NCBI GenBank assembly: GCA_036261885.1
Contig: DATAJY010000015.1
Span: 274,877-338,876 of the forward strand
Length of the DNA: 64,000 nucleotides
Direction: 5' to 3'
Source of the DNA: Thermoanaerobaculia bacterium
GTDB lineage: Bacteria > Acidobacteriota > Thermoanaerobaculia > Gp7-AA8
The translations under genes were made by a program, and so were the position numbers. This document shows, one piece after another, positions 1 through 64,000 of the stretch. The first letter of the stretch is position 1. Each line of letters opens with the position of its first letter. Under the pieces are notes generated by a model. It had not been told where the DNA came from and made no database searches. It was given only the letters and a program-made list of their open reading frames with translations.

Positions 1-1925
1 GTGCCGGAGGCGAAGAGCAGGCGATTCTCACCGGCGATGGCGCGGCGGATGAGCGGCGCATTCGGCACGCCATGCACTTCGGCGCTGCCGGGCTGATAGC
101 GGAAGACCCCTTTGTCGGACGCGAACCAGACCACGCCGTCGGGCGTGGCGCGGAGATTCTGGATGTCCGCCGCGGTGATGGAAACGAGCGGTCTTCCTTC
201 GCGGGCATACGTGCCGTCGCGCTGTTTTTCGAAGACGCGCGGCGGAGTGGAGTTGATCCAGATGTCGCCCCGCGGATCCTCGACGACGACGAAGAAGCCG
301 CGCGGAGTCTTGATGTGGCCGAGGAGATGATCGGGAACGAGATCGCCTTTCGGTCCGAGCTCGACGACCGCGCCGGTGGCCCGCACGAGCACGACGCGCG
401 CTTTCGTGTCGTACACATTCATCTCGCCGGTGCCGTGCATGGTCACGCGCTGCTTCGGCGTGAGCGGTGCTTCGATGCGCGCAATGCCGTTGAAGACGGT
501 GCCGGCCCAGAGGACGCCGTCGCGCTCGACGACGGTCGAGATGTAGGCCGGCACGTCGCGCACGAGGCCCTCGAATTTCCACGTTGCGCCGTCGCGACGA
601 ATGGAGCCGATGCCGTCTCCCATCGCCAGCCAGATGCGATTCGGATCCGACCTCGATTGATGCAGGTCGTAGACCTCGCTTTCGGTCTCGACGATGTGCG
701 CGAGCTTGCCGTCGCTGCCGAGGCGGTAGATCCCTTTGACCGCACCGACGAGCAGCTCCCCGCCGATCGTCAGCATCCTCCAGCCACCCTCGGCCAATCC
801 TTCGACGCGCGTGGCATCTCCGCGGTGCGGGATCTCGTAGAGTCCGTGCGTCGTGGCGACGAAAAGACGATCGCCGATGCGCGCGACGTCGGCACCGCTG
901 CCGCGCACGCCCAGTCGCGAATCGAAGAGCGTGACCGTCGAGCCGAGATCGATGCGCACGATCGGCCCTTCCATCGCCAGCCAGAGCGATCCTTCGCGAT
1001 CGACGCGGGCCTCGTTGAGGATCGCGTCGGGAAGCCCCGCATCTTCGCGGATGATCTGCTCGACCGTGCCGTCGGCAGCGAGGACGATCAATCCGTGCTG
1101 CCGCGTGGTGATGACCAGCCGTCCATCGCGCAGCGTGCAGCCGCCCGATACGACTTTGCCTTTCAGCCACGTATTCGCTTCGGGCGCGAACGGCGCGAGC
1201 GTGCCTTGATCGAGGAGCGCGAGCCCTTCGTCTTTGAGAGCGAGCACGAGCTTGCCGTCCTGCCGCTCGACGATGTGATGCACCGATTTGTCGGTGCCGA
1301 TCGGCTCGATGCGCATCGACGCGAGGTCGAGACGCTGTAATCCCTTCGGCGTGCGGAGGAAGACTTCGTTGCCGCGGGCGTGACAGCCGCGCGGTGCCGC
1401 ATCGGCGGGAAACTCGCCGACGAGGCGCGGCGCGCCGTCGTTCCAGAGGAACATGCTCCGCTCGGTCAGGTAGAGGAAACCGGCGTTCGTGCTGCAGATC
1501 GCGCGGACGTCGCCGAACTCGCGCTGCGCCTGCGGTACCTGCGCGAGGAGCGAATGGAAGCCGTGCGACCCTTCGACGCCGGGCGTGATGTAGCCGAAAT
1601 CGTTGACCAGCCCGAGCGCCAGCCGGCCGCGCGCATCCGCGGCAACCGAGAGCGCGACCTGTTCCGCCGGCAGTTTCGTGAGATGCCACCACGCCCCGTC
1701 ATACGTGACGAGGCCGTGGAGATTGCCGAAATAGAGGATGCCGCGTGAATCCTGCGCGAGGTCGAAGGTCTGCGGTCCGGCCTTGTGCACCTCCGCCGGA
1801 TACACCGTGATCAGCGGAAATCCGCGCTCCGCGCCAAAGACGGGCAGACGCAGCAGCACGAGCACCAGCGCCAAGAACAGCAGGGCCGGTCTCCACGCAC
1901 GGCGACGCAGGAAACGGACGGACAT
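1..1925 (-). CDS. Periplasmic beta-propeller sensor protein (two-component regulator propeller/Y_Y_Y-type), C-terminally truncated by window start; paralog of 2920..5763
   Basis: Manual translation from the reverse-strand ATG at 1923-1925 gives MSVRFLRRRAWRPALLFLALVLVLL...QTFDLAQDSRGILYFGNLHGLVTYDGAWW. This closely matches the N-terminus of the 2920..5763 protein (QTFAVTQDARGILYFGNLAGVMTWDGAWW). The frame stays open to position 1, so it is absent from the ATG-to-stop ORF track. The listed 28..1692(-) ORF is a different, Arg-rich frame. Confidence 0.75.
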   Translation of the reverse strand, partial: MSVRFLRRRAWRPALLFLALVLVLLRLPVFGAERGFPLITVYPAEVHKAGPQTFDLAQDSRGILYFGNLHGLVTYDGAWWHLTKLPAEQVALSVAADARGRLALGLVNDFGYITPGVEGSHGFHSLLAQVPQAQREFGDVRAICSTNAGFLYLTERSMFLWNDGAPRLVGEFPADAAPRGCHARGNEVFLRTPKGLQRLDLASMRIEPIGTDKSVHHIVERQDGKLVLALKDEGLALLDQGTLAPFAPEANTWLKGKVVSGGCTLRDGRLVITTRQHGLIVLAADGTVEQIIREDAGLPDAILNEARVDREGSLWLAMEGPIVRIDLGSTVTLFDSRLGVRGSGADVARIGDRLFVATTHGLYEIPHRGDATRVEGLAEGGWRMLTIGGELLVGAVKGIYRLGSDGKLAHIVETESEVYDLHQSRSDPNRIWLAMGDGIGSIRRDGATWKFEGLVRDVPAYISTVVERDGVLWAGTVFNGIARIEAPLTPKQRVTMHGTGEMNVYDTKARVVLVRATGAVVELGPKGDLVPDHLLGHIKTPRGFFVVVEDPRGDIWINSTPPRVFEKQRDGTYAREGRPLVSITAADIQNLRATPDGVVWFASDKGVFRYQPGSAEVHGVPNAPLIRRAIAGENRLLFASG

Positions 1926-1960
1926 CTATGGGACCCAAAAGACATTAACACGGAAAGAGG

Positions 1961-2100
1961 CGGGAGTCGGTAGTCGGGGGTCGGTAGTCGGGGCCACCGA
2001 CCGCCCACGTGCTCTCGAGGAGAACCGTCCTCGCCGATGACATTCTCCTGCCAACCGCCAACGGTTCCCCTCGACAACCGACAACCGACTACCGATTACC
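1961..2100. repeat. Intergenic inverted-repeat element (CGGTAGTCGG family), copy 1
   Basis: gggagtcggtagtcgggggtcggtagtcgggg at ~1963-1996 and its near reverse complement cgacaaccgacaaccgactaccgatt at ~2072-2097. The same termini and a similar core recur at 20965-21100. Confidence 0.7.
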
Positions 2101-2108
2101 ATTGCGAA

Positions 2109-2915
2109 ATGCATCACCGCCGGATCTTGATTGCGGGGGCCGTGGCGGCGGCGGTCATCGTGGGGGCGCGGTTCATTCAGCCATCGAATGAGCGCGATTG
2201 GGCGGTCGATCAGGCCATCCTGCCGTACGCGGAGATCGCGCCGCCGCTGGTCACGATCCATGGCATTCGGAACTTCCGGTACACCTCGGCCGAGCAGTAC
2301 CAGCCGGCGTACTACGACAAGGTCTTCGATCTGCGCAAGCTCGACTCGGTGTGGTTCGTGGTCGAGCCGTTCGGGCAGCCGGGGGCGGCGCACACGTTCG
2401 TGAGCTTCGGATTCGGCGACGACGAGTACTTGGCCATTTCGATCGAGATTCGGAAGGAGAAAGGGGAGTCGTTCTCCGCGATCGGAGGGCTGCTGCGGCG
2501 CTACGAGCTGATGTACGTGGTCGGCGACGAGCGCGATCTCATTCAGCTGCGGACGAACCATCGCAGAGATCCGGTGCATCTCTATCGCGTGGCCACGACG
2601 CAGCAGAAGAGGGAGGCGATGTTTCTCTCGATGCTCGCCCGCGCGAATGCGCTGCGGACCAAGCCGGAGTTCTACAACACGCTGACCAACACCTGCACCA
2701 CGAATCTGGTGCGGCACGTGAACGAGATCGCACCCGATCGCGTGCCGCGTTCGCTGGCCGTGTTGTTGCCGTCGAACAGCGATCGCCTCGCGTACGACAT
2801 CGGCCTGCTCGATCGCACGTTCACGTTCGACGAGACGCGTGCCCGCGCGCGCATCAACGACAAGGCGGAGCGGGCGGCCGGGGCGGACGATTTCTCGCGG
2901 AAGATTCGCGAGTGA
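2109..2915 (+). CDS. DUF4105-like lipoprotein-type membrane-anchored protein
   Basis: ORF 2037..2915. The upstream part of that ORF is translated from the repeat element, so the start is placed at ATG 2109 (MHHRRILIAGAVAAAVIVG hydrophobic anchor). The conserved DUF4105-like core follows (VFDLRKLDSVWFVVEPFGQPGAAHTFVSFGF...YELMYVVGDERD). Confidence 0.65.
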   Translation: MHHRRILIAGAVAAAVIVGARFIQPSNERDWAVDQAILPYAEIAPPLVTIHGIRNFRYTSAEQYQPAYYDKVFDLRKLDSVWFVVEPFGQPGAAHTFVSFGFGDDEYLAISIEIRKEKGESFSAIGGLLRRYELMYVVGDERDLIQLRTNHRRDPVHLYRVATTQQKREAMFLSMLARANALRTKPEFYNTLTNTCTTNLVRHVNEIAPDRVPRSLAVLLPSNSDRLAYDIGLLDRTFTFDETRARARINDKAERAAGADDFSRKIRE

Positions 2916-2919
2916 CGCG

Positions 2920-5763
2920 TCAGGCCGCGGCTTCGCCGCGAACGCAATTCCGGCCGGCCGCTTTCGCGGCGTAGAGCGCGCGATCGGCGCGGCGCACGAG
3001 CAGGTCGGGGGCCTGGGTGGCCGACGGCGCGAGCGAGGCCACGCCGCAACTGACGGTGACGCGCAGCATCGCCGACTCGAACGCGATCACCAGCTCTTCG
3101 ACGGCGCCGCGCAGCGTTTCGGCGATGCGCGTGGCCCCTTCGGTATCGGTGTGCGTGAGGAGAATCGCGAACTCTTCGCCGCCGATGCGGGCCACGACGT
3201 CGCCGCCGCGCGTGACCATGTCTCCGCTGCGGCGGATCTTGCGCGCGAGCAGCCGCGCCACCTGCACGAGCGACGCGTCGCCGGCCGGATGTCCGCGTTG
3301 ATCGTTGAGTGATTTGAAGTGATCGAGATCGAGCAGGATCAGCGAGACCGGCTGCTGCGAGCGCACCGCTTCATCCCACGACTGCGCGAGCGCGCGATCG
3401 AAGTAGCGGCGGTTCGGAATGCCGGTGAGCTCGTCGAGCAGCGACAGCCGTTCGAGATGCGCGTTGGCCTGTTCGAGGAGATCGACGGTCCGCGCGAGCT
3501 CGCGCGTCCGCTCCTCCACCTGGCCGCGCAGACGATCGGCCTGCCGCCGCAGCGCGGCGGTGCGGAGCTTCACGATGGCGACGATCAGCGCCGCCGCGGC
3601 GAGCACGAACAGCACCATCGCCCAGGTGGTGCGATACCACGGCGGGCGCACGCGGAACGACCACTGCGTTTCCGCGCTCTCCGCGCCGGCCGCACCGCGG
3701 GCGCGAACGCGGAACGTGTAGTCGCCGGCGTCGAGGCGCGTGTAGTCGATGAACTGGTTGGCGGTCCATTCGCTCCAGCGCGCATCGAGCGGATCGAGCC
3801 GGTATTGATAGTTGACGCCGGGGCGGTATGACGCGGGCGCGAACTCGATGCGCAGGCGCCCGAAGGCATGACGCAGCGAGGTCGCGTTGCCGGCCAGCGA
3901 GATGTTGTTCGCGTCGTTCGCATCGCCGACGGAGACGCGTCGCAGCAGCGGTGCGGGCTGCACGATCTTCGCGTCGGACGGCGTGCGGGCGTAGCGGAAG
4001 AAGCCTTCGCTGCCGGCGAACCAGAGCGAGCCGTCGTCTTCGAGTCGAATGAAGGAGATGTTGGTGCCGAGGCCGGTGAGCGGGCGCGTTTCGCGCGCGT
4101 AGCCATCCTTCGTTTTGATGACCACGCGCGGCGGGTCGCTGTTCAGCCAGACGTTGCCGGCGCTGTCTTCGCCGAGGGCGAAGAAATTCGTGGCGTCGAT
4201 GTCTTTCAGTTGCGGATGAGGAACGAGCGTCTCGTTCTTCACCTGCATGATCGATTTGTACGCGCGCACGAAGACCACGTCGCCGGCGATGGTGTAGACC
4301 TGCATCTCGCCGCTGCCGAACTTCGTGAGGCGCCCGTTCGGCTCGCGGCGATGCGCGCCGTCGAAGATCGTGCCGAACCAGAGATTGCCGCCGCGGTCTT
4401 CGACGATGCTGCGCACGTAGCGCGGCGTGTTCGGGATCGCCGCGAAGCGATAGCCGTTGCCGGCGCGGGTGAGCATGCCGAGAGAGGCGCGCGTGCCGAG
4501 CCAGATCACGTTCGGATCGCGCGTGGAGCGGACGAGCTCGTAGACGGCCAGATCCTGCGTTCCCTCGATCCGTTCGGGTGTCTGTCCATCGGGGATGCGA
4601 TAAATCCCGTCGCTCGTGCCGATGAGCATCGCGTTGCCGTCGCGCAGAATCGACCAGGCGGGTGCGGCCACGCCCGGCATGCGCCGCGCGGTGGCGCCGG
4701 GGGCGTCGATGAGGAAGAGCCCGTGCGAGGTCGTCATCCAGAGCCGGCCGTCGTACGTGCCGATGCTCGAGGCGTTGCCGTAAACGCCGCGGCGGCGGTC
4801 GAGCACGGTCACGGGGGAGGAGAGATCGACGCGCACGATCGGCCCGTGATAGGCGAGCCAGAGCGCGCCTTCGCGATCGGGCATGGCCGCGGAGAGCACT
4901 TCGTCGGGCAGTCCGGCGACGGCGTCGATGATCTCGTCGACCGCGCCGTCGGGTTTGAGCAGCAGCACGCCGTCTTCGCGCGTGGTGACGACGATGCGGC
5001 CGTCGCGCAGGCGGCAGGCGTCGGTGACGCGCTTGCCGCGCAGCCAGTCGCTTCCTTCCGGTGCGAACGGTTCGGCGATGCCGTTCCGGATGGCCAGCAG
5101 TCCTTCGTTGCGCACCGCCACGATCGCTCCGGCTCCACCGTCGACGGCGGCGTCGATGATCGTGCCGGGGGGGAGCCCCGCGCGGACGAGATGCCCGTTC
5201 TCGAGGCGGAACAGCCCGTCCACGCCCCAGAGATGAATGGCGCCGTCGATGACGCCGCAGTCGAGCGGCGGCGCCTCTCCCTCCGGCGGGATCACCCGCG
5301 GCGCGCCGCCGTTCCATTCGATCGTGGCGCGTTCGGTCGCGAAGACGAATCCGCGTCCGGCGGTGCAGATGCCGTGTACTTCGCCGACGTCGCGCGCGTT
5401 CGGCGGAAGCTGGCCGATCAGCGAGTGATAGGCGAGCGTGCCGTCGGCGGAGGTGGCGACGTACCCGAGCTCGCCGATCCCGCCCGCGGCCACGAGGCCG
5501 GCGTGATCACTGGCGACCGCGAAGACGGCGGAGTCGTTCGGCAGCGGGATCTTCCGCCACCAGGCGCCGTCCCAGGTCATGACGCCGGCGAGGTTTCCGA
5601 AGTAGAGGATGCCGCGCGCGTCCTGCGTGACGGCGAAGGTCTGTCCGCCGCCGCGATGCTGCGACTGCGGGATCACGGTGAGGAGCGGCAGGCCGCGGTG
5701 CTCCGCGCGAAGGGAGAGGGTGATCGCGAGGACGAATACACAACGGGCGAGCGCGGATCTCAT
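2920..5763 (-). CDS. Periplasmic propeller-sensor diguanylate cyclase (beta-propeller repeats + Y_Y_Y + TM + coiled coil + GGDEF)
   Basis: 947 aa. Signal peptide MRSALARCVFVLAITLSLRA. Repeated WLGT/LWFGT propeller motifs. TM helix WAMVLFVLAAAALIVAIV. C-terminal GGDEF hallmarks (LTGIPNRRYFD..., RIGGEEFAILL). The plus-strand 3868..5799 ORF is its antisense shadow. Confidence 0.9.
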   Translation of the reverse strand: MRSALARCVFVLAITLSLRAEHRGLPLLTVIPQSQHRGGGQTFAVTQDARGILYFGNLAGVMTWDGAWWRKIPLPNDSAVFAVASDHAGLVAAGGIGELGYVATSADGTLAYHSLIGQLPPNARDVGEVHGICTAGRGFVFATERATIEWNGGAPRVIPPEGEAPPLDCGVIDGAIHLWGVDGLFRLENGHLVRAGLPPGTIIDAAVDGGAGAIVAVRNEGLLAIRNGIAEPFAPEGSDWLRGKRVTDACRLRDGRIVVTTREDGVLLLKPDGAVDEIIDAVAGLPDEVLSAAMPDREGALWLAYHGPIVRVDLSSPVTVLDRRRGVYGNASSIGTYDGRLWMTTSHGLFLIDAPGATARRMPGVAAPAWSILRDGNAMLIGTSDGIYRIPDGQTPERIEGTQDLAVYELVRSTRDPNVIWLGTRASLGMLTRAGNGYRFAAIPNTPRYVRSIVEDRGGNLWFGTIFDGAHRREPNGRLTKFGSGEMQVYTIAGDVVFVRAYKSIMQVKNETLVPHPQLKDIDATNFFALGEDSAGNVWLNSDPPRVVIKTKDGYARETRPLTGLGTNISFIRLEDDGSLWFAGSEGFFRYARTPSDAKIVQPAPLLRRVSVGDANDANNISLAGNATSLRHAFGRLRIEFAPASYRPGVNYQYRLDPLDARWSEWTANQFIDYTRLDAGDYTFRVRARGAAGAESAETQWSFRVRPPWYRTTWAMVLFVLAAAALIVAIVKLRTAALRRQADRLRGQVEERTRELARTVDLLEQANAHLERLSLLDELTGIPNRRYFDRALAQSWDEAVRSQQPVSLILLDLDHFKSLNDQRGHPAGDASLVQVARLLARKIRRSGDMVTRGGDVVARIGGEEFAILLTHTDTEGATRIAETLRGAVEELVIAFESAMLRVTVSCGVASLAPSATQAPDLLVRRADRALYAAKAAGRNCVRGEAAA

Positions 5764-5821
5764 CGATTGAACGAAGAGTGCCGCGACTCGCCCGGATAAT
5801 CAATATGGAAACGAAGCGCCG

Positions 5822-6982
5822 CTAATCGCGGAACGTGATCCGGATGTCCTTGATGTCGACCTCATCGTCTTCCGTCGGCTCGATGTAGAGGTAGTCGCCG
5901 GCGATGTTGTGCGCGTCGATCGTGAACGTGCGTCCCTCGCGGGGGATGTCGAGATAGTTCTCGATCACCTCGTCATCGATGCGGATGCGCAGCTCGCCGC
6001 CGGCGCGCGTGCCGATGTCGTCGCGCGCGTAGAAGCGGATCTGTTCGACCGAGCGCCCATCGAGCTCGATGCGGATGCGCGCGCGTTTGCCGCCGCACTG
6101 ATCGCCGCCGATGCAGTCGCCGTCGTGACGGATCTCGCGATTGCCGCCCGGGCGGTTGCCGCCGCCGCGATTGCCTCCGCCGCGGCCGTACATCACTTCG
6201 ATGTCTTTCACGTCCACTTCGTCGTCGCTGGAGGTCTCGATGATCAGCTTCGAGCCGTAGACGTTGTCGACGTCGAACTCGTGCGTCTTTCCTTCGCGCT
6301 TGATGTCGACGTACCAGGCGACGTTGGTGTCGTCGATGCGCACGGTCAGGCGGCCGTCGGCGCGCGTGCCGATCGAGTCGTGCGCGAAGAAGCGGACGCC
6401 GATCACCGGCGCGTTCTCGAGTGCGATGGTGATGCGGTTGCCGTTCTTGCGGCAGTCGCTCCCGCCGATGCACATCGCCGCGCGCGGATACGGACGCCAG
6501 CCGCCGGCGCCGCCGCGATAGCCACCGCGGTCGTCGCGGTCGCGCGGCGGATCGCGGCGGATGGTGTTCGACCTCACGCCGTACAGGACGGCGACGTCGC
6601 TGATCTCGACTTCATCGTCGTTGACCGGCTCGAAGACGAGCTGCCGTCCGGTGAGCTCCTCGACGTCGACGGTGAACGTTTCGCCGCGGCGGGGGATGTC
6701 GATGTAGCCCTTGACGACGTTGCCGTCGATCTTCACGCGCAGCACGCCGTCGGCCTTGGTGCCGATCTGGTCGTGGGCCGTGAAGCGGACCGCGAGGACG
6801 GGGCGGTCGGGGTCGAGGCTGATGCGCAGCTTTTTGGTGCGGCACTGGTCGCCGCCGATGCAGCCCTTGTCGCCGTACGGCGTCCAGTCGCGGCCGAGGC
6901 GGCGAAGCTGGGCGTTTTCCTGCTGCGCCGAAAGTGTGGTTGCGAGGAAGAAGAATGCAAATACGAATGCGAGTTTGCGCAT
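5822..6982 (-). CDS. Secreted protein with three ~110-aa tandem internal repeats, each headed by a C-I-G-G-[DS]-[QD]-C motif; function unknown
   Basis: ORF 5822..7018. Start moved to MRKLAFVFAFFFLATTLSAQ (signal peptide). Repeats: CIGGDQCRTKKLRISLD..., CIGGSDCRKNGNRITIAL..., CIGGDQCGGKRARIRIEL.... Each ends in a D-E-V-D/E-I-x-D-[IV] acidic beta-strand-like motif. Gly/Arg-rich linkers separate the repeats. Confidence 0.75.
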   Translation of the reverse strand: MRKLAFVFAFFFLATTLSAQQENAQLRRLGRDWTPYGDKGCIGGDQCRTKKLRISLDPDRPVLAVRFTAHDQIGTKADGVLRVKIDGNVVKGYIDIPRRGETFTVDVEELTGRQLVFEPVNDDEVEISDVAVLYGVRSNTIRRDPPRDRDDRGGYRGGAGGWRPYPRAAMCIGGSDCRKNGNRITIALENAPVIGVRFFAHDSIGTRADGRLTVRIDDTNVAWYVDIKREGKTHEFDVDNVYGSKLIIETSSDDEVDVKDIEVMYGRGGGNRGGGNRPGGNREIRHDGDCIGGDQCGGKRARIRIELDGRSVEQIRFYARDDIGTRAGGELRIRIDDEVIENYLDIPREGRTFTIDAHNIAGDYLYIEPTEDDEVDIKDIRITFRD

Positions 6983-7021
6983 GTTGGCTCCGATTCTATC
7001 GTCGCGGTCCTGTTGCACGAT

Positions 7022-8509
7022 TTACGCACGAGCCGGCCTGGCCCACGCTTTCGCGCGCAAGAGAGCGCGGCGCCATTCTGCGATCTTTTCTTCGCGCGCG
7101 GCGTCACCGATTCGAGGCAGGAATGTCCTCTCGGCCTGCCACTGCGCATCGATTTCGTCCGCGCTCCAGAAGCCGGTGGCCAGGCCGGCGAGATACGCGG
7201 CCCCGAGCGCGGTCGTTTCGGTGGTCCTGGCGCGCACCACCGGGATGCCGGCGAGATCGGCCTGCAGCTGCATCAGCAGATCGTTCGCCGCGGCGCCGCC
7301 GTCGACGCGCAGTTCGGTGAGTGCGATCCCCGCGTCTTCACGCATCGCCTCGAGCACGTCATTGCTCTGCAGCGCGATCGATTCGAGCGTTGCGCGCGCG
7401 AGGTGCGCGGCCGTGGTGCCGCGCGTCAGTCCGGTGATCGTGCCGCGCGCGTGCGGATCCCAGTGCGGTGTCCCCAGTCCGGTGAACGCCGGGACGAAGA
7501 GAACGCCGCCCGAGTCGTCGACCGATGCCGCGAGTGCTTCGATGTCCGAAGCATTTCTGATGATCCCGAGTCCGTCGCGCAGCCACTGCACCGCGGCGCC
7601 GGTGACGAAGATGCTTCCCTCGAGCGCGTAGCTGCGCGGTGCGTGCGGCAGTTGCCAGGCGATCGTCGAGAGCAATCCGTGCCGCGAGGTCACGGCGCTC
7701 GGGCCGGTGTTCATCACCAGAAACGAGCCGGTGCCGTAGGTGTTCTTGGCCATGCCGGGCGCGATGCAGCGCTGGCCGAAGAGCGCGGCCTGCTGATCGC
7801 CCGCGATGCCGGCGATCGGGATGCCTTCCGGAATCGGAAGGCCGCGCGCGGTGGTGGCGATGACGCCGCTCGAGGCGCAGATTGCCGGCAGCAGCGACGC
7901 GTCGATGCCGAAGATCGCGCAGAGCTCCGGATCCCACGCCGCGCGATGAATGTCGAACAGCAGCGTGCGCGAGGCGTTCGTGGCATCGGTGACGTGGACG
8001 CGGCCGCCGGTCAGTTTCCAGATCAGCCAGGAGTCGACGGTACCGAAGGCGAGGTCGCCGTCGTGCCGGACGTGATCGAGAATCCAGCGCAGCTTCGTCG
8101 CCGAGAAGTAGGCATCGAGCACGAGACCGGTGCGCTCGCGGAAAAGCTCCTCGTGCGCGCGCAACGCGTCGCAGATTTCGGCGGTGCGCCGGTCCTGCCA
8201 GACGATGGCGTTGTGGATGGCGCGTCCGGTGGCGCGATCCCAGACGATCGTCGTCTCGCGTTGATTGGTGATGCCGATGGCCACGACTTCGAGGCCCGGA
8301 ACGCCGTTCACGACCTCCGCGGCGACGGCGAGCTGCGATTCCCATATCTCTTCCGGATCGTGCTCGACCCAGCCGGGCTTCGGATAGAACTGCCGGAATT
8401 CGCGCTGGGCGATGGCGAGCACCTCTCCGTCGCGGCCGAAGAGGATCGCGCGTGAGCTGGTGGTGCCCTGATCGAGTGCCAGGATTCCGCGAACGGCCGC
8501 TTGCATCAC
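7022..8509 (-). CDS. glpK: Glycerol kinase
   Basis: 495 aa. N-terminal [16 protein letters not shown] (FGGY sugar-kinase ATPase motif). Collinear along its whole length with bacterial GlpK (…[11 protein letters not shown]…, …[11 protein letters not shown]…, …[16 protein letters not shown]…). Confidence 0.95.
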
Positions 8510-9421
8510 TCAATCATGCCGTATGCAGGGCGGGCGATTGAGGACGGTCATCTGATCGAACGTGGCGCCGTCGATCGTGCCGCGCCAGCGCCATGCCTTT
8601 CCGTCATCGGTCTGCAGGTCGAGCGCGATCTGCACCCCGCGGGAGATCGCCACCGGCACGTCGAGCGGCAGAAACGCCTGCGCCCACGATGTCGCCTTCG
8701 GCACGCGATTGGTGAGCACGATGTCTTCGGCGAGCACGGCGTGAAACCAGAGCGCGAAGCCGTGCACGACGCCGTCCCGCGTGGCGACGAAGTGCGCGTC
8801 GCCGTTCACGAGCGTCGTTTCGAGCGACGCGAGGTCGAGCTGGACGAGCTGCGCGTCGAGGGCGAGCTGTTTGTCTTCGCCGATCTCGACGAGCTGCATT
8901 GCATTCGAGGCGAAGACGCGAACAGGCGAGAAGTCGTAGCCGAGGTTCGCGTTCGTCCAGAAGCCGACCGAGCGTTCATGGATCGCGGCGACGTCGACCG
9001 GTGCGGCGTGGAGTGCGATCGCCCGCGGAATCATCGCGGCGCCGTCGCGCAGGAATCGTTTCTTCGCGTCGAGGACGAAGCCGACGATGTTCTCGTCGAG
9101 CCCCGCGGCGCCGATCGTTTCGGTGAGCAGTACGTCGGCGCGTTCGGGCAGGTCGACGTTGGTCGAGAGGTCATGGAAGACGGTGAGCCGGTCGTGAAAT
9201 CCGAGATGCCGGCCGAGGAAGGATGCGACGTCCGCGAGGTGGCCCTGATCGATGGCGTAGACGCGTTTCGCGCCGGCATCGAGGGCGAGGAAGGAGAGGA
9301 TGCCGGTGCCGCATCCGAGGTCGACCACCACGTCGCCGCGCCGCACGACGCGCGCGATCGCGGCACGCAACGCCGCCATGCGGATCTCGTCGGCGAGGAG
9401 CGTGCGGTGGTAATCGAGCAT
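8510..9421 (-). CDS. Class I SAM-dependent methyltransferase (protein-arginine-methyltransferase-like fold)
   Basis: ORF 8510..9484. Start placed at MLDYHRTLLADEIRMAALRAAI. Motif I VVDLGCGTGILSFLALDAGAKRVYAIDQ. PRMT-like organisation with a C-terminal beta-barrel region. Confidence 0.8.
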   Translation of the reverse strand: MLDYHRTLLADEIRMAALRAAIARVVRRGDVVVDLGCGTGILSFLALDAGAKRVYAIDQGHLADVASFLGRHLGFHDRLTVFHDLSTNVDLPERADVLLTETIGAAGLDENIVGFVLDAKKRFLRDGAAMIPRAIALHAAPVDVAAIHERSVGFWTNANLGYDFSPVRVFASNAMQLVEIGEDKQLALDAQLVQLDLASLETTLVNGDAHFVATRDGVVHGFALWFHAVLAEDIVLTNRVPKATSWAQAFLPLDVPVAISRGVQIALDLQTDDGKAWRWRGTIDGATFDQMTVLNRPPCIRHD

Positions 9422-9520
9422 GCAGGAGGATTGTGGGCCAGATGCGGGGCAGCGTGTCGTTCCGCGTGTCCGCCCGCGTGTCATCCCGCGCTGGCGCGCG
9501 GGATGACACGGCTGCTCCTG

Positions 9521-12500
9521 CTACTTCATTTCTTTGAGGCGCAGTTGCGCGAGCGCCCACGTCGTTCCCTCGGGCCGGGGCGGTTTCGGGATGTTCCTGT
9601 AGACCTCCGCCGCGGCGTCGAGGATGCCGTAGTTTTCGGCGATGCGTCCGACGACGTACCAGTCGGATGGCGTGAGCTCGTCGGTGTCGAGCTGCTCGAG
9701 GCTCTTGAGCAGCGTATCGCGCGCTTCGGACGAGTTGCCCTGCTCGGCGTAAACGACCGCCAGCGTGTTCAGGATCGCGTAGGAGCTCGGCTCCTGCCCC
9801 GCGGCATGCTGCGCGTGCTCGAGCGCCGTGCCCATCTCCTTCTTCGCGAAAACGGCGGCCCAGGCGTGCTCGTTGTAATCGCTGGCCGTCGCGTTGGCGC
9901 GGTCGAGGACCTGGCTGAAGTACTGCTCGGCATCGGCGTACGCGCCGCGTTCGAGCGCATCGTTGCCGAGCACCTGCAGCGCGGTGATGTCGCCGGGCAT
10001 TTTCTCGAGACGCGCTTTCGCACGCGCGCGCAGTTCATCGCCGCGTTTCAGTTTCGACAGCGATCCCATCGCCGAACCGAAGGCGCGGCCGGAATCGGGA
10101 AAGCGCTCGACGAGACGATCGGCAACTTTGAGCACGTCTTCCCAGCGGTCGAGCACCTGATAGGCGTCGACGAGCGACTGATCGATGCGCCACTGCATGT
10201 CCGGCGACGCGCTCGCGCGCGCCGCTTCGAGCACCGGCAGCGCGAGCTCGGCCGACTTCTTCGTATCCGGCAGCAGCATCGCCGCGGCCAGACGCACTTC
10301 CTCGGCGGTTGCTTCCCTGCCGCGCGTCCAGGTGGCGGCGAACGGATTCGAGCCGACCGGATCGTCGCTGCCGCCGGTGATGTGCTCGCGCGCCCAGTCG
10401 AGCCACTGGCGCGCGGCTGCGACCTCGTTCCTGTCCGCGAGCTTCAGCGCGCGCAGTCCGAACTCCGCGGGTGATTCTCCGGTCGCGGCGACACGGTACT
10501 GGCCGTTCTCGCGCACGACGTATGCGGTGAAATCGCTCTTCACGCCGCCGCCCGGCGCGCGTCCGCGCAGACGGATGCCGACGTTCTCATCGCCGTCCTT
10601 CTGGAACGTGAAGGCGGACATCGCGAAGTCGGCGATCATCTTCGCCTCTTCGTTTCTCTTCTTGAGCGCGCGCTTCACCATCAGCGTGCCGGCGTCGCTG
10701 CTCTGCCGCCGCCGCGCGCGATCGGCTTTTCCTTCGCCGTCGAACACATCGGCGACGTCCGCCGTCGCGTAGCGCTTGTTCAAATCCTCGGAATCGACGT
10801 TGCCGACGAACATGTCGAGGAAGACGTTCTTGAGCAGCGAGGTGGCGTCGTTCGGATCGAGCTTCACGTCCTCGTGGCGCATCGTCTTGCGGATGAGATC
10901 CGCCTGCGCGCGGATCTGGGCCGCATTCGGCGCGCCCTGCGCGGCCGCGCTGAGGAGATCGGCGGCGGCGGGATATTGCCGGAGCAGCATCAGCACGCTG
11001 CCGGCGGTGGTCATCGCCTCGCGTCGCGTGGCCAGCGGGATCTGCGATGCGGCACTCACCGCGGCCGCTCCGCCGTCGCTCGCACCGGCCACCACGAGCT
11101 TGAACGAATCCTTCGCCTGCGTGTCGGTGGTCTCGGACAGCAGCTTCTTCAACTCGTCCCACTTCGCGCGATGCGAGTAGAGCTGCATCAGCTCGCGATC
11201 GATGCCGGCATCGTCGGCTTCTTCGATGTCTTTCTTGAGCGCGAGATATTCGGCGATCGCTTCATCGAGACGGGCAGGGTCGCCGTAGCGTTCCCCGCTG
11301 TCGGAGAACTGCAGCGCGAAGGCGAGCTCGGCCCGGATGTTGATGTCTTTCGGGTCGAGCTCCTTCGCCTTGCGGTATTCGGCGATCGCGCCTTTGAGAT
11401 CGGCGCCGGTGCGCCATGGACGTCCGATCAGATCGTTCGTCAGCACGTACGCGTAGACCGCGTGTGCGCGCGCCGATTTCGGTTCGATCTCCACCGCCTT
11501 CTTCGCCTCGCGGCGCGCGGCGGCGCCGAGACCACCGCTCAGCAGCGTGTGCGCGACGTCGGCGCGATGCAGACCTTCCTTCGGATGGAGCTCGGCGACG
11601 CGGCGGAACTCCGCGACCGCCTGGCCCACTTCCCCGCTTTCGAGGAACTTGCGCCCTTTCTGATCGAAGTAGAAGAGGAAGGCTTTTTCTTCGTTCAGTT
11701 TCACCACCGCTTCGCGCAGCTCTTCGAACTGTGCGGCGGTGATGCGGCGCGGGCCCGAATCCATCTTGTAGTTCGCGACCACGGCGCCGTCGGCGCGCGT
11801 GCTGTAGCTCTTCGTGATCGTGGCGGTGCCGAGCCTGAGCGTCTCGGGCTCGGGGATCTGACGCGGCTCGTAGCCGAGAGGCGGATGAAGAATGTAGGTG
11901 AGCTCGAGGACGTACGGCTTGGCGAACAGGTAGTCGTACTTGCGGGGCTTTCCTTCCGCCTCTTCGCGAGCCTTGGTGCTCTGATGAAAGTCGGACGGCA
12001 GATCGCCGACGAGGCGCGACCAGAAGATGCCGACGGCCGCTTCGCCTTCCGCGGTGACGCCGCGTCCCGCTTCCTTCGATTCGATGGTCAGCACGAACGG
12101 CTTCGCCAGCGCGCGCGAATCACTCTTCTCCCACTTCACGAGCTCCTTGGCGAGGTACGCCTGTTCGACGTACGACTTCATCTGCTCGCCGATGCTCTTG
12201 GTGTCGGTGGTGTTGTAGTAGCGGCGATTGGTCCGCTCGTCGCTGCCGTGGTACTCGTTCGTTTCGATGATCCGCGCCTTGCCGTCCTCGGAGAGGAAGA
12301 ACTCGCGCGTCTCGACGGTGCGATTCGCACTCGCTTCCGCGAGCGGCGTGCGCACCAGCGCGGTGGTGTCGTTCCTGGCGACGAGCACGAGCCGTCCCTG
12401 ATCGGAGTCCGGCAGCTCGCCGGCGCGCGCGAATTCGTCGGTCGGATCGATCCACATGCCGTCGCCGGTCTGGACGATGACGTGATTGAAATGTCCGAGG

Positions 12501-13621
12501 CCGGGGAGCTCTGGCTCGACGTCGAAACCCCAGCCGGAGTTGATCAGCACCGCATGCGCGGGGATGCCGGCCTGGCGCAGCATGGCCACGAGCAGCGTTG
12601 CCTTGTCTTTGCAGTCGCCATACTTGTTGCGCAGCGTCTCGGCCGGCGTGCGCGGGAAGATCGAGCCTTCTCCGAACTCGACGCCGGCGTAGCGGACGTC
12701 GCGCTCGATGGCCGCGAGAATGCGGCGGATTTTCTCCTGCGGCTCTTTCGCGTCGCCGATGGCGGCCGCCGTCGCTTTGGCCACCGAACCGAGGTCGCCG
12801 ATCTTCTCGTCGACGATCTCGCTGTAGCGCTGCGCCACGGTCTGCCACGACCTGCCGGTCGTCCAGGCGACGTACGACTTCGAGTTCACGTCGGGCGGGA
12901 CATACCACTCCATCCGTTCGAGCGCGTTCTGCGGACCGGTCTCGAACAACAGCCGCGTGACGCCGTTCGCTTCGGTGCGCTGCGGCTCGATGCGCGGCTC
13001 GCTCTTGTTCGCGAGCTTCACGTCGAGCGTGGACGGATACTCGAGCACGAGCCTCGACTGGCGTGTCTCGACCCAGCGTCCGAACTGATGGCGATCGGCC
13101 ATGCCGGTGTCGCGCAGCGGGTTCTTGTCGCGATAGGTGATGGTCTGTTCCACGACCGCGCCCGGCGCGACCGCGGGAATCGGTCCGCTGAGAATGCGCG
13201 TGTCGCTGAACATGTCGGGATCGTCTTCGGCATCGCCGGCGCCGAACGATTTCGGATCGAGGCGATGCACCGCGCCGTCGGCCGTGATCACGCGCGCGTC
13301 GACGGTCGGACGCTCGTGATACCACGGCTGCCACGACGTCTCGATCGTGGCCCAGCCATCGACCGCGCTCTCATCGATGACGCGGAAGATCAGTCGCTCG
13401 ACGCGCGTGGCGCGCCCGTCGGCCTCGAAGCGGACGACGTTCTCGTCGAGCAGCACGATCACGCCTTCTTCGGGCTTCTGCGGTTTGATCGATTCCGCGG
13501 CCGCGAGCAGTGCCTTCGGGTCGGACGCGAACGGCGCGCCGTCCCAGACTTCGGCTGCATTCAGGCTGAGGGAAAAAGAAAGAACGACGAGCGCGAGCGC
13601 GCGCGGAAGAAGACGAAACAT
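9521..13621 (-). CDS. Secreted DUF3857/transglutaminase-like cysteine protease-fold protein with extensive TPR region
   Basis: ORF 9521..13912. Start placed at MFRLLPRALALVVLSFSLSLNAAEV (signal peptide; ATG at 13619-13621). Transglutaminase core KYGDCKDKATLLVAMLRQAGIPAHAVLINSGW. The C-terminal half is TPR-like helical repeats. Confidence 0.85.
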   Translation of the reverse strand: MFRLLPRALALVVLSFSLSLNAAEVWDGAPFASDPKALLAAAESIKPQKPEEGVIVLLDENVVRFEADGRATRVERLIFRVIDESAVDGWATIETSWQPWYHERPTVDARVITADGAVHRLDPKSFGAGDAEDDPDMFSDTRILSGPIPAVAPGAVVEQTITYRDKNPLRDTGMADRHQFGRWVETRQSRLVLEYPSTLDVKLANKSEPRIEPQRTEANGVTRLLFETGPQNALERMEWYVPPDVNSKSYVAWTTGRSWQTVAQRYSEIVDEKIGDLGSVAKATAAAIGDAKEPQEKIRRILAAIERDVRYAGVEFGEGSIFPRTPAETLRNKYGDCKDKATLLVAMLRQAGIPAHAVLINSGWGFDVEPELPGLGHFNHVIVQTGDGMWIDPTDEFARAGELPDSDQGRLVLVARNDTTALVRTPLAEASANRTVETREFFLSEDGKARIIETNEYHGSDERTNRRYYNTTDTKSIGEQMKSYVEQAYLAKELVKWEKSDSRALAKPFVLTIESKEAGRGVTAEGEAAVGIFWSRLVGDLPSDFHQSTKAREEAEGKPRKYDYLFAKPYVLELTYILHPPLGYEPRQIPEPETLRLGTATITKSYSTRADGAVVANYKMDSGPRRITAAQFEELREAVVKLNEEKAFLFYFDQKGRKFLESGEVGQAVAEFRRVAELHPKEGLHRADVAHTLLSGGLGAAARREAKKAVEIEPKSARAHAVYAYVLTNDLIGRPWRTGADLKGAIAEYRKAKELDPKDINIRAELAFALQFSDSGERYGDPARLDEAIAEYLALKKDIEEADDAGIDRELMQLYSHRAKWDELKKLLSETTDTQAKDSFKLVVAGASDGGAAAVSAASQIPLATRREAMTTAGSVLMLLRQYPAAADLLSAAAQGAPNAAQIRAQADLIRKTMRHEDVKLDPNDATSLLKNVFLDMFVGNVDSEDLNKRYATADVADVFDGEGKADRARRRQSSDAGTLMVKRALKKRNEEAKMIADFAMSAFTFQKDGDENVGIRLRGRAPGGGVKSDFTAYVVRENGQYRVAATGESPAEFGLRALKLADRNEVAAARQWLDWAREHITGGSDDPVGSNPFAATWTRGREATAEEVRLAAAMLLPDTKKSAELALPVLEAARASASPDMQWRIDQSLVDAYQVLDRWEDVLKVADRLVERFPDSGRAFGSAMGSLSKLKRGDELRARAKARLEKMPGDITALQVLGNDALERGAYADAEQYFSQVLDRANATASDYNEHAWAAVFAKKEMGTALEHAQHAAGQEPSSYAILNTLAVVYAEQGNSSEARDTLLKSLEQLDTDELTPSDWYVVGRIAENYGILDAAAEVYRNIPKPPRPEGTTWALAQLRLKEMK

Positions 13622-13679
13622 CGATTTGGACTCCGGATTTGGGGTTGACCGCCTGGACCTCTGGTCCGGCATGGTAGGG

Positions 13680-14528
13680 CTAGAGCTTCTCTGCCACAAA
13701 TAAAATCGAAGCGGCACGGTGGAGCTCGTCGAATGCCTTTTCGCGCGGCGAGCCGTGAAAATACTTGCGCGGCGCGAGAAAGGGCATGGCCCGCCCGACG
13801 CGATACACGCTTTCGAGCAGCAGCTTCTGCACGCGGGGATAGCGTCCCATTTTCGCCAGCGCGTGCAGCGTGTCGTACGACGACCAGAGCCGCACCACGC
13901 GCAGCCCCGCATCGCGCATCACCTTCATGACGCCGAAGGCGGTGTGATGAAAGTAGGAATCGTGAAACGGCTCGCCCTGCGACACGCCGCCGAAATAGAT
14001 TCCGCCGCCGCGCAGCACGCGCGCCACTTCGCGCACGGCCAGAAACGGGTCGTACAGATGTTCGAGCACGGCGTACGAGAGCACGGCGTCGAACGTCGCA
14101 TCGCCGAAGGGAAGCGCGTGCGCGTCCGCGAGGAGATCGGCCGCGCTGGAGCCGTAATCGATGCCGACGTAATTCGCGCCGATGTGCTGGGCGGGGACGG
14201 CCTGGTCGCGCGGACCGCAGCCGAGGTCGAGCAGATTCATGTTCGGCCGCAGCCACGCGCTCGCGGCGGAGAAGAGCTCGGAGGAGTCGCGTTGCGCGGG
14301 AGGTCCGTCGTAGACCAGAGGCGGACGCTCGATGAGCACGTGGTGCAGATCGTCCGGCGCGCTGGAGCCGATCGAAATCGTCTGCGCCCGCGGTTGCGGA
14401 TTCTGCGGACGAAGGTCGAGCGGCTCCCCATCGGGCACGCGGAAGCCGCACGTGCAGGTAAACGCGAGCTCGAGAGGGCGCTGACAATCCGGACAGGCCA
14501 GATGTCGCTCGAACCACGCGTCGTGCAT
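13680..14528 (-). CDS. SAM-dependent methyltransferase with N-terminal Trm112-like C4 zinc ribbon
   Basis: 282 aa. CPDCQRPLELAFTCTCG zinc ribbon. Motif I LLDLGCGPRDQ. Methyltransf_11-like VLSYAVLEHLYDP. Confidence 0.8.
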   Translation of the reverse strand: MHDAWFERHLACPDCQRPLELAFTCTCGFRVPDGEPLDLRPQNPQPRAQTISIGSSAPDDLHHVLIERPPLVYDGPPAQRDSSELFSAASAWLRPNMNLLDLGCGPRDQAVPAQHIGANYVGIDYGSSAADLLADAHALPFGDATFDAVLSYAVLEHLYDPFLAVREVARVLRGGGIYFGGVSQGEPFHDSYFHHTAFGVMKVMRDAGLRVVRLWSSYDTLHALAKMGRYPRVQKLLLESVYRVGRAMPFLAPRKYFHGSPREKAFDELHRAASILFVAEKL

Positions 14529-14597
14529 GGCGCATTGTGCACCGGGAACGCCGCCGCTCTCAGACGGAAGCAGGACGGGCGGGTTTACACTCCGCGC

Positions 14598-15071
14598 ATG
14601 GATTTCAATCGGATCATCAAAGCGGTCGTGGTCCTCGGCCTCGTGCTGTTCGTCTGGAAAGCGGGGTTGCCGTGGCTGAAGAAGCAGAACTTCGGCGGCT
14701 CCACCGCGTCGAGCAGCGCCACCGGCAGGAGCGGCGCCGAGTCGTCGTGCATTCGCAGCGCGGAGAACGCATCGGGCGCCTGGGGCAACGGCATCGGCCG
14801 CTTCGTGAATCCGCCGTACGACACCAGCGCGTGGGCGAGCTTCCGCTCCGACGTCGAATCGAAGATCGGCAATGCGGAGTCGGCGTGCAGCTGCACGCAG
14901 GAGTCGTGCGAGAAAGTGCGCACCTCGATGCGCGAATTGCGCGGCCTGATCTCCGAGATCGACGGCGCCATCCGCGGGAACGGCTCGTTCCCCGAAGACG
15001 CGGTGGCGCGGCAGGAACGGATCGATACGCTCATCAATGAAGCGGGAGACCTCGTGAGGGCAGGCAAGTAG
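14598..15071 (+). CDS. Small membrane-anchored hypothetical protein
   Basis: In-frame ATG at 14598 inside ORF 13719..15071 (MDFNRIIKAVVVLGLVLFVWKAGLPWLKK). The upstream part of that ORF is antisense to the methyltransferase. The composition looks protein-like rather than shadow-like. Its stop overlaps the GTG start of the next gene. Confidence 0.5.
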   Translation: MDFNRIIKAVVVLGLVLFVWKAGLPWLKKQNFGGSTASSSATGRSGAESSCIRSAENASGAWGNGIGRFVNPPYDTSAWASFRSDVESKIGNAESACSCTQESCEKVRTSMRELRGLISEIDGAIRGNGSFPEDAVARQERIDTLINEAGDLVRAGK

Positions 15072-15814
15072 TGCCGGAGATCGCGAGCCCTCCCGAGCTT
15101 CCGTCTCATCTGCTGCACGGCGTCGGTCCCGGTGATTTCTGGGCCGTCGGCCAGCACACGGTTGGTCTGGTCCGGCAACTCGCGCACCTCGGCGGCGCGA
15201 GCGAGCGCGTGCTCGACATCGGGTGCGGCATGGGCCGCGTGGCCTGGCCGCTCGCGCAGGCGCTCGATGAACGAAGCACCTACGACGGCTTCGACACGCT
15301 TGCGCCGTACGTCGAGGCCTGTCGCGAGCGGCTGGCGTTGAATCCCGAGCGATACCGCTTCCATCACTTCGATCTGCACAGTTCGCTCTACAACCCGAAC
15401 GGCGCGATCCGGTCGGAGGATTTTCACTTTCCGTGGAACGACGGCGCGTTCACGCTCGCCATCGCCACCTCGCTGTTCACGCATCTCACGCCGGCGGCGG
15501 CGACGCACTACCTGCGCGAGATTGCCCGCACGCTCGCGAGGGGCGGCCGGCTTTACGCGACGTTCTTCGTGCTCGACGATCATGCGCGCGAGTTGATGCG
15601 CGAACGTCCGACCGATCCCGACTTTCGTGCGCCGTTCCCCGAGGGGATGTACGCGGATGCGGAGAATCCCGAGGCCGCCGTCGCATTCGATGCGCAGTGG
15701 TTGTTGAAGACGTTTCTCGAGGCCGGCTACAAGATCGAACACTACGCGCCCGGCTACTGGCGGCGCACCGCCGGCGCGGAGTATCAGGATGTCGTCGTGG
15801 CGTCGAAGACGTAG
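15071..15814 (+). CDS. Class I SAM-dependent methyltransferase
   Basis: 247 aa. GTG start. Motif I VLDIGCGMGRVAWPLAQAL. Post-I acidic residue and motif II-like FTLAIATSLFTHL. Confidence 0.8.
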   Translation: MPEIASPPELPSHLLHGVGPGDFWAVGQHTVGLVRQLAHLGGASERVLDIGCGMGRVAWPLAQALDERSTYDGFDTLAPYVEACRERLALNPERYRFHHFDLHSSLYNPNGAIRSEDFHFPWNDGAFTLAIATSLFTHLTPAAATHYLREIARTLARGGRLYATFFVLDDHARELMRERPTDPDFRAPFPEGMYADAENPEAAVAFDAQWLLKTFLEAGYKIEHYAPGYWRRTAGAEYQDVVVASKT

Positions 15815-15822
15815 CTGCGCCG

Positions 15823-18800
15823 TCAGCCGCGTTTCTCGTCGGTCAACGTCGCCAGCGCGGAGACGCTGATGCCTTCGAGCGTCGAGACGAGCGAGCCGAG
15901 ATCCTCGATCTGTTCGAGTCGCGCGATGGCCTGCTTCACGCGTGGATCGGCGACCGCCTTGTAGCTCTTGAAGCGATGGGCCATGAAGCGCAGCAGCGGG
16001 ATGAGCGTGCCGTTGATGAGATACGCCTCGCGCGAGATCAGGCCTGCTTCCTGTTGCGCGGGCGCCGGGGCCGGTGACGCGGCGATCGGGAGTCGCGCCG
16101 CGTGCAGCTCGCGGAGCGCGAGCAGCGTTTCGTCGAGTTTCGCGAGGTAAGGGGTGAGGTCCATCGGCGGCGCCGAGGAGGTCGTGACGGCGATCGTTTC
16201 CTCGAGGCGCGGCGTGCTCTCGAATCCGGCGATCGCTTTGGCGACTTCGCCGATGCGGTCGGAGACGACGCTCAGCTCGGCCATGACGCGCGCGGCAGGA
16301 TCGGCTTCCGTGCCGCCGAGGCGTTGCACGCGCACGAAGCCGCGGCGGATGTCGTCCCAGCGCGCGGTCTGCGTCTCGTTCAGGCGGCCGCGGATCTCGG
16401 CCAGCTTCAACAGGTTCTCTTCGGCACCGGTGGTGAGCGTCTGCGCTTCGCCGAGGTAGTGATCGTCGATCAGACGTTCGAGCTCGGCGTCGTTCATCGC
16501 CGGAAGCACCTTCTCCGCGAGCTTGGACATGTTGCGATACGAGCCCTGCAGCTTGAACGGCGGCTCGGTGCGATAGGCGTTCTGCTGCGCGGCGGAGAGC
16601 ACGTACTGGCGATTGATCCTCGAGAGGAGTTGCTGCACGCGTACCAGGTGACGCATCGTGCCGAGCAGCTCGTTGAGCTCGACGCTCGAGTAGCCGTGCG
16701 CGAGTTGATCGGCCTGAATCGCTTCGCCGCGGGCCATGCGCACCAGTTTGTGCACGTCTTCCGGCTCGCGCGTGAGCAGCGGTGCGGTGATCGGATTCGC
16801 GGTGAGCGCATTTTCGATGTAGCTCAGCTCGAACAGTTCGTCGCGGCCCTGCAGCACTTCGCCGAGGTTGTAGACGTCGGCGCGGTTGGCCAGCATGTCC
16901 GGGATCTCGAACTTCTCACCCGACTCCGTGTACGGATTGCCGGCCATGCAGACCGCGAAGCGTTTGCCGCGCAGGTCGTAGGTCTTCGTCTCGCCGCGCC
17001 AGACGCCTTCGATCTTGCGCTGGGCGTCGCAGAGCGAAATGAATTTCTGGAGGAACTCGGCGTGCGTGTGCTGGATGTCATCGACGTACAACAACACGTT
17101 GTTGGCCATCTCCAGCGCGAGGTTGAGTTTGATGATCTCCTGCCGCGAGGTCGCATTCGGCGCTTCCGCGGGATCGAGCGAACGGACCGAATGTCCTAGC
17201 GCGGGACCGTTGATCTTCACGAACACGAGCCCGAGCCGCTGCGCGATGTACTCCATCAGCGTGGTCTTGCCGTAGCCCGGCGGCGAGACGAGCAGCAGCA
17301 GTCCCATCAGATCGGTCCGTTTTTTCTCGCCCGCCACGCCGATCTGTTTGGCCAGGTTGGCTCCGATCAGCGGCAGGTACACCTCGGAGATCAGTTTGTT
17401 GCGGACGAACGCCGACATGATCTTCGGCTGCAGCTCGCCGAGACGGAGCCGCTTCCGTTCGCGCTCGAGAATGGCCGTGCGCGTCTGCTGATACGCGCGG
17501 AAGCCCGGCACGCGCTGCGCCTGAAACGCCGTCAGCCGCGTCAGGAACTCATCGAGCTGCAGCTCGAGCGCACCGTTGACGACGCGCGGATGCTGCCCGA
17601 GAAGTCCTTCGACGTTTCTCGTGGTCGTCGCGGACGAGACCTCGCGCGAGAGCAATCCGTTCGTGAGGATGTGCGCGGCCGCTTCGATGTCCGGAACGTA
17701 CGCGTGCACGACCGCCCACTGGCGGGGAAGGTCGAGGTCACGCACATCGACGGGGCAGCTCGCCTTGCTCGCTTCCGCGGCGAGAACGAAGCGGATGGGG
17801 GACGTGGCGATTTCCTCGTAGAGGTACTCGCCAGCGCCGGAGATGTTGCCGAGGTCGATGGGAAGCCATCGTTCGATGGCTTCCTGCAGTTCCTGGCGAA
17901 GCGCAACGCCGGCGTCGCTTCCCGGAGCGCCGGCTTCCCAGCCGGCCGGGTCGCCGGCATCCTTGCCGGCTTGAAGCCGGCGGTCCGGCCGGCTTGAAAG
18001 CCGGCGCTCCGAGATGGACGCCAGCGCTCCGCTTTGCGCGGCCCACTGTCCTTTCAACTTCTCATCGTCGAAGAACGCCCAGAACAGCGTGGCTGCCGCT
18101 CTTGCGGCGGGCGTGTATCGCAGCAGCCCGGCGGCGGAGCGCAGCGTCTGGAGCGCGGATGCGATCCGTTCCGCGTCGTGATCGTGCACGCCGCGCTCGT
18201 AGCCTTCGTCGTAGCGTTCGCGGAAATCGCCGCCGGTGAAGGCGAGGTATTCGGCGCGGTAGACGTCTTTCGTTTCGGAGACGAGCTCCTGTTCCCAGAA
18301 GTCTTTCGTCTTCTCGAACTCGGGATCGGTGATCGGCTCGAAGAAGCCGGTACCGGTGATGTGGAGGTGCGGCACACCGTCGCGCGGCACGACCGTCAGC
18401 TCGATCGACTGCGTGTTGACGCTGAAGCGATGCTGACCGAAGCGGACGATGTTCGCGCCCTCTTCGAACAATTCCTTCTTGTCGCGCAGCGTGCGCGCCG
18501 CTTCGTCGCGTGCCGCTTTGAGGCGGCCGTCGATTTCATCGGCGCGGACGATGTCGCCGAGCTCGCGCAGTTTCGCCGAGGTGGAGCGCAGCTTGGCCAC
18601 CATCGCGTCGGAGGCGAAGAACGCGTTCAGCGCATCGACGTCGAGCAGCGTTTCGGCGCGACGGGCGATGCCCTGCAGGATGCGCTCGGCGGCGCTGCTC
18701 AGCTGTTCGGCGCGGCGCTGCCGCTGTTCGAGCAGCGACTGCTTCTTCGCGGAGAATGCCTCGTAGACCTCTTCGCGCTTGGTGGCCAGTTGGGCCGCGA

Positions 18801-20964
18801 AATCATCGAGCTCGCTGAAGCGCGTTTCGAGCTCTTCGAGCTGCAGCATGAGCTTCGAGAGCTCGGCGTCGCAGCGTTCCGGCGTGTCGGCGGAGGAGAC
18901 CGCGTTGGTGACGGTCTGGGTGAAGAGCGCGAACTGCACGCTGAACTCGGCGACGCGTTCTTTCGACAGCAGCTCGCGGCGGCGCTGCGCGACGAGCGCA
19001 CGCACGCGATTGAGCGCGCCGAGGAGCGTGGAGATGCGCTCCAGGATCTGAATGCGCACCGTGGGATCTTCGATCGTCAGCGAGCCGAGGATCTCGGTCA
19101 GCAGATTCAGCGACGCGATGACGCCTTCGCACTCCGCATTCAGCGCCTCGGCCTCGGGCGTTTTGGCAACGGCCGCGATCTTCGATTCGATCGCGCTCAT
19201 CTGCTCCGCGAACGGGGCCAGCGCTTTTTCCTCGAGCAGGAACGTGACCGTGCGCCGCGACAGCTCTTCGAAGCGCTTGACCACCTCCGCTTCGAGCGCG
19301 TCGACCTTCGCACGATCGACGTACCGCAGCTCGCGCATGGAGATGATCTGTCCCTGCTTCGAGCGCAGCGCGGCGAGCTGCTTCACGTATTCATCGATCG
19401 CCTTCGGCTCGTCGCTCTTCGCGTCGAGGGAGCCTTCGACGTCGGCGACGGCCTTTGCCGCCTGCGCGCGCAGCGCTTCGACCTTTTCGAACTCGTCGAT
19501 GATCAGCTCCGCGTTCGCGCGGATCTCCTTCACCGACGACTGCAGCTCTTCCGCTTCCGGGTGGCCGAGCCAGTGATAGGCGTCGAGCGTGCGGGCGGAG
19601 GCGGCGATGAGATCCTCGTACGTCGCGCGCGTCGGGGTCTGGTCGTCGATGAGACGGCAGATCGACAGGGCCGAGGAGAGCCCGCGCACGAGCTCGCGAT
19701 TGCCGATCTTCTCGAGATGCGAATCGGATTTCGGCCGCGTGGCGACGTGATCGTCGCTCATGAACGGCGTCTGCCACACCTGCATGGCGTGCACGCGCGT
19801 CGGCTCGTTGCCGGCGGCCTGGAACACGATCATCTTGCCGTCGGAAAAGAGGCTGAAGCCGTGCACTGTCAGCGGATTCACGACCTCTTTGCGAATGAGG
19901 TTGTACGGAAAGAGGAGCGTGCGTCCCTCGTCGCGGCGATGGAAGACGTACAGGACGTCTTCACCATTCGGCGCGCGGGTGATGCGCATCAGCTCCATCT
20001 CCGCGGGATCGTGCTCGAAGAGCTTCGTCTCGCCGGTGCGCAGCGTGTAGCCGCCCGGAAAGATGATGCCGTGATCTTCCGGCAGCTGGATGCACGCGTA
20101 GCCGATCGCGTCGATGCGCTGCACGCTCTTCACGCGGCGGTTGAAAACGTAGTAGCGCCACGTTTTCTCGCGATACGGCAGGAGCTTGATGAGGATCAGG
20201 CTGCCGACGATGGCGTAGTGGATCTGCGCGTCGTCGAGAGACTGATCGGCATCGTCGACCGGCTCGCTGTAGATGCCTTTGCCGGTCTGGGTGTTGTCTT
20301 CGATCTTGATGGTGACGTCGCCGCCGAGAGTCTCGACGAACACTTCATCGTGGATCGAAACGTGAGGGAAACGTCCGGCCACGTGATCTTCGCGCGTGGT
20401 CTGTGTCCACTCGAAATCATGACGGGGTGGAAAGACGTGATCGCGCTCGCCGCGGTTGTCGACGTAGGTGACGCGGCCGTCGACGCTGACGTTCCAGCGG
20501 AAGACGCGCAGATCGGTCGGTTTGTCGCCGGTCTGAAACACGGCCAGCAGCTTCGCCTCGACGCGCCGCAGCTGCAGGAGCTTCGAATTCTTGTAGTACT
20601 GGTAGAGCTCGCGGAAGTCTTTGAGAAAGACCTCGTCGCGCAGAAAGTTCTCCGGCGAATCGGCCGGCACCGGCGTGATCTCCGCGTCGAAACGATGGAG
20701 CGAGAAGACGTCTTCGATGCGGGTCTCGGTCTTGAGGCCGAGAAAGACGTTGTAGCCGAAGAGCAGGAGACCGCCGACTTCGACGATGTCGCGCGGAACG
20801 CAGTTGTTCTCGGTGCGAATGCGATCGCTGCCGAGGAGCGCCATCTCCGCGCCGCCGAACAGCTCGATGCGCCGCTTGTTGAGCCGCTCCGCCTTCGCCG
20901 CCAGCACCTTCCCGGTGCCGGCCAGCCGCTCGCGGAGAACTTCGTAGGTGCCTTGTTCGATCAT
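15823..20964 (-). CDS. Very large (1713 aa) uncharacterised protein with long coiled-coil region and a C-terminal-half AAA+/MoxR-like P-loop ATPase module; last gene of the NfeD-flotillin operon
   Basis: Single uninterrupted ORF. Walker A LLLVSPPGYGKTTLMEYIAQRLGL. Walker B NNVLLYVDDIQHTH. About 450 aa of heptad-rich sequence in the 480-930 region. The plus-strand 18034..20976 ORF is its shadow. Confidence 0.85.
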   Translation of the reverse strand: MIEQGTYEVLRERLAGTGKVLAAKAERLNKRRIELFGGAEMALLGSDRIRTENNCVPRDIVEVGGLLLFGYNVFLGLKTETRIEDVFSLHRFDAEITPVPADSPENFLRDEVFLKDFRELYQYYKNSKLLQLRRVEAKLLAVFQTGDKPTDLRVFRWNVSVDGRVTYVDNRGERDHVFPPRHDFEWTQTTREDHVAGRFPHVSIHDEVFVETLGGDVTIKIEDNTQTGKGIYSEPVDDADQSLDDAQIHYAIVGSLILIKLLPYREKTWRYYVFNRRVKSVQRIDAIGYACIQLPEDHGIIFPGGYTLRTGETKLFEHDPAEMELMRITRAPNGEDVLYVFHRRDEGRTLLFPYNLIRKEVVNPLTVHGFSLFSDGKMIVFQAAGNEPTRVHAMQVWQTPFMSDDHVATRPKSDSHLEKIGNRELVRGLSSALSICRLIDDQTPTRATYEDLIAASARTLDAYHWLGHPEAEELQSSVKEIRANAELIIDEFEKVEALRAQAAKAVADVEGSLDAKSDEPKAIDEYVKQLAALRSKQGQIISMRELRYVDRAKVDALEAEVVKRFEELSRRTVTFLLEEKALAPFAEQMSAIESKIAAVAKTPEAEALNAECEGVIASLNLLTEILGSLTIEDPTVRIQILERISTLLGALNRVRALVAQRRRELLSKERVAEFSVQFALFTQTVTNAVSSADTPERCDAELSKLMLQLEELETRFSELDDFAAQLATKREEVYEAFSAKKQSLLEQRQRRAEQLSSAAERILQGIARRAETLLDVDALNAFFASDAMVAKLRSTSAKLRELGDIVRADEIDGRLKAARDEAARTLRDKKELFEEGANIVRFGQHRFSVNTQSIELTVVPRDGVPHLHITGTGFFEPITDPEFEKTKDFWEQELVSETKDVYRAEYLAFTGGDFRERYDEGYERGVHDHDAERIASALQTLRSAAGLLRYTPAARAAATLFWAFFDDEKLKGQWAAQSGALASISERRLSSRPDRRLQAGKDAGDPAGWEAGAPGSDAGVALRQELQEAIERWLPIDLGNISGAGEYLYEEIATSPIRFVLAAEASKASCPVDVRDLDLPRQWAVVHAYVPDIEAAAHILTNGLLSREVSSATTTRNVEGLLGQHPRVVNGALELQLDEFLTRLTAFQAQRVPGFRAYQQTRTAILERERKRLRLGELQPKIMSAFVRNKLISEVYLPLIGANLAKQIGVAGEKKRTDLMGLLLLVSPPGYGKTTLMEYIAQRLGLVFVKINGPALGHSVRSLDPAEAPNATSRQEIIKLNLALEMANNVLLYVDDIQHTHAEFLQKFISLCDAQRKIEGVWRGETKTYDLRGKRFAVCMAGNPYTESGEKFEIPDMLANRADVYNLGEVLQGRDELFELSYIENALTANPITAPLLTREPEDVHKLVRMARGEAIQADQLAHGYSSVELNELLGTMRHLVRVQQLLSRINRQYVLSAAQQNAYRTEPPFKLQGSYRNMSKLAEKVLPAMNDAELERLIDDHYLGEAQTLTTGAEENLLKLAEIRGRLNETQTARWDDIRRGFVRVQRLGGTEADPAARVMAELSVVSDRIGEVAKAIAGFESTPRLEETIAVTTSSAPPMDLTPYLAKLDETLLALRELHAARLPIAASPAPAPAQQEAGLISREAYLINGTLIPLLRFMAHRFKSYKAVADPRVKQAIARLEQIEDLGSLVSTLEGISVSALATLTDEKRG

Positions 20965-21100
20965 CGGAATCGGTAGTCGGTTGTCGGTAGTCGGTAGTCG
21001 GTGGTCGGGAGAACGGGTCGTCGCGGACTGCCGGTCGTCGTTACGTCGGGAGGGTGGTGGCCTCCCGACATCCGACTCCCGACAACCGACTACCGATTCA
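20965..21100. repeat. Intergenic inverted-repeat element (CGGTAGTCGG family), copy 2, with nested internal hairpin
   Basis: aatcggtagtcggttgtcg (20967-20985) is the exact reverse complement of cgacaaccgactaccgatt (21081-21099). Internal hairpin tcgggagg-gtggtgg-cctcccga at ~21045-21067. The core gagaacgggtcgtcgcgg resembles the copy-1 core gagaaccgtcctcgcc. Confidence 0.75.
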
Positions 21101-23026
21101 TCAATCCGCCCTCACCACCGGGACCTTGGCGCTCGGGGGTACGACGAGAGGTTCTTCTTTCTCGGGGGCTTTGACGCCGAGGCGGTCGAGGATGGCCTGG
21201 GCGGCGTCGCTTTCGCCGATGAAGTGATCGACGGCTTTGCCGAGGCCGATCGAGTTGACGATGCGGTCGAGGAACTGGCCGTCGCCGCCGACGATGTCGA
21301 TCTTGGCGGTCTTGAGGGCGTCGCCGAGGATCTGCGCTTTTGCTTTCTCGATGTCGAGACGGGCGCGCAGGGCTTCGGTGCCGAGGACGCGCTGGTTTTC
21401 GCTGGTGATGCGGAACTCTTCATGCTCGCGCGATGCAACGTCGAGCAGTTTCATCGCCTCGGCCTTCTTCTCGATGCCGTTCGCCTCGGCGACGAGCTTC
21501 TCCTGAATGCCGGCGGCTTCCGCGAAGGCCTTGTCCCGCAACACCGATGCCTCGGCGGCGCCGACCTTCTGCATCGCCACGGCCTGCGCCTCGCGCACCC
21601 GCACCTGCGCCAGCCCCTGCTTCTCGGTCGCAAGCGCATCCGCTTCCTTCACCTTCGCTTCGGCGAGCCCCGGCGCCGCGCTCTCGGCCTGCAGACCCTC
21701 GGCGGCGCGAATCTTCGCGCGCGCCTCCCGATCGGCGGCTTCCAGTTCCGCTTCCGCGTGCGTGATCCGCTCTTTCGCGCGATGCACGGACGCCTGTTCG
21801 GCGGCTTCCGCGGCCTTGATGTCCTTGACCAGCTTCTCCTGCGCTTCCGCCTCGGCGGCGATGATCACCGCATCGCGATTGCGCTTCGCATCCTCGGTAA
21901 CCTGCACCGTCTTGATGCGCTCCTGCTCCTCGACCACCGAGCGCTCGACGATGACGCGCTCGCGAATCACATCCTGAATGGCCTTGCGCTCCACTTCGAG
22001 CGCCTTCTCTTTCTCGATCCGCGACAGCTCGACGGCCCGCTCGCGCGACACCGCTTCGAGCACGCGGTCTTTCTCGACGCGCTCGGTTTCGATGCCGACC
22101 ACGCGCTCGCGATTCTTCTGCGCCACTTCCACCTGGCGCTGCTTGTTCTGCTCCGCCACCGCGATCTGTTCGTCGCTGGCGATGCGCGCCGTCTCCGCGC
22201 GCAGCTTCTCTTCGGCCTGAATCTTGTGCAGCTCGGCCGCTTCGCGCGCGCGCACCGATTCGATCTCGCGCTGCTGCTTGGCCATCGCATCGGCCTGCTG
22301 GCGCTCGAGCTCGAGAATCGCCTCCGCCGCCTCGACGTCCTGCTTCTTGGTCAGCTTCCGCTCGGTGTTCTGGAACTCGTTCGTCTTGACGTGCTCGGTC
22401 GAGGTCAGGTCCGTGATCTTGCGGATGCCCTGCGCGTCGAGGATGTTCATCGGATCGAGGTTCACGATCGGCGTCTGCTCGAGATAGTCGATGGCCGCGT
22501 CCTCGAGGACGTAGCCGTTCAGGTCGCGGCCGATGAGATTGATGATCGCGTCCCGGAACTCATGGCGCTTCGTGTAGAGATCGACGAAGTCGAGCTGCTT
22601 GCCGACGGTCTTGAGGCCTTCCGAGAACTTCGCGCTGAACAGCGCCTCCAGCGTGTGCGGATCGGAGGCGCGCAGACACCCGATCGACTGCGCGACCTTG
22701 ATCACGTCTTCGACCGTCTTGTTCACGCGCACGAAGAACGTGACCTTGATGTCGGCGCGGATGTTGTCGCGGCAGATGAGGCCGTCCTTCGCGCGGCGAT
22801 CGATCTCGATCGTCTTGACCGAGATGTCCATCACCTCGGCTTTATGGATGATCGGCAGCACCGTCGCGCCGGTGAACGTCACCTCCGGCTCGGCTTTCAT
22901 CTTGTTCACGATCAGCGCCTTGCCCTGTTCGACCTTGCGGTAGAACTTGGCGATCATCACGCCGATGACGAACAACGCCACGACGAGCAGGGCCACTCCG
23001 ACGATCACGGCAACAATCAGGTCCAT
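21101..23026 (-). CDS. Flotillin-family (SPFH/band-7) membrane protein with long Ala/Glu-rich coiled-coil tail
   Basis: 641 aa. N-terminal TM MDLIVAVIVGVALLVVALFVIGVMIA. SPFH core. The ~250-aa EA-rich repeat region is typical of YqiK/FloT-type flotillins. Confidence 0.9.
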   Translation of the reverse strand: MDLIVAVIVGVALLVVALFVIGVMIAKFYRKVEQGKALIVNKMKAEPEVTFTGATVLPIIHKAEVMDISVKTIEIDRRAKDGLICRDNIRADIKVTFFVRVNKTVEDVIKVAQSIGCLRASDPHTLEALFSAKFSEGLKTVGKQLDFVDLYTKRHEFRDAIINLIGRDLNGYVLEDAAIDYLEQTPIVNLDPMNILDAQGIRKITDLTSTEHVKTNEFQNTERKLTKKQDVEAAEAILELERQQADAMAKQQREIESVRAREAAELHKIQAEEKLRAETARIASDEQIAVAEQNKQRQVEVAQKNRERVVGIETERVEKDRVLEAVSRERAVELSRIEKEKALEVERKAIQDVIRERVIVERSVVEEQERIKTVQVTEDAKRNRDAVIIAAEAEAQEKLVKDIKAAEAAEQASVHRAKERITHAEAELEAADREARAKIRAAEGLQAESAAPGLAEAKVKEADALATEKQGLAQVRVREAQAVAMQKVGAAEASVLRDKAFAEAAGIQEKLVAEANGIEKKAEAMKLLDVASREHEEFRITSENQRVLGTEALRARLDIEKAKAQILGDALKTAKIDIVGGDGQFLDRIVNSIGLGKAVDHFIGESDAAQAILDRLGVKAPEKEEPLVVPPSAKVPVVRAD

Positions 23027-23038
23027 TGTTTTTTCTCC

Positions 23039-23677
23039 TTAGCTCTCCGCCTGCGGACGAGGGGCGAGCACGGCGTCTACCTCGGCGATCGACGCGTCGA
23101 TCGGTCCCACGTGGTAGAGCCCTTCATTGGGGTCGTAGTCATAGACGATGGCCTTGCTGCCGACCGTCAGGATGTTCTCGCGGAAGCAGCGCACCTGCGC
23201 AATGTTTCCGCCGATCTCGGCGATGCCGGAGTGATCGTCGACACGCAGCGAGCGAACTTCACAGATTTTCCCGACCAGCTGCGTGTTGTGCGTTCCGCCG
23301 ACCACCTGGAAGAAGCCTTTGAACGGACGGACCGCCACCGCGCCGGCGGCGAGGCCGACGGCACCCGCACCGAGAAAGATCGCGCTGTCGACGAGCAGCG
23401 AGTCGGGAAGAAAGCGGTCGGCGAAGAAGCTCGCCATCCACGCGAAGATCGTGGCCACTCCGGCCACGATCGTGACCGGGATGCTCGACACGCCGAGCAT
23501 CGACAGCGCCCCTTCGAGCACGCTGTCATTCACGTCATCGACGCCGAGCGCGCCATCGAGCCACTCGAAATCGGCCGCGCCGAGCACCGTGGCCAGCGAA
23601 TAAAGCAGAAAAAATCCGAGCAGCACGGTGAAGACAACCGTCGGGAACGCAAGGGCCGCGGAAAAGAAGGCGCTCAT
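23039..23677 (-). CDS. NfeD-like membrane protein (YuaF/YqiJ family) with C-terminal OB-fold
   Basis: 212 aa. Three predicted TM helices, then GKICEVRSLRVDDHSGIAEIGGNIAQVRCF...GSKAIVYDY, a typical NfeD beta-barrel segment. It lies immediately upstream of the flotillin gene, the canonical pairing. Confidence 0.8.
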   Translation of the reverse strand: MSAFFSAALAFPTVVFTVLLGFFLLYSLATVLGAADFEWLDGALGVDDVNDSVLEGALSMLGVSSIPVTIVAGVATIFAWMASFFADRFLPDSLLVDSAIFLGAGAVGLAAGAVAVRPFKGFFQVVGGTHNTQLVGKICEVRSLRVDDHSGIAEIGGNIAQVRCFRENILTVGSKAIVYDYDPNEGLYHVGPIDASIAEVDAVLAPRPQAES

Positions 23678-23836
23678 GGAAGTTGGCTGGATGAAAGTGG
23701 AGATAACTATTTACAGGACGGAACGACGCGCGTCCACAAAAATCGGATCGTAACGTAGGGGCGGCTTCCGGAAGGGTGGTGGGCGAGAGCAGGCCCGGCC
23801 GGCTGGAAGCCGGCGCGACGTTTCTGGAACGCTGCG

Positions 23837-25510
23837 TCAGGAGCAGGGGAGGGAGATTTTTACTTCCACGCCGCTGCCGACGTGGACGGCCAGCTCCTGG
23901 CGCGTGCCGTAGAGGTAGGCCAGTCGGGCGCGCGTCGTGGAGAGGCCGATGCCGTCGCGCCACTGGTCGGGGTCGAGGATCTCGCCGTCGTTCTGTACGG
24001 CGAGCTGCATCGAATCGCCGTGGCGCTCGGCGGTGACGTGGATCCGGCCGCGGCCGTTCGTGCCGAGGATGCCGTGGCGGATGGCGTTCTCGACGAGCGG
24101 CTGCAGCAGGAACGACGGAACGCGGGCATCGAGGAGATCATGCTCGACGTCCATCCGCACATCCAGCGCATCGCGAAAGCGCACCCTCTCGATGTCGATG
24201 TACGCGTTCGTGATCTCCAGCTCTTCGCGCAGCGTCACTTCCTGCGACAGCGAGTCTTCGAACGAGACGCGCAGCAGTCGCCGCAGGCGGTCGATCATCA
24301 ATCGCGCGGCCGGCGGATCGCGCCGCACCAGTGTGAGGATCGAGTTGAGCGTGTTGAAGAGAAAGTGCGGCGCGATGTTCGTTCGCAGCGTGCGCAGTCT
24401 TGCTTCGGCGATGAGGCGCGTGAGGTGGTCGGCGGTGAGGCGGCTGTTGCGTTGCCTCTGCGCGAGCGCATCGAAGCGCACGGCGCAGGTGACGATCGCG
24501 GAGAGGATCAGCGTCGTCGGCAGCGTGCCCCAGCCGCGCATCGCCAGGCCGCCGTTCTCGAGCGGCCGCAGCGCGAGCTCGACCACCGAGGCATGGGCGA
24601 GCCACGCCATCACCAGCACCACGTTCGATTGCACGCGTCGCGCGGGGACGATCACGACGAACGAGAACAATCCGCCGACGGCGTAGGCCGGCAGCACGCG
24701 CGCGAGGAGGAGCCAGTCCTGACCCTCCGTGCGCAGGTTGTCGAGCACGAAAAAGCCGTTCAGCAGAAACGCGAAAACGAAGAAGACGCTCGCGGCGGCG
24801 AAATCGGGCGGAATCACGGAGAGCAGCGGTCGCCGCGGCGCGCGTTTCCTCCGCTCGGTGCGCGGTGCGACCGCCGTGTTGCGGATGCGCTCGAGCTGCG
24901 CGCGCAGCGATGCGGCGAGTTGTTCGAGACGCGACTCGGCCGCCGCGGAATCGCGCTCGAGATCGCTTTCGATGCTCGCCAGCGCGTCGAGAATCGGCTT
25001 TCCTTCGAGCTGGCCGCGGACGGCATCGAAGCTCGCGCGCGCGGCGCGGCTTTCGAGACGCGCCACCGCGAGCTCGGTGCGGCGGGCACGCGCGCGCCGC
25101 CGCTGTACGGCCACCGCCGCGATCATCGCGCCGTACACGAGCAGGTCGAACTTCAGATAGCTCGACCAGAGCGCGCCGAGCTGCGTGAGAAACGGAGCGC
25201 GCGCGCCGAGCAGGCGGCCGAAGAAGATGCAGAGCGTGGTGTGCGTGAGGTTCGTGAGCATCGCGCCGGCGAAGTGAATCGCCGCCGCGCGCATGCGGGT
25301 CGTGCCGTCGATCGGAAAGCGCACGGCCAGCGCGATCACGAACGGCGCGTACAACGCGAACGACGCCCACGCGAACCAGGTGCGCAGCCAGGCGATCGGA
25401 TCTTCGACGAGTGCTTGAATGGCGCTGGGGGTGAGGAGCACCAGCGCCGCGAACAGCGGCATGCCGAGGACGAACAGCCGGAGAAGAGGCCGCAGCGCGC
25501 GCGGAATCAT
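23837..25510 (-). CDS. LytS/YehU-type sensor histidine kinase (multi-TM sensor + His_kinase + HATPase)
   Basis: 557 aa. About 8 TM segments. HFLFNTLNSILTLV (LytS H-box). LLQPLVENAIRHGI (N-box). DGIGLST (G-box). Stop manually confirmed at 23837-23839. Confidence 0.85.
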   Translation of the reverse strand: MIPRALRPLLRLFVLGMPLFAALVLLTPSAIQALVEDPIAWLRTWFAWASFALYAPFVIALAVRFPIDGTTRMRAAAIHFAGAMLTNLTHTTLCIFFGRLLGARAPFLTQLGALWSSYLKFDLLVYGAMIAAVAVQRRRARARRTELAVARLESRAARASFDAVRGQLEGKPILDALASIESDLERDSAAAESRLEQLAASLRAQLERIRNTAVAPRTERRKRAPRRPLLSVIPPDFAAASVFFVFAFLLNGFFVLDNLRTEGQDWLLLARVLPAYAVGGLFSFVVIVPARRVQSNVVLVMAWLAHASVVELALRPLENGGLAMRGWGTLPTTLILSAIVTCAVRFDALAQRQRNSRLTADHLTRLIAEARLRTLRTNIAPHFLFNTLNSILTLVRRDPPAARLMIDRLRRLLRVSFEDSLSQEVTLREELEITNAYIDIERVRFRDALDVRMDVEHDLLDARVPSFLLQPLVENAIRHGILGTNGRGRIHVTAERHGDSMQLAVQNDGEILDPDQWRDGIGLSTTRARLAYLYGTRQELAVHVGSGVEVKISLPCS

Positions 25511-26247
25511 CAGAACGCGCCGAGTCGCTGTTCGAGGTTCAGGCGGAAGCTCGCGGTGAGCCGGAAACTCTCGCCGCCGGCCAGGATCACGAGAAACGTC
25601 TCCTTCGCGTCGCGCCGCAGCTCGGCGATGCGCTCCGCGTTGACGAGCACCGAGCGTTGAATGCGCACGAAACCGTGCGGCGCGAGCCGCTCCTCGAGCG
25701 ACGTCAGCGTCTGGCGGATCATGAACCGCTCGCCGTTGCGATGGATGCGCACGTAGTTGCCGACCGCCTCGATGGCGTCGATCTCCTGCGGCTTCACGAA
25801 GACGATGCGCTCACCCTGGCGGACGACGATCCGGTTCGACGGCTTCGCATCGAGAAATTCGCGCAGTCTCTGCTCGGCCGGCTGGCGCCGCGCGAGTTGC
25901 GATTCCGCGCGCTGCAGCGCCTCCGCGAAGCGCGCGCGCTCGACCGGTTTGAGCAGGTAGTCGACCGCCGCGATCTCGAAGGCGCGCACGGCGTGCTGAT
26001 CGAAGGCGGTGGTGAAGATCACCAGCGGCAGCGGCGTGGTCTCGAGGCACGACAGCACCTCGAATCCATCCATGCCCGGCATGGCGATGTCGAGCAGCAC
26101 GACGTCCGGCAGGAGCGTCTCGATCGCCTGCACCGCCTCGGTGCCGTTCGCCGCCTCGCCCGCGATCGTCACGCGCGCATGCTCCGCCGCGAGCTCTTTC
26201 ATCCGCTCGCGTGCGAGGTATTCGTCGTCGACGATCAGCACTTGCAT
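25510..26247 (-). CDS. LytTR-family response regulator
   Basis: ORF 25510..26442. Start placed at MQVLIVDDEYLARE (reverse-strand ATG at 26245-26247). Receiver D-box LLDIAMPGMDGFEV. C-terminal LytTR DNA-binding domain (IEAVGNYVRIH...). Confidence 0.85.
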   Translation of the reverse strand: MQVLIVDDEYLARERMKELAAEHARVTIAGEAANGTEAVQAIETLLPDVVLLDIAMPGMDGFEVLSCLETTPLPLVIFTTAFDQHAVRAFEIAAVDYLLKPVERARFAEALQRAESQLARRQPAEQRLREFLDAKPSNRIVVRQGERIVFVKPQEIDAIEAVGNYVRIHRNGERFMIRQTLTSLEERLAPHGFVRIQRSVLVNAERIAELRRDAKETFLVILAGGESFRLTASFRLNLEQRLGAF

Positions 26248-26464
26248 GTGGATGGACGGATAGTAGGACCTGTGGACCTGCGCATCCGCAACAAGCACGC
26301 AAACTTGGAGTGCCTCGGCGCCACCCCGCCCGCGGCGGGACGCCGCACTGCTCAGCCGGCGAGACGCCGGCGTTCCTAAGGCATCGCGGAGCGCCGGCGT
26401 CCGCGCCGGCTGAGCACGCGCCGTCTCGGCGCCGGCCCCCACCCGCGGCGTGACGCCGGCGTTC

Positions 26465-28369
26465 CTAGCGGCGTTGCAAGGTTGCGCTGAACGCTCCGTC
26501 GGCCCCCGCCACCACCCGCGCCGGTTCCGCGGTGTCGGAGTAAATCTCCACCGTCACGCCGGGGGCGGCGGTTCCGGAAACGACCGTCGCACCCGCTTCG
26601 TTCACGCGGATCTTCGTCACGCGTCCCGCGACCACGGCGGTGATGAGGTTGTCGTCGAACGTGTTCTCGACGTCGGCGACGACGCGCGTCGGCAGTGCAC
26701 GCGCGGTGCGATTGCCGCGGAACGTCGAGCTCTCGATGGCGCTTCCTTCCGCGAGCGCGGCGCCGGTTTGATTGAGCAGGAAGAGCGAGTGGCGAATGCG
26801 CGAGCCGGCGCTTTCGACGACCAGGCCGTCGCCGGAGTTGCTGATCTCGAGGAACTCCGCGTCGATGCGCGACGTGCCGCGCGCGACGATGCCGGCCTGC
26901 AGCATGCCGGTCACCAGCACGCGCCGCAGCAGCGTGGCGCCGCGGGTCTCGATGCCGGTCGCCTCGGCGCGCGCTAGAAGCGTTCCGACGACCACGTTCT
27001 CCATCGACAGCGCCGCGGCCGCGCGCACGTGCGTCGCCGCGCCGGTGAGCGTGAGCTCGCGGAGGATGAGCGAGTCGGCCGCGTCGAATCCGACCGCCGC
27101 TCCGCCGAAGTCGATGGCGACGTCGGAGCGCGTCGGATTCAGCAGCGTCGTCTGCGCCAGTCCGACGGTCGTGACCGATCCGATCGGCATCGTCGACGCG
27201 CTGCCGCTGATGGTCAGCGGCACGGTGATGCGCGGCAGCGGCGCGGTCAGTGTCACGCTCGTGCGCAACCGGATCTCGTACGCGCCGCGCGACGCATTCG
27301 CGGTTTCGATCGCGGCGCGCAGCGTTCCTTCGTCGGTGACGTCGATGAGCGCGCGCCGCACCCGCAGCGGCGCAACGGATGGGAACCCATCCAATCCCGA
27401 GGCGCTGCGCGCGCTGACGCGAACGACATAGTCGCCGGCATCGAGCGCGGGCGGTTGCCACTCGGTGGTCTCGACGCTCGCCTCCCGCGCGACGATCTCC
27501 GCGCACGACGCATCGCGACACACCTCGGCCGTGTAACGGAGCGCTCCTTCGACGGCCGACCAGCGGATCGTCGGCCGCGGCGAGGCGGCATCGACCGGCG
27601 ACAGCGCCGGCGCCACGAGGAGCCTCTCCGGTTTCGGCGGTTTCTTCCCCTCGGGGACCGCGACGCCCATGCCTTCGCCGACGTTCACCGACGCGCCGGC
27701 GCTGGCCACGCTCGCCGCGCCGCGATACGACATCACCTGCGCGGCCGTTCCCTCCTTGCGGAAACGCGCTTTCGCCGCACCGCCCACCGGTTTCGCGGTG
27801 GTGGTGCCGACGAAGATCTCGATGTCGCGCGACGCGTTCGACGGCGCCGGCTTGTTCGCCGGCTGCTCGAGGTCCGCATGTCCGTCGACGATCTCGATCT
27901 CGTTCGTGGCGCGGTTTGTCGCGGCGGTTTGCGTCCCGCGCAAAAACACGAGCGAGCGCTCGGTGAGCGTGAGCAGCGTGTTGTCTTCGAACTTCAGTTC
28001 CGCCGACGAGGCTTCGTACGTGCGAATGCCGTTGCGCTCCCCGAGTTGATCGCCGGCGCGCGCGGTGGTCCACGGTGCGGGCTCCGGTTTTTTCTCGACG
28101 CGGCGGGCCACGCGATTCACGAGCGCGGAACGCGCCGGCAGCGTGCGCGAGAGGATCACCCGCACGCGCTGCCCCGGCTTGAGCTTGTTCGGATCGGCGA
28201 TGCCGGGGTTGAGCTTCCAGTTGTCGCGCCAGTCCGCCGAGCTGCCGAGGTATTTGACGGTGATGCGGCTGAGCGTCTCGCCCGGTTGCACGACATGCCA
28301 GCCGATCGTGTCATCGGCGGCAATGCGGACGGCGGACAGCAGCAGAACCGCGAGAAGGATTCGTTTCAT
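26465..28369 (-). CDS. Secreted LysM + FecR-like + right-handed beta-helix protein
   Basis: ORF 26465..28462. Start at MKRILLAVLLLSAVRIAA. LysM HVVQPGETLSRITVKYLG. Gly/Ala/Thr-rich beta-helix repeats in the C-terminal half. Its start overlaps the stop of the kinase gene (ATGA). Confidence 0.75.
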   Translation of the reverse strand: MKRILLAVLLLSAVRIAADDTIGWHVVQPGETLSRITVKYLGSSADWRDNWKLNPGIADPNKLKPGQRVRVILSRTLPARSALVNRVARRVEKKPEPAPWTTARAGDQLGERNGIRTYEASSAELKFEDNTLLTLTERSLVFLRGTQTAATNRATNEIEIVDGHADLEQPANKPAPSNASRDIEIFVGTTTAKPVGGAAKARFRKEGTAAQVMSYRGAASVASAGASVNVGEGMGVAVPEGKKPPKPERLLVAPALSPVDAASPRPTIRWSAVEGALRYTAEVCRDASCAEIVAREASVETTEWQPPALDAGDYVVRVSARSASGLDGFPSVAPLRVRRALIDVTDEGTLRAAIETANASRGAYEIRLRTSVTLTAPLPRITVPLTISGSASTMPIGSVTTVGLAQTTLLNPTRSDVAIDFGGAAVGFDAADSLILRELTLTGAATHVRAAAALSMENVVVGTLLARAEATGIETRGATLLRRVLVTGMLQAGIVARGTSRIDAEFLEISNSGDGLVVESAGSRIRHSLFLLNQTGAALAEGSAIESSTFRGNRTARALPTRVVADVENTFDDNLITAVVAGRVTKIRVNEAGATVVSGTAAPGVTVEIYSDTAEPARVVAGADGAFSATLQRR

Positions 28370-30285
28370 CGACTCATTCGCTCCAGAGAGATCGTCGGGA
28401 TGAGCGTCGCCGAGCCGTGGCCTTTCGCCGGAATCGCGCCGGTCACGGCTTCGAGCTTCCACTCGAGATTATGTTTGCGGGTCAGAAGATCGAGTCCGTT
28501 CGCGACCTCGGCGGTCGTCGACGGACGGTCATTCGGATGTTTCTGCATGAGCGCGGTGACGAGCCGCGAGAGCGGCTCCAGCAGCTCGCGATTGCCGTCC
28601 TTCACCGCCTCCGCGAGCGGCGGCGGCGCGGTCAGGATCGCGGCGAGGATGGTTTCGCGCGCACCGTCGCGCTCGAACGGATTCTCGCCGGTGGCGCATT
28701 GATAGAGGAGCACGCCGAGGGAGAAGAGATCGCTGCGCGAGTCGCGGCCGGTCGCGGTCGCAACTTCGGGCGCGATGTAGCCGGGCGTGCCGAAGACCAT
28801 CTCCTGATCGTTCGCGACCGTCATCACCAGCGCGGCCAGACCGAAGTCCGCGACCTTGATGGCGCCGTCGTAGCCGAGCAGCACGTTCGCCGGTTTGATG
28901 TCGTGATGCTGGAAGCCGCGGATGTGCGCGGCTTCCAGCGCGCGCGCCACCGCCGCGCCGATGAGCACCACCTGCTCCGCGGACATCCGGCCGTAGATGT
29001 CGAGATACGCCTGCGCGCTCATGCCGTCGACGAGCTCCATGGCGATGAACGCGGCCTGCGGCGTGTCCTCGACGTCGAAGACCGAGATGATGTTCGGATG
29101 ATTCACGCTCGCCGCGGTGATCGCCTCGACGACGAGCGTGTCGACGAGCTCGCGCGCTTCCTCCGGCGCCACGCTCTCGAAGCGCACGGTTTTCAGCGCG
29201 ACGGGGCGGCGCAGTTTCGGATCCCAGCCGCGGAACACGGTGCCCATGCCACCCTGGCCGATGATGCCGGTGACCTGGTAGCGCCCGAGGAAGACGCGGC
29301 CGAGATCTTCCTGATCGGCGATGCGGCGCTCGATCTTCTCGGCGCTCGCGCGCAGTTGCTCGATCTCGCTGCCGTGCGGAATCGGTGTGCCGGCGAGTTT
29401 CTGCTGCGCGCGGATGACCGCGCGGATCGGCTTGACGATCGTCCGTTGCGCGGCGATGGCCACGAGCACCGCCAGCACGAGCGCGACCGCGGTGGCGATC
29501 ACCGCGCGGCGGCGCATCGTGGCGGCGATTTCGTTGGCGCGCGCGAACGGCTGCCGCGACAGCACGAACCAGTTCGTGCCGGCCACCGGTGCGAACGCGC
29601 CCATGATCTCGTTGCCGTTCGTGTCGTGGTACGCGCCGGTGCCGTTGACGCGTGCGGTGCGCGCGGCTTCGATCATCGGGCGCGGAAACGTCGCCAGCGT
29701 GCCGCGGCCGGCGAGCAGTCCGGCGGGGGAGGCGAGCACCATCTCCGCTTCGTCGCCGACTTCCGCGGGATCGAGCGCATCGTCGATGGTCGGCACTTCA
29801 CCGAGGAGGCGGAGCGTGCCGCCGCCGGCAAATGGTTCGGAGATGAGCAGCCATTGCGAGCCGCCGCTCGACCAGAGCCGCGGCTCGACGGTCAGCGGCA
29901 GCGCGCCGGCGCGGTCGGTGATGCCGCTGCGCTGCGCGCGAATGACCACTTCGTTGCTCGGCGTGACGATGTCGATCATCCCGATCGACGGATCGGAGCC
30001 GAGGATCTCGTAGAGCAGATTCTTCGCGACGTCGGAATGCGGATCGCTGGTGATCGACGCGTTCAGCGCGAGGGAGCGGGCGAACGAACGCCGCGCTTCG
30101 ACGGTGGTGGCGATGCGCTCCGCCGCCGTCGACGCCGCCACCGCGTGCGTGCGCAGCACCTGCTCGTGCATCCCCGCGCGATTGACGTCGAAGAGCGACC
30201 ACACCGCATAGCCGAGCGGGAGCACCGCCACGAGCGCAAGCGCCAGTGAGACACGAACGATGAGCGGCAAGGGACGGCGGAGCAT
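28366..30285 (-). CDS. Eukaryotic-like Ser/Thr protein kinase with N-terminal extracytoplasmic sensor domain and single TM
   Basis: 639 aa. Signal/TM, a ~230-aa periplasmic Cache-like domain, a second TM (AVIATAVALVLAVLVAIAA), then a Hanks kinase (GGMGTVFRG...VALK, HHDIKPANVLL, DFGLA, GTPGYIAPE). Confidence 0.9.
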   Translation of the reverse strand: MLRRPLPLIVRVSLALALVAVLPLGYAVWSLFDVNRAGMHEQVLRTHAVAASTAAERIATTVEARRSFARSLALNASITSDPHSDVAKNLLYEILGSDPSIGMIDIVTPSNEVVIRAQRSGITDRAGALPLTVEPRLWSSGGSQWLLISEPFAGGGTLRLLGEVPTIDDALDPAEVGDEAEMVLASPAGLLAGRGTLATFPRPMIEAARTARVNGTGAYHDTNGNEIMGAFAPVAGTNWFVLSRQPFARANEIAATMRRRAVIATAVALVLAVLVAIAAQRTIVKPIRAVIRAQQKLAGTPIPHGSEIEQLRASAEKIERRIADQEDLGRVFLGRYQVTGIIGQGGMGTVFRGWDPKLRRPVALKTVRFESVAPEEARELVDTLVVEAITAASVNHPNIISVFDVEDTPQAAFIAMELVDGMSAQAYLDIYGRMSAEQVVLIGAAVARALEAAHIRGFQHHDIKPANVLLGYDGAIKVADFGLAALVMTVANDQEMVFGTPGYIAPEVATATGRDSRSDLFSLGVLLYQCATGENPFERDGARETILAAILTAPPPLAEAVKDGNRELLEPLSRLVTALMQKHPNDRPSTTAEVANGLDLLTRKHNLEWKLEAVTGAIPAKGHGSATLIPTISLERMSR

Positions 30286-30302
30286 GGACGCGGGGAGGGA
30301 TT

Positions 30303-31472
30303 ATGAACGCGGCGCGCTCCTGCCGAAAGGGACGAACGCCCCGATCGACGGGACCATCCTCCTTGCGCCGTGCGAAGGTCATTGACGACACTCCCATCGT
30401 GCCGGAGCGTTTGCGCCGCAGTCTCGTGCTGGCCACGACCATCGTCGTGGCGTGGGCGTTTTTCGGTTCGTTTTTCGCGACGCAGGACATTCTCTTCGCG
30501 CAATTGCGGGGGCGCGGACAGTTCGATCTCGGAGAAGTCGCGCTGGCCAACGCGATCTCGATCGTGTTGTGGATGCTGGTCACGCCGCTGATGCTCTTCG
30601 TGCTGGAGCGCATTCCGCTGCGACGTTCGCGGTGGATCGTGGCCACGCTCTCGATCGTCGGGCTGCTGTTCGGAAGTGCTCTGCTGCGCTGCCTGGTCGA
30701 CGTCGCGTTCCTGTACTTCTGCGAACGGAAACTGTCGCAGGAGGAGATCGTCAGCGCGATCCTGCTGCGGTTCCACAGCAATATGATCCTCGGCGCATTC
30801 GTGCTGCTGGCGGGCGTTTTGTTCGATTTTTTTCGAACGATGCGCGAGAAGGATCGCCGCGCGCTCACGCTGGAGACGCAGCTCGCCCGCGCACAGCTCG
30901 AACAGTTGCGCGGACAACTGCAGCCGCACTTTCTCTTCAACGCGATCAACGGCATCGCCGCGCTCGTGCACACCGATCCCGATCGCGCCGACGAGATGCT
31001 GATGGAGCTCGCCGCGCTGTTGCGATCGACGCTCGACCTCGGCCGTGCCGACACGATTCCGCTGCATCGCGAGCTCGAGCTCGTCGATCACTATCTGCGC
31101 ATCCAGACCATGCGCTTTCACGACCGGCTGCGGGTCACGCGCACGGTCGACGCCTCGGCGCTCGGCTGCGAGGTGCCGGCGCTGCTCCTGCAGCCGCTGC
31201 TCGAGAATTCATTGCGCCACGTCGTCGCCCGGCGTGCCGAAGGAGGGACTGTCGAGTTGCGCGTGAAGCGTGAGGAAGGGCGCCTGCTGCTGCGCGTCGT
31301 CGACGACGGACCGGGCTTCGATCCGGCCACGACGAAGCTCGGGGTCGGCATCACGAACACGCTGGCGCGCCTGGAACAGCTCTATCGCGGCGCGGCCGCG
31401 GCGACGTTCGAGAAAACGGTCGAAGGGTTCGTCGTGGCCATCGATCTTCCGGCGAAGGAGTGCAGCGCATGA
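30303..31472 (+). CDS. LytS-type sensor histidine kinase (short sensor)
   Basis: 389 aa. Four to five TM helices. PHFLFNAINGIAALV H-box. LLQPLLENSLRHVV N-box. The true start may be downstream of 30303. Confidence 0.8.
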   Translation: MNAARSCRKGRTPRSTGPSSLRRAKVIDDTPIVPERLRRSLVLATTIVVAWAFFGSFFATQDILFAQLRGRGQFDLGEVALANAISIVLWMLVTPLMLFVLERIPLRRSRWIVATLSIVGLLFGSALLRCLVDVAFLYFCERKLSQEEIVSAILLRFHSNMILGAFVLLAGVLFDFFRTMREKDRRALTLETQLARAQLEQLRGQLQPHFLFNAINGIAALVHTDPDRADEMLMELAALLRSTLDLGRADTIPLHRELELVDHYLRIQTMRFHDRLRVTRTVDASALGCEVPALLLQPLLENSLRHVVARRAEGGTVELRVKREEGRLLLRVVDDGPGFDPATTKLGVGITNTLARLEQLYRGAAAATFEKTVEGFVVAIDLPAKECSA

Positions 31473-32188
31473 TCCGCACGGTGGTCATCGACGATGAGCC
31501 GCTCGCACGCGAGCGCGTCCGGCAACTGCTCGCGAAACATGAAGACATTCAGGTGATCGGCGAGGCGGGTGACGGCGTTTCCGCGCGCACGCTGATCGCC
31601 GATGCCGGTCCCGATCTCGCGCTGCTCGACATCCAGATGCCGGCCATGAACGGGATGGACGTGCTGCAGTCGCTGCCGGAAGAGCGACGGCCGATCGTGG
31701 TCTTTCTCACGGCGTACGACGAATACGCGATCGAGGCCTTCGAGGCGGCCGCGCTCGACTACGTGCTCAAGCCGGTCGATCCGAAACGCCTCGCCCGCGC
31801 CCTCGATCGCGTGCGCCGGCAACTCGACCGCGGTGAGCCGAACGCCGCCGCGCCCGACCGCTTCCTCGTGCGCAAGAGCCGCGGCCGCCGCGTGATCGTG
31901 AAAGCGGAAGAGATCGAATGGATCGGCGCGGAGCGCAACTACGTCAGCCTCCACACCGCGGCCGCCTCGCACCTGATGCGCGAAGCGATCGGCCGCCTCG
32001 AAGAACAACTCGACCCCAAACGCTTCGCCCGCATCCACCGCTCCTCGATCGTCAACGTCGAGATGGTCCGCGAGCTCGCCACCGACGCCGACGGCAGCCT
32101 CTTCGTCACCATGCGCAGCGGCATCAAACTCCCCGTCGGAGAGAGTTATCGCGATGCGTTTGAAGCACGATTGGGAAAGGCGCTGTGA
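31460..32188 (+). CDS. LytTR-family response regulator
   Basis: 242 aa. VVIDDEPLARE. LLDIQMPAMNGMDV. C-terminal LytTR domain. Its start overlaps the stop of the kinase gene. Confidence 0.85.
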   Translation: MQRMIRTVVIDDEPLARERVRQLLAKHEDIQVIGEAGDGVSARTLIADAGPDLALLDIQMPAMNGMDVLQSLPEERRPIVVFLTAYDEYAIEAFEAAALDYVLKPVDPKRLARALDRVRRQLDRGEPNAAAPDRFLVRKSRGRRVIVKAEEIEWIGAERNYVSLHTAAASHLMREAIGRLEEQLDPKRFARIHRSSIVNVEMVRELATDADGSLFVTMRSGIKLPVGESYRDAFEARLGKAL

Positions 32189-32346
32189 CCGGATTGAGGA
32201 TTATCGGGATTGAGGATTATCGGGATTGAGGATTGAGGATTGAGAATTGAAATCAAGCCTCGCGATTGCGACGGTCGTCGCGCAATCTTGCCAGTGCGTG
32301 ATTTCAATTTTCAATTTTCAATTCCGCCAATCAAGAATCCTCAATC
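32189..32346. repeat. Nested palindromic intergenic repeat (GATTGAGGAT family), copy 1
   Basis: Direct repeats ggattgaggattatcgg x2 and gattgagga x2. ttcaatt x3. Central palindrome gcgattgcgacggtcgtcgcgcaatc. Terminal aatcctcaatc (32336-32346) inverts the 5' gattgaggatt. Confidence 0.7.
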
Positions 32347-33075
32347 ATGGCCCGTTCTTCACCGACCGGATTTCTCGATCGTGCGCTCGTCCTCGGCGGG
32401 CGCACCTATCCCTACGTCGTCTACGTGCCGCGCCATTACGACCCGCGTCGCGCGTGGCCGGTGATCCTCTTTCTGCACGGCGCGGGCGAACGCGGCGATG
32501 ACGGCCTGCGCGCCACCGCCATCGGGCTCGGCAACGCCGTGCGCTTCGCCCCCGGCCGCGTTCCGGCGATCGTCGTCTTTCCGCAGGTGCCGCTCGAACA
32601 GCGGTGGCTCGGCGAGCCGGCCGACGTCGCGATGCTCACGCTCGATCGCACGCTCTCCGAGTTCCACACCGATCCGAAACGCGTCTATCTCACCGGTCTC
32701 TCGATGGGCGGCTACGGCACGTGGCACCTCGGGCTCGCTCATCCCGATCGCTTCGCCGCACTCGCTGTCGTCTGCGGCGGAATCACGACGTACGAGAACA
32801 CGTCGCTGCGCCAGTCGCCGCTCATCCCGAGCGGGAGCGATCCCTTCGCCTTCATCGCCGAGGCTTTGAACGCGAAACCGATCTGGATCTTTGATGGCGC
32901 CGACGATCGCGCCGTGCCGGTAAGTGAATCGCGACGGATGTACGACGCGCTGCGCAACGCGCACGCGAGCGATGTGCATTACGACGAGTTTCCGAACGTC
33001 GGCCACAACGCGTGGGATCCGGCGTACGCAATGGCGGAGTTGTGGACGTGGATGTTCGGCAAATCGCTGCCGTGA
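32347..33075 (+). CDS. Alpha/beta-hydrolase esterase (phospholipase/carboxylesterase-PHB depolymerase-like)
   Basis: 242 aa. GxSxG nucleophile elbow LTGLSMGGYGTW. ILFLHGAGERGDDG. Catalytic Asp/His-like positions in the C-terminal part. Confidence 0.8.
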   Translation: MARSSPTGFLDRALVLGGRTYPYVVYVPRHYDPRRAWPVILFLHGAGERGDDGLRATAIGLGNAVRFAPGRVPAIVVFPQVPLEQRWLGEPADVAMLTLDRTLSEFHTDPKRVYLTGLSMGGYGTWHLGLAHPDRFAALAVVCGGITTYENTSLRQSPLIPSGSDPFAFIAEALNAKPIWIFDGADDRAVPVSESRRMYDALRNAHASDVHYDEFPNVGHNAWDPAYAMAELWTWMFGKSLP

Positions 33076-33125
33076 CGATTCCGGGGTGGAGGTGCCGAAA
33101 GACGGCACCTCCACCGGTTGAATTC

Positions 33126-34190
33126 TCATCGTGCAGCCGGAGGGGCGGGATGCAGTTTCGCCCGCGCCGCTTGCAGCGCCACCTCCAGCGCGTCCGCCTT
33201 CGACGCCCTGAGGTCGGGAATCACGCCGACTTTCTGCCAGCCTCCCTTCGTGATCGGGTGCTGCGGCTTGCCGACCGAGATCGCGAGGTGCATGCCCCGG
33301 CCGATCGGCACCATCTGCACCGCGTAGCCGCCGCCTTTCGTCGTCTCGCCGACGATCGTGGCGCGGCCGAATTTCTGCGATGAGTATGCGAAGAACTCCG
33401 CGGCGCTGAACGTCACGTCGTTGCTCGTGAGGATGTACAGCGGCACGTCGGGACGGCGTTTCGATTGCGGCACCGCTTCGTCGGTGACCGAATCGATGTC
33501 GATGTCGGCAAAACGAAAATGTGCGCGCCCGAGCTGCTTGCGCGGCTCGGCGTAGAAGTAACTCAGCACATGCGTGGCCATCGCCTCGACGCCGCCGGGT
33601 GCGTTGCGCAGATCGATGATCACGGCGTCGGTGTTGGCGATCATCGTCATCGCCGCATCGGCCGCGGCCAGCGCCTCGGGCAGCGGCGGCGCGAAGCGAT
33701 CGATGCGCACGAGGCCGACGTTCCCTTCGAGCACGCGCGCTTCCGTGAAACCGTAGTTCGTTTTGCGATAGAGATCGGCCGTGGCCATCACCGACGCGCC
33801 GATGCGCACCGGTCCGGAGCCCATCGCGCTCGGGCTGCGCATCATCTCGCGCAGTTGTTCGATGTTTCGATCCGCCTCGGCGCGTGTCGGCACCGGCATC
33901 GCCAGATCGTCTTTCCTCACGCGCGTGTAGAGATGTCCGTCGCCGGTCTGTTCCTGCAGATCGGCGGTCAGCTTCTTCGCGAACGCCTCCGGCGTGAGGT
34001 TGTCGTACGCGTCGGTGAGGATGCGGCGCTTCGTTTCCGCGGCCAGTTTCGGCGCGGTCTCTTCTTCGATGTACATGACGTCGAGGTAATGCGCGACCGC
34101 GTTCGCGACCTGGACGCGCGTGGCGCGATCGATCGTTTCCTGCGCGCGCAGCGAGAAACAACAGAGCATGATGAGGATCAGCTTCTTCAT
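33126..34190 (-). CDS. Peptidase S41 family (tail-specific/C-terminal processing protease-like), secreted
   Basis: 354 aa. Signal peptide MKKLILIMLCCFSLRAQE. S41 catalytic Ser motif ILTSNDVTFSAAEFFA. Downstream conserved Lys region (TKGGGY). Confidence 0.8.
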   Translation of the reverse strand: MKKLILIMLCCFSLRAQETIDRATRVQVANAVAHYLDVMYIEEETAPKLAAETKRRILTDAYDNLTPEAFAKKLTADLQEQTGDGHLYTRVRKDDLAMPVPTRAEADRNIEQLREMMRSPSAMGSGPVRIGASVMATADLYRKTNYGFTEARVLEGNVGLVRIDRFAPPLPEALAAADAAMTMIANTDAVIIDLRNAPGGVEAMATHVLSYFYAEPRKQLGRAHFRFADIDIDSVTDEAVPQSKRRPDVPLYILTSNDVTFSAAEFFAYSSQKFGRATIVGETTKGGGYAVQMVPIGRGMHLAISVGKPQHPITKGGWQKVGVIPDLRASKADALEVALQAARAKLHPAPPAAR

Positions 34191-34332
34191 GCACGGATGA
34201 ACGGAGCGGACCGCGCCGGGTTCCGAACGCTTGCGGTGACGATCGGAAGCGATCGGGCAACAAGTGGCCGGAACTTCATCAGTTCTTCATGAATGCGATG
34301 CGCGTCGCCGTTCCGCGTACCATCCTCGCCAC

Positions 34333-35832
34333 ATGAAGCGCTGGGTGCTTGCGGCCACCATCCTCGGTTCCTCGATGGCGTTCATCGATTCCACGGTCGT
34401 GAACGTCGCTCTTCCGGTGATGCAGCGCGAGCTGCGGGCGTCCGTTGCCGATGCCCAGTGGATCGCCGATGCGTATCTGCTCGTGCTTTCGGCGTTGATT
34501 CTCGCGGGCGGCTCGCTCGGAGACCGGCTCGGGCGCGTGCGGATGTTCGCGATCGGCGTCGTGCTCTTCGCCTCCGCATCGATCTGGTGCGGTGCCTCGC
34601 CGTCGTCGATGCAACTGATCATCGCGCGGGCCGTGCAGGGGGCGGGGGCGGCGTTGCTCGTGCCGGCCAGTCTGGCCATCATCAGCGCGACGTTCTCGAA
34701 GGAAGAACGCGGACGCGCGATCGGCACCTGGTCCGCGCTCACCTCGCTCTCCGTGCTCGCCGGTCCGCTCCTCGGCGGCGTGCTCGTGCAGACCATCTCC
34801 TGGCGCGCGGTCTTTCTGATCAACGCCCCGATCGCGCTGCTCGTGCTCTGGATTCTCTGGCGCCACATGCGCGGCACCGACGATGCGCACGACGGCGCGA
34901 TCGACTGGCTCGGCACGTTCCTCGTCACCGTGGCTCTCGGTGGCGTCACCTTCGCCTTCATCGAAGCGCCCGCGCGTGGCTGGTCTTCGTCGACCGTCTA
35001 CGGCGCGCTGGCCATCGGCATCGTGGCGATGATCGCGTTCGTGTTCGTCGAGCGCCATGCCGCCGAGCCGATCGTGCCGTTTTCGCTCTTCCGCTCGCGC
35101 GCGTTCAGCGGCGCGAACGCGCTCACGCTGCTGCTGTACGGCGGCCTCAGCGCGGCCACGTTTCTTCTTCCGTTCAATCTCATTCAGGTGCAGGGCTACA
35201 CGCCGGCGCAGGCCGGCGCCGCGTTCCTGCCGTTCGTCGGAACGATGTCGCTGCTCTCGCGCTGGAGCGGCGCGCTCGCGGACCGGATCGGTCCCCGTCT
35301 CCTGCTGACCGTCGGCCCGCTGATCACCGGCACCGGTTTCGCGCTGCTCGCCCTTCCGTCGATCGGGGGCAGTTACTGGACGACGTTTTTTCCCGGCATC
35401 CTCGTCCTCGGCATCGGCATGTCCGTCACCGTCGCGCCTCTCACGACGACGGTGATGACGTCGATCGACGACGAGAGCCGGGTCGGCGCCGCATCGGGGA
35501 TCAACAACGCGGTGGCGCGTGCCGCCGGGTTGCTGGCCATTGCGATCCTCGGTGCGCTCGCGGTGGCGATCTTTTCGCAGGAGCTCGACGTCCGGCTCGC
35601 CGATCAGCCGCAGTTCGTGCGCGAGGCGATGGCCGCTCAGGCCCTGCGGCTGGCCGAGGCCGCGCCTCCTCCGACCGCGAACGAAGCGGTGGTGAAAGAT
35701 GCCGTGCGTCACTCCTTCGTGCGTGCCTTCCGGGTCGTCGTCGTCATCGCGGCCGGACTGGCGATGCTTTCGGCCATCGGCGGATTTCTTTCGGTGAGTC
35801 GGAAACGTTTTCGTAACCCGCGCGTATCCTGA
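34333..35832 (+). CDS. MFS transporter, DHA2 (EmrB/QacA-like, 14-TMS) family
   Basis: ORF 34264..35832. Start at MKRWVLAATILGSSMAFIDSTVVNVALP (canonical DHA2 N-terminus). About 14 hydrophobic segments. Confidence 0.9.
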   Translation: MKRWVLAATILGSSMAFIDSTVVNVALPVMQRELRASVADAQWIADAYLLVLSALILAGGSLGDRLGRVRMFAIGVVLFASASIWCGASPSSMQLIIARAVQGAGAALLVPASLAIISATFSKEERGRAIGTWSALTSLSVLAGPLLGGVLVQTISWRAVFLINAPIALLVLWILWRHMRGTDDAHDGAIDWLGTFLVTVALGGVTFAFIEAPARGWSSSTVYGALAIGIVAMIAFVFVERHAAEPIVPFSLFRSRAFSGANALTLLLYGGLSAATFLLPFNLIQVQGYTPAQAGAAFLPFVGTMSLLSRWSGALADRIGPRLLLTVGPLITGTGFALLALPSIGGSYWTTFFPGILVLGIGMSVTVAPLTTTVMTSIDDESRVGAASGINNAVARAAGLLAIAILGALAVAIFSQELDVRLADQPQFVREAMAAQALRLAEAAPPPTANEAVVKDAVRHSFVRAFRVVVVIAAGLAMLSAIGGFLSVSRKRFRNPRVS

Positions 35833-35844
35833 CTCGGAGTACGT

Positions 35845-37173
35845 ATGGCCGATCGTCCGAAACGTTCCCGTAAGAAGCTGTTCCTCTGGATTGGTGTGCT
35901 TGTCCTGGTGGTGGGCGGCATCGTCGCGTTCGCCGTTTCGAGAAAGCGCGAACAGCCGATCCTCATCACCACCGAGAAGGCGTTCCGCACGAACCTCACC
36001 GAGGTCGTGACCGCCACCGGCAAGATCCAGCCGGAAATCGAGGTGAAGATCGCTCCGGAGGTCTCGGGCGAGATCATCGAGATGCCGGTTCGGGAAGGGC
36101 AGCTCGTCAAAAAGGGCGACCTGCTGCTGCGCATCAAGCCGGACAGCTATCGCGCGCAGGTGGAGTCGCAGATGGCGGCGCTGAATTCCGCCCGTTCGGC
36201 CAGCGTGCGCAATCGCGCCGAGCTGACGAAAGCGGAGACCGAGTACAACCGCATTCAGAAGTTGTTCGACAGCGGATTGATCTCCGGCACCGACCGCGAT
36301 TCGGCGAAATCGGCGGCGGATGGCGCCAGAGCGGCGCTGCAGTCGGCGTTGTTCGAGATCGAGCGCGCCGAGGGCTCGTTGCGGCAGATCAACGAGGCGC
36401 TGTCGAAGACGAACATCTTTTCGCCGACCACCGGCACGATCAGCTCCCTCACCAGCCGCGTCGGGGAGCGCGTCGTCGGCACCAGCCAGTTCGCCGGCAC
36501 CGAAGTGATGCGCATCGCCGATCTCGACAACATGGAAGCGCGTGTGAACGTGAACGAGAACGACGTCGTGGCGGTGAAGGTCGGCGACATGGCGCGCATC
36601 AGCGTCGATGCGTATCCCGATCGCGAGATCCGCGGCGTGGTGCGCGAGATCGCCAGCACGGCTCTCACGCGCAACGCCGGCACGCAGGAAGAAGTCACGA
36701 ATTTCGAAGTGAAGATCAGCATCTCCGATCGCTCCGTGCGTCTGCGGCCGGGGATGAGCGCGACGGCCGACGTCGAGACCGCGACGGTGAGCAACGTCAT
36801 CGCGGTGCCGATCCAGAGCGTGACCGTGCGCAGCACCGACAACGATCTCTCGCCCGAGGAACAGGAGCGCCAGCGCGTGCGCGCCGCGGCGCAGGACAAG
36901 AGTGACAACCGCGCCGACGTCACCAACGAACAGGCCGAGAAGCAGAAGGAACGCGCGCAGCGCGCGAAGCTGCAGCGCGTGGTCTTCATCAAGACCGGCG
37001 ACACCGTGCGCATGCAGAAGGTGGAGACCGGCATCGCCGACGCCACGTTCATGGAAATCCGGAGCGGCGTCAAAGCGGGCGACGAAGTGGTCTCGGGCTC
37101 GTACACCGCGATCTCGCGGCGGTTGAAAGAAGGCTCGAAGGTGGCGATCGAAAAAGAAGTACCGAAGAAATAG
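35845..37173 (+). CDS. Efflux transporter periplasmic adaptor subunit (HlyD/MacA-like)
   Basis: 442 aa. N-terminal TM anchor. Biotinyl/lipoyl-like hairpin (IAPEVSGEIIEMPVREGQLVKKGDLLLRI). Coiled-coil and beta-barrel domains. Confidence 0.85.
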   Translation: MADRPKRSRKKLFLWIGVLVLVVGGIVAFAVSRKREQPILITTEKAFRTNLTEVVTATGKIQPEIEVKIAPEVSGEIIEMPVREGQLVKKGDLLLRIKPDSYRAQVESQMAALNSARSASVRNRAELTKAETEYNRIQKLFDSGLISGTDRDSAKSAADGARAALQSALFEIERAEGSLRQINEALSKTNIFSPTTGTISSLTSRVGERVVGTSQFAGTEVMRIADLDNMEARVNVNENDVVAVKVGDMARISVDAYPDREIRGVVREIASTALTRNAGTQEEVTNFEVKISISDRSVRLRPGMSATADVETATVSNVIAVPIQSVTVRSTDNDLSPEEQERQRVRAAAQDKSDNRADVTNEQAEKQKERAQRAKLQRVVFIKTGDTVRMQKVETGIADATFMEIRSGVKAGDEVVSGSYTAISRRLKEGSKVAIEKEVPKK

Positions 37174-37184
37174 CGGAGCGATCG

Positions 37185-38438
37185 ATGCTGCGCAGCGTCT
37201 ACCTCGAAATCACAGACTCGTTCGCCATCGCGATGACCGTGATCCGCGCGCATAAGATGCGCTCGGCCCTCACCGCCCTCGGCGTGATCATCGGCATCAT
37301 CGCCGTCACGCTGATGGGCTCCGCGATCGGCGGCATCGAGACCGGCTTCGAGCGCAGCCTCGCGGTGATCGGCGACGACATTCTCTACGTCGAGAAATGG
37401 CCGTGGCGCCACGTCGATGACTGGTGGAACTATCGCAACCGGCGGCGGATGGAAGCGCATTACGCCGACGACCTGAAGAAGATCATCGCGGCCACGCCGA
37501 ACTCGCAGCTCGTCACCGCCGTGCCGACTCTCAACACCTCGCGCAGCGTCAAGTACGGACAGAACGAAGTGCGCGGCGTCTTCACGCAGGGAACGACCGA
37601 CGAGTTTCTGATCACCTCCACCGCCACGTTCAAGGAAGGACGCTTCTTCAACGAACACGAATCGCGCAGCGGACGAAGCGTGGTGATTCTCGGCTACGAC
37701 GTCGCGGATGCGCTCTTCCCGAATGAAAGCGCCATCGGCAAGACCGTGCTCGTCGGGGGCGTGCCGTTCCGCGTTCTCGGCGTGTACGGCAAGCAGGGGA
37801 CGTTCCTCGGACTCTTCAGCTTCGACACCTATGCCGTCGTTCCGCTGCCGGCGTTCACGAAGGCATTCAGCTCGCGTCTCGACACCTCCATTCGCGTGAA
37901 GGTGAAAGACAAGAATCGGATGGACGCGGCGAAGGGAGAGCTCATCGGCGCCATGCGTCGCGTGCGCGGACTGCCGCCCGAGTACAAGAACGATTTCGAG
38001 ATCAACGAACAGCAGGCGTTGCGCAGCACCATCGATCCGATCAAAGGCGGCATCGCCATCGCCGGGCTCTTCGTGACCGGCCTGGCCCTCTTCGTCGGCG
38101 CGATCGGCATCATGAACATCACCTACGTCAGCGTGAAGGAACGCACGCGGGAGATCGGCACGCGCAAGGCGGTCGGCGCGCGCCGGCGCACGATCCTTCT
38201 GCAGTTCCTCATCGAAGCGGTCAGCATCTGCCTCGTCGGCGGTGCGATCGGTCTCTTTCTTTCGTGGCTTCTCTGCACCGCCGTGGCCGCGGCGTTTCCG
38301 TCGTTCCCGCTGACTTTCTCGGTCAGTCTCGTGATCACCGGTCTGATCGTCTCGATGCTCACCGGCGTGTTCAGCGGATTCGCGCCGGCGCTCAGCGCCT
38401 CGCGGCTCGATCCGATCGAAGCGCTTCGCTACGAATAG
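37185..38438 (+). CDS. ABC transporter permease, FtsX/MacB-type (no ATPase domain)
   Basis: 417 aa. MacB_PCD-like periplasmic domain between TM1 and TM2. C-terminal FtsX 4-TM module (ERTREIGTRKAVGARRRTILLQFLIEA). Confidence 0.85.
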   Translation: MLRSVYLEITDSFAIAMTVIRAHKMRSALTALGVIIGIIAVTLMGSAIGGIETGFERSLAVIGDDILYVEKWPWRHVDDWWNYRNRRRMEAHYADDLKKIIAATPNSQLVTAVPTLNTSRSVKYGQNEVRGVFTQGTTDEFLITSTATFKEGRFFNEHESRSGRSVVILGYDVADALFPNESAIGKTVLVGGVPFRVLGVYGKQGTFLGLFSFDTYAVVPLPAFTKAFSSRLDTSIRVKVKDKNRMDAAKGELIGAMRRVRGLPPEYKNDFEINEQQALRSTIDPIKGGIAIAGLFVTGLALFVGAIGIMNITYVSVKERTREIGTRKAVGARRRTILLQFLIEAVSICLVGGAIGLFLSWLLCTAVAAAFPSFPLTFSVSLVITGLIVSMLTGVFSGFAPALSASRLDPIEALRYE

Positions 38439-38440
38439 CC

Positions 38441-39667
38441 ATGCCGTTCGCCGAAATCCTCCGCCTTTCGCTCACCGCGCTGCGCACGAATCGTCTGCGC
38501 TCGATCCTGACCATTCTCGGCGTGACCATCGGCGTCTTCTCGGTGATCGGCGTCATGACCGCGCTCTCGGTGATTCAAAGCTCGATCGAGGGAGGGCTCT
38601 CGTTCCTCGGCAGCAACATCTTTCAGTTCGGCAAATATCCGGTCGTGAACACGAACGATCCGGAAGAAAAGTTCGCGAATCGCCGCAACATCACGCTCGA
38701 GGAAGCGCGCGAGTTCGAGCGGCTGATGGCCGGCGAGGCGAACGCGATCTGCCTCAAGATCTTCGATGGCGGGAAGCCGGCCAGTTACGGCCGCGTGAAG
38801 CTGCAGGGGCTCACTCTGGTCGGCACGAACGAGCACTTTCTCGTGGCCAACAGCTTCACGCTCGGCTACGGCCGGAACCTCTCGCCGGAAGACGTCGCCT
38901 TCGGCCGGCCGGTCACGGTGGTCGGCGCCGACATTCAGAAGAAGCTCTTCCCGAATTCTTCGCCGATCGGGAAGTTCATCAAGTTGAACGAGAAGCCGTA
39001 TCAGATCGTCGGCGTCTTCGGCGAGAAGGGGTCGTCGTTCGGACAGAGTCAGGACCGGCTGGTGATCGTGCCGATCACGCGCTTTCTCGGCGACTTCGGC
39101 CGCGCGAACCGCACCGTCAACATCGCCGTGCAGTCGACCTCGCAGGCGACGTACAACCAGACGCTCGACAAGGCCATCGGCGCGATGCGCTCCGCGCGCG
39201 GCCTGAAGCTCGGACAGGAAAACGATTTCGAGATCTACTCGAACGACACGCTCGTCTCCGCGTTCGGCCAGATCGCCGGCACGATCCGGATCGGCGCGTT
39301 CGTCGTGAGCGTGATCGCGCTTCTCGCGGCCGGCGTCGGCATCATGAACATCATGCTCGTCAGCGTCACCGAACGGACGCGCGAGATCGGCGTGCGCAAG
39401 GCCATCGGCGCGCGGCGCGACGACATCGTCAAACAGTTCCTGCTCGAAGCGATCGTCCTCTCCGAGCTCGGCGGCCTGGCCGGCATCGCCCTCGGCATCC
39501 TCGGCGGCAATGGTGTCGCGCTGGCGCTCGACATCGCCATGGTCTTCCCCTGGGGCTGGGCTCTCACCGGTCTCATCGTCTGCTCCGCCATCGGCACCGG
39601 CTTCGGCTGGTATCCCGCGTTCAAAGCGTCCCGACTCGATCCCATCGAAGCGCTGCGATACGAGTGA
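38441..39667 (+). CDS. ABC transporter permease, FtsX/MacB-type (second paralog)
   Basis: ORF 38264..39667. Start at MPFAEILRLSLTALRTNRLRSILTILGV (ATG 38441). ERTREIGVRKAIGARRDDIVKQFLLEA. Confidence 0.85.
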   Translation: MPFAEILRLSLTALRTNRLRSILTILGVTIGVFSVIGVMTALSVIQSSIEGGLSFLGSNIFQFGKYPVVNTNDPEEKFANRRNITLEEAREFERLMAGEANAICLKIFDGGKPASYGRVKLQGLTLVGTNEHFLVANSFTLGYGRNLSPEDVAFGRPVTVVGADIQKKLFPNSSPIGKFIKLNEKPYQIVGVFGEKGSSFGQSQDRLVIVPITRFLGDFGRANRTVNIAVQSTSQATYNQTLDKAIGAMRSARGLKLGQENDFEIYSNDTLVSAFGQIAGTIRIGAFVVSVIALLAAGVGIMNIMLVSVTERTREIGVRKAIGARRDDIVKQFLLEAIVLSELGGLAGIALGILGGNGVALALDIAMVFPWGWALTGLIVCSAIGTGFGWYPAFKASRLDPIEALRYE

Positions 39668-39950
39668 CGCGCGCGCTGGCGCCGCCCGTCAGTGATGAGG
39701 GACCAGTCGTTGCTCGACCAGTGATGAGCGATGAGTGATGAGGTAAGACACGCATCGCGAGTGCTGACCCCTCGCTGAAATGACGTCATTTCGCACAGCG
39801 TGACGCTTGCAACACCTGTCGAACCTCATCGCACATCACTCATCGCTGGCCCCACGAACACGCGCAGTTCTGACGACACGCCTGACGCGCCACGCAACCC
39901 CGCTATCATCCACCGGTCAGATTCGGAAACCCGGAGGATCGATCGTGCTG

Positions 39951-42900
39951 ATGCGCCGTCTCGCGCTCCTGCTCGCGCTTTGTGCGAGTCCTTTGCTTCA
40001 CGCCGCGACTTTCACCGTCAACAACGCCGGAGATGCCGGGGATGCGACTCCGGGCAACGGCGTCTGCGCGACCGCCGGTGCCGTCTGCACGCTGCGCGCG
40101 GCGTTGCAGGAGGCGAATGCGCTGGCCGGTACCGACACGATCAACCTCTCGATCGGCTCCGGAGCGCAGACCATTCAGCCGGCCTCGCCGCTGCCGGTTT
40201 CGTCGAACGTCACGATCGATGGAACGACGCAACCAGGGAGTGGTGCAGGTCCGTTCATCCTGCTCGACGGACAGAACGCCACCACCATCGGGTTCGACGT
40301 CACCACCGGCGGCCTCACGGTCACGATTCAGGGCTTCGCCATCGGACGCTTCACCACCGCCGGCATCAAGTCGTACCAGAGCAGTAATTCCATGACCATC
40401 AAGCGCTGCCACATCGGCGTCGGACTCGATGGGATGACCGCGATGGCCAACGGCGACGGCATCCTCGTCTCCGTGCTCAATACGGGCGGCGGCTCGCTTT
40501 TCATCGGCGATGCGGCCGGCGGGGGCAACGTGATCTCCGGCAACTCGGACATGGGGATCGAGATCATCGACAGCAGCAGTGCCGGCGCGAAGATCGGCAC
40601 GCTCACGATTCAGGGAAACAAGATCGGCGTGGGCGCGGACGGCATGACCGCCGTTCCGAACGTCAGCGGCGGTTTCCGCGTGAACACGCAGATCGGCACG
40701 ACCACGTTCGGCGGCTCGGTGGCGGGGCGCAACATCCTCTCCGGCAACGGCGGCAGCGGCTACGAAACGCAGTTCTTCCTGCAGACCGATCTCCTGACGT
40801 TCAGCTACAACTACGTCGGCGTCGGACAGGACGGCGTGACCGCGGTGCCGAACAACGGCATCGGCGCGAATCTCGTGGCCCGGCAATACGTCGTCGAAGA
40901 AAACGTCATCGCCGGCAACGGCGGAGTCGGACTTCTTCTGGAAACCGGCAGCGTCGCGTCGAACGTGCGCGCGAATCGCATCGGCGTCGCTGCCGATGGC
41001 TCCGCGGTCGCGAACGGCGGACACGGCATTCAACTCAATTCGCTCACGAACCTGATCGTCGGCGGGCCCGGGACCGATGCGAACCTCATCGCGAACAACG
41101 GCGGCGACGGCATCGCGCTGACGAACAGCGTGCACGCGGAGCTCGCCGAGAACACGATCCTCGCGAACGGCGGTCTCGGCATCGACATCAACAACGACGG
41201 CGTCACGGCCAACGACGCACTCGATGCCGACACCGGCCCGAACAATGCGCAGAACTATCCGCTCCTCACCACCGCCGTGCGCGCCGGCGGCATCACCTTC
41301 GTCAACGGCAGCCTCGGCTCCGCCGCCTCGACGACATACAAGCTCCGCTTCTTCGCCAGCACCACTCCCGATGCCACCGGTTTCGGCGAAGGGGAGACGT
41401 ACCTCGGCACGATGAACGTCACCACCAACGCCTCCGGCAATGCCAGCTTCACGTTTCAGTGCCCGGCGGCGCTCGGCACGTACATCACCGCCACGGCCAC
41501 GAACATCGGTGGGAGCGACACGAGCGAATTTTCGAACGCCATTCTCGTCAGCGGCCCGCCGCAGATCCGCATGGCCGCGGCCAGCACCACTACCGCCGAA
41601 ACAGGCAGCGTCGCGCTCACCATCGAACGCATCAACGGCGCTACCGGTCCGGCCAGCGTCGACTGGGCGACCATTCCGGGCAGCGCCGGCACGAGCGATT
41701 ACGCTTCCGCATCCGGCAGCGTGACGTTCGCGAACGGCGAGACGACGAAGACGATCAACATCGCCATCGCTCCCGACACGCTCGATGAGAATGCCGAGTC
41801 GTTCGGCGTCGAGCTCTCGAACGTGAGCAGCGGCACGGAGCTCGGCTCGCCATTCAGCACGACCATTCACATCACGGACGACGATCTCCCGCCGTCGGTG
41901 TCGATCGGCGATGCCGGCCTTGCCGAGGGGAACGCCCCGCTGGCGTTCAACGTCGCGCTCTCCGCGGCCAGCGGCAAAGCGATCACCGTCGATTTCGTGA
42001 CGAGCAATGGCACCGCGACGGCCGGCAGCGATTACGCCGCGGCCGCCGGCACGCTGACTTTTGCACCGGGCGAAACGACGAAGTCGATCAGCGTTCAGCT
42101 GTTCGGCGACGCGAACATCGAGCTCGACGAGACGTTCCAGCTCACGCTGTCGAACGAGACGAACGTCACGCTCGGCGACAGTATGGCCACGGGCACGATC
42201 ACGAATGATGATGGCTTGCCGTCGCTCGCCATCGATGACGTGGCGGTGGTGGAAGGCGACGCGGCGACGTTCACGGTCACGCTCTCGGGTCCGAGCGCAT
42301 CGACCGTCACGGTCGGCTGGTCGACGTCCGACGGCAGCGCCATTTCGGGTGTCGACTACGGTGCCGGCGGCGGCACGCTCACGTTCGCGCCGGGCGAGCT
42401 GGCGAAGACGATTGTCGTGACGACGAACGACGACGCGATCGTCGAAAGCGGCGAGACCTTCTTCCTCGATCTTGCCGGGCCGTCGAACGCGACGCTCGCC
42501 GACGCGCAGGGCGGCGGCGCGATTGCCGATGACGACGGTACGCCGTCGCTGAGCATCAATGATCCCGCGGTCGTCGAAGGGACGGCGGCGACGTTCACCG
42601 TCACGCTCGCGCCGCAGTCGGCCCTGCCGGTGAGCGTGACGATCGCGACTTCCGATCTCACCGCCGATTCCTCCGACTACAGCAGCGCCACGACGACGCT
42701 CACGTTCGCGGCAGGGGAGACGTCGAAGACGATCTCGATTGCGACGACGAACGATGTGATCGCCGAGCCGCTCGAATCGTTCGCCGCCACGTTGTCCTCA
42801 CCGAGCGGCGCGACCATCGCCGACGCGAACGGCACCGCCACGATCATCGACGACGACGGCCAGCCGCGCGTGACCATCGGCAACATGACCCAGGGCGAAG

Positions 42901-45900
42901 GCAACAGCGGCCTGAGCGTCGTCCAGGTGCCGGTCGATCTCTCGCACTCCAGCGCCTCGACGATCACCGTCGTCTACACGATTGCCGACGGCACGGCCTC
43001 GTCGGCTCTCGGCGATTACGCGGCCGGCGGCGGCACGCTCACGTTCACGCCGGGCATGACCTCGCAGACCATCTCCGTCTTCATCGGCGGCGACACGCTC
43101 ATCGAACCCGACGAGACGCTTGCGATCACGCTCGGCAGTGCGGTCAACGCCACCATCATCGATGACGAGGGCATCGTCACGATCGCGAATGACGACGGCG
43201 GCGCGCAGCTCTCGATCGGCAATGCCGGCGAGGCGGAAGGCACCGGCGGCGCGAACACGCTCGACTTCGCGGTCACGCTCAACGCGCCGAGCGCCACGCC
43301 GGTGACGGTGTCGTGGACGACGCAGAACGACAGCGCGCTTGCCCCCTCCGACTACACCGCCGCGTCCGGAACGCTCACGTTTGCGCCAGGGGAAACGACG
43401 AAGACGATCGCCATCGCTGTCAATACCGACAGCGCGTTCGAATCGGACGAGTCGTTCTTCGTGCAGCTGCTCGCCGCGACGGATGCGACCATCGCCGACG
43501 CCGATGCGGCCGGAGTGCTGGTGAACGACGACCCCGCGCCCGCGGTTCCGTCGATCTCGATCGGCAATGCTTCGGTGGCCGAAGGAAATGCCGGCACGAC
43601 GCCGCTGACCTTCACCGTCACGCTCAGCACGCCGACGATTTCCACGGTGCTGGTCGATTACGGGACCGCGAACCTCTCGGCGACGGCCGGTCTCGACTAC
43701 GTCGCCGCGAGCGGCACGCTGACGTTCGCCCCTGGTGTGACGGCGCAGACAATCGCTGTTCCCGTGATCGGCGACACGCTCGTCGAAACGAACGAGACGT
43801 TCACGATCGCGCTGTCGTCGCCGACGAACGGGACGCTGGGTACCTCATCGGCGGCCGGAACGATTCTCGAAGACGACGTCGCGCCGGCCGTTCCGTCGAT
43901 CTCGATCGCGAATGCTTCGGTGGCCGAAGGAAATGCCGGCAGCACGCCGCTGACGTTCACCGTCTCGCTCGACGTCGCCACCGTTTCGACCGTGACGGTG
44001 CAGTACGCGACGGCGAACGTCTCCGCGACCGGCGGCGTCGATTACGCCGCCGCGAGCGGCACGCTGACGTTCGCCCCCGGTGTGACGTCGCAGACCATCA
44101 ACGTTCCCGTGATCGGCGACACGCTCGTCGAAACGAACGAGACGTTCACGATCGCGCTGTCGTCGCCGGCGAACGGGACGCTGGGTACCTCATCGGCGGC
44201 CGGAACGATTCTCGAAGACGACGTCGCGCCGGTCATTCCGTCGATCTCGATCGCGAATGCTTCGGTGGCCGAAGGAAATGCCGGCAGCACGCCGCTGACG
44301 TTCACCGTCTCGCTCGACGTCGCCACCGTTTCGACCGTGACGGTGCAGTACGCGACGGCGAACGTCTCCGCGACGGCCGGCGTCGATTACGCCGCCACGA
44401 GCGGCACGCTGACGTTCGCCCCCGGTGTGACGTCGCAGACCGTTGCGGTTCCGGTCATCGGCGACACCTCGGTGGAGTCGGATGAGACGTTCACGATCGC
44501 GCTGTCGTCGCCGGCGAATGCGCTGCTCGGCGGTGCGATCGCCACCGGCACGATCGTGAATGACGACTCGCTTCCGTCGCTCGCCGCGCTCTCGATCGCC
44601 GACGTCTCGCGCAACGAAGGCGATGCGGGGGCGACCGTTGATTCGTTCGTCGTCACGCTCGATGCCGCCTCCTCCGTGCCGGTGAGCGTGTCGTACGCCA
44701 CGAGCGCCGGCAGCGCCTCGGCCTCGACCGACTTCGTCTCCGCATCCGGCACGCTCGCCTTCACTCCCGGCATGACCGTGCAGACGATCGCGGTGGCGGT
44801 GCACGGCGACACGAATCGCGAATCGGACGAGACGTTCTTCGTCACCCTTTCGGCCCCCTCGAACGCCACGCTCGCCGACGCGAGCGCGACCGGCACGATC
44901 CGCAACGATGACGATCGTGAGCCGCTCATTCCCACGGTCACGTCGTCGTCGCTCACGATCGCCGAAAACGGCGGCCAGGCGTTCCTGACGCTGACGCTTT
45001 CGTCGCGTCCTTCCGGTGCGTCCCTCCGCTGGCTCACGCGCGGTGGCACCGCCGCCGCGGGCCGTGATTTCGTCGACGCCTCCGGAACGCTGGTCTTCGA
45101 CGGACTCACCGCCACGATTCCGCTGACGATCGTCGATGATGCGCAGCACGAAGAGCCCGAATCGTTCGTCGTCGAGCTGTTCGACGCGAAGAACCTCACG
45201 CTGGACGACACGAGCGCGGCCGTCACCATCGAGGACGACGACGCACCGCTCGCGATCATCCTCGTGGCCGGTTCGCTGCAGGGGGATGCGAATGCGCGAT
45301 TCGGCACCGCCGTGCAGATGCTCAACACCGGCGACGCGCGCGCCGAAGGGACGCTGATCTTCCGCGGCGCCGATTCGAGCGATTCCGTCTTCGACATCAC
45401 CCGCTCGTATGCGCTCGAGCCGCACGAACTGCGTTCGTGGAACGACTTCCCCGCCGAGAACGGCGTGCTCGGTCTCTCCACGATCGACGTGCTGCCGAAG
45501 GCCGGTTCGGTTCCGCGGATGAACATCCGCATCTACGACGACGGCGGCGCAGGGACGACCGGCTTCACGCTGCCGGTGGTCACGCCGGCCGACGCGTTGC
45601 GGGAAGGCGATCGTGCGGTGCTGATCGCGCCGGGCGATCCGATCGCCGCGCGCTTCAACATCGGCATCCGCACGCTCGCGCTCGGCGCGTCGCTGACGAT
45701 CACGGTTCGCGATCGCCACGGCGCGGTGCTGCACACGCGCACGCGTGACTACGCTCCGAATTTCTTTTCGCAGAATCCGGCCGCCGCGTTCGCCGGACGG
45801 GCCGGCGATTACATCGAAATCGAGATCACCAGAGGCAGCGCGATCCTCTACGGCGCCGCCGTCGACAACATCACCAACGACCCCAGCGTCGAGGTGCTGA

Positions 45901-45914
45901 CGCACAAGGAGTGA
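39951..45914 (+). CDS. Giant (1988 aa) secreted protein: N-terminal right-handed beta-helix, at least 14 tandem Calx-beta domains, C-terminal beta-rich domain
   Basis: ORF 39807..45914. Start at MRRLALLLALCASPLLHA (signal peptide). Beta-helix repeats (NVISGNSDMGIEI, NILSGNGGSGYE...). Repeated Calx-beta signature ...DY..ASGTLTFAPGETTKTI.V.I.GD...E..ETF...LS.. at least 14 times. Confidence 0.9.
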   Translation: MRRLALLLALCASPLLHAATFTVNNAGDAGDATPGNGVCATAGAVCTLRAALQEANALAGTDTINLSIGSGAQTIQPASPLPVSSNVTIDGTTQPGSGAGPFILLDGQNATTIGFDVTTGGLTVTIQGFAIGRFTTAGIKSYQSSNSMTIKRCHIGVGLDGMTAMANGDGILVSVLNTGGGSLFIGDAAGGGNVISGNSDMGIEIIDSSSAGAKIGTLTIQGNKIGVGADGMTAVPNVSGGFRVNTQIGTTTFGGSVAGRNILSGNGGSGYETQFFLQTDLLTFSYNYVGVGQDGVTAVPNNGIGANLVARQYVVEENVIAGNGGVGLLLETGSVASNVRANRIGVAADGSAVANGGHGIQLNSLTNLIVGGPGTDANLIANNGGDGIALTNSVHAELAENTILANGGLGIDINNDGVTANDALDADTGPNNAQNYPLLTTAVRAGGITFVNGSLGSAASTTYKLRFFASTTPDATGFGEGETYLGTMNVTTNASGNASFTFQCPAALGTYITATATNIGGSDTSEFSNAILVSGPPQIRMAAASTTTAETGSVALTIERINGATGPASVDWATIPGSAGTSDYASASGSVTFANGETTKTINIAIAPDTLDENAESFGVELSNVSSGTELGSPFSTTIHITDDDLPPSVSIGDAGLAEGNAPLAFNVALSAASGKAITVDFVTSNGTATAGSDYAAAAGTLTFAPGETTKSISVQLFGDANIELDETFQLTLSNETNVTLGDSMATGTITNDDGLPSLAIDDVAVVEGDAATFTVTLSGPSASTVTVGWSTSDGSAISGVDYGAGGGTLTFAPGELAKTIVVTTNDDAIVESGETFFLDLAGPSNATLADAQGGGAIADDDGTPSLSINDPAVVEGTAATFTVTLAPQSALPVSVTIATSDLTADSSDYSSATTTLTFAAGETSKTISIATTNDVIAEPLESFAATLSSPSGATIADANGTATIIDDDGQPRVTIGNMTQGEGNSGLSVVQVPVDLSHSSASTITVVYTIADGTASSALGDYAAGGGTLTFTPGMTSQTISVFIGGDTLIEPDETLAITLGSAVNATIIDDEGIVTIANDDGGAQLSIGNAGEAEGTGGANTLDFAVTLNAPSATPVTVSWTTQNDSALAPSDYTAASGTLTFAPGETTKTIAIAVNTDSAFESDESFFVQLLAATDATIADADAAGVLVNDDPAPAVPSISIGNASVAEGNAGTTPLTFTVTLSTPTISTVLVDYGTANLSATAGLDYVAASGTLTFAPGVTAQTIAVPVIGDTLVETNETFTIALSSPTNGTLGTSSAAGTILEDDVAPAVPSISIANASVAEGNAGSTPLTFTVSLDVATVSTVTVQYATANVSATGGVDYAAASGTLTFAPGVTSQTINVPVIGDTLVETNETFTIALSSPANGTLGTSSAAGTILEDDVAPVIPSISIANASVAEGNAGSTPLTFTVSLDVATVSTVTVQYATANVSATAGVDYAATSGTLTFAPGVTSQTVAVPVIGDTSVESDETFTIALSSPANALLGGAIATGTIVNDDSLPSLAALSIADVSRNEGDAGATVDSFVVTLDAASSVPVSVSYATSAGSASASTDFVSASGTLAFTPGMTVQTIAVAVHGDTNRESDETFFVTLSAPSNATLADASATGTIRNDDDREPLIPTVTSSSLTIAENGGQAFLTLTLSSRPSGASLRWLTRGGTAAAGRDFVDASGTLVFDGLTATIPLTIVDDAQHEEPESFVVELFDAKNLTLDDTSAAVTIEDDDAPLAIILVAGSLQGDANARFGTAVQMLNTGDARAEGTLIFRGADSSDSVFDITRSYALEPHELRSWNDFPAENGVLGLSTIDVLPKAGSVPRMNIRIYDDGGAGTTGFTLPVVTPADALREGDRAVLIAPGDPIAARFNIGIRTLALGASLTITVRDRHGAVLHTRTRDYAPNFFSQNPAAAFAGRAGDYIEIEITRGSAILYGAAVDNITNDPSVEVLTHKE

Positions 45915-45975
45915 GCCGCGGGATCGAGGATTGAGGATGCTTTCCCATCCGCAATCCTCGATCCTTGATCCTCAA
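45915..45975. terminator. Palindromic repeat (GATTGAGGAT family), copy 2; likely terminator hairpin after the giant Calx-beta gene
   Basis: gatcgaggattgaggatgctttcccatccgcaatcctcgatccttgatcctcaatcc. gatcgaggattg pairs with caatcctcgatc. It lies immediately 3' of the stop at 45914. Confidence 0.55.
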
Positions 45976-46019
45976 TCCTGAAACGTCCCTTCCTCCCCAT
46001 CGTAAGAAACTCCTGCACA

Positions 46020-46463
46020 ATGGCGTCTTCGATGGGCAATCTCTTCCATTCGTCGCGGCTGCGCTGGATCGCGGAGCGCGCGACCACCGCGGTGTTGGTG
46101 CTCGGTACGCTGGCGCTGCTCGTCTGGCCGCGCTCGGTCGAGCGCATCACCGGCGTGCGCGAATCGTCGCCGCTCGCCTCGCCGGACGATCTGCCGGCGC
46201 TTTCGAAAGACGACGCCACTCCATTTTTCCAGTCGCGCAATCAGGTGGAGATCCGTGTGGCGGAAGCGACGACGCTGCGGCAGTTCCTCGATCGCAATCG
46301 ACTGAACAAGCCGTACCAGCGTCAACAGATCACCGCCCAGCTCGGCAACACGAGTCCCGATGCGCCGATCGCGGCCGGCACCGTGTTCCGCTTGTCGCTC
46401 ACGCCGGTGGCGGTCGACGTGCCGGGCGCACGTCCGGCCACCGCCGCCGAGGAACAGCCGTGA
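46020..46463 (+). CDS. Small membrane-anchored protein (147 aa), first gene of the GTPase/SEDS/PBP operon
   Basis: TM helix AVLVLGTLALLVW. Its stop overlaps the next start (TGATG at 46461-46465). Confidence 0.55.
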   Translation: MASSMGNLFHSSRLRWIAERATTAVLVLGTLALLVWPRSVERITGVRESSPLASPDDLPALSKDDATPFFQSRNQVEIRVAEATTLRQFLDRNRLNKPYQRQQITAQLGNTSPDAPIAAGTVFRLSLTPVAVDVPGARPATAAEEQP

Positions 46464-47509
46464 TGCGGTTCCTCTGCAAGGACTGCTGGCTTTCGCACAG
46501 CGAAGAGACGCTGCTGGCGCGCTGCAAACGCTGCGAGGCGAACACGCGCATCCAGCGTTTCGAGCCGCTCAGTGCGAAAGCCGGTCGCGGCGTGGCGCGC
46601 GGGCCGCTGGTCTGCAGGATTCATCCGACCGAGCCGCTCGACATCTTCTGCGGCGATTGCGAGCGCGCGGTGCCGCCGCGCACGATCATCGGCGATCGCA
46701 GCATCGTGGCCATCCTCGGCGATACGGCTTCGGGAAAAACGTCGTATCTCTGGATCCTCAGCGAACAACTTCGCCGCGCGCACGACGGCATCTTCATTCG
46801 CCAGGCCCTCGGCGATTCGGACGAGCAGCTTGCGAAAGCGGCGCGCGCGATCTTCGAGCGCGGTCGCATGTCGGCGACCGAGCCGACCGACGCGGACGTT
46901 CGCAATTACGCGTGGGAGCTCGCTCTCGGCGAGCGCGCCACGACCGTGATCGCCTTTCACGACGCCGCGGGCGAGGTGTGGAACGAGCTCTCCGGACTCT
47001 CGCGCACCACCTACGATCGCTTCTATCGCTATCTCGATCTGGTCGGCAGCCTGATCTTCGCCATCGATGGCGCGCACGTCGCCGCGGCGCTCGATGCCGA
47101 GGCGCGTCGTGGTGTCACGCCGCCGCTCTCGCGGGAAGCGCAGGTACACGAGCTGGCCATCGTCGATGCCGTGGCACGGCGGTTTCGCGCGCGCGGCGAG
47201 CGCATTCCGGTCGCCGCGGTGCTGACCAAGGGCGACGTGCTGTGGGACCGCGACGACTATCAATGCTTTCGCCCCGACAGCGATGCGGACGGCGAGACGA
47301 TCGGCCGTGCGGTGCGCGAGTTGATGAACAGATCGGGACGCGTGGCGCTCGTGCGTGCGCTCGAAGAAACGTTCGCGCCGGTGACCTGGTTCGCGATCTC
47401 CGCGTTCGGTCATTCGGTGAGCGAGCCGCTGCGGATCGAAGACGTGCGGCCGTCGCGTGTCGCCGATCCGCTGCTGGCCCTGCTCGGCAATCTCGTCACG
47501 CGGACCTAG
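46463..47509 (+). CDS. Zinc-ribbon small GTPase (paralog 1)
   Basis: 348 aa. N-terminal CxxC...CxxC (CKDCWLS...CKRCEAN) plus a second Cys cluster (FCGDCERA). G1 ILGDTASGKTS. G3 VIAFHDAAGE. G4 LTKGD. Confidence 0.8.
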   Translation: MRFLCKDCWLSHSEETLLARCKRCEANTRIQRFEPLSAKAGRGVARGPLVCRIHPTEPLDIFCGDCERAVPPRTIIGDRSIVAILGDTASGKTSYLWILSEQLRRAHDGIFIRQALGDSDEQLAKAARAIFERGRMSATEPTDADVRNYAWELALGERATTVIAFHDAAGEVWNELSGLSRTTYDRFYRYLDLVGSLIFAIDGAHVAAALDAEARRGVTPPLSREAQVHELAIVDAVARRFRARGERIPVAAVLTKGDVLWDRDDYQCFRPDSDADGETIGRAVRELMNRSGRVALVRALEETFAPVTWFAISAFGHSVSEPLRIEDVRPSRVADPLLALLGNLVTRT

Positions 47510-47511
47510 CG

Positions 47512-49212
47512 ATGGCCGACGCCGAGATCCTGCATCGCCTCTACACGAACGCCGCCGAGGAAGGGGCTTTCGATGGCGCGCGCGGGCGGGTGGTGGAGGT
47601 GGAGGAGCGTGATGCATCGCGCGTCGTTCCGCCCGATGTATTGGCCGCGCTCGACGATCTGTTGCGCAAGACCTCGCCGTCGTCGACGCAGACCGGCTGG
47701 GCGGTGCGGCGTTTCGCGAAAGGAAATCAGTCGTACGCGTGCGTCATCACGTCGTATCCCGATCTCGTCGATGCCGCGGACGGTCGCGCCGGCATGCTCA
47801 ATCACGCCCGGCTCATCGTCGTCGATGCACCGTCGTTCGATGTCTCGGCCCTGATCGAAGTGGCGGATGATTTTCCGATCGCCGACGTCTGCGCCGTTCC
47901 TTCGACGCGACGGTTGCGCGCGTATTTGAATGAAATCGCCAATGAATCGGGAGTGCTCGTGCGTCCGGTCTCGCTGAGCGAGCTGCAGCAGGAGCCGCGT
48001 GACCTGCTCGCCGACGTGCTCCTCGGCTGTCTGGCCGCGCTTGGACGTCGCGAGCATGTGCCGATGTCGATCGCGGACGCGCGTGCCATCGCGGTGGCCC
48101 GCGCGTGGGCCGCGCTGCCGCTCGCCACGCAGCGCACGAGCTCGTGGGCCGTCGGCGTGAAGGAGAGCTGTCCCGTCGACGTGATTTTCTCGACCTCGCA
48201 CGGCCAGGCGCCGGTGCATACGGGCTCGAAGGCGCTCGTCGATTGCGTGAAGCAGTACGTGCACCTCTTGCACGCCGCCCCCGAAACGGTGAACGCGATG
48301 CTCACCAACGCGTCGCTCTCCGACAAGACCGCGTTCGCGGCCGCGGTGCAGCGCGCCGCGATCGCTCCCGAAGTGTCGTCGATGGCAGGAAGGGAAGAGA
48401 TGACGAAAAAGGAACGGGCCACGAAGGCGGAGACGCGCGAGCCGCGCACCGAATGGCAACCGCTCGATGCCGACGTGCGCGCGGAGCTGAATCGCCAGTT
48501 CAAGGCGATGGAGGAGGTGCTGCGCCGCACGATCGACGAGCGGCTGGCGGCGTTCGAGGCAAAGCAGCGCGCGCAGGCGCCGTCGCGCAACGAACGGGCG
48601 ACGCTGGCGGGCTCGCTGCTGCCGGTCTGGATCACCGCCGGCATCTTCGTGCTCGCGGCGCTGGCGTGGCTCGGCTACCGTACGTTCGGTCCGCGAAATG
48701 AGCCCGCGCAGCGGCCGTCGTCGTACACGGAGCGCGAGCGTTACGAGGTGAGCGAGCCGGAGCCGAGCACCACGAACGAAGCGCCGCCGTTGAATCCCGT
48801 GCAGTCCGCGATCGCGCGGGCCGAGTCGACGCCGAGTCTCTGGCCCGATGAATTCAAGGCCCTGCTCGAGAACGATCGGGACTTCGTCGCCGGCGCCGTC
48901 AGCGCCGTCGCCGCTCGCGATGAAGTGCCGCGCGATGCGAAAGCCGCGCTCGCGAACTTCGCCACGCGCATCGCCCGCGGCGAGGATCTGCAGGCGGCCG
49001 GCCGCGAGAAATTGCGCGCGCTGCTGCTCGACTGTCTGGCCTCGGACGTCGACGGTGCAAAGGTGAAGATCGACGGCAAGCTCAATGACGTCGCGCCGTA
49101 TCTCGACGCGTTGAAGAAGCGCTATCGCACGAGCAGCACCAGCGATGACGCGACGCAGATGTCGCTGCAGAGCGAGCTCCTCCTGCGCTGGTTGTCGGAG
49201 CGCGAGCGATGA
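47512..49212 (+). CDS. Bitopic protein (566 aa): N-terminal possible roadblock/LC7-like domain, central TM, Ala/Glu/Arg-rich helical C-terminal region
   Basis: ATG at 47512, 3 nt after the upstream stop. TM LLPVWITAGIFVLAALAWLGY. The N-terminal ~120 aa have an alternating beta/alpha pattern (GRVVEV...ACVITSY...ARLIVVDAP). The roadblock assignment is tentative. Confidence 0.65.
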   Translation: MADAEILHRLYTNAAEEGAFDGARGRVVEVEERDASRVVPPDVLAALDDLLRKTSPSSTQTGWAVRRFAKGNQSYACVITSYPDLVDAADGRAGMLNHARLIVVDAPSFDVSALIEVADDFPIADVCAVPSTRRLRAYLNEIANESGVLVRPVSLSELQQEPRDLLADVLLGCLAALGRREHVPMSIADARAIAVARAWAALPLATQRTSSWAVGVKESCPVDVIFSTSHGQAPVHTGSKALVDCVKQYVHLLHAAPETVNAMLTNASLSDKTAFAAAVQRAAIAPEVSSMAGREEMTKKERATKAETREPRTEWQPLDADVRAELNRQFKAMEEVLRRTIDERLAAFEAKQRAQAPSRNERATLAGSLLPVWITAGIFVLAALAWLGYRTFGPRNEPAQRPSSYTERERYEVSEPEPSTTNEAPPLNPVQSAIARAESTPSLWPDEFKALLENDRDFVAGAVSAVAARDEVPRDAKAALANFATRIARGEDLQAAGREKLRALLLDCLASDVDGAKVKIDGKLNDVAPYLDALKKRYRTSSTSDDATQMSLQSELLLRWLSERER

Positions 49213-51938
49213 CGTTGTACCGGATCGAGCACGCGCTGGTGATGGACACCGACGACGTGCCGGGCCGCGGCGGCTACGCCGTGACCGGCATCTCGCCTCG
49301 CGTCTCGCCGGCCGAGCGCTCGTTCATCGCCGGCAACTTCGGCATCAGCGATTACCTGCACGATCCGAAAACCGAGAACCGCATTTTCTATGCGGTGTTC
49401 CGCATTCCCGGCGGCCGTCGCGCGTTCGTGCGCCGCTTCGCGCGCGGTACGGAGCTGCGCCGCAACAACACGCAGCGCCGCCTCGTCGTGCATACGCTGC
49501 TGCTCGATGACGACGTCTGGCAGGAACTGCACGCGTTGCCGTGGCTGCTGCTCAACGCGAGCGTACGACTCGAAGGCGCAACGTCGTGGGATCGTCTGCG
49601 TGCCGACGTTCCGTGGACCGATGACGGCTCGACGCTGCCGGCGCTCGAATGGGACAGCAGCGACGGAGCGGCCGCGAATGCCTGGAAGCGTCTCACCGAT
49701 CGCCTCGGCCTCATCGAGCATGGCGAGCCGCGCGATCTCATCGCGCGCATCCTCACCGCGATGTCGGCGCGCGCCCGCGTCGCGCTGCCGCAGGATGCCG
49801 GCTGGGAGTGGGCCACGATGCTGGCGTGGTCGATGTTGCCGCGCCACGACCGCGATGACCTCGGCTGGACGCAGCACGATTCGATGAATCTCACCGGCAT
49901 CGCGTTCGCGCTCGCCAACGTGCCGGGCGGAGACTTTCACGCATCGCAGGTGCAGCCGGCGAATTTCGCGCACGAGCTCGTGCAGATGAATGTCGAGTCC
50001 GAACGCTCGTGGCTCGATCTGCAGGGCCGCACGTCGCGGCACCCGTTGAGCGTGCGCCACGCCGGCGATCTCGAAAAGTGGGGGAAGTGGCGCAACGCGC
50101 TCCTCGATCTGCACACGCACATCCGCGGCTCGGAAGATGAAGTGGTGCGCTACATGCGCAAGCTCGCGCTGACCGTGAAGGCGAATCCGCGCGCGACGTG
50201 GATCGACGCCGAGGAAGTGCTGCGGCTGGTGTGGTCGAACGTGGCTCAGGACATTCGCGGCGGCGACGCCGTGGCGGTGACGCGGTGGGGACAGCGGCTG
50301 CGCGAAAGCGGGCTGGCCGACGTCGTCTTCGGCGCCGTGCCCGCGAAACACTGGCTCAACGCGGCGGCGAACGACATCGGCAGCGATGCCCTCGTCTGGT
50401 TCTTTCTCAGCGGCGGCGGCGAAGACGAGTCGGCGCGCGGCGCGCGTGCGGCCATCGCCGAATGGCTCGTCGAGACGCGCCTGCACGGCGTCACACCTGA
50501 GCGCGCCACGATGCTGGCGCAGCTGTTGTCGAACGATTACGCGCGGCCGCTCGTGCCGCTGCTCGAACAGTTGCTGGCCACACCCGAAGGGCTGGCCGCG
50601 CTCATCGAGTCCCTCGGCCGTCGCGAGCACGGCGGCCTGGAACTGCTGCATGCCGCGGCGCCGATCGTCGTTGCACGCGCGCATCCGAACGCGCGGGAGT
50701 TTCTGCGCGATCTCTTCGTGCCCCGCTTCGAGCGCACGCGCATCGACGCGAAGCTGGCCCGCGCCATCGCCCTGCTCGTTCGCGACGATGCCGCCACGCT
50801 GCTGCAGTTTCTCGCGCGCGTGCCGACCGACGTCGCCGGTCCGGTGGCGATGTCGCTCGCGCAGGCGGGGCAGCCGGCCAGCGTCTGGCTCGACGTGCTG
50901 TTGCGCATGGCGAAGTCGATCGACGAAGAGAACGACGCCGGCGGCGCGCGCGACTTCGCCGAGATGATGCGCGCGCTCACCGCACGCGAGCCGCTGCTCG
51001 ACGGCGCGATGTCGCGATTCATCGACTTCGTCGCGACCGAACGCCCGCGCGCCCGCGAGTCGATGCGGTCCATCGTCGCGTTGCTGCGCCCCGTCTGGCC
51101 GCAGGGCGGCAGCAAATTCGGGGCCGCGTTGATCGCGCTTCTGCAGCGGGCGCCGAATGCCATCGCGTGGGAAGAGCTCGTCGTCGCGTACGCGAACGAA
51201 CAACGCGCGAAACGGCCCGACGACGTGTCGGAGCTCGCCTCGGTCTGGTGGTGTCTCGTCGAGCCGGATCTGGCCACGCGGAGCGGCGCGCTGCTCGACG
51301 TCATCCGCGGCGACGGCCTTCGCCGTCTCACGGCGCACTGGTCGAAGAAGGTCGGCACGCTGTCGCCGTCTCCCGTGGCCGACAAGCTGCTGGCGCTGGT
51401 GCAGCATCACTCCGATTCGTTCGAGGTCGAGCGCGATCTCGCCTCGCGCGACGTCCGGCACGGCGTGGCGAACGTGCAGACGCTCAATCGTCTCGAGGCC
51501 GCGCTGGCGCGTGTCCATGCAGCGAAAGGATCGCGCCTGTTCGTCGACGACGCACGCGTGTTTCTCGGAGACGGACCGGCCACGCGCGCGGTGCGGCTGC
51601 TGAAAGTGCTTTCGTCCGACGACGTCCATCCGACTGTCCGTCTGGCGTTCCTGCAGCATCTCCTTCCCGAGGTACTGGCGTCACTCCGGAAGGGAGACTT
51701 CGAGGAAGTGAAGCAGCAGACGCGCGAGGAAGATCTGCTCGGACTCGGGGTGGTCGTGCGGCTCGCGTACGCCGTCGGGGCGCGCGCGAGCGGCAGTACG
51801 AGCGCCGGCTTCGAGGCGGTGTGGGTGCGCAACAAACGCAGCGATGCGCTCGATGCATTGCAGGCCGGACGCGCCACGCGCGGTCCGCTGCGCTGGCTCA
51901 CGAGCAGGATGAGGAGCGATGGCCCGGTACAGATGTGA
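49209..51938 (+). CDS. Large (909 aa) predominantly alpha-helical (ARM/HEAT-like) hypothetical protein
   Basis: ATGA overlap with the upstream stop. Leu/Ala/Arg-rich helical repeat composition across ~800 aa. No catalytic motif recognised. Confidence 0.65.
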   Translation: MTLYRIEHALVMDTDDVPGRGGYAVTGISPRVSPAERSFIAGNFGISDYLHDPKTENRIFYAVFRIPGGRRAFVRRFARGTELRRNNTQRRLVVHTLLLDDDVWQELHALPWLLLNASVRLEGATSWDRLRADVPWTDDGSTLPALEWDSSDGAAANAWKRLTDRLGLIEHGEPRDLIARILTAMSARARVALPQDAGWEWATMLAWSMLPRHDRDDLGWTQHDSMNLTGIAFALANVPGGDFHASQVQPANFAHELVQMNVESERSWLDLQGRTSRHPLSVRHAGDLEKWGKWRNALLDLHTHIRGSEDEVVRYMRKLALTVKANPRATWIDAEEVLRLVWSNVAQDIRGGDAVAVTRWGQRLRESGLADVVFGAVPAKHWLNAAANDIGSDALVWFFLSGGGEDESARGARAAIAEWLVETRLHGVTPERATMLAQLLSNDYARPLVPLLEQLLATPEGLAALIESLGRREHGGLELLHAAAPIVVARAHPNAREFLRDLFVPRFERTRIDAKLARAIALLVRDDAATLLQFLARVPTDVAGPVAMSLAQAGQPASVWLDVLLRMAKSIDEENDAGGARDFAEMMRALTAREPLLDGAMSRFIDFVATERPRARESMRSIVALLRPVWPQGGSKFGAALIALLQRAPNAIAWEELVVAYANEQRAKRPDDVSELASVWWCLVEPDLATRSGALLDVIRGDGLRRLTAHWSKKVGTLSPSPVADKLLALVQHHSDSFEVERDLASRDVRHGVANVQTLNRLEAALARVHAAKGSRLFVDDARVFLGDGPATRAVRLLKVLSSDDVHPTVRLAFLQHLLPEVLASLRKGDFEEVKQQTREEDLLGLGVVVRLAYAVGARASGSTSAGFEAVWVRNKRSDALDALQAGRATRGPLRWLTSRMRSDGPVQM

Positions 51939-53016
51939 GAACTGCAACGAGCTCCGCGACGCGGCGATCTGCCCGAAGTGCGGCGCCGACACGCATCGTC
52001 TCGACGAGCAGGCGAGGGACGATCGCAGCACGCCGTCGCTCGACGATCTCGCGTCGCGCGTGAGTCAGCGCGCCGCGGCCACGGAAGCGCCGAAGCCGGC
52101 GCCCGCGCCGCTGCCGGCCGCGCCGCCGCCGGCTCCCGCGGCGCAGCCGCATTCGCAGGCCGTGCCGCCGAGCACGATCATCGGTCTCGACGAATTCCAC
52201 GCGCTGCTCGATCGCGGCACCGAGGCGGTGATCATCTGCGGCGCCGCGCAGACGGGCAAATCGGAGATCGCGGCCGGATACATCCGCGCGAACACGGTCT
52301 ATCGCGGCAAGGCGCAGAACCTCACGTTGCGCGCGGTACTGCGCACCGATTACGCGCTCGGCGGCACCGCGCCCGACGAAGTCTGGTACCAGATCATCGA
52401 CGACAAGAAAGCGTTTCTCGATCCCTCGGGCGAGTTCTTTCGCCGTCTCTCGCCCGATGAGCGAATCCGCTACGGGCTGCCCGATGTGACCGAGGAGAAC
52501 TTTCAGTTCGTGCAGCGCGCGGTGAGCAGACTGGCCGGCATCGTCGTCGTCGTCGATCTCACCTCCGCGATCGATCCGCGCGCCTCGGCGCCGTGGCGCC
52601 GGCAGGAAGACGATCTGAAGTTCGTCCTCTCCGCGCTGCGCTGGCTGCGCTGGGATCACACGGCCCGCCCTGATGCGATCGGGCTGTCGACGAACATCGC
52701 GCAACGGGTGTCGATGTTTCCTCGTATCGACAAGCGGGTGCTCGTGCTTTTCTCGAAAGCGGATCAACTGCCGAAATACACGAATCAGACGCCGCTCGAC
52801 TTCGCGCGGCAGCGGCTGCCGGTGCTCCACGCCGCGCTGATGACGCACGCGAAGCGCTTTCGCTACGACTTCTGCAACACGATGATCAAGACCGAGAGCG
52901 GTGATCAGGCCGTCGATCCTTGCGGCGTGTTGCTGCCGGTGAACTGGCTGCTCGATGACTCGTTCGACTGGCTGCCGCTGCAACTGCCGACGAGCCTCAT
53001 CGGAGGCGGACAGTGA
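51919..53016 (+). CDS. Zinc-ribbon small GTPase (paralog 2)
   Basis: 365 aa. MARYRCENCNELRDAAICPKCGAD zinc ribbon. G1 IICGAAQTGKSE. G3 FLDPSGE. G4 FSKAD. 20-nt overlap with the upstream gene. Confidence 0.8.
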   Translation: MARYRCENCNELRDAAICPKCGADTHRLDEQARDDRSTPSLDDLASRVSQRAAATEAPKPAPAPLPAAPPPAPAAQPHSQAVPPSTIIGLDEFHALLDRGTEAVIICGAAQTGKSEIAAGYIRANTVYRGKAQNLTLRAVLRTDYALGGTAPDEVWYQIIDDKKAFLDPSGEFFRRLSPDERIRYGLPDVTEENFQFVQRAVSRLAGIVVVVDLTSAIDPRASAPWRRQEDDLKFVLSALRWLRWDHTARPDAIGLSTNIAQRVSMFPRIDKRVLVLFSKADQLPKYTNQTPLDFARQRLPVLHAALMTHAKRFRYDFCNTMIKTESGDQAVDPCGVLLPVNWLLDDSFDWLPLQLPTSLIGGGQ

Positions 53017-54821
53017 AATCGAAGGGGAAGCGGCAACTGCAATCTCCCGATCGCGTGTGGTTCCGCGCCGCGCTCGCGGGCACGGTCCTTCTCGCCGCGT
53101 CGCTGGCGTGGTGGTTCTACGCGCATCAGGTCTCGAAGCGGAGCATCGAAGGGGCGCTCACCGCCGGCGCGCGCGAAGAGCTGGCCGCGTTGCCGGTGCC
53201 GGCGATCCGGACCGCGGAAGTGGAACGCTCGTGGGTCGCGGAAGGATTTTCGAGCGAGTCGCTCGTCGCGCCGGTCGGGCCGATGCCGTGTGCCGGTGTC
53301 GTCGACGCCGTGGCCCCGGCCGATCAGAACGTTCTGCGCGAAGCGCTGGCCGCCGCCGCGCAGCCGGATGCCGACGTGCGCATCGAACAGCTGGCGTCGA
53401 TCCACGACGGCGCGCCGCGCAACCTTCTGGTTGCGCAAATGCTCGGCACCGCGCTGGTCGAGGAAGGGCGCTATCCGGAGGGGGAGAGCGTGCTCACCCG
53501 TGGGCTCGAGCAATCGGGTGAGGACGAGACCATCATCCGCGCCGCGCGCGTCAACACGCAGCTCGATCTCGACGATCTCTCCGTCTCGACCGTCATTCAC
53601 CTGCACCACGCCCTCGGCGTCGCGCGGCTCTCGCAGTCGTCCGCCGAGCCGCCGTGGGTCTCGCTCAAGAACGTCATCGGCTCGGTGAAGCCGCTCGCGA
53701 AACGGCGGCTGCTCGGCACGACGCGCGGCCAGCCGGCGTGGAGCCGTCTGCTCATCGCCGCGCCCGGCTGCGCACCGAATGCGTCCCCGCGCGCGCTGTC
53801 GACGTACGACCTCTTCAACAACCTCGTGGTCGGCTACATGCGCGGCACGTTCACCGGCACGAATCGCGATCGCGACCGCGAGTTCTCACGGCCGCGCAAG
53901 AACTATCCGGGCGCGATCCACAAACTCCTGCTCGTCCAGGTCGGACGTGCGAAGGCGAACGACTGGGCCAATGAGGCGCAGCTCTGGGCACTCTCCAACG
54001 TCGAGCAGATCATCGACTGGCGCATGCCCGACGACGCGCGGCTCGCGTTCAATTCCGTGCAGGTCATCGACTGGTGGACCGCGCCGGAACGCTGTCCCGC
54101 CGATGCCTGCACGCCGCAGCTGCTCGGCGAGATCAATAAGGTTCGCGATCAACTCGTCGAGCAGGTGTTCCGGCGCCGCAACGTCGATGAAGAACAGCGC
54201 GGCGCATTCGCTCGCGGTGCCGTGCGACTGCTCGCCACCTCTTCGCTCGATCGCTCGCGCATCGCCGATGCCGCGACCGCGATTCGCGAGTGGCTGCCGC
54301 CCGCGGAACGCCGCACGCTCGACGATCTGCTGAACGCCGATGCCGCGCGCCGCGCCATGCCGCGCCATCTCTTCGCGCCGCAAGCGGCGGACGCGCCGAA
54401 CGCGGATGACGCGCCGCCGCCGGCCGAGCCGCCGTACGCGAAGCTCGGCGCGCGCGCCGACAAATGGCGCGCCGCGGCATTGACGGATGTCGCCGCCATG
54501 GCCGCGAAATGGGCCTCGCAGCGTCCGCCCGCGGAACAGCGCGCCGCGCTCGTGGCCATCCGCCAGCTGCTCGGCGGCGCGGAGGCGCCGCCGGAACTGC
54601 TGCAGCTCGAACGGCAACGCTCGTTCTTCGACCGGCTGCGGTTGCGCATCGTCGCGTCGAAGGCGTACTGGGCTTTCCTGGCGATCGTTCTCGGCCTCTC
54701 GATCTGGTTCGTATTGCTTTGGATTCTCGTGCATGTGCGCGAGGCGCGGCTGCTGCGCGTGTCGCTCTACAACGTCGAACACGAGTACCTCGCGGGGATC
54801 GAGCGCGACCCGCGCCGCTGA
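53013..54821 (+). CDS. Membrane-associated helical protein (602 aa) with N- and C-terminal TM segments
   Basis: GTG start overlapping the upstream stop. TM AALAGTVLLAASLAWWFY. C-terminal TM AYWAFLAIVLGLSIWFVLLWILVHV. The central region is helical and repeat-like. Confidence 0.65.
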   Translation: MKSKGKRQLQSPDRVWFRAALAGTVLLAASLAWWFYAHQVSKRSIEGALTAGAREELAALPVPAIRTAEVERSWVAEGFSSESLVAPVGPMPCAGVVDAVAPADQNVLREALAAAAQPDADVRIEQLASIHDGAPRNLLVAQMLGTALVEEGRYPEGESVLTRGLEQSGEDETIIRAARVNTQLDLDDLSVSTVIHLHHALGVARLSQSSAEPPWVSLKNVIGSVKPLAKRRLLGTTRGQPAWSRLLIAAPGCAPNASPRALSTYDLFNNLVVGYMRGTFTGTNRDRDREFSRPRKNYPGAIHKLLLVQVGRAKANDWANEAQLWALSNVEQIIDWRMPDDARLAFNSVQVIDWWTAPERCPADACTPQLLGEINKVRDQLVEQVFRRRNVDEEQRGAFARGAVRLLATSSLDRSRIADAATAIREWLPPAERRTLDDLLNADAARRAMPRHLFAPQAADAPNADDAPPPAEPPYAKLGARADKWRAAALTDVAAMAAKWASQRPPAEQRAALVAIRQLLGGAEAPPELLQLERQRSFFDRLRLRIVASKAYWAFLAIVLGLSIWFVLLWILVHVREARLLRVSLYNVEHEYLAGIERDPRR

Positions 54822-54828
54822 CGGAGAA

Positions 54829-57588
54829 ATGATGCTGAACTGGACCAGCGTACTGCTGCTCGTGGGACCGGTGGTCCTGCTGCTGATGACGCTTCGCCAC
54901 AACGACGCGCGCCGCCCGGCCGCGTTCCCCGGCCTGCTCTTCGTCTACGTGCTCTGCGCCGCGACGCCGCTCGTCTTCGCGTTGCTGTGGCGGCTCGATG
55001 CCACGCGCGCGTCGATCGAGCTGCATGGCATCGCCTTTCGTACGAGCGGCGCGAACGCGGTGCAGAAGGAGATTCGCGAGCGGCGTGCGAACAGCGGCCG
55101 CATCGTCATCGGCGATCCGGTCTCGCGCCGGACGCGCGCGCAGCAGCGCACCTTCGGCACACTGCACTTCACACCGGCGAAGGCGAGTGCCAGCGGCGCG
55201 CTGCGCATCGATCTCCCGCCGCGCGAACGCCGCTCCGGCCTGATCTCGACGAACGCGACCGGAATCCTCGGCGCGGAGTTGCTGCAGGACGGCGACTCGA
55301 TCTGCATCGGCGGCAGCTGCTGGACGTACGACCAGGGCGATCGCTCGTTCACGCACGCGAAAAACACGATCGCGATTCCGGCCCGTCAGGCCGAACTGCC
55401 GGGACTGGACTGGAGCTTCACGCTTCCGTTCGCGAAACCGATCTCCGCCGGACTGCGCACCTGGTCGGTCGATTTTCTGGCGCGGCAGAGCGGCGCGATC
55501 GCACCGGAGCGCCGGCTGCGCTCGTTCATCGCCCATTCGAATCCTGGTGCCGCGCTGCGTCTCGTCGCACTCGACGAAGACGTGAACCTCGTGCGCAACG
55601 GGGCCCGCGTGCAGACGCCGGTCCGCTTCGACGTCGAGGACGGCGCACGCGTCGCCTTCTACTCCTTGCCGGGCGAGTCGGCGCAGTTCGCCGCCCCCGG
55701 CATCGCCGAGCGTCGCAGCATGATCTATCGCGCCGGCGAGCGCAGCTTCGTGCTCGATCTCGACACGCCCGAGATTCACACGCTGACGATCGACGAACTG
55801 CAGGCGCTCGAGCTGGCGCAGGAGAAAGGGGCAACGCGCAAGAAAATCGCGCTGGCGATGGGCGATGCGGAGCTCGTCGATCGCAGTCTCTATTTCAACG
55901 GTCTCAGCGAATCGGTGGCTGTTGAATCGAATGCGCTGCTCGAGCTCTCGCGTTTCTTCCCGCGCGATTTCGCATCCGCCTTCCGCATCATTTCGCCGCG
56001 CGGACCGGTCGACGCGCAACTCGGCCGCGTGCAGTGGATCGGCACGTCCGATCTCGCGGCCGTGCGGCTCGATGTGCTCCGTCCGCCGCTGCTCCTGCTC
56101 GCGCTCGGAATCGTGCTGCTGCTTTTCAAAGCGGGCGCGGCGTCGGCGATCGGATTGACGGCGACGCAGGCGCTGATGGCCGGCGCAATCGAGTTGCTCT
56201 GCGGCATTCGCCTGCTGATGGGCTGGCGGGTCTGGGCCATGCCGCCGCACAAACTCGAGGCGGCCGAGCTGGCCATGGTGGCGTGGATGGCGCTGCCGTG
56301 GATCTTTCTTGCGGCGATGATCCCGCTGCGCTCGTTGCGCGACTGGCGTGACGCGCGCGTCTCCGCCGCACCGGCGCTGGCGGGGCTCGTCTTCTCCGCG
56401 GTCTTCTGCGCGCGCAGCGTCGCCGGCCCGACGAAATGGGTGTGGGTGCTCTGTCATCTGCTGCCGCTGCTGGCCGTGCTGCTGCGCACCGACGAAGCGC
56501 GCGGGCGATTCGCGAAGCTCGCCGCGCGCGTGAGAACGTGGACCGCGCGCTCGAAACGTTTCGATCCGGAGTTGCTGCCGATCGTCATCGCGGCCGTGCT
56601 CTTCACGCTCGTCCGTCTGATCCTCCTCGCGTTCGGCTGGAAGGAGTCGGCGAGCCTCGGCGTGCGCGTCTCGCTCAGCGTGCTGCACCTCCCCGCGGCC
56701 GTGATCCTGCAGGGCATTTTTCTCTGGCGCACGTGGCAGCGCGTCCTGAAGAACGGCCGATTGCTGAAGGCCGATCTCATCACCGCCGCGGTGATTCTCG
56801 TTTTCGTGTGGGGCTTGCCGGCGGCGATCACCAGCGACGTCGGTCTGGCACTGCTCAACGCGCCGCTGTTCGTGTTGATGCTGCTCGCGATCAGCCGTCA
56901 CGCCGACGAGCGCGCCGGCCGCTGGATTCCACGCCTGCTCGTGGCGATGGTCGTGCTGCTGCTGGCCGGCGGCCCGCTCGCGCGACTGATCCTGCCGCTG
57001 TTCGCCAGCGATGAACTGCTGCTCTCCGCGGCGTCCGATTCCAACTTCGCGCGCGTGCTGCACTTCGCCGCGCCCGAACGCCTGCAGGAGCTGGCGACGA
57101 AACGCGGCGAGTCGCTGGCCATCACCTCCGCGATTCTGCAGAGCTACATCAGCTCCGGCTTCTTCGGCCGCGGCTACGGCCGCTCGGAGGTCAGTCCGCA
57201 TCTCGGCGATACCGCGTTGCGCGACTTCGCCCCCGCGGTCTTCATCGCCGCGGAGTGGGGATTCGCCGGCACCGTCGCCGCGCTGCTCATCTATCTGCTG
57301 TTCGGCATCATCGCCAGCGAGTGGCTGCCGTGGAGCGCCTCGCGTGTCGACGGGCATCCCGGCCCGGCCATCGCGTTCGTCGCCGCGGCCACGATCGCGG
57401 TCTCGAGCATCTACATGATCCTCGCGAACCACGAGCTGCTGCTGCTCACCGGCAAGAATGCGTACCTCTTCGGACTCGATTCGGCCGGCGACGTGATCGA
57501 GATGATCGTGCTGATTCTGCTCATCGCCTGCGGCTCGAGCGTCGTGCGCGAGGAGTCGCAGGCACTCACGTACGGAGACTACGCATGA
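54829..57588 (+). CDS. SEDS (RodA/FtsW)-like polytopic membrane protein with ~450-aa N-terminal extension (possible FHA-like segment)
   Basis: 919 aa. ATG 54829 (MMLNWTSVLLLVGPVVLLLMTL). More than 10 TM helices in the C-terminal half. SEDS signature RDFAPAVFIAAEWGFAGTVAALLIYLLFGII (compare RodA TDFIFAVLAEELGLVG...). N-terminal extension has ...LISTNATGILGAELLQDGDSICIGGSCWTY (FHA-like pattern). Confidence 0.75.
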   Translation: MMLNWTSVLLLVGPVVLLLMTLRHNDARRPAAFPGLLFVYVLCAATPLVFALLWRLDATRASIELHGIAFRTSGANAVQKEIRERRANSGRIVIGDPVSRRTRAQQRTFGTLHFTPAKASASGALRIDLPPRERRSGLISTNATGILGAELLQDGDSICIGGSCWTYDQGDRSFTHAKNTIAIPARQAELPGLDWSFTLPFAKPISAGLRTWSVDFLARQSGAIAPERRLRSFIAHSNPGAALRLVALDEDVNLVRNGARVQTPVRFDVEDGARVAFYSLPGESAQFAAPGIAERRSMIYRAGERSFVLDLDTPEIHTLTIDELQALELAQEKGATRKKIALAMGDAELVDRSLYFNGLSESVAVESNALLELSRFFPRDFASAFRIISPRGPVDAQLGRVQWIGTSDLAAVRLDVLRPPLLLLALGIVLLLFKAGAASAIGLTATQALMAGAIELLCGIRLLMGWRVWAMPPHKLEAAELAMVAWMALPWIFLAAMIPLRSLRDWRDARVSAAPALAGLVFSAVFCARSVAGPTKWVWVLCHLLPLLAVLLRTDEARGRFAKLAARVRTWTARSKRFDPELLPIVIAAVLFTLVRLILLAFGWKESASLGVRVSLSVLHLPAAVILQGIFLWRTWQRVLKNGRLLKADLITAAVILVFVWGLPAAITSDVGLALLNAPLFVLMLLAISRHADERAGRWIPRLLVAMVVLLLAGGPLARLILPLFASDELLLSAASDSNFARVLHFAAPERLQELATKRGESLAITSAILQSYISSGFFGRGYGRSEVSPHLGDTALRDFAPAVFIAAEWGFAGTVAALLIYLLFGIIASEWLPWSASRVDGHPGPAIAFVAAATIAVSSIYMILANHELLLLTGKNAYLFGLDSAGDVIEMIVLILLIACGSSVVREESQALTYGDYA

Positions 57589-60503
57589 CGCCGCGCGGAA
57601 AAATGCTGCTGACCATCTTCGGCATCGCCGTCGTCGCCCTGCTGTGGTGGCGCCAGCGTAACGAGCCGTTGTCGTACTACTCGTCGCGCAGCTACGTGCA
57701 GCGGACGAACGATCTCATTCGCCGCGGCGCGCTCCGTTTCGATTGCGCGGCCGATGAGATCCGGATGACCGATCGTGCGAACGATGCGGAACGGGCGTGG
57801 TTCGCGGCCAGCTATCTGCAGAACGACGTCGAGCTGTTCAATCGCAATCGCGAGTTGTTCGGACACTTCTTCGTCGTCTCCGACTGCGAGCTGCGCGAGA
57901 TCAATCCATTCCTGCGCACCATCCGGCTGCCGTTCGCGAAGTCGACCGAATGGCTCGGCAACATCGAGTACACCGGCCCCGGCTCCGATGCGGCACTGAT
58001 CTCGGCGAACGGCCGCACGCTGGCCATCGAACGGAATGCGGCGGCGGATGGGCTGGCCGGGATCCGTGAGGATGTGCGCACCCGCGTCGGCGATTCCGAG
58101 AGTCTCAGCGGCAGCGTGTTGCACATCGATTTCGCCGGACGCGGGCAGACGCCGGGCGTCGAAGTGCACAACGTCGAAGGGACGGCCATCGTCGAACAAC
58201 GCGTGAAGCGCGGCCAGGCCGCGGAGGTCCGTCTCCTCGGCAACGCCATGAACGAAGGACGGATCACGAAGCTCGAAACCGGAGACTGGCTGCATCTCTC
58301 CGCCGAGTCGCCGGTGCCGCGTTCCGAAACGTTTCTCTACAGCGCCGAACGCCGTTACGAACGCCTGAGCACCGTCCGCACGCGCAACGCGCGGCGCGAG
58401 CGCGTCTTCACCGAAGACGATCCGCTGCTGCAGTGGGTCGGCGGCGATGAAGGGGAGGAGATGCTCACGTTCGGCGAGGCGCTCGCGCGCAGCGTCACGA
58501 ACGCACTGCAGCAGATCGATCCGATGCGCGCCGACGAATTGCGCGAAGGCTTCGACGTGCAGCTCAGCATCGATCGTCCGCTGCAGTCGAAGCTCGACGC
58601 GACGCTGGCCAGTCACGCGAACCGGCTCGTGAACGACGTTGCCGCGGGCGATCCGTTCGCCGCCTCGGTGACGATCATGAACGGCAGGACCGGCGAAGTG
58701 CTCGCGGCCGCGAGCTTTCCCGGCGAAGCCGATCTCGAGGCGATGACCGGCGTTTCGGAGGACGAGCGCCGGCGGCTGCTCGTCAATCACAACTTCAAAC
58801 GGCATCCGATCGGCTCGGCCGGCAAGCCCTTCTTTTACGCCGCGGCCGCGACGCGTCATCCGTTCCTGCTCGACCTCACGGTCGCGCCGCACCTGCCGGT
58901 CGAGCGTCCCGATGGCGGCGAAGGGGAACGCGAGGTGCTGCAGTTCTTCCTCGGCCGCGACTACAAGCTCTGGCCGCACGCCGATGCACCGATCGACATG
59001 CAGTCGGCCATCGAGCGCTCGTGCAACAAATTCACGGTGGAACTGGCGACGCTCGCGCTCGCCGCGCCGCGCGATCTGACGGAACGCACGCTCACGCGTC
59101 CACTCGCTCAGGTCTTCGCGCGACAGGCGAACGTGGTCTGGCCGAAGCCGGGCGTTGTCTTCGATGGTCCGCGCATCAACGGGCAGCCGGTCGATTTTCC
59201 GATCGACCTCGGCGTCTACATGAAGGACGACGGACAGCCGGTCGGCCCGCGCGAAGAGACCACCGCGGTGGTCACGCCGGGCACGCTCGATCGCATCGAC
59301 GAGGCGCCGTTCATCGAAGCATTCGGCGATCTCACCGGCGTGCGGACGTACGCCGGTCTCGACGCGCCGAACGTGCCGAAGGAAGGGAACGAAGGGCTCA
59401 CGCGCACGGCTCTTCACTACGACCTCCGCCCCTGGTCGAAGCTGCTGACCATGCTGATGCAGGGAGAGGATGAAGAGCACGCGTGGAAAGTGCGCGCCGC
59501 GCTGCAATCCGTTTCGCCGGAACGGGTGAACCTCTCGCTCAATCAGGTCACCGAGTTCCGCACGGAGCTCGTCTCGCTGCTCCTCGGCGGCTCGACGTCG
59601 CAATGGACGAACGTGCAGCTCGCCGAAGCGTTGTCGCGACTCGTCACCGGCCGGCAGATCGAAGCGTCGATGGTCCACACGGTGCGTCCGCGCAAAGGAG
59701 CGGTCGAAGAGCCGATCGCCGTGGCGCCGCCGCTGTCGCCACAGACGATCTCTCCGGAAGCGCGGACCACCGTCTTGCGCGGCATGAGACGCGTGATCCT
59801 CGGCGCGCACGGCACGGCCTTGCCGATGGCCGCGCGCGTGCACGAGCTCGAACGGCAATTTCCCGGATACAACGTGGCGGTCTTTTCGAAGACCGGCTCG
59901 CCGACCGTGCAGCGTCCGGAGAGCAAGCCGACCGGCGAGATCCTGCGGCAGCTCGTGCGCCGCGGCTATCTCTTCTATGACGGGAAGCAGCTCGTGGTGT
60001 CGACCGATCGGCAGAAGGCGGCCGTGCCATACGCCGCGCGCGGCACGAAGGGTCGGGCCGCGTTTCTCGACGCGCTCACGCGCGCCTCGCGCATCGCCGC
60101 ACGTCAGCTGGGCCGCAGCGCCGGTCCGCGCACCATTCCGCGCATCGCCTCGTACGCCGATCGCTTCTCGCGCTATCGCAGCCGGCTGGTGTTCGTTTCG
60201 CCGGCCGCGGTGCGGCTCGATGAGGCAGCCTCGTCGCCGATCCACGTCGTGGCCGGCTCGCTGGTGCTCAATCGCGATCACTCGATTTTCGACAAGACGC
60301 AGCAGGCCGATTCGAGTGCCGCGTACGTGATGTCGATCGTGAAGTGGCGCGGCAGCGGCGAGATCCCGACGCCCGAGGAGCTGGATCAGCCCGATGCGCG
60401 CGTCGTGACGGCGGTTTTCTATCTCGACATCGGACCAGGGAGCGCGGTGGCGGTGGAGCTCGCACGGACGATCGTGCCGGAGCTCGTGCCGCTTCTGCAA
60501 TGA
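57585..60503 (+). CDS. Class-B penicillin-binding-protein-like transpeptidase (972 aa, membrane-anchored, with long insertions)
   Basis: ATGA overlap with the SEDS-like gene. TM MLLTIFGIAVVALLWW. SxxK IGSAGKPFF. SxN ERSCNKF. KTG VAVFSKTGSPT. VTIMNGRTGEVLAAASFP is typical of the bPBP pedestal/TP junction. Confidence 0.8.
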   Translation: MTPRGKMLLTIFGIAVVALLWWRQRNEPLSYYSSRSYVQRTNDLIRRGALRFDCAADEIRMTDRANDAERAWFAASYLQNDVELFNRNRELFGHFFVVSDCELREINPFLRTIRLPFAKSTEWLGNIEYTGPGSDAALISANGRTLAIERNAAADGLAGIREDVRTRVGDSESLSGSVLHIDFAGRGQTPGVEVHNVEGTAIVEQRVKRGQAAEVRLLGNAMNEGRITKLETGDWLHLSAESPVPRSETFLYSAERRYERLSTVRTRNARRERVFTEDDPLLQWVGGDEGEEMLTFGEALARSVTNALQQIDPMRADELREGFDVQLSIDRPLQSKLDATLASHANRLVNDVAAGDPFAASVTIMNGRTGEVLAAASFPGEADLEAMTGVSEDERRRLLVNHNFKRHPIGSAGKPFFYAAAATRHPFLLDLTVAPHLPVERPDGGEGEREVLQFFLGRDYKLWPHADAPIDMQSAIERSCNKFTVELATLALAAPRDLTERTLTRPLAQVFARQANVVWPKPGVVFDGPRINGQPVDFPIDLGVYMKDDGQPVGPREETTAVVTPGTLDRIDEAPFIEAFGDLTGVRTYAGLDAPNVPKEGNEGLTRTALHYDLRPWSKLLTMLMQGEDEEHAWKVRAALQSVSPERVNLSLNQVTEFRTELVSLLLGGSTSQWTNVQLAEALSRLVTGRQIEASMVHTVRPRKGAVEEPIAVAPPLSPQTISPEARTTVLRGMRRVILGAHGTALPMAARVHELERQFPGYNVAVFSKTGSPTVQRPESKPTGEILRQLVRRGYLFYDGKQLVVSTDRQKAAVPYAARGTKGRAAFLDALTRASRIAARQLGRSAGPRTIPRIASYADRFSRYRSRLVFVSPAAVRLDEAASSPIHVVAGSLVLNRDHSIFDKTQQADSSAAYVMSIVKWRGSGEIPTPEELDQPDARVVTAVFYLDIGPGSAVAVELARTIVPELVPLLQ

Positions 60504-61120
60504 AGAACGGCATCGTCGCGCTGCTTCTCTTCTCGCTGCAACTCGGCGATCTGCGGCGCAGCGTGCCGGTCTCGGAGCGGCCGCTCGCCGAGACGCCGCG
60601 CACGCCGACGCTCGTGGCGATGAAACACTTTCCGCCGCAGACGCGGCCGCGATCGCGTGCGTTCTTCCGCAGCCCCGCGCATGAAGACGCGGCGCTGATC
60701 GCCGTCACCGGCACGCGCCGCAACAACGTTCCGGTCGCCCGCGACTTCCCGCGCCTGTGGCGTCGCGCCGCTCCGTCGCGGCGCATCTACATCGCCTTTG
60801 CGCGCCGCGACCTCGCGGCCGCGCAGAACGTGGAGCGTGCGCTGGCGCGCCGCGGATACCACTGCTTCATTTTTCTGGCCTCCGCGCGCAACAACCCCGC
60901 GTGGGCCGACTCCGTCGAGCTCGGACGCTACTACCGCGAAGCGCGCACGCGCCTCGTGCTCGATTCGCGCAACGCCCGCGCCGCGAACGGCGTGCGCCTG
61001 GAACTGCTCGCGCAGGGGCGCAAGTCCTGCTGCAAACGCTGCTACTTCATGAACGGCATGCTCGCCGGATGCGACGCCATCACCTGCGGGACGCAGTGCG
61101 CGAAAGCCCGCGGGGCCTGA
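60500..61120 (+). CDS. Small secreted/anchored protein with TIR-like core and Cys-rich C-terminus (speculative domain call)
   Basis: ATGA overlap with the PBP-like stop. Hydrophobic N-terminus IVALLLFSLQL. RRIYIAFARRDLAAAQNVERALARRGYHCFIF resembles a TIR beta-A/alpha-A start. C-terminal CCKRCYFMNGMLAGCDAITCGTQC. Confidence 0.5.
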   Translation: MKNGIVALLLFSLQLGDLRRSVPVSERPLAETPRTPTLVAMKHFPPQTRPRSRAFFRSPAHEDAALIAVTGTRRNNVPVARDFPRLWRRAAPSRRIYIAFARRDLAAAQNVERALARRGYHCFIFLASARNNPAWADSVELGRYYREARTRLVLDSRNARAANGVRLELLAQGRKSCCKRCYFMNGMLAGCDAITCGTQCAKARGA

Positions 61121-61206
61121 GAAGAATCCGAGCGTTGATTGCCCGATCAATCTTGTCCGCGAGTGCATCGCGGTCCTACAGTGCCGCGCGGAGGTCGAGG
61201 AGTTTG

Positions 61207-61644
61207 ATGAGTGAAGAGTTGCACTGGCGGGCGCTCGAACGGATCTATCTGCAGGCGCCGACGAACAAGTATTACCAGCCGGCCATCCGCGTCGGCAGCG
61301 GCGAGAGCGAGATCCGCATCGCCATCCGTCCCGACTTCCATCACGCCGCCCATGCGGTACACGGATCGGTGTACTTCAAGATGCTCGACGACTGCGGCTT
61401 TTTCGCCGCGAACTCGCTGGTGCGCGACGTCTTCGTGCTGACCTCGAGCTACACGATTCATCTGTTGCGGCCGGTGGCCGCAGGCACGCTCCTGGCCCGG
61501 GGGAAAGTTCTCAGCGCGAGCTCCCGGCAATTCGTCGCCGAGTCGCATCTGTACGATGACCGCGAGACCCTGATCGCCCACGGCGTCGGCACGTTCGTCC
61601 GCAGCAGGCTCGATCTGTCGGTGAGCGAGGGATACTCGGGATAG
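61207..61644 (+). CDS. PaaI/hotdog-fold acyl-CoA thioesterase
   Basis: In-frame ATG inside ORF 60757..61644. HGSVYFKMLDDCGFFAANS and TSSYTIHLLRP are hotdog thioesterase hallmarks. Confidence 0.75.
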   Translation: MSEELHWRALERIYLQAPTNKYYQPAIRVGSGESEIRIAIRPDFHHAAHAVHGSVYFKMLDDCGFFAANSLVRDVFVLTSSYTIHLLRPVAAGTLLARGKVLSASSRQFVAESHLYDDRETLIAHGVGTFVRSRLDLSVSEGYSG

Positions 61645-61803
61645 CGGCGCGCCACCTTTGCGCGGCGAGCGTGTCTTCCGAACTGCGCCGCGGCGATCCG
61701 CAGGGAAGATGCTGCGCATCCGCAGAGAGAAAGACACCGAAGAAGAATCGGCTTCGCCGGTCGTGCCTCAGGCGAAAGAGACGAAGGGTGACGACGTGAT
61801 CCC

Positions 61804-62355
61804 CTAACGCCACTTCGTCGCGATCCGTTCCTTCTCGATCGCGACGTGCAGCCACTCTTCGATCGCCGCTTCGGCGCAGTCGCAGCCGGAGTCGGGGAGC
61901 CATTCCTGCACCAGCCGCACGTCGAAGCCGTTGCGCGCGTCGATGCCGTTGCGCACGACGAGCACGTCGCCGTCGCCTTTGATCTCGCCGAGGTCTTCGC
62001 GGACGTCGAGCACGCGTCGTTCGGCCAGATCGACGAGCACGGCATCGAGTCGTGAGAATTGCGGTCGCGCGTTGCGGGAGAAGAGCAACACGACGCGATC
62101 GTGTCCGGCGTCGAGCGCGGTGATCTCCGTGCAGAGGTTCTTCACGTTGAGGAGCGGATGGCTCGGCGTGTAGAGCGCGGGAGGGAGCGGCAGCGGCAGA
62201 CTCTGTTCTCCGAAGAGAAGCGACAACGCCATGTCGTCTTCCATCGCGTCGCCGCTCTTCGACTGCGCCACGAAGTCGAAGCCGTGGCAGCGGTCACGGA
62301 ACTCGGCGGCGGGAGCGGCAGCGGCGAGCCTCGCGAACAGGACGAGAGCGAGCAT
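61804..62355 (-). CDS. Hypothetical secreted protein
   Basis: ORF 61804..62424. Probable start at [19 protein letters not shown] (signal peptide). Protein-like composition. No motif recognised. Confidence 0.45.
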
Positions 62356-62528
62356 GCCCGAGTATCGCAGAGGCGGTCCGATCAGCCTCAACCATTCCCG
62401 GCAAGACGATTGCATCGCGCCCACCTCCAGACAGATCTGCCCGCGCGCTTTGGCGGCCCGGGCCGTCCGCCTGCTTTCATCGCATCACAACAAGCGAATC
62501 GAACTCCCAGAGAGGGGAAACCGCGGTT

Positions 62529-64000
62529 ATGACGACCATTGGCGTCGATAAGGCCACGGAGTATGGGCCGAAAGACTTCGAGCGTTTGCTCTTGCGCGCG
62601 CTCACTTCGATGAAGAAGGGCGACTTTTCCGTTCGCATGCCGGTCGAGTTCACCGGCGTGCATGGAAAAATTGCCGACACGCTGAACGACATCCTCGACC
62701 TCAACGAACGCACGGCCGACGAGATCGAACGGATCTCCACCGTGGTCGGCAAGGAGGGCAAGCTCAATCAGCGCGCCCAGATCCCCGGCAGCGGCGGGCA
62801 GTGGGCCGTGATCAATGAGTCGGTGAACAACCTGATCACCGATCTCGTGCAGCCGACCAACGAAATCGCGCGCGTCATCGGCGCGGTGGCGAAGGGCGAT
62901 CTCACGCGCACGATGGCCATCGAGTTCGACGGCCGTCCGTTGAAGGGCGAGTTCCTGCGCACCGCGAAGACCGTCAACACGATGGTCGCGCAGCTCGCGT
63001 CGTTCGCCTCCGAGGTCACGCGCGTGGCGCGCGAAGTCGGCACCGAAGGAAAGCTCGGCGGACAGGCGGACGTCAAAGGCGTCTCCGGTACGTGGAAAGA
63101 CTTGACGGAGTCCGTCAACATGATGGCCTCCAACCTGACGGCGCAGGTCCGCAACATCGCCGACGTCACCACCGCCGTCGCCAACGGCGACCTCTCGAAG
63201 AAGATCACCGTCGAAGTGCGCGGCGAAATCCTCGAGCTGAAGAACACGATCAACGTCATGGTCGATCAGCTCCGCTCGTTCGCCTCGGAAGTCACGCGCG
63301 TCGCCCGCGAAGTCGGCTCGGAAGGAAAGCTCGGCGGCCAGGCCGACGTGCAGGGCGTCAGCGGCACGTGGCGCGATCTCACCGACTCCGTGAACTACAT
63401 GGCCGCGAACCTCACGAATCAGGTTCGCAACATCGCCCAGGTCACCACCGCCGTCGCGAACGGCGATCTCTCGAAACAGATCACGGTCGAAGCGCGCGGC
63501 GAGATCCTCGAGCTGAAGGACACCATCAACACGATGGTCGATCAGCTCCGCTCGTTCGCCTCCGAGGTCACGCGCGTGGCGCGCGAAGTCGGCACCGAAG
63601 GAAAGCTCGGCGGCCAGGCGGAAGTGAAAGGCGTCTCCGGTACGTGGAAAGACTTGACCGATTCGGTCAACTACATGGCCGCGAACCTCACCTCGCAGGT
63701 GCGCAACATCGCCGAGGTCACGACCGCGGTCGCGAACGGCGACCTGTCGAAGAAGATCACCGCCGAAGCGCTCGGCGAAATCCTCGAGCTGAAGAACACC
63801 ATCAACACGATGGTCGATCAGCTTCGTGCGTTCGCCTCCGAAGTCACGCGCGTGGCGCGTGAGGTCGGCACGGAAGGACGGCTCGGCGGCCAGGCCGAAG
63901 TGCCCGGCGTCGCCGGCACGTGGAAAGACCTCACCGACTCGGTCAATGCGATGGCCGGCAATTTGACGGCGCAGGTTCGCAACATCGCGGAAGTCACCAC
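62529..64000 (+). CDS. Poly-HAMP signalling protein (probable sensor kinase N-terminal region), 3'-truncated by window end
   Basis: ATG 62529 ([38 protein letters not shown]). At least five tandem ~92-aa HAMP units (...[28 protein letters not shown][DE][39 protein letters not shown]...). No stop in window. The minus-strand ORFs 62768..63259 and 63818..64000 are shadows. Confidence 0.85.

Follow-up and report, generated by a model that had tools for sequence, protein, structure and literature searches.

Gene layout of the locus

The locus occupies positions 23677 to 15823 on the minus strand of the window, by which we mean the whole 64-kb stretch of DNA analysed. Open reading frame listing and translation returned three co-directional genes there, with the same coordinates as in a preliminary description of this DNA. 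The first gene (23039..23677) encodes a 212-aa protein that resembles membrane proteins of the YqiJ/YuaF type (short NfeD, 'DUF1449'). It is separated by 12 nt from the second (21101..23026), which encodes a 641-aa protein with the traits of a divergent YqiK-type flotillin. The third gene (15823..20964) encodes a soluble AAA+ ATPase of 1713 aa and is separated from the flotillin gene by 136 nt, all of which are taken up by an intercistronic hairpin built of inverted arrays of 7-nt units (20965..21100, minus strand). A methyltransferase gene on the plus strand (15071-15814) converges on the ATPase gene, which is therefore the last of the operon.

Other neighbours were considered as members of the operon and rejected. 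Two minus-strand ORFs (14585-15742 and 13561-14535), candidates for a fourth and a fifth gene, have no Pfam match, are conserved in none of the related loci and share no similarity with the downstream ORFs of the closest relative (L082); the gene actually present at that place is the convergent methyltransferase. A LytS/LytTR two-component system encoded upstream recurs, among some 85 loci, only in a plasmid locus of Hymenobacter. An Rfam scan of the 13–27 kb interval found no known RNA family; the matches obtained were all below threshold and linked generic hairpins with miRNA-precursor models.

The NfeD-like protein and the flotillin

The 212-aa protein has three hydrophobic segments on the Kyte-Doolittle scale. 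It matches no Pfam model even at E = 10, the NfeD and YqiJ models included, and pairwise BLASTP against E. coli YqiJ gave no significant match. The relationship emerges at the level of the family: the family profile (alignment A5) aligns with YqiJ with an hhalign probability of 93.4% (E 2.4e-7), the alignment covering hydrophobic segments two and three and the region of the YqiJ OB-fold domain, and one of the 38 family members matches the Pfam model YqiJ_N. The protein thus appears to combine transmembrane segments with a C-terminal OB-fold region and is encoded directly 5' of an SPFH gene, as expected of a short NfeD protein. A homologue occupies the same position in 73 of 80 related loci.

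The 641-aa protein has one N-terminal transmembrane segment, behind which come an SPFH domain and an extended coiled coil rich in Glu and Ala. It is 28% identical to E. coli YqiK over 452 aa (BLASTP, E 2e-39), and the profile of its family matches YqiK with an hhalign probability of 99.9% (E 1.7e-32). The homology covers the membrane anchor, the SPFH domain behind it and the coiled coil. The alignments end at YqiK residue 434 and hence include only the first ~29 residues of the YqiK Flot domain (406-530); no Pfam match to the C-terminal Flot domain (PF15975) was found. As with the NfeD-like protein, no Pfam model was matched even at E = 10, Band_7 and Flot included. Public names of the protein are 'flotillin family protein' and 'YqiK'.

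The preliminary description had called the two genes a flotillin/NfeD pair, and on these sequence comparisons with YqiK and YqiJ both labels survive direct tests. Searches by sequence returned no solved structure for either protein or for either family profile. Because both proteins are too divergent for the Pfam models and no solved structure is reached by sequence, the formation of a cage is an assumption.

Domain architecture of the AAA+ ATPase

The third protein is identical to public protein P0121, which carries the names 'DNA repair ATPase' and 'MoxR-like ATPase', the latter being a JGI label. A hydrophobicity check revealed no transmembrane segment. Pfam matches were obtained for DUF3686 (residues 21-464, E 6e-206), DUF7902 (580-664), AAA and AAA_5, the last two with scores above the model cut-offs. 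Together with structure prediction, these matches support an architecture in which a head formed by the DUF3686 β-propeller is followed by ~430 aa of helical stalk and, further on, by an AAA+ module of MoxR-like type.

The DUF3686 region (19573..20904) is predicted to comprise an N-terminal helix, a β-propeller-like domain (residues ~42-398) and a helical bundle. The stalk (residues ~404-840; 18445..19755) contains DUF7902 (18973-19227). Its residues 404-480 are helical in the predicted model, and throughout it the sequence is rich in charged residues, Ala and Leu, shows helical periodicity and mostly has a Pro/Gly content of 7% or less per 42-residue block. Composition and periodicity therefore roughly fit the ~450 aa of coiled coil announced in the preliminary description, but Pro/Gly breaks suggest several segments rather than one. 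Weak coiled-coil-type matches of the stalk to LmuB were also seen in a PADLOC scan. The middle region (residues ~841-1180; 17425..18444) has no Pfam match and contains a hypervariable loop; it is nonetheless conserved, with the motifs RFSVNTQ and RYDEGYERG.HD.D invariant in the family alignment (A1).

The single AAA+ module (residues ~1180-1480; 16525..17427) contains both Walker motifs noted earlier: SPPGYGKTT (core GYGKTT) at residues 1227-1235 (17260-17286) and LLYVDDIQ (LLYVDD) at residues 1291-1298 (17071-17094). D1295 and D1296 are invariant, so that Walker B reads DD throughout the family, Asp replacing the catalytic Glu of the canonical DE; hydrolysis kinetics are uncertain for this reason. 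Behind sensor 1 stands an NP...E.G...P....R motif (NP...R motifs at 16876-16947). In a Foldseek search, the AlphaFold2 model of the module (pLDDT 73) matched the MoxR protein NorQ best (E 5.9e-7, TM 0.59–0.61 normalised to NorQ), RuvB and MCM scoring almost as high, and also CbbQ. Searched by sequence against solved structures, the ATPase gave P-loop matches only. The remainder of the protein (residues ~1481-1713; 15826..16524) is all-helical with disordered linkers according to AlphaFold2 secondary structure, at moderate-to-low confidence.

MoxR proteins typically have ~300 aa and are usually partnered by a VWA-domain protein. The structural match to NorQ, the AAA_5 match, the JGI label and the NP...R motif all liken the ATPase to the MoxR class (NorQ, CbbQ, RavA), in keeping with the MoxR part of the original MoxR/dynein-like assignment. 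However, the module here is set deep within a 1713-aa protein, Walker B is DD rather than DE, and no VWA-type family was found among the conserved neighbours.

Linkage to flotillin across bacteria

The ATPase family is large, with at least 774 clusters at 50% identity, and is present in at least seven phyla. We found at least 569 related loci in species genomes, of which 80 were fetched; upstream DNA was available for 78. All 78 have a flotillin-like gene upstream in the same orientation, directly adjacent to the ATPase gene in 77. The linked loci belong to Acidobacteriota, Myxococcota, Actinomycetota, Gammaproteobacteria and Planctomycetota, and plasmid records extend the range of the module to Bacteroidota and Deinococcota. 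Same-strand adjacency is thus near-universal over at least five phyla. When the flanking ORFs were clustered, only three co-directional families were kept across the sampled phyla, namely the ATPase (78 loci), the flotillin (78) and the NfeD-like protein (73). Gene order is unchanged in the close relatives L082–L084, and in Actinomycetota the flotillin stop codon overlaps the ATPase start by 4 nt (e.g. L012, L013, L014, L020, L023, L024 and L031). We conclude that the coupling of the ATPase to the flotillin/NfeD pair is genuine. The preliminary description had regarded the arrangement as unusual and proposed a search for flotillin linkage elsewhere; that search shows linkage to be the rule for this ATPase family.

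Some versions of the locus are longer. In 16 gammaproteobacterial loci the module is preceded by DUF2170 (a CesT/Tir-like chaperone) and PspA/IM30, with a PLD gene appended in nine. In Hymenobacter the order is Tir chaperone, PspA, DUF1449, flotillin-like protein, ATPase. Neither PspA nor DUF2170 was found in the window (tblastn with the Pseudomonas proteins, E > 1), and its module has no PLD gene.

Relation to described systems

The operon was described by Ravi et al. 2024 (mSystems; PMC11237479) as a YqiJ/YuaF transmembrane protein, a Band-7/flotillin protein and an ATPase with β-propeller repeats, coiled coil and AAA+ module, some versions adding CesT/Tir–PspA and PLD; the Dokdonia donghaensis IS97_2772 neighbourhood is an example of the operon with the CesT/Tir–PspA genes. 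The window has the same order of the three core genes and, as far as prediction reaches, the same domain architectures, the combination of propeller, coiled coil and AAA+ module in the ATPase included. The same gene order, with optional PLD, was confirmed in Pseudomonas and Hymenobacter and is also found in Table S3 of PMC11237479. Ravi et al. mention an 'abbreviated' PspA-less operon in one sentence. Since the window lacks the CesT/Tir–PspA dyad of the full operon (and PLD as well), its module corresponds to this form. The three genes are thus a further example of a module already described in 2024 rather than the undescribed machine suggested earlier, and the locus contributes nothing new in kind. 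Taken together, positions 23677 to 15823 hold a copy of a three-gene module that is widely conserved, here in its abbreviated, PspA-less form.

Our literature search found no experimental study of the module or of the ATPase family, and no paper using DUF3686 or PF12458. Queries combining flotillin with DNA repair ATPase, or YqiK/YqiJ with an ATPase operon, returned nothing, and the ATPase is mentioned neither by Hinderhofer et al. 2009 (PMC2636767) nor in a 2026 survey of P. aeruginosa SPFH proteins.

The first two genes have close counterparts in the SPFH2/NfeD2 pairs yqiJK of E. coli and yuaFG(floT) of B. subtilis (Hinderhofer et al. 2009, PMC2636767), where the NfeD gene likewise directly precedes the flotillin gene. 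Common to both are a short NfeD protein with three transmembrane segments and an OB-fold-type region, and a flotillin with a transmembrane segment, SPFH domain and coiled coil. However, YqiK and YqiJ match the Pfam models Band_7, Flot and YqiJ, whereas the window proteins do not, and E. coli yqiJK has no third gene, sibD/ibsD coming next. A partnership of SPFH scaffold and AAA+ machine at the membrane is known from HflK/C-FtsH, an SPFH cage around an AAA+ protease, and from prohibitin and the m-AAA protease, to which the window module may be analogous. FtsH is an integral membrane protein of the classical AAA clade with a protease domain; in contrast, the window ATPase is soluble, MoxR/RuvB-like and devoid of a protease domain, with a predicted β-propeller and a long stalk instead. 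Homology between the two is limited to the AAA+ fold.

Possible function of the module

The biochemical role of bacterial flotillins is still debated, and we know of no energy-consuming partner dedicated to them. The present ATPase, whose gene nearly always follows immediately behind a specialised flotillin/NfeD pair, readily suggests itself for this part. Judging from gene context and analogy, the module most likely functions in envelope stress, with an SPFH/NfeD scaffold at the membrane on which an AAA+ remodeller would act. The NfeD-like protein and the flotillin would build a membrane-anchored scaffold on the cytoplasmic face, as eukaryotic flotillin forms a cage; the solved SPFH cages QmcA-YbbJ and HflK/C-FtsH offer precedents. 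The ATPase, presumably a hexamer, would dock on this scaffold through its propeller and stalk, and ATP would drive assembly, disassembly or remodelling of the scaffold or of its client proteins, as part of an envelope-stress response or of membrane maintenance. The PspA and CesT/Tir-like chaperone genes that join the module in Gammaproteobacteria and Hymenobacter fit a setting of membrane stress, although no PspA is encoded in the window, and Ravi et al. (PMC11237479) assign PspA-associated AAA+, chaperone and Band-7 proteins a role in sub-membrane assembly and remodelling. The mechanochemical machine on a flotillin scaffold proposed in the preliminary description is a reasonable hypothesis. 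The more specific idea that the ATPase is a dedicated motor which docks on a flotillin-NfeD cage and opens, disassembles or loads it is put forward tentatively. If true, it would give bacterial flotillins a defined ATP-driven cycle and would reveal a bacterial SPFH-associated remodelling machine, comparable to FtsH in HflK/C or to Vps4 on ESCRT-III, though distinct from both in evolution. Model organisms in which the family is open to study include Pseudomonas, Streptomyces, Myxococcus, Proteus and Vibrio.

Other substrates and roles were considered. The ATPase might act mainly on a PspA/ESCRT-III-like polymer in a Vps4-like manner, with flotillin and NfeD serving only for recruitment and a PspA encoded elsewhere as the substrate. 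PspA/IM30 and a CesT-like chaperone do precede the module in Hymenobacter and in 16 of the 80 loci. Ravi et al. (PMC11237479) also propose that the short operons may cooperate with PspA homologues whose genes lie outside them. However, flotillin is present at every locus open to testing while most loci, including all those fetched from Actinomycetota, Myxococcota and Acidobacteriota, have no adjacent PspA, nor is one encoded in the window. The AAA+ module is also closer to MoxR and RuvB than to classical AAA proteins of the Vps4 type, and we regard a primarily PspA-directed ATPase as rather unlikely. A similar weighing applies to an anti-phage or conflict system in which a β-propeller sensor and an AAA+ switch control a membrane-acting effector. 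Defence systems commonly contain large ATPases that sense through repeat domains. A PLD gene of the nuclease/phospholipase type accompanies some versions of the operon, and certain conflict systems include Band-7 proteins (cited in PMC11237479). Against this, gene order is rigid across phyla, and the neighbours vary from locus to locus without recurring defence genes. Only 13 of 72,556 plasmid records match the ATPase, mostly megaplasmids or chromids, and no phage record does. PADLOC identified no system, and the P-loop and coiled-coil matches that it gave were marginal (E of 5e-4 or weaker). A role in conflict is very improbable.

It seems far-fetched that the large protein is a DNA repair ATPase next to flotillin by chance. 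This reading draws on the NCBI name 'DNA repair ATPase', on the Pfam description of DUF3686 as 'ATPase involved in DNA repair' and on weak RuvB_N and RuvB matches. These matches span only the generic P-loop segment (residues ~1182-1285) and reach 15–24 bits against cut-offs of 282–299 bits. Pfam-type domain searches found no DNA-binding or nuclease domain in the ATPase, its conserved genomic partners are membrane proteins rather than repair genes, and the literature search gave no paper linking the family to repair. The public name is probably misleading; at a guess, it derives from a coiled-coil resemblance to SMC/Rad50-type proteins, of the kind seen in the weak LmuB matches. A remodeller acting on the flotillin/NfeD scaffold remains our preferred reading.

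The intercistronic hairpin

The 136-bp structured repeat of the preliminary description folds into one long hairpin (MFE -78.4 kcal/mol, z = -8.3) with a stability reached by none of 200 shuffled sequences. It is composed of CGGTAGT-type units, a motif matched 14 times in the window where 0.23 matches are expected. The repeat recurs once, at 1961-2101, immediately 5' of what is probably a gene start. The hairpin might split the locus into two transcripts by terminating the first, and might also serve as the 5' leader of the second, with the ATPase regulated separately. Consistent with this, it is very stable and extends from the flotillin stop codon to 3 nt short of the ATPase start codon, with no Shine-Dalgarno-like sequence between it and the ATG, and its second copy is similarly placed. 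Some terminators in GC-rich bacteria are thought to work without a U-tract, and the hairpin could thus terminate transcription despite the missing one; co-transcription of the three genes in this organism is accordingly presumptive. However, a search of the spacer revealed neither a U-tract terminator nor a sigma-70-like promoter, the pair that would have made the ATPase gene an independent transcript. The palindromic, repeated nature of the element suggests an insertion more than a dedicated regulator. Relatives carry an unrelated palindrome or overlapping ORFs in its place. We therefore consider separate transcripts improbable; even if transcription were split here, the functional linkage of the family would be unaffected.

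REP-like intercistronic hairpins in enterobacterial operons tune relative expression. The 136-nt hairpin appears to be a lineage-specific repeat insertion that at most adjusts, as REP-like hairpins do, the expression of an abundant scaffold protein relative to the ATPase. The same type of hairpin is found only in L082; the palindrome of L084 is a different one, and Actinomycetota lack such an element. We rejected a structured spacer as a family-wide feature, as z-scores at other loci lie anywhere between about +1 and -8, and the Actinomycetota loci have no spacer at all. A fixed orientation of the heptad hairpin 5' of start codons was also dropped, because the palindromic element reads identically on both strands.

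The strongest inverted repeat in the window lies inside the ATPase gene. This GC-rich, near-perfect palindrome (17899..18035, minus strand; MFE -123.5 kcal/mol, z -10.2) corresponds to an in-frame insertion of ~25 codons (residues ~992-1016) at the hypervariable loop. It is missing in distant homologues, and in close relatives the same site holds other insertions.

Conserved linkage of the flotillin, NfeD-like and ATPase genes

Matches to public proteins place the window (GC content ~66%) in a metagenome-assembled genome of Thermoanaerobaculia (Acidobacteriota). Three minus-strand ORFs lie in it exactly where the preliminary description placed them: an NfeD-like gene (23039-23677, 212 aa), a flotillin gene (21101-23026, 641 aa) and an ATPase gene (15823-20964, 1713 aa). 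The gaps between them are 12 nt and 136 nt, respectively. The ATPase gene is the last of the unit, since the next real gene downstream, encoding a methyltransferase (15071-15814, plus strand), is convergent with it.

We scanned one genome per species for related loci and found at least 569, of which 80 were kept (Acidobacteriota, Myxococcota, Actinomycetota, Gammaproteobacteria and Planctomycetota). A same-strand flotillin-like gene is present upstream of the ATPase gene in 78 of the 80 loci, directly adjacent in 77 of these 78; in the remaining two loci the upstream sequence is shorter than 100 nt. When all flank ORFs were clustered without bias, only three co-directional families were conserved across all sampled phyla: the ATPase and the flotillin (78 loci each) and the NfeD-like protein (73 loci). 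Gene order is unchanged in close relatives, and many Actinomycetota show a 4-nt overlap between the flotillin stop codon and the ATPase start codon, a classic signature of translational coupling. Plasmid records added examples from Bacteroidota (Hymenobacter) and Deinococcota. The proposition that homologues of the ATPase are never flotillin-linked elsewhere therefore fails and the linkage is real. The arrangement had been called unusual; it is in fact the norm for this ATPase family.

Extended forms of the module also occur. DUF2170 and PspA/IM30 genes precede it in 16 gammaproteobacterial loci, and in nine a PLD-family gene follows it; the Hymenobacter order is Tir chaperone, PspA, DUF1449, flotillin-like protein, ATPase. 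The operon is that of Ravi et al. 2024 (PMC11237479), whose Table S3 shows an identical gene order; according to these authors, abbreviated operons without PspA have a wider distribution. Hence, the preliminary interpretation holds for the linkage but not for its novelty, as the operon is not undescribed. The literature searched contained no other mention of the ATPase family and no experimental work on it. The window locus adds a new member to an operon family that has been described computationally and is uncharacterised by experiment.

A 159-nt spacer upstream of the module separates it from a same-strand LytS-type histidine kinase (His_kinase and HATPase_c) and LytTR response regulator (23837-26442). 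In the Hymenobacter plasmid locus (L205), a LytS/LytTR pair (11891-13358) is directly downstream of the module and convergent. The pair was not found in the other ~83 loci compared, close relatives included, and may be an occasional regulator. The minus-strand gene at 9521-13912, a few kb downstream of the module, encodes a 1463-aa protein that combines DUF3857 with a transglutaminase core and TPR repeats. Its synteny with the module extends to the closest relative (L082) and the next closest (L084) but not to other phyla.

Identity and architecture of the encoded proteins

No Pfam model matched the 212-aa and 641-aa proteins, even at E = 10, and their labels were therefore checked directly against E. 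coli yqiJK. The 641-aa protein aligns pairwise with YqiK (28% identity over 452 aa, E 2e-39) across the TM segment, SPFH domain and coiled coil; no counterpart of the C-terminal Flot domain of YqiK was matched in this alignment. A flotillin family profile (28 sequences) matches YqiK with an hhalign probability of 99.9% (E 1.7e-32). For the 212-aa protein, which contains three hydrophobic segments, pairwise BLAST against YqiJ was not significant; its family profile matches YqiJ with a probability of 93.4% (E 2.4e-7) over the second and third hydrophobic segments and the YqiJ OB-fold domain region. Judged by these direct sequence tests, both proteins are divergent members of the SPFH2/NfeD2 pair (YqiK/YqiJ, YuaG/YuaF) defined by Hinderhofer et al. 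2009 (PMC2636767).

The 1713-aa protein matches DUF3686 (residues 21-464, E 6e-206), DUF7902 (580-664), AAA and AAA_5 in Pfam. DUF3686 comprises at least 774 clusters at 50% identity, with full-length members of 1590-2036 aa. Residues ~404-840 contain little Pro or Gly and many charged residues, Ala and Leu, and their periodicity is helical, with several Pro/Gly breaks; residues ~841-1180 are conserved and matched no Pfam family. No TM segment was found in the protein. Residues 1100-1713 are predicted (pLDDT 73) to form one AAA+ α/β core and lid followed by a helical C-terminus; Foldseek ranked NorQ (MoxR class; E 5.9e-7, TM 0.59-0.61 normalised to NorQ), RuvB, MCM and CbbQ highest for this model. 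The Walker motifs quoted previously are present (SPPGYGKTT, residues 1227-1235; LLYVDDIQ, residues 1291-1298, window 17071-17094). Walker B reads hhhhDD versus the usual hhhhDE, and both Asp residues are invariant in alignments of 12 and 30 family sequences.

Possible function of the module

The analysis shows which genes make up the module, how the domains of the proteins are arranged and that the linkage is conserved. Analogy with other SPFH systems, together with the PspA, CesT and PLD context, leads us to infer a scaffold served by a remodeller: the flotillin and NfeD-like proteins would make an SPFH/NfeD scaffold anchored in the membrane, and the soluble AAA+ protein would act on its behalf in membrane maintenance or envelope-stress response. 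A Vps4-like role of the ATPase on PspA is plausible, although most loci lack PspA. It is unlikely that the module is a defence system, as there was no meaningful PADLOC match, no phage record matched, and plasmid records are rare.

A role of the ATPase in DNA repair finds no support beyond generic P-loop matches and a public name, "DNA repair ATPase", carried by an identical public protein. We sought support for the "DNA repair" naming of PF12458 and found none; the conserved gene context of PF12458 proteins is membrane-associated. Hundreds of proteins have inherited the labels "ATPase involved in DNA repair" (Pfam PF12458) and "DNA repair ATPase" (NCBI).

Repeat elements within and around the module

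The 136-nt spacer between the flotillin and ATPase genes (20965-21100) forms a single long hairpin (MFE -78.4 kcal/mol, z -8.3) in which 7-nt CGGTAGT-like units are arranged as inverted arrays. The heptad-array hairpin has a second copy at 1961-2101 (z -4.2); the two copies are among the three strongest inverted repeats of the window. The second copy stops ~10 nt before the likely ATG (~2109) of an ORF with a signal-peptide-like N-terminus. At least 120 metagenome stretches contain the exact 17-mer core of the heptad repeat, and the spacer-type architecture was seen in 8 of the 80 fetched. The spacer contains neither a U-tract terminator nor a sigma-70-like promoter. A hairpin of this kind is also present in the L082 spacer; the L084 spacer has an unrelated GC-rich palindrome instead, and spacers in other phyla are variably structured or absent. 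We interpret the hairpin as a lineage-specific insertion of a repeat, outside the conserved system; it might dampen expression of the ATPase compared with that of the scaffold. An AT-rich hairpin at 32232-32322 shares the design of inverted arrays of 7-nt units (ATTGAGG/ATTGAGA/ATTGAAA) but is unrelated in sequence.

A near-perfect GC-rich hairpin of ~130 nt (17899-18035; MFE -123.5 kcal/mol, z -10.2) lies in-frame within the ATPase ORF (residues ~977-1022), adding ~25 codons (RPDRRLQAGKDAGDPAGWEAGAPGS) absent from distant homologues. Close relatives carry different low-complexity insertions in the same loop. In-frame insertions of palindromic elements are known from Rickettsia, and the in-ORF hairpin recalls these. 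In protein P0128, a relative of the window ATPase, a low-complexity insertion of ~34 aa (VIPSVSRGTWGVGGALSVPTTLNVPRTHPGPSTH) occupies a different site (columns ~922-955 of alignment A2) and could represent another in-frame insertion of a repeat element. GC-rich palindromic units of the GGAGCGCCGGC-TTCA-GCCGGC type recur in a relative's flotillin-ATPase spacer, in the spacer that precedes the NfeD-like gene and in the in-ORF insertion, which suggests that these genomes contain a family of small palindromic repeats. Such units are located at 5918-6000 in L084 and at 23790-23815 and 26389-26410 in the window.

Follow-up and report, generated by a model that had tools for sequence, protein, structure and literature searches.

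Results

Organization and distribution of the operon

The window analyzed here, the whole 64,000-nucleotide stretch of DNA from a Thermoanaerobaculia bacterium, contains one translationally coupled operon on the + strand, 46020-60503, whose neighboring genes either overlap or stand no more than 7 nt apart. A reading made from the letters alone (the sequence-only reading) had flagged the range 46463-53016 as holding two GTPase genes within a single operon; the open reading frames, their strand, and the tight packing of the genes confirm this, and the operon reaches past the flagged range on both sides. Its eight genes, which we call the cassette, lie in the order S0-G1-P2-P3-G2-P5-P6-P7:

46020..46463, + strand: S0, small single-pass membrane protein, 147 aa, first gene of the cassette
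46463..47509, + strand: G1, DO-GTPase by sequence, with two N-terminal zinc modules, 348 aa
47512..49212, + strand: P2, GAP1-like by remote profile homology, 566 aa
49209..51938, + strand: P3, GAP1-like by sub-cut-off Pfam matches in distant relatives, 909 aa
51919..53016, + strand: G2, putative divergent DO-GTPase paralogue, 365 aa
53013..54821, + strand: P5, TPR-containing membrane protein, 602 aa
54829..57588, + strand: P6, polytopic SEDS-like membrane protein, 919 aa
57585..60503, + strand: P7, class-B-PBP-like predicted transpeptidase, 972 aa

A gene following P7 (60500-61120) was considered as a ninth member and excluded, as it is conserved in the closest relative only. The eight-gene order is found again in about 20 Acidobacteriota loci with varying flanking genes, and a search of genomes from 185,579 species finds the cassette in 18 loci. 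Three loci (L004, L013, and L023) carry the G1-P2-P3-G2-P5 core without P6 and P7, which indicates that the putative synthase is a separable module and not an obligate partner; a related core is present in the gammaproteobacterium Achromatium. Conservation across loci is highest for P6 and P7 and lowest for P2 and P3 (in the same loci, 27-35% identity for the GAP1-like proteins versus 58-70% for P7), a gradient that fits constrained enzymes beneath fast-evolving regulators.

Scans for sigma-70 promoters and intrinsic terminators over the operon were uninformative, and tRNA and Rfam scans of the whole window gave no matches. PADLOC defense models matched the cassette only through trivial P-loop entries, and Pfam scans recognized no toxin, nuclease, peptidase, TIR, SLATT, or effector-associated domain in it. 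GASH domains matched no cassette protein and none of 19 P5 homologues, and FNIII repeats matched no cassette protein, none of the 19 P5 homologues, and none of 13 P6 homologues.

G1 and G2 are anciently related GTPases

DO-GTPase/GAP1 'GTPase-centric' systems were described by Kaur, Burroughs, Iyer, and Aravind (2020, eLife 9:e52696) and are represented in Pfam by PF19975, PF19993, PF20012 (GAP1-N1), PF20013 (GAP1-N2), and PF20014 (GAP1-M). G1 carries the following features:

nt 46475-46534, + strand: zinc ribbon C5xxC8...C21xxC24 (CxxC..CxxC)
nt 46613-46660, + strand: second zinc module C51xxH54...C63xxC66 (CxxH..CxxC, B-box-like)
nt 46718-46741, + strand: P-loop GDTASGKT, aa 86-93
nt 46946-46975, + strand: Walker B/switch II VIAFHDAAGE, aa 162-171
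nt 47225-47236, + strand: TKGD, aa 255-258
aa 313-316: SAF(G)

Across 32 homologues G86, G91, K92, T93, D167, G170, K256, and D258 are invariant, as are C51, H54, C63, and C66 of the second zinc module, which gives weak matches to TRIM B-boxes; at least 90% of sequences retain the Walker B glutamate, E171. G1 scores 47.3 bits against Pfam DO-GTPase2, above the cut-off of 27, and 26.7 bits against DO-GTPase1, and all 76 close G1 homologues match PF19993 and/or PF19975. On these sequence criteria G1 is a member of the DO-GTPase family.

The corresponding features of G2, which has a single zinc ribbon and a Pro/Ala-rich linker, are:

nt 51934-51981, + strand: zinc ribbon C6xxC9...C18xxC21
nt 52240-52263, + strand: P-loop GAAQTGKS, aa 108-115
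nt 52411-52434, + strand: Walker B AFLDPSGE, aa 165-172
nt 52753-52764, + strand: SKAD, aa 279-282

Residues G108, G113, K114, S115, T150, D168, G171, E172, K280, and D282 are invariant in 35 G2 homologues. The N-terminal ribbon, P-loop, DxxG, and [ST]KxD elements that the sequence-only reading had pointed out in both proteins are thus located and near-invariant over some 80-90 homologues, and invariance among homologues argues that the motifs are not due to chance. In Pfam, G2 matches nothing at E<=10, the DO-GTPase profiles included, and only 3 of its 35 relatives in the family show any match to DO-GTPase1, with E values of at least 0.046. Other DO-GTPase traits are present: a TRAFAC fold with motifs G1 to G4 in canonical order, the Walker B glutamate (DxxGE) in both proteins, and two paralogous GTPases with N-terminal zinc ribbons. 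The structure model of G2 adopts a Ras-like TRAFAC fold whose top structural matches are all TRAFAC GTPases, with Rag, Arf, Rab, Sar1, SR-beta, and MglA as the closest solved structures, and its sequence profile weakly matches EngB, EngA, and Rab11 (E 3.5e-4 to 0.04).

The two GTPases had been called paralogous. BLASTP finds no significant similarity between them, and a profile-profile comparison of narrow family alignments gives 59%; once the alignments are broadened with distant cassette members, however, hhalign aligns the families at 96.6% (E 5e-10, 229 columns) over the whole GTPase domain, from the P-loop to the C-terminus. Judged from these profiles, G1 and G2 are paralogues, though only in an ancient sense. 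Two further suggestions of the sequence-only reading do not hold. Zinc-ribbon fusion is not rare among such GTPases, since 60% of DO-GTPases carry one or two N-terminal ribbons and 38% of DO-GTPase systems contain two paralogous GTPases (Kaur et al., 2020). Membership of a Ras/MglA-like family finds no support either: G1 falls in Pfam DO-GTPase2, the Pfam Ras, Arf, Gtr1_RagA, and MglA-type profiles match neither protein, and the resemblance is at the level of the fold.

A non-GTPase P-loop fold, for example a kinase- or ABC-like one, was named beforehand as an outcome that would overturn the GTPase assignment. That the two proteins are instead ATPases belonging to a different P-loop class, whether ABC-like, kinase-like, or AAA/STAND-like, seems scarcely credible. 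The G1 profile matches only short ABC-ATPase P-loop stretches among PDB sequences, weak AAA_16 matches occur in Pfam, and the structure model covers G2 and not G1. Those PDB matches, however, span only about 30 residues around the P-loop, both families keep [ST]KxD without exception, the top matches of the G2 model are exclusively TRAFAC GTPases, the homology of G1 with G2 extends from the P-loop to the C-terminus, and G1 scores above the DO-GTPase2 cut-off.

P2 and P3 appear to be divergent GAP1-like proteins

P2 and P3 have no direct Pfam matches, and NCBIfam and PADLOC scans of P2, P3, P6, and S0 yielded nothing of direct use. The N-terminal ~230 aa of P2 are homologous, at a remote, profile level, to the GAP1-N/M region, and are followed by one transmembrane helix (aa 369-387) and a ~180-aa C-terminal tail past the membrane. 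With hhalign the P2 family matches distant GAP1-like proteins at 87.7% (E 3.4e-6, 213 columns), and a local hmmsearch finds many GAP1-like proteins in the same register; an hhalign comparison with close members of the P3 family returns nothing, so that the link is seen only with distant GAP1-like relatives. In one lineage (L002/L010) P2 is fused to P3.

P3 consists of an alpha/beta region (aa 1-240) followed by a ~650-aa alpha-helical solenoid, and a profile search of 1.84 billion representatives yields only 93 relatives. The only recurrent Pfam matches in 40 distant relatives are GAP1-M (13 proteins, best E 2.1e-5), GAP1-N2 (11, best E 1e-4), and GAP1-N1 (7, best E 1.7e-4), all below cut-off and all at the expected positions, aa ~10-120 and ~236-274. 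No GAP1-C match appeared in the Pfam scans, which may have lacked a separate GAP1-C model. The AF2 model of P3 (pLDDT 88.7) matches solenoid-type folds, its C-terminal two thirds forming a generic helical solenoid, and the element order of its N-domain, b-b-a-b-b-b-a, is longin-like; a DENN fold match of unspecified extent ranks among many equal-scoring helical-repeat matches.

P2 and P3 thus appear to be very divergent GAP1-like paralogues by remote homology and not by formal membership, an assignment drawn from sub-threshold Pfam matches in distant relatives together with profile-profile scores. The sequence-only reading had proposed a duplicated pairing of each GTPase with a GAP or effector. 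The duplication finds some support, as both partners appear GAP1-like, but the data do not support the role of GAP or effector. Its idea of a roadblock or longin partner found no MglB/roadblock match in Pfam, in P2, P3, or any other partner protein. Since G2 and both GAP1-like proteins, about half of the system, escape the Pfam models, Pfam-based censuses are expected to undercount such systems.

Membrane proteins S0 and P5

S0, whose stop codon overlaps the start of G1 by 1 nt, has one hydrophobic segment (aa 17-35) and a conserved ~70-aa C-terminal domain, and its homologues hold the same position in 13 loci. It matches nothing in Pfam, PDB sequences, or PADLOC; a LysM-like assignment made by eye was dropped when PDB sequence profiles gave it no support. 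P5 has a hydrophobic segment at either end, the C-terminal one mapped as a transmembrane helix and the N-terminal one judged by eye, which enclose a ~500-aa central region with TPR repeats and invariant cysteines (C93 and C253). P5 itself has no usable direct match in Pfam, NCBIfam, or PADLOC; 9 of 19 homologues match TPR_19, at best with E 4.3e-7. P5 is found in every locus that has G2, Achromatium included.

P6 and P7 resemble a SEDS-bPBP pair

The sequence-only reading had overlooked the second zinc module of G1 and the SEDS-like and PBP-like genes downstream, which form the most conserved part of the operon. P6 consists of two N-terminal transmembrane helices, a ~365-aa soluble insert, and, after aa 420, a SEDS (RodA/FtsW)-like core of about 10 transmembrane helices. 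When the P6 family profile is compared with all PDB sequences, the top four matches are all Thermus thermophilus RodA (E 0.007); GRGYG...LRDF...AEWG aligns with RodA 230-281 and places D799 opposite RodA D255; the two most distant homologues carry Glu at this position. FTSW_RODA_SPOVE (PF01098) is matched by 2 of 13 P6 homologues (best E 5.6e-5), and the window protein itself has no Pfam match. P6 may thus be described as a very divergent SEDS-like protein, an assignment that is marginal for the protein in the window.

P7 contains the three transpeptidase motifs in order, all invariant in 12 homologues:

nt 58815-58826, + strand: SxxK (S411-K414)
nt 59019-59027, + strand: SxN (S479-N481)
nt 59889-59897, + strand: KTG(S) (K769-G771)

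P7 scores 23.3 bits against Pfam Transpeptidase PF00905 (cut-off 22.1) and matches NCBIfam pbp2_mrdA at E 1.8e-12, with 46.6 bits against the equivalog cut-off of 455, which indicates that it is not an orthologue of PBP2. Its profile matches only class B PBPs in the PDB (E 8e-5 to 0.06), among them PBP2 of the RodA-PBP2 complex (6pl5_B). P7, which at 58-80% identity is better conserved than any other gene of the cassette, is by these sequence measures a class B PBP, a predicted transpeptidase with intact motifs.

Discussion

We consider it somewhat probable, at a little better than an even chance, that the cassette is a divergent DO-GTPase/GAP1 module joined to a P6-P7 synthase, in which, we infer, a GTP switch gates a dedicated peptidoglycan synthase. 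G1 and G2 would bind GTP with a guanine specificity conferred by [ST]KxD and together form a switch, either heterodimeric or tandem, on the inner side of the membrane; each would be regulated or read by its cognate GAP1-like protein, with P2 serving as a membrane-anchored adaptor and P3 as a cytoplasmic adaptor with a long helical solenoid. The nucleotide state may be relayed through the P2 membrane anchor, P5, and the soluble insert of P6 to turn on or position the dedicated P6-P7 peptidoglycan synthase, P6 acting as a SEDS-like glycosyltransferase and P7 as a class-B-PBP-like transpeptidase; GTP hydrolysis would reset the switch.

A less likely reading, to which we would nevertheless allow some weight, takes the cassette for a conflict (anti-phage or anti-invader) system in which the GTPase-GAP1 core sets a threshold after an invader is sensed, and the SEDS-like and PBP-like proteins serve as effectors that, for example, wall off or remodel the envelope of the infected cell, or as decoys. 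DO-GTPase/GAP1 systems were proposed at the family level to be biological-conflict (immunity) systems with variable effectors (Kaur et al., 2020); here, the supposed effectors are the most conserved proteins, the opposite of that variability. The cassette is self-contained, with flanks that differ between genomes, and patchily distributed (18 loci among 185,579 species' genomes, with a related core in Achromatium), but most loci share a stable set and order of genes. Its GAP1-like proteins evolve fast (27-35% identity versus 58-70% for P7), as arms-race sensors do, and its output module is replaceable, being missing in L004, L013, and L023; yet no PADLOC model beyond the trivial P-loop ones matched, and the cassette has no recognizable toxin, nuclease, peptidase, TIR, SLATT, or effector-associated domain.

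We regard as improbable the view that G1 and G2 are two Ras/MglA/Arf/Rag-like GTPases, each with its own GAP or effector of the roadblock/longin type, that were duplicated in tandem and act as a switch of the polarity or trafficking type with no relation to known bacterial systems. The nearest solved structures of G2 (Rag, Arf, Rab, Sar1, SR-beta, and MglA), the longin-like element order in the P3 model, and the presence of two GTPases with two related partners are compatible with it, but sequence membership lies with the DO-GTPases and not with Ras, MglA, Arf, or Rag, and a glutamate follows the switch II DxxG in both G1 and G2. Nor does any partner match MglB/roadblock in Pfam; the DENN match of P3 sits among many equal-scoring helical-repeat matches, and the system has already been described as a kind (Kaur et al., 2020).

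If the synthase-gating reading is true, the cassette is an operon-encoded, small-GTPase-gated machine for cell-wall synthesis. DO-GTPase/GAP1 systems were predicted in 2020, and no experiment on any DO-GTPase system appears in the literature searched; the cassette ties the putative switch to enzymes of a kind with established assays (lipid II polymerization, bocillin labelling, and fluorescent D-amino-acid incorporation) and could give the DO-GTPase family its first measurable output. How SEDS-bPBP pairs are activated is an active question in cell-wall research, to which GTPase input from the same operon would add a new regulatory principle.

Comparison with known systems

The cassette resembles described DO-GTPase/GAP1 systems in its TRAFAC GTPases with a Walker B glutamate, a hallmark of the family, and one or two N-terminal zinc ribbons; in its two paralogous GTPases per operon and membrane-proximal components; and in its GAP1-like genes, which adjoin the GTPases and one of whose products has a C-terminal transmembrane helix, GAP1 being the defining partner of DO-GTPases (Kaur et al., 2020). 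GAP1-N2-type systems are placed at the membrane and include cell-wall-binding domains (Kaur et al., 2020), and their GTPases share with G1 the two N-terminal zinc ribbons. Unlike these systems, the cassette has a G2, P2, and P3 that Pfam models miss, contains two GAP1-like proteins in place of one, and shows neither the all-helical GASH component of the GAP1-N1 type nor the fast-evolving FNIII repeats of the GAP1-N2 type. Known effector themes of DO-GTPase systems (calcineurin-like phosphoesterase, TIR, SLATT, peptidases, tubulin, HSP70, and kinase/PP2C) are absent, and the linked genes are instead the SEDS-like/bPBP-like pair.

The main text of Kaur et al. (2020) mentions neither a SEDS-bPBP pair nor Acidobacteria, and the text of its supplement, probably incomplete so that absence proves little, contains no FtsW, RodA, PBP, or Acidobacteria; no paper in the literature searched combines a DO-GTPase/GAP1 operon with a SEDS-bPBP pair. 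Fusion to zinc ribbons and the doubling of the GTPase have both been described for the DO-GTPase family, and what appears to be new is the joining of two GTPases and two GAP1-like proteins, without GASH or FNIII, to a SEDS-bPBP pair. Tentatively, and with more doubt than confidence, we suggest a third DO-GTPase/GAP1 architecture, in which a heterodimeric switch and two GAP1-like readers, whose N-domains may be longin/DENN-like, directly control their own SEDS-bPBP synthase, with a core that reaches beyond Acidobacteriota.

Like RodA-PBP2, FtsW-FtsI, and SpoVE-SpoVD, P6 and P7 are encoded side by side, P6 being polytopic and SEDS-like and P7 a bitopic SxxK/SxN/KTG transpeptidase. In the PDB their only sequence relatives are RodA and class B PBPs, and both chains of the T. 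thermophilus RodA-PBP2 complex are among them. The two proteins differ from canonical pairs in their much greater size (919 and 972 aa) and divergence, P6 having two extra transmembrane helices and its ~365-aa insert and P7 a long unmatched N-terminal region and insertions. Canonical SEDS-bPBP pairs receive inputs of the MreB/RodZ or FtsA/FtsN type, whereas the putative regulators here are GTPases of the same operon.

The small-GTPase module MglA/MglB is reported to be tied to the site of peptidoglycan rebuilding in Myxococcus spore germination (bioRxiv 10.1101/818641), a functional precedent for the synthase-gating reading. The cassette has in common with MglA/MglB, and with Rag, Arf, and SR-beta and their longin/roadblock regulators, the logic of a switch whose partner proteins are dedicated and non-enzymatic; in contrast to those GTPases, G1 and G2 lack membership in their sequence families, are fused to zinc ribbons, and carry long G3-G4 insertions, and the partners appear GAP1-like, with a longin or DENN fold only hinted at.

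The actinobacterial cell-wall cluster fhaA-fhaB-pstP-rodA-pbpA-pknA-pknB also brings signaling genes and a SEDS-bPBP pair together in one operon, a layout implying that a cytoplasmic switch controls wall synthesis directly. There the switch is Ser/Thr phosphorylation, with kinases, a PP2C phosphatase, and FHA readers; in the cassette, by contrast, it would be GTP binding and hydrolysis, with GAP1-like proteins as the readers.

Two zinc-ribbon GTPases in a conserved operon

The two GTPase genes flagged by the sequence-only reading are present and as it described them, in a window of ~67% G+C that exact protein matches assign to a metagenome-assembled genome of Thermoanaerobaculia (Acidobacteriota), and belong to a cassette of eight genes (46020-60503) that overlap or lie ≤7 nt apart:

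46020-46463, +, S0, small single-pass membrane protein
46463-47509, +, G1, GTPase (348 aa; zinc ribbon CxxC..CxxC, P-loop GDTASGKT, TKGD, G5-like SAFG)
47512-49212, +, P2, GAP1-like by remote homology
49209-51938, +, P3, GAP1-like by remote homology
51919-53016, +, G2, GTPase (365 aa; one zinc ribbon, Pro/Ala-rich linker, GAAQTGKS, LDPSGE, SKAD)
53013-54821, +, P5 (602 aa; hydrophobic ends, invariant cysteines, TPR repeats in 9/19 homologues, best 4.3e-7)
54829-57588, +, P6, SEDS-like (919 aa, polytopic)
57585-60503, +, P7, class-B-PBP-like transpeptidase (972 aa; invariant SxxK, SxN and KTG motifs)

The last 20 nt of P3 (51919-51938) are also the first of G2, an overlap likewise called at homologous locus L001; overlaps at the other junctions are shorter, 1-4 nt. 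G1 carries HDAAGE as its Walker B/switch II motif, and the motif residues are invariant or nearly so among 32 G1 and 35 G2 homologues, and are therefore under selection rather than chance matches. The earlier description lacked a second zinc module in G1, CxxH...CxxC (nt 46613-46660, aa 51-66), which is invariant and weakly matches TRIM-protein B-boxes (E 0.07-0.4).

Pfam DO-GTPase2 matches G1 at 47.3 bits (cut-off 27) and DO-GTPase1 at 26.7 bits, and all close homologues of G1 carry one or both of these domains. No Pfam model matched G2, even at E≤10; only 3 of 35 members of its family touch DO-GTPase1 (E≥0.046), and its nearest solved relatives by sequence profile are EngB, EngA and Rab11. 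The claim that the two are paralogous finds no support in BLASTP, which detects no similarity between them, but holds at the profile level: hhalign relates the narrow family alignments at 59% and, with distant cassette members added, at 96.6% (E 5e-10), with 229 aligned columns that begin at the P-loop and reach the C-terminal helix, indicating that G1 and G2 are ancient paralogues. Both keep a glutamate after DxxG, the hallmark of DO-GTPases (Kaur et al., eLife 2020, PMC7159879). As one or two N-terminal zinc ribbons occur in 60% of DO-GTPases and two paralogous GTPases in 38% of their systems (Kaur et al., PMC7159879), the fusion and doubling first taken as rare are documented features of a family that is known, albeit purely from computation.

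Two GAP1-like partners

The second defining component of DO-GTPase systems is GAP1, encoded next to the GTPase (Kaur et al., PMC7159879). Pfam GAP1 models do not match P2 or P3 directly, and a 30-sequence P3 profile retrieved only 93 relatives from 1.84 billion representative proteins. Among 40 distant P3 relatives, the only recurrent Pfam families were GAP1-M (13; best E 2.1e-5), GAP1-N2 (11; 1e-4) and GAP1-N1 (7; 1.7e-4), matched at positions ~10-120 and ~236-274, where the N-terminal part of P3 is conserved; all matches fall under Pfam cut-offs and thus denote remote homology short of formal family membership. Over its first 230 residues, P2 aligns with the same distant relatives (87.7%, E 3.4e-6) and shares the motif W-[AS]-x-L-P-x3-[QD]-R, indicating that P2 and P3 are, by remote homology, two GAP1-like paralogues. 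P2 also has a TM helix and then a tail of ~180 aa, as reported for some GAP1 proteins (Kaur et al., PMC7159879). A P2-P3 fusion protein of 1554 aa is encoded in one lineage, an Acidobacteriota MAG with a 5.08-Mb contig (L002 5327-9991, on the contig that also carries L010), which argues for joint action of P2 and P3. At L022, a stand-alone ~320-aa ORF (2350-3309, −) divergently upstream of the cassette matches only the GAP1-like N-terminal region of P3 (profile 11-250, E 2e-32).

A candidate peptidoglycan synthase pair

Against PDB sequences, the P6 family profile finds T. thermophilus RodA in each of its four best matches (E 0.007); the segment GRGYG...LRDF...AEWG aligns with RodA 230-281, placing an Asp opposite D255, and 2 of 13 homologues match Pfam FTSW_RODA_SPOVE (5.6e-5). 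P7 scores 23.3 bits on Pfam Transpeptidase, above the 22.1-bit cut-off, and its PDB matches are class B PBPs only. From these matches and the P7 motifs, P6 and P7 resemble a SEDS-bPBP pair for peptidoglycan synthesis, though a very divergent one.

Elsewhere in the window, the protein encoded directly upstream of the cassette (39807-45914, +; 2035 aa), which combines 11 Calx-beta domains with a beta-helix region, is not a conserved neighbour at other loci. A 1713-aa giant ATPase (15823-20964, −; DUF3686, 'ATPase involved in DNA repair', E 6e-206; DUF7902; C-terminal AAA domain) is unrelated to the cassette. The window also encodes a 1463-aa protein with DUF3857, transglutaminase-core and TPR domains (9521-13912, −) and a 947-aa diguanylate cyclase with Reg_prop/Y_Y_Y and GGDEF (2920-5763, −).

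Distribution and proposed function

The complete gene order recurs at ~20 loci in Thermoanaerobaculia and other Acidobacteriota, amid flanking genes that vary from locus to locus. Identity to the window proteins is highest for P7 (58-80%), followed by P6, intermediate for G1, G2 and P5, and lowest for P2 and P3 (27-35% in most loci). Three loci (L004, L013, L023) retain the core G1-P2-P3-G2-P5 without P6/P7. Two loci, L003 (19203-20528) and L004 (14418-17258), encode an Ion_trans_2 (potassium-channel-type) protein immediately after the cassette, at L004 in place of P6/P7; its presence may reflect an alternative output or chance alone. Achromatium sp. WMS3, a giant sulfur gammaproteobacterium (38% G+C), has a related core on a contig that stops before the downstream genes; its G1 equivalent (L025 6375-7591) is encoded as two proteins, a zinc-finger protein of 123 aa that weakly matches zf-B_box (E 0.15) and a GTPase of 280 aa, with extra genes interleaved.

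The identities of the cassette components are well supported, and we favor a reading whose mechanism we infer: the two DO-GTPases and their two GAP1-like readers would form a GTP-dependent switch, tethered to the membrane through P2, P5 and S0, that gates or positions a dedicated SEDS-bPBP synthase. We favor it because the operon is tight and stable, because its enzymes are strongly constrained while its regulators evolve fast, and because GAP1-N2-type systems already have membrane and cell-wall links (Kaur et al., PMC7159879). The main rival, a conflict system as proposed for the whole DO-GTPase/GAP1 family, would account for the patchy distribution, variable flanks and separable output module, but the supposed 'effectors' are the most conserved genes and the cassette holds no known defence or toxin domain; domain scans found no GASH, FNIII, toxin, nuclease, peptidase or effector-associated domains.

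Relation to known systems

A precedent for the proposed switch comes from Myxococcus spore germination, where a small GTPase module is reported to be tied to the site of peptidoglycan rebuilding (bioRxiv 10.1101/818641). In the literature searched, DO-GTPase/GAP1 systems are described by Kaur et al. only; one other paper mentions a DO-GTPase near psp operons. As Kaur et al. (PMC7159879) name neither FtsW, penicillin-binding proteins nor Acidobacteria in their main text, the cassette is a further form of a known kind of system: its two-GAP1-like architecture and its SEDS-bPBP output both appear to be undescribed, with G1 and G2 themselves ordinary members or relatives of the described family.

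What the first reader, a model, noticed from the sequence alone, without database searches (positions are those of the whole stretch)
57585..60503. Oversized class-B PBP-like protein with intact SxxK/SxN/KTG triad
The active-site triad is present in canonical order: S-A-G-K at ~aa 435, S-C-N at ~aa 490, and K-T-G at ~aa 760. The protein is 972 aa, with an N-terminal ~330-aa non-PBP region and long insertions between SxN and KTG. The Ser in SxxK is present, so it may be catalytically active. The divergence suggests a specialised transpeptidase or a beta-lactam-sensor-like module partnered with the giant SEDS protein.
Basis: seen in the sequence. Interest (0 to 1): 0.6.

Follow-up and report, generated by a model that had tools for sequence, protein, structure and literature searches.

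The report
GTPase-linked giant SEDS–PBP cell-wall synthase pair
The ORF is a real, very divergent penicillin-binding (transpeptidase-fold) protein with a fully conserved active site; it is always encoded next to an equally divergent cell-wall polymerase (SEDS) and after two zinc-ribbon GTPases, a combination I could not find described in the literature I searched.

Summary
ORF 57585..60503 (+) encodes a 972-aa protein with SxxK (S411-K414), SxN (S479-N481) and KTG (769-771). These motifs sit in a penicillin-binding fold. Pfam and NCBIfam PBP2 models match, the AlphaFold2 model has pLDDT 82.7, and the top Foldseek hits I examined are class B PBPs. S411, K414 and S479 are present in 196 of 196 full-length relatives; N481 and KTG are present in 194-195.

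The upstream protein is a divergent SEDS glycosyltransferase that keeps both key acidic residues. The two genes overlap by ATGA. They are adjacent in every locus examined but one, and are fused into one protein in two distant relatives.

The pair ends a conserved, translationally coupled 8-gene cassette: a small membrane protein, a ZnR-ZnR DO-GTPase, a single-TM protein, a GAP1-N2-like protein, a second ZnR DO-GTPase, a TPR membrane protein, the SEDS-like protein and the PBP-like protein. The cassette occurs in Acidobacteriota and in giant sulfur Gammaproteobacteria.

Most likely this is an envelope-spanning, GTPase-switched glycan polymerase/cross-linker. Whether it serves defence or morphogenesis is unresolved. 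I rate it a new variant of known kinds. All evidence is computational.

The parts
46020..46463 (+). g0b: small (about 147 aa) protein with one N-terminal TM segment and a conserved C-terminal domain. It is the first gene of the cassette.
   Evidence: GC3 is 0.81. It is conserved directly upstream of g1 in 11 loci, including Thiomargarita. Its stop overlaps the g1 ATG as TGATG. No Pfam family matched; there is only a faint LysM_OapA hint at E=0.2. The start codon is inferred.
46463..47509 (+). g1: DO-GTPase with two N-terminal zinc ribbons (348 aa)
   Evidence: PF19993 DO-GTPase2 matches at E=5.8e-12 and PF19975 DO-GTPase1 at 8.5e-6. The sequence shows two CxxC...CxxC ribbons, GDTASGKTS, DAAGE and TKGD motifs. 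It is colinear in all full-length loci.
47512..49212 (+). g2: 566-aa protein of unknown family with a single TM segment near aa 373-391
   Evidence: Hydropathy supports the TM segment. Orthologues are present in the Acidobacteriota loci. In the Thiomargarita-type loci a non-homologous 322-aa gene occupies this position. No Pfam family matched.
49209..51938 (+). g3: 909-aa soluble protein with a GAP1-N2-like N-terminus
   Evidence: PF20013 GAP1-N2 matches 4 of 11 orthologues, best E=2.8e-5. hhalign of the g3 profile against the L035 protein gives E=6.6e-5 and probability 64%; that L035 protein itself hits GAP1-M and GAP1-N2. The window protein has no Pfam hit of its own.
51919..53016 (+). g4: second DO-type GTPase with one N-terminal zinc ribbon (365 aa)
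   Evidence: It carries GAAQTGKS, DPSGE and SKAD motifs, with G108, G113, K114, D168, G171 and E172 invariant. Among 12 orthologues, 4 hit DO-GTPase2 and 5 hit zinc-ribbon models. It is the upstream gene most widely kept: it is found beside the SEDS-like and PBP-like genes in all but one locus of the distant clade (L001, L025-L029, L031-L033) and, by local HMM, in three more distant loci (L035-L037).
53013..54821 (+). g5: 602-aa TPR-containing protein with N- and C-terminal TM segments
   Evidence: TPR_19 matches 4 of 11 orthologues, best E=4e-7. Hydropathy and sequence support the TM segments. Conserved cysteines and the positive-inside rule suggest that the middle portion is periplasmic; this is inference.
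54829..57588 (+). g6: giant SEDS-like glycosyltransferase (about 919 aa). It has two N-terminal TM helices, an all-beta domain of about 360 aa, three further TM helices and a 10-TM SEDS core.
   Evidence: PF01098 is precomputed on about 12 homologues. TIGR02210 rodA matches at E=1.5e-3. The family profile hits T. thermophilus RodA 6bar at E=1.2e-3, over the catalytic loop. The AF2 model has pLDDT 80.6, and the top Foldseek hit is FtsW 8bh1_A with probability 0.98. D673 is conserved in 90/90 sequences, position 802 is D or E in 90/90, and E609 is conserved in 89/90. Residue numbers refer to the translation starting at 54820.
57585..60503 (+). g7: the finding. A 972-aa PBP-fold protein with an N-terminal membrane anchor (about aa 3-26), a family-specific N-domain (about aa 30-300) and a transpeptidase-fold domain (about aa 320-972) carrying two large insertions.
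58815..58826 (+). SxxK motif (S411-A-G-K414), containing the predicted acylation serine
   Evidence: The motif is at this position. S and K are conserved in 196/196 sequences. It aligns with the SxxK of N. gonorrhoeae PBP2.
59019..59027 (+). SxN motif (S479-C-N481)
   Evidence: The motif is at this position. S is conserved in 196/196 and N in 194/196 sequences.
59889..59897 (+). KTG motif (K769-T-G771)
   Evidence: The motif is at this position. K, T and G are conserved in 195, 194 and 195 of 196 sequences. The AF2 model places it on a strand, E763-771.
60500..61120 (+). g8: 206-aa protein with a hydrophobic N-terminus and a weak TIR-like domain. It is a lineage-specific add-on, not part of the conserved cassette.
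   Evidence: Its ATG overlaps the g7 stop as ATGA. TIR_2 matches at E=5e-3 here and 1e-3 in the L005 orthologue, both below the gathering score. It is found only in the closest relatives, L004 and L005.

Best explanation
g7 is a catalytically competent PBP-fold acyl-serine enzyme, most likely a D,D-transpeptidase. It is anchored in the inner membrane by one N-terminal helix, with the rest of the protein in the periplasm. It works as the obligate cross-linking partner of the SEDS-type glycan polymerase encoded immediately upstream (g6), in the manner of RodA-PBP2 or FtsW-FtsI.

This pair belongs to a separate, deep-branching family. Both members are oversized, with large beta-rich domains that are probably periplasmic, and the PBP domain carries two conserved insertions.

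The pair is the periplasmic end of a conserved, co-translated cassette. The cytoplasmic part of that cassette is a GTP switch made of two zinc-ribbon DO-GTPases and a GAP1-N2-like protein. Three membrane proteins (g0b, g2 and the TPR protein g5) are placed to connect the two sides.

Proposed mechanism: GTP binding or hydrolysis by the GTPase/GAP1 module changes the state of the membrane adaptors, and this licenses or positions glycan polymerisation by g6 and cross-linking by g7.

What is shown:
- the PBP fold, the catalytic motifs and their invariance;
- the SEDS homology and its conserved acidic residues;
- gene order, overlapping reading frames, fusion of the two proteins in relatives, and the identity of the GTPases.

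What is inferred:
- enzymatic activity and lipid II/peptidoglycan as the substrate;
- membrane topology;
- control by the GTPases;
- the biological role, whether phage or conflict response or specialised morphogenesis.
For: PBP fold and active site:
- PF00905 matches at E=4e-5 and TIGR03423 at 1.8e-12.
- PF00905 matches 16 of 22 family members.
- The family profile hits PDB class B PBPs at E=1.7e-8.
- The AF2 model has pLDDT 82.7, and its top Foldseek hits are C. difficile PBP2, P. aeruginosa PBP2/PBP3 and E. coli PBP3.
- The catalytic residues are conserved in 194-196 of 196 sequences.
- The C54/C101 pair co-occurs (108 sequences with both, 82 with neither), which suggests a periplasmic disulfide.

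SEDS partner:
- Sequence, profile and fold matches to RodA and FtsW.
- Invariant D673 and an acidic residue at 802, which aligns with RodA D255.

Coupling of g6 and g7:
- The ATGA overlap in the window, and a 4-7 nt overlap in most of the other loci.
- Adjacency in all but one of the loci that extend past the SEDS gene.
- Natural fusion proteins P0293 and P0296, which carry both modules with their motifs intact.
- Pairwise-identity correlation of r=0.993 between g6 and g7.

GTPase context:
- DO-GTPase2 matches g1 at E=6e-12, and both g1 and g4 carry GKT/S, DxxGE and [ST]KxD motifs.
- There is GAP1-N2 and GAP1-M evidence for g3 and its positional equivalent.
- The cassette is colinear in Thermoanaerobaculia and other Acidobacteriota and in Thiotrichaceae/Thiomargarita.
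- The g4-type GTPase persists beside the pair in nearly all the more distant loci.
Against: - No biochemical data exist, and every carrier seen is an uncultured MAG or metagenome contig.
- I had no access to the model coordinates, so the active-site geometry was not checked.
- The canonical pedestal domain (PF03717) was not detected in 0 of 22 members. How g7 contacts g6 is therefore unknown.
- The SEDS evidence for g6 is individually weak (E about 1e-3; Foldseek E=0.04) and convincing only in sum.
- The window's own g3 has no direct GAP1 hit.
- One locus, L019, has g1, g4, g5 and g6 but no g7.
- Conservation of the catalytic triad would also be expected for a covalent sensor or a hydrolase.
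- The conflict-system role of DO-GTPase/GAP1 systems is itself only a computational prediction (PMC7159879).
Confidence: 0.6

Rival explanations
1. The PBP domain is the sensor, an input rather than an output. In this reading g7 binds or is acylated by muropeptides, D-Ala-D-Ala-containing ligands or beta-lactams in the periplasm, as BlaR1/MecR1 or PbpP-type sensors are. It then reports envelope damage or invasion to the cytoplasmic GTPase/GAP1 switch.
For: Covalent sensors also keep SxxK and KTG intact, so the invariance seen does not discriminate. The DO-GTPase/GAP1 systems are proposed to need a sensing component (PMC7159879). There is a weak NCBIfam similarity of aa 721-833 to class D OXA enzymes at E=0.0085. 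The large family-specific domains could be ligand-binding modules.
Against: g7 has no cytoplasmic or protease signalling domain; no M56 or other family was found in 22 members. Its nearest relatives by sequence and fold are synthetic class B PBPs, not BlaR or OXA. It is strictly coupled to, and sometimes fused with, a SEDS polymerase whose own catalytic acidic residues are invariant. That pattern points to synthesis.
Confidence: 0.12
2. g7 is an active PBP-fold enzyme but not a peptidoglycan cross-linker. It could be a D,D-carboxypeptidase, an endopeptidase or a beta-lactamase-like hydrolase. Alternatively, the g6/g7 pair could build or attach a different lipid-linked glycopolymer.
For: The two large conserved insertions (SxN to KTG 290 aa; KTG to the C-terminus 201 aa) and the undetected pedestal show that the active-site surroundings differ from those of known bPBPs. 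Identity to solved PBPs is only 10-16%. The SEDS core of g6 is also very divergent.
Against: The top 50 structural hits listed are penicillin-binding-fold proteins, almost all annotated class B transpeptidases. The KTG[ST] and SxN contexts resemble those of bPBPs. SEDS proteins characterised so far polymerise lipid II (my knowledge). The pairing logic is the same as for RodA-PBP2.
Confidence: 0.15
3. The pair is simply the organism's ordinary elongasome or divisome pair (a PBP2/RodA or FtsI/FtsW orthologue) that has diverged in Acidobacteriota.
For: JGI annotations name many relatives 'cell division protein FtsI/penicillin-binding protein 2'.
Against: The NCBIfam equivalog scores are far below their cut-offs: 46.6 against 455 bits for pbp2_mrdA, and 17.8 against 336.7 for rodA. 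No mre, mrd or dcw genes lie nearby in the window or in the loci examined. The same cassette occurs patchily in Acidobacteriota and in giant sulfur Gammaproteobacteria, which fits an accessory and probably horizontally transferred module. The constant neighbours are GTPases and GAP1, not MreBCD or FtsQLB.
Confidence: 0.03
4. The three motifs are chance tripeptides in a non-PBP fold.
For: None, beyond the low identity to known PBPs.
Against: as set out in the observation check.
Confidence: 0.01

Closest known systems
SEDS-class B PBP synthase pairs (RodA-PBP2, FtsW-FtsI, SpoVE-SpoVD)
   Same: A polytopic SEDS protein is encoded next to a bitopic PBP-fold protein carrying SxxK, SxN and KTG. The conserved SEDS acidic residues are present. 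The best sequence and structure matches are to PBP2, PBP3, RodA and FtsW.
   Different: Both proteins are about 2.5 times (SEDS) and 1.6 times (PBP) the usual size. The SEDS protein has five extra TM helices and an all-beta domain of about 360 aa. The PBP has an N-domain of about 300 aa with no detectable PBP_dimer pedestal, plus two large insertions in the catalytic domain. The pair sits in a GTPase/GAP1 operon, not in an mre/mrd or dcw cluster. Equivalog scores are about 10-fold below their cut-offs.
GAP1-N2-type DO-GTPase systems (Kaur, Burroughs, Iyer, Aravind 2020, eLife; PMC7159879)
   Same: Two paralogous TRAFAC GTPases carry the DxxGE signature and N-terminal zinc ribbons. A GAP1-N2-like protein follows a GTPase gene. 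Several TM components are present, which matches the paper's prediction that these systems act at the membrane or cell wall.
   Different: The themes described for these systems are FNIII repeats with tubulin, HSP70/GrpE or kinase/PP2C, mainly in Actinobacteria, Firmicutes, Planctomycetes, Verrucomicrobia and Chloroflexi. Here the partner genes are a constant SEDS-like/PBP-like pair, and the hosts are Acidobacteriota and Gammaproteobacteria. No FNIII protein was detected. The main text and the supplement held do not contain FtsW, RodA, transpeptidase, penicillin or lactamase.
Non-canonical SEDS/bPBP architectures surveyed by Garcia-del Portillo et al. 2025 (Microlife; PMC12516126)
   Same: That survey reports oversized GTases with outward-facing beta-sheet-rich regions, bPBPs without a pedestal, and chimeric GTase-TPase giants. 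These parallel g6, g7 and the fusion proteins P0293 and P0296.
   Different: The survey mined Pfam and InterPro architectures. Most members of this family carry no Pfam hit, so they would be largely invisible to it. The word GTPase does not occur in its text. Its chimeras sit beside mreB/rlmH or Ser/Thr kinase and phosphatase genes.
C. difficile PBP2 (PDB 7rcx/7rcw), the best structural match
   Same: It is a large class B PBP with extra modules around a transpeptidase core. Foldseek E is 9e-13 over about 750 aligned columns.
   Different: Identity is only 13% and the TM-score is 0.29-0.34. The genomic context is different, and none of the family-specific N-domain motifs (C54, W72, SYL, W123, GDW) are known from it.
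BlaR1/MecR1 and PbpP-type PBP-fold sensors
   Same: These are membrane-anchored extracytoplasmic PBP-fold domains that keep the acylation serine.
   Different: No M56 protease or other transducer domain is present. The fold relatives are bPBPs. g7 is strictly coupled to a polymerase.

Membership tests
Class B penicillin-binding protein (bPBP) | Penicillin-binding/transpeptidase fold (PF00905) | tested here: met
   PF00905 matches at E=4e-5, above the gathering score, and in 16 of 22 relatives. The PDB profile hit is at E=1.7e-8. Foldseek top hits are bPBPs, with TM-score up to about 0.6 normalised to the target TP domains.
Class B penicillin-binding protein (bPBP) | SxxK, SxN and KTG motifs in order | tested here: met
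   S411/K414, S479/N481 and K769-T-G. They are invariant in alignment A1 and conserved in 194-196 of 196 sequences.
Class B penicillin-binding protein (bPBP) | Single N-terminal membrane anchor with the catalytic domain outside the cytoplasm | tested here: met
   AF2 predicts helix 3-26 over the hydrophobic stretch MLLTIFGIAVVALLWW, preceded by R and K. A co-varying Cys pair fits a periplasmic location. This is a prediction only.
Class B penicillin-binding protein (bPBP) | N-terminal pedestal (PBP_dimer, PF03717) that contacts the SEDS partner | tested here: inconclusive
Class B penicillin-binding protein (bPBP) | Cognate SEDS glycosyltransferase partner | tested here: met
   The genes are adjacent and overlapping, colinear in all but one locus, and fused in P0293 and P0296.
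Class B penicillin-binding protein (bPBP) | D,D-transpeptidase activity and acylation by beta-lactams | not testable with these tools
   This needs Bocillin-FL labelling and lipid II cross-linking assays.
SEDS (FtsW/RodA/SpoVE, PF01098), for the partner g6 | 10-TM SEDS core with conserved periplasmic acidic residues (the 'PDxG' Asp, and the ECL4 Asp equivalent to T. thermophilus RodA D255) | tested here: met
   PF01098 is precomputed on about 12 homologues. TIGR02210 matches at E=1.5e-3. RodA 6bar matches at E=1.2e-3 with D802 aligned to D255. D673 is conserved in 90/90 sequences and position 802 is D or E in 90/90. FtsW 8bh1_A is the top fold hit with probability 0.98. Each line of evidence is weak on its own.
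DO-GTPase / GAP1-N2 system (PMC7159879) | TRAFAC GTPase of the DO-GTPase family with a Walker-B Glu, often with N-terminal zinc ribbons and often as two paralogues | tested here: met
   g1 hits PF19993 at E=5.8e-12. Among g4 orthologues, 4 of 12 hit PF19993 and 5 of 12 hit zinc-ribbon models. Both g1 and g4 carry DxxGE.
DO-GTPase / GAP1-N2 system (PMC7159879) | GAP1 protein (N, M and C domains) encoded after a DO-GTPase gene | tested here: inconclusive
   GAP1-N2 matches 4 of 11 g3 orthologues, best E=2.8e-5, but not the window protein itself. GAP1-M (25.1 bits against a cut-off of 24) and GAP1-N2 match the positional equivalent in L035. hhalign of g3 against that protein gives E=6.6e-5 and probability 64%. 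GAP1-C was not detected.
DO-GTPase / GAP1-N2 system (PMC7159879) | FNIII-repeat component, typical of GAP1-N2 systems | tested here: not met
   No fn3 hit was found in any cassette protein or in the orthologue sets. The all-beta domains of g6 and g7 were not resolved at fold level.
BlaR1/MecR1-type beta-lactam sensor | PBP-fold sensor domain fused to a TM zinc-protease (M56) transducer | tested here: not met
   No Peptidase_M56 or other signalling domain was found in g7 or in 22 relatives.

The most novel reading that the evidence does not exclude
A peptidoglycan synthase may be used as the regulated output of an immune-type NTPase switch. On a cytoplasmic trigger sensed through the DO-GTPase/GAP1 module, the dedicated SEDS-PBP machine would lay down or re-cross-link wall material on demand. 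That could seal off or fortify an infected or damaged cell. This would make cell-wall synthesis an effector of a bacterial conflict system, and it would be a fourth independently controlled SEDS-bPBP machine beside the elongasome, the divisome and spore-cortex synthesis. The lineage-specific, translationally coupled TIR-like gene g8, and the bona fide TIR protein near the fused variant in L034, would fit this reading.
Probability: 0.25. Interest if true: 0.85.

Novelty: new variant of a known kind. Interest (0 to 1): 0.66.

Why it matters
SEDS-bPBP pairs are the core cell-wall polymerases and major antibiotic targets. Only three functional classes are characterised: elongation, division and spore cortex. 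Each is steered by a cytoskeletal or regulatory system.

This family has at least 270 clusters at 50% identity with E<=1e-30, and almost none of its members are annotated. It would add a structurally distinct pair wired to a GTP switch of a type predicted to act in biological conflict.

If the pair is active, three things follow:
- It gives a handle on how GTPases can gate wall synthesis across the membrane.
- It gives an experimentally testable output for the uncharacterised DO-GTPase/GAP1 systems.
- It shows that the PBP fold tolerates large insertions around an invariant active site, which is relevant to beta-lactam recognition.

Its presence in the giant sulfur bacteria Thiomargarita and Achromatium and in soil Acidobacteriota raises questions about its role in unusual cell architectures.

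Tried and rejected
- PADLOC models gave no meaningful hit for any cassette protein. The system is therefore not a catalogued defence system.
- The eLife 2020 main text and the one supplement held do not mention FtsW, RodA, transpeptidase, penicillin or lactamase.
- Literature searches linking SEDS/bPBP to GTPase operons or to anti-phage defence found nothing relevant.
- The third homologous-protein search, with the A2 profile, returned the same 67 proteins and no distant ones.
- The idea that g0b is a LysM domain has only a faint hit (E=0.2 in 1 of 11 members). I did not adopt it.
- g8 as part of the conserved system is rejected: it occurs only in the closest relatives and its TIR hit is sub-threshold.
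- The Calx-beta giant protein upstream is not part of the system: it has no homologue in any related locus, and an inverted repeat separates it from g0b.
- Promoter and terminator scans at the cassette borders were uninformative.
- The mirror-tree correlation is highest for g6-g7 (r=0.993), but it is high for all cassette genes. It shows co-inheritance, not specific co-evolution.
- L019 lacks g7 after g6. This is a single unexplained exception in a MAG.

Full report
**Observation**

ORF 57585..60503 (+) is real and encodes 972 aa. Its codon-position GC is 0.69/0.48/0.84, which marks a coding frame in this roughly 67% GC window. Its ATG overlaps the stop of the upstream gene as ATGA. The three motifs lie at S411-A-G-K414, S479-C-N481 and K769-T-G771.

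**Is it a penicillin-binding fold?**

Yes. Several independent lines agree:
- Pfam Transpeptidase PF00905 matches aa 361-488 at E=4e-5, just above the gathering score.
- NCBIfam pbp2_mrdA matches aa 305-488 at E=1.8e-12. The score is 46.6 bits against an equivalog cut-off of 455, so this is a relative of PBP2 and not an orthologue.
- A profile of 22 family members hits PDB class B PBPs. The best is N. gonorrhoeae PBP2 at E=1.7e-8, and that alignment ends on the SxxK motif.
- An AlphaFold2 model built on that alignment is confident, with mean pLDDT 82.7 and pTM 0.82.
- The top 50 Foldseek PDB hits listed are penicillin-binding-fold proteins, almost all annotated class B PBPs. They include C. 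difficile PBP2 at E=9e-13, P. aeruginosa PBP2 and PBP3, and the E. coli PBP3 TP domain with a target-normalised TM-score of about 0.6.

**Family and conservation**

A word-indexed search found 92 relatives. All are about 920-1000 aa. Most come from Thermoanaerobaculia/Acidobacteriota MAGs, and one comes from Candidatus Thiomargarita nelsonii. An exhaustive HMM search of 1.84 billion cluster representatives found 1309 relatives at E<=1e-3, 665 at E<=1e-10 and 270 at E<=1e-30. Most of those listed are 800-1000 aa; the shorter entries look like fragments. One of them is from Achromatium sp. WMS3.

In 196 full-length sequences, S411, K414 and S479 are conserved in 196 of 196. N481 is conserved in 194, and K, T and G in 195, 194 and 195. 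This is the signature of selection on catalysis or covalent acylation.

Other features are also conserved:
- an N-terminal domain with C54, W72, S76-Y-L, N86, C101, W123 and G233-D-W;
- the 'LLGG..W.N.QLAE..RL..GR' stretch at 667-690, which resembles the G-x-G...TPLQ.A motif of PBPs (my reading).

C54 and C101 co-occur: 108 sequences have both, 82 have neither and 6 are mixed. This suggests a disulfide, and so a periplasmic location.

**Anatomy of the protein**

Reading the AF2 secondary structure against the alignments gives this layout:
- a membrane anchor helix at aa 3-26;
- an alpha/beta region at aa 34-106 and an all-beta region at aa 127-295;
- the transpeptidase-fold domain from about aa 320.

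The SxN-to-KTG distance is 290 aa, and 201 aa follow KTG. In E. coli PBP3 and PBP2 the corresponding figures are about 135-160 and about 90 (my knowledge). So there are two conserved insertions, at roughly aa 495-640 and aa 780-905.

The canonical pedestal domain (PF03717) was not detected in any of 22 members. Whether the N-domain is a remodelled pedestal could not be resolved, because the fold libraries were unavailable and model coordinates are not exposed.

**The upstream partner**

The upstream ORF has its real start at about 54829 and encodes about 919 aa. It is a very divergent SEDS protein:
- PF01098 is precomputed on about 12 of its 67 relatives.
- TIGR02210 rodA matches at E=1.5e-3.
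- A family profile hits T. thermophilus RodA (6bar, 6pl5) at E=1.2e-3, exactly over the catalytic extracellular loop. There D802 aligns with RodA D255.
- The AF2 model has pLDDT 80.6, and its top PDB fold hit is FtsW from the FtsWIQBL complex, with probability 0.98 and E=0.04.

Across 90 full-length relatives, D673 (in 'TSDxG', matching the SEDS 'QPDxG') is invariant. Position 802 is always D or E, and E609 is conserved in 89 of 90. The C-terminal 'TGKN...GLDS..D' motif is also invariant at T877, G878, N880, S888 and D891; K879, G885 and D887 are conserved in 88, 78 and 78 of 90.

From the helix order and the positive-inside rule I infer 15 TM segments in all. Two N-terminal TM helices come first. 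They are followed by an all-beta domain of about 360 aa (aa 63-420) facing the periplasm, then three more TM helices, then the 10-TM core. This topology is inference.

**Coupling of the two proteins**

- The g6 stop and the g7 start overlap by 4 nt here and by 4-7 nt in most of the other loci.
- The two genes are adjacent in all but one of the loci that extend past the SEDS gene.
- Two distant relatives, P0293 (1762 aa) and P0296 (1781 aa), are single proteins. Each has the SEDS-like module at the N-terminus and the PBP-like module at the C-terminus, with SATK, SNN and KTG intact. This is a Rosetta-stone argument for a physical complex.
- Pairwise-identity matrices of g6 and g7 correlate at r=0.993. 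All cassette genes correlate highly, so this shows co-inheritance only.

The pair closes a conserved, translationally coupled cassette running from 46020 to 60503:
- g0b is a small TM protein.
- g1 is a DO-GTPase with two zinc ribbons. PF19993 matches at E=5.8e-12, and it carries GKT, DxxGE and TKGD motifs.
- g2 has a single TM segment and belongs to no known family.
- g3 is a 909-aa protein. Its orthologues hit GAP1-N2 in 4 of 11 cases, best E=2.8e-5. Its profile aligns with a protein in L035 that hits GAP1-M and GAP1-N2 (E=6.6e-5, probability 64%).
- g4 is a second zinc-ribbon DO-type GTPase.
- g5 is a TPR protein with a TM segment at each end.
- g6 and g7 follow.

The genes g0b through g7 are colinear in Thermoanaerobaculia and other Acidobacteriota loci and in Thiotrichaceae/Thiomargarita loci. 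In the latter, a non-homologous 322-aa gene stands in place of g2.

A more distant clade (L001, L025-L033) and still more distant loci (L035-L038) keep a g4-type GTPase next to the SEDS-like and PBP-like genes. The GTPase is free or fused to a larger protein, and it is absent in only one of these loci. The core that recurs throughout is therefore GTPase + SEDS-like + PBP-like. Flanking genes differ between loci, so the cassette behaves as a portable module.

Double zinc-ribbon DO-GTPases together with GAP1-N2 define one of the 'GTPase-centric' systems that Kaur et al. predicted to be conflict systems acting near the membrane or cell wall (PMC7159879). Their described themes are FNIII with tubulin, HSP70 or kinase/PP2C. 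FtsW, RodA, transpeptidase, penicillin and lactamase do not occur in the main text or the supplement held.

A 2025 survey of non-canonical SEDS/bPBP architectures describes oversized GTases with outward beta-rich regions, pedestal-less bPBPs and GTase-TPase chimeras. It does not mention GTPases (PMC12516126). It relied on Pfam and InterPro hits, which most members of this family lack. I found no paper that links the two themes.

**How it most likely works**

What is shown:
- a PBP fold with an invariant acylation site;
- a SEDS homologue with invariant acidic residues;
- obligate genetic coupling of the two;
- two DO-type GTPases and a GAP1-like protein in the same co-translated unit.

What is inferred: g6 polymerises a lipid-linked glycan, most likely lipid II, and g7 cross-links its stem peptides in the periplasm. 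The cytoplasmic GTPase/GAP1 module acts as a switch. Its state would be relayed across the membrane by g0b, g2 and g5. This is analogous in logic to FtsZ/FtsA acting through FtsN/FtsQLB on FtsWI, or MreB acting through RodZ/MreCD on RodA-PBP2.

The biological role is open. Four things favour a conflict or stress role:
- the kinship with predicted conflict systems;
- the patchy distribution;
- a translationally coupled, weakly TIR-like gene (g8) in this lineage;
- a bona fide TIR protein near the fused variant in L034.

Three things count against it:
- the cassette is constant, not effector-variable;
- there are no PADLOC hits;
- no evident defence-island context was seen.

**Rivals**

- A covalent periplasmic sensor (confidence 0.12).
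- A hydrolase, or an enzyme acting on a non-peptidoglycan polymer (0.15).
- An ordinary elongasome or divisome orthologue (0.03). This is contradicted by the scores, the context and the distribution.
- Chance motifs (0.01 or less).

**Verdict**

The feature is best described as a new variant built from known kinds: a distinct, large and essentially unannotated SEDS-PBP family embedded in a DO-GTPase/GAP1 operon. All evidence is computational, and all carriers seen are uncultured.

Noticed in passing
window 60500-61120 (+): g8 is a 206-aa ORF whose ATG overlaps the g7 stop as ATGA. It has a hydrophobic N-terminus and a sub-threshold TIR_2 match (E=5e-3; 1e-3 in the L005 orthologue). It is present only in the closest relatives, L004 and L005.
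   Followed up: partly
L034 883-11432: The natural fusion of the SEDS-like and PBP-like modules (P0296, 1781 aa) is followed by two unknown proteins (556 and 589 aa) and then a 511-aa protein with a strong TIR_2 domain (E=6e-19).
   Followed up: partly
window 46020-46463 (+): g0b is a small TM protein conserved upstream of the first GTPase in 11 loci, including Thiomargarita. Its conserved domain looks like a beta-alpha-alpha-beta unit, but it has only a faint LysM_OapA hit (E=0.2 in 1 of 11).
   Followed up: partly
window ~45921-45965: A perfect 13-bp inverted repeat, GGATCGAGGATTG ... CAATCCTCGATCC, lies in the short gap between the end of the Calx-beta gene (45914) and the start of the cassette. 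It could be a terminator hairpin without a T-tract, or an operator.
   Followed up: no
window 39807-45914 (+): A 2035-aa protein with 11 Calx-beta domains (E=4e-178) and a right-handed beta-helix region. It is not conserved next to the cassette in other loci.
   Followed up: partly
window 15823-21111 (-), with 21101-23038 (-) and 23039-23710 (-): A 1762-aa protein with DUF3686 ('ATPase involved in DNA repair', E=7e-206), DUF7902 and an AAA domain. Its start overlaps the end of a 645-aa ORF with no Pfam family, and a 224-aa ORF that I did not scan lies just beyond. This may be another uncharacterised multi-gene system.
   Followed up: no
L019 9416-15484: This MAG locus has g1, g4, g5 and the SEDS-like gene, but no PBP-like gene in the 2.9 kb downstream. 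The next ORF is unrelated. It is the only exception to the g6-g7 pairing.
   Followed up: partly
L018, L022 (Ca. Thiomargarita nelsonii); P0171 (Achromatium sp. WMS3): Apart from soil Acidobacteriota, the named carriers are giant sulfur Gammaproteobacteria with unusual cell architecture.
   Followed up: no
window 26465-30300 (-): A LysM + FecR-domain protein lies next to a Ser/Thr kinase carrying a Cache domain, and two LytS-type histidine kinases are nearby (23837-25810 on the - strand, 30264-31472 on the + strand). This is an envelope-signalling neighbourhood unrelated to the cassette by conservation.
   Followed up: no
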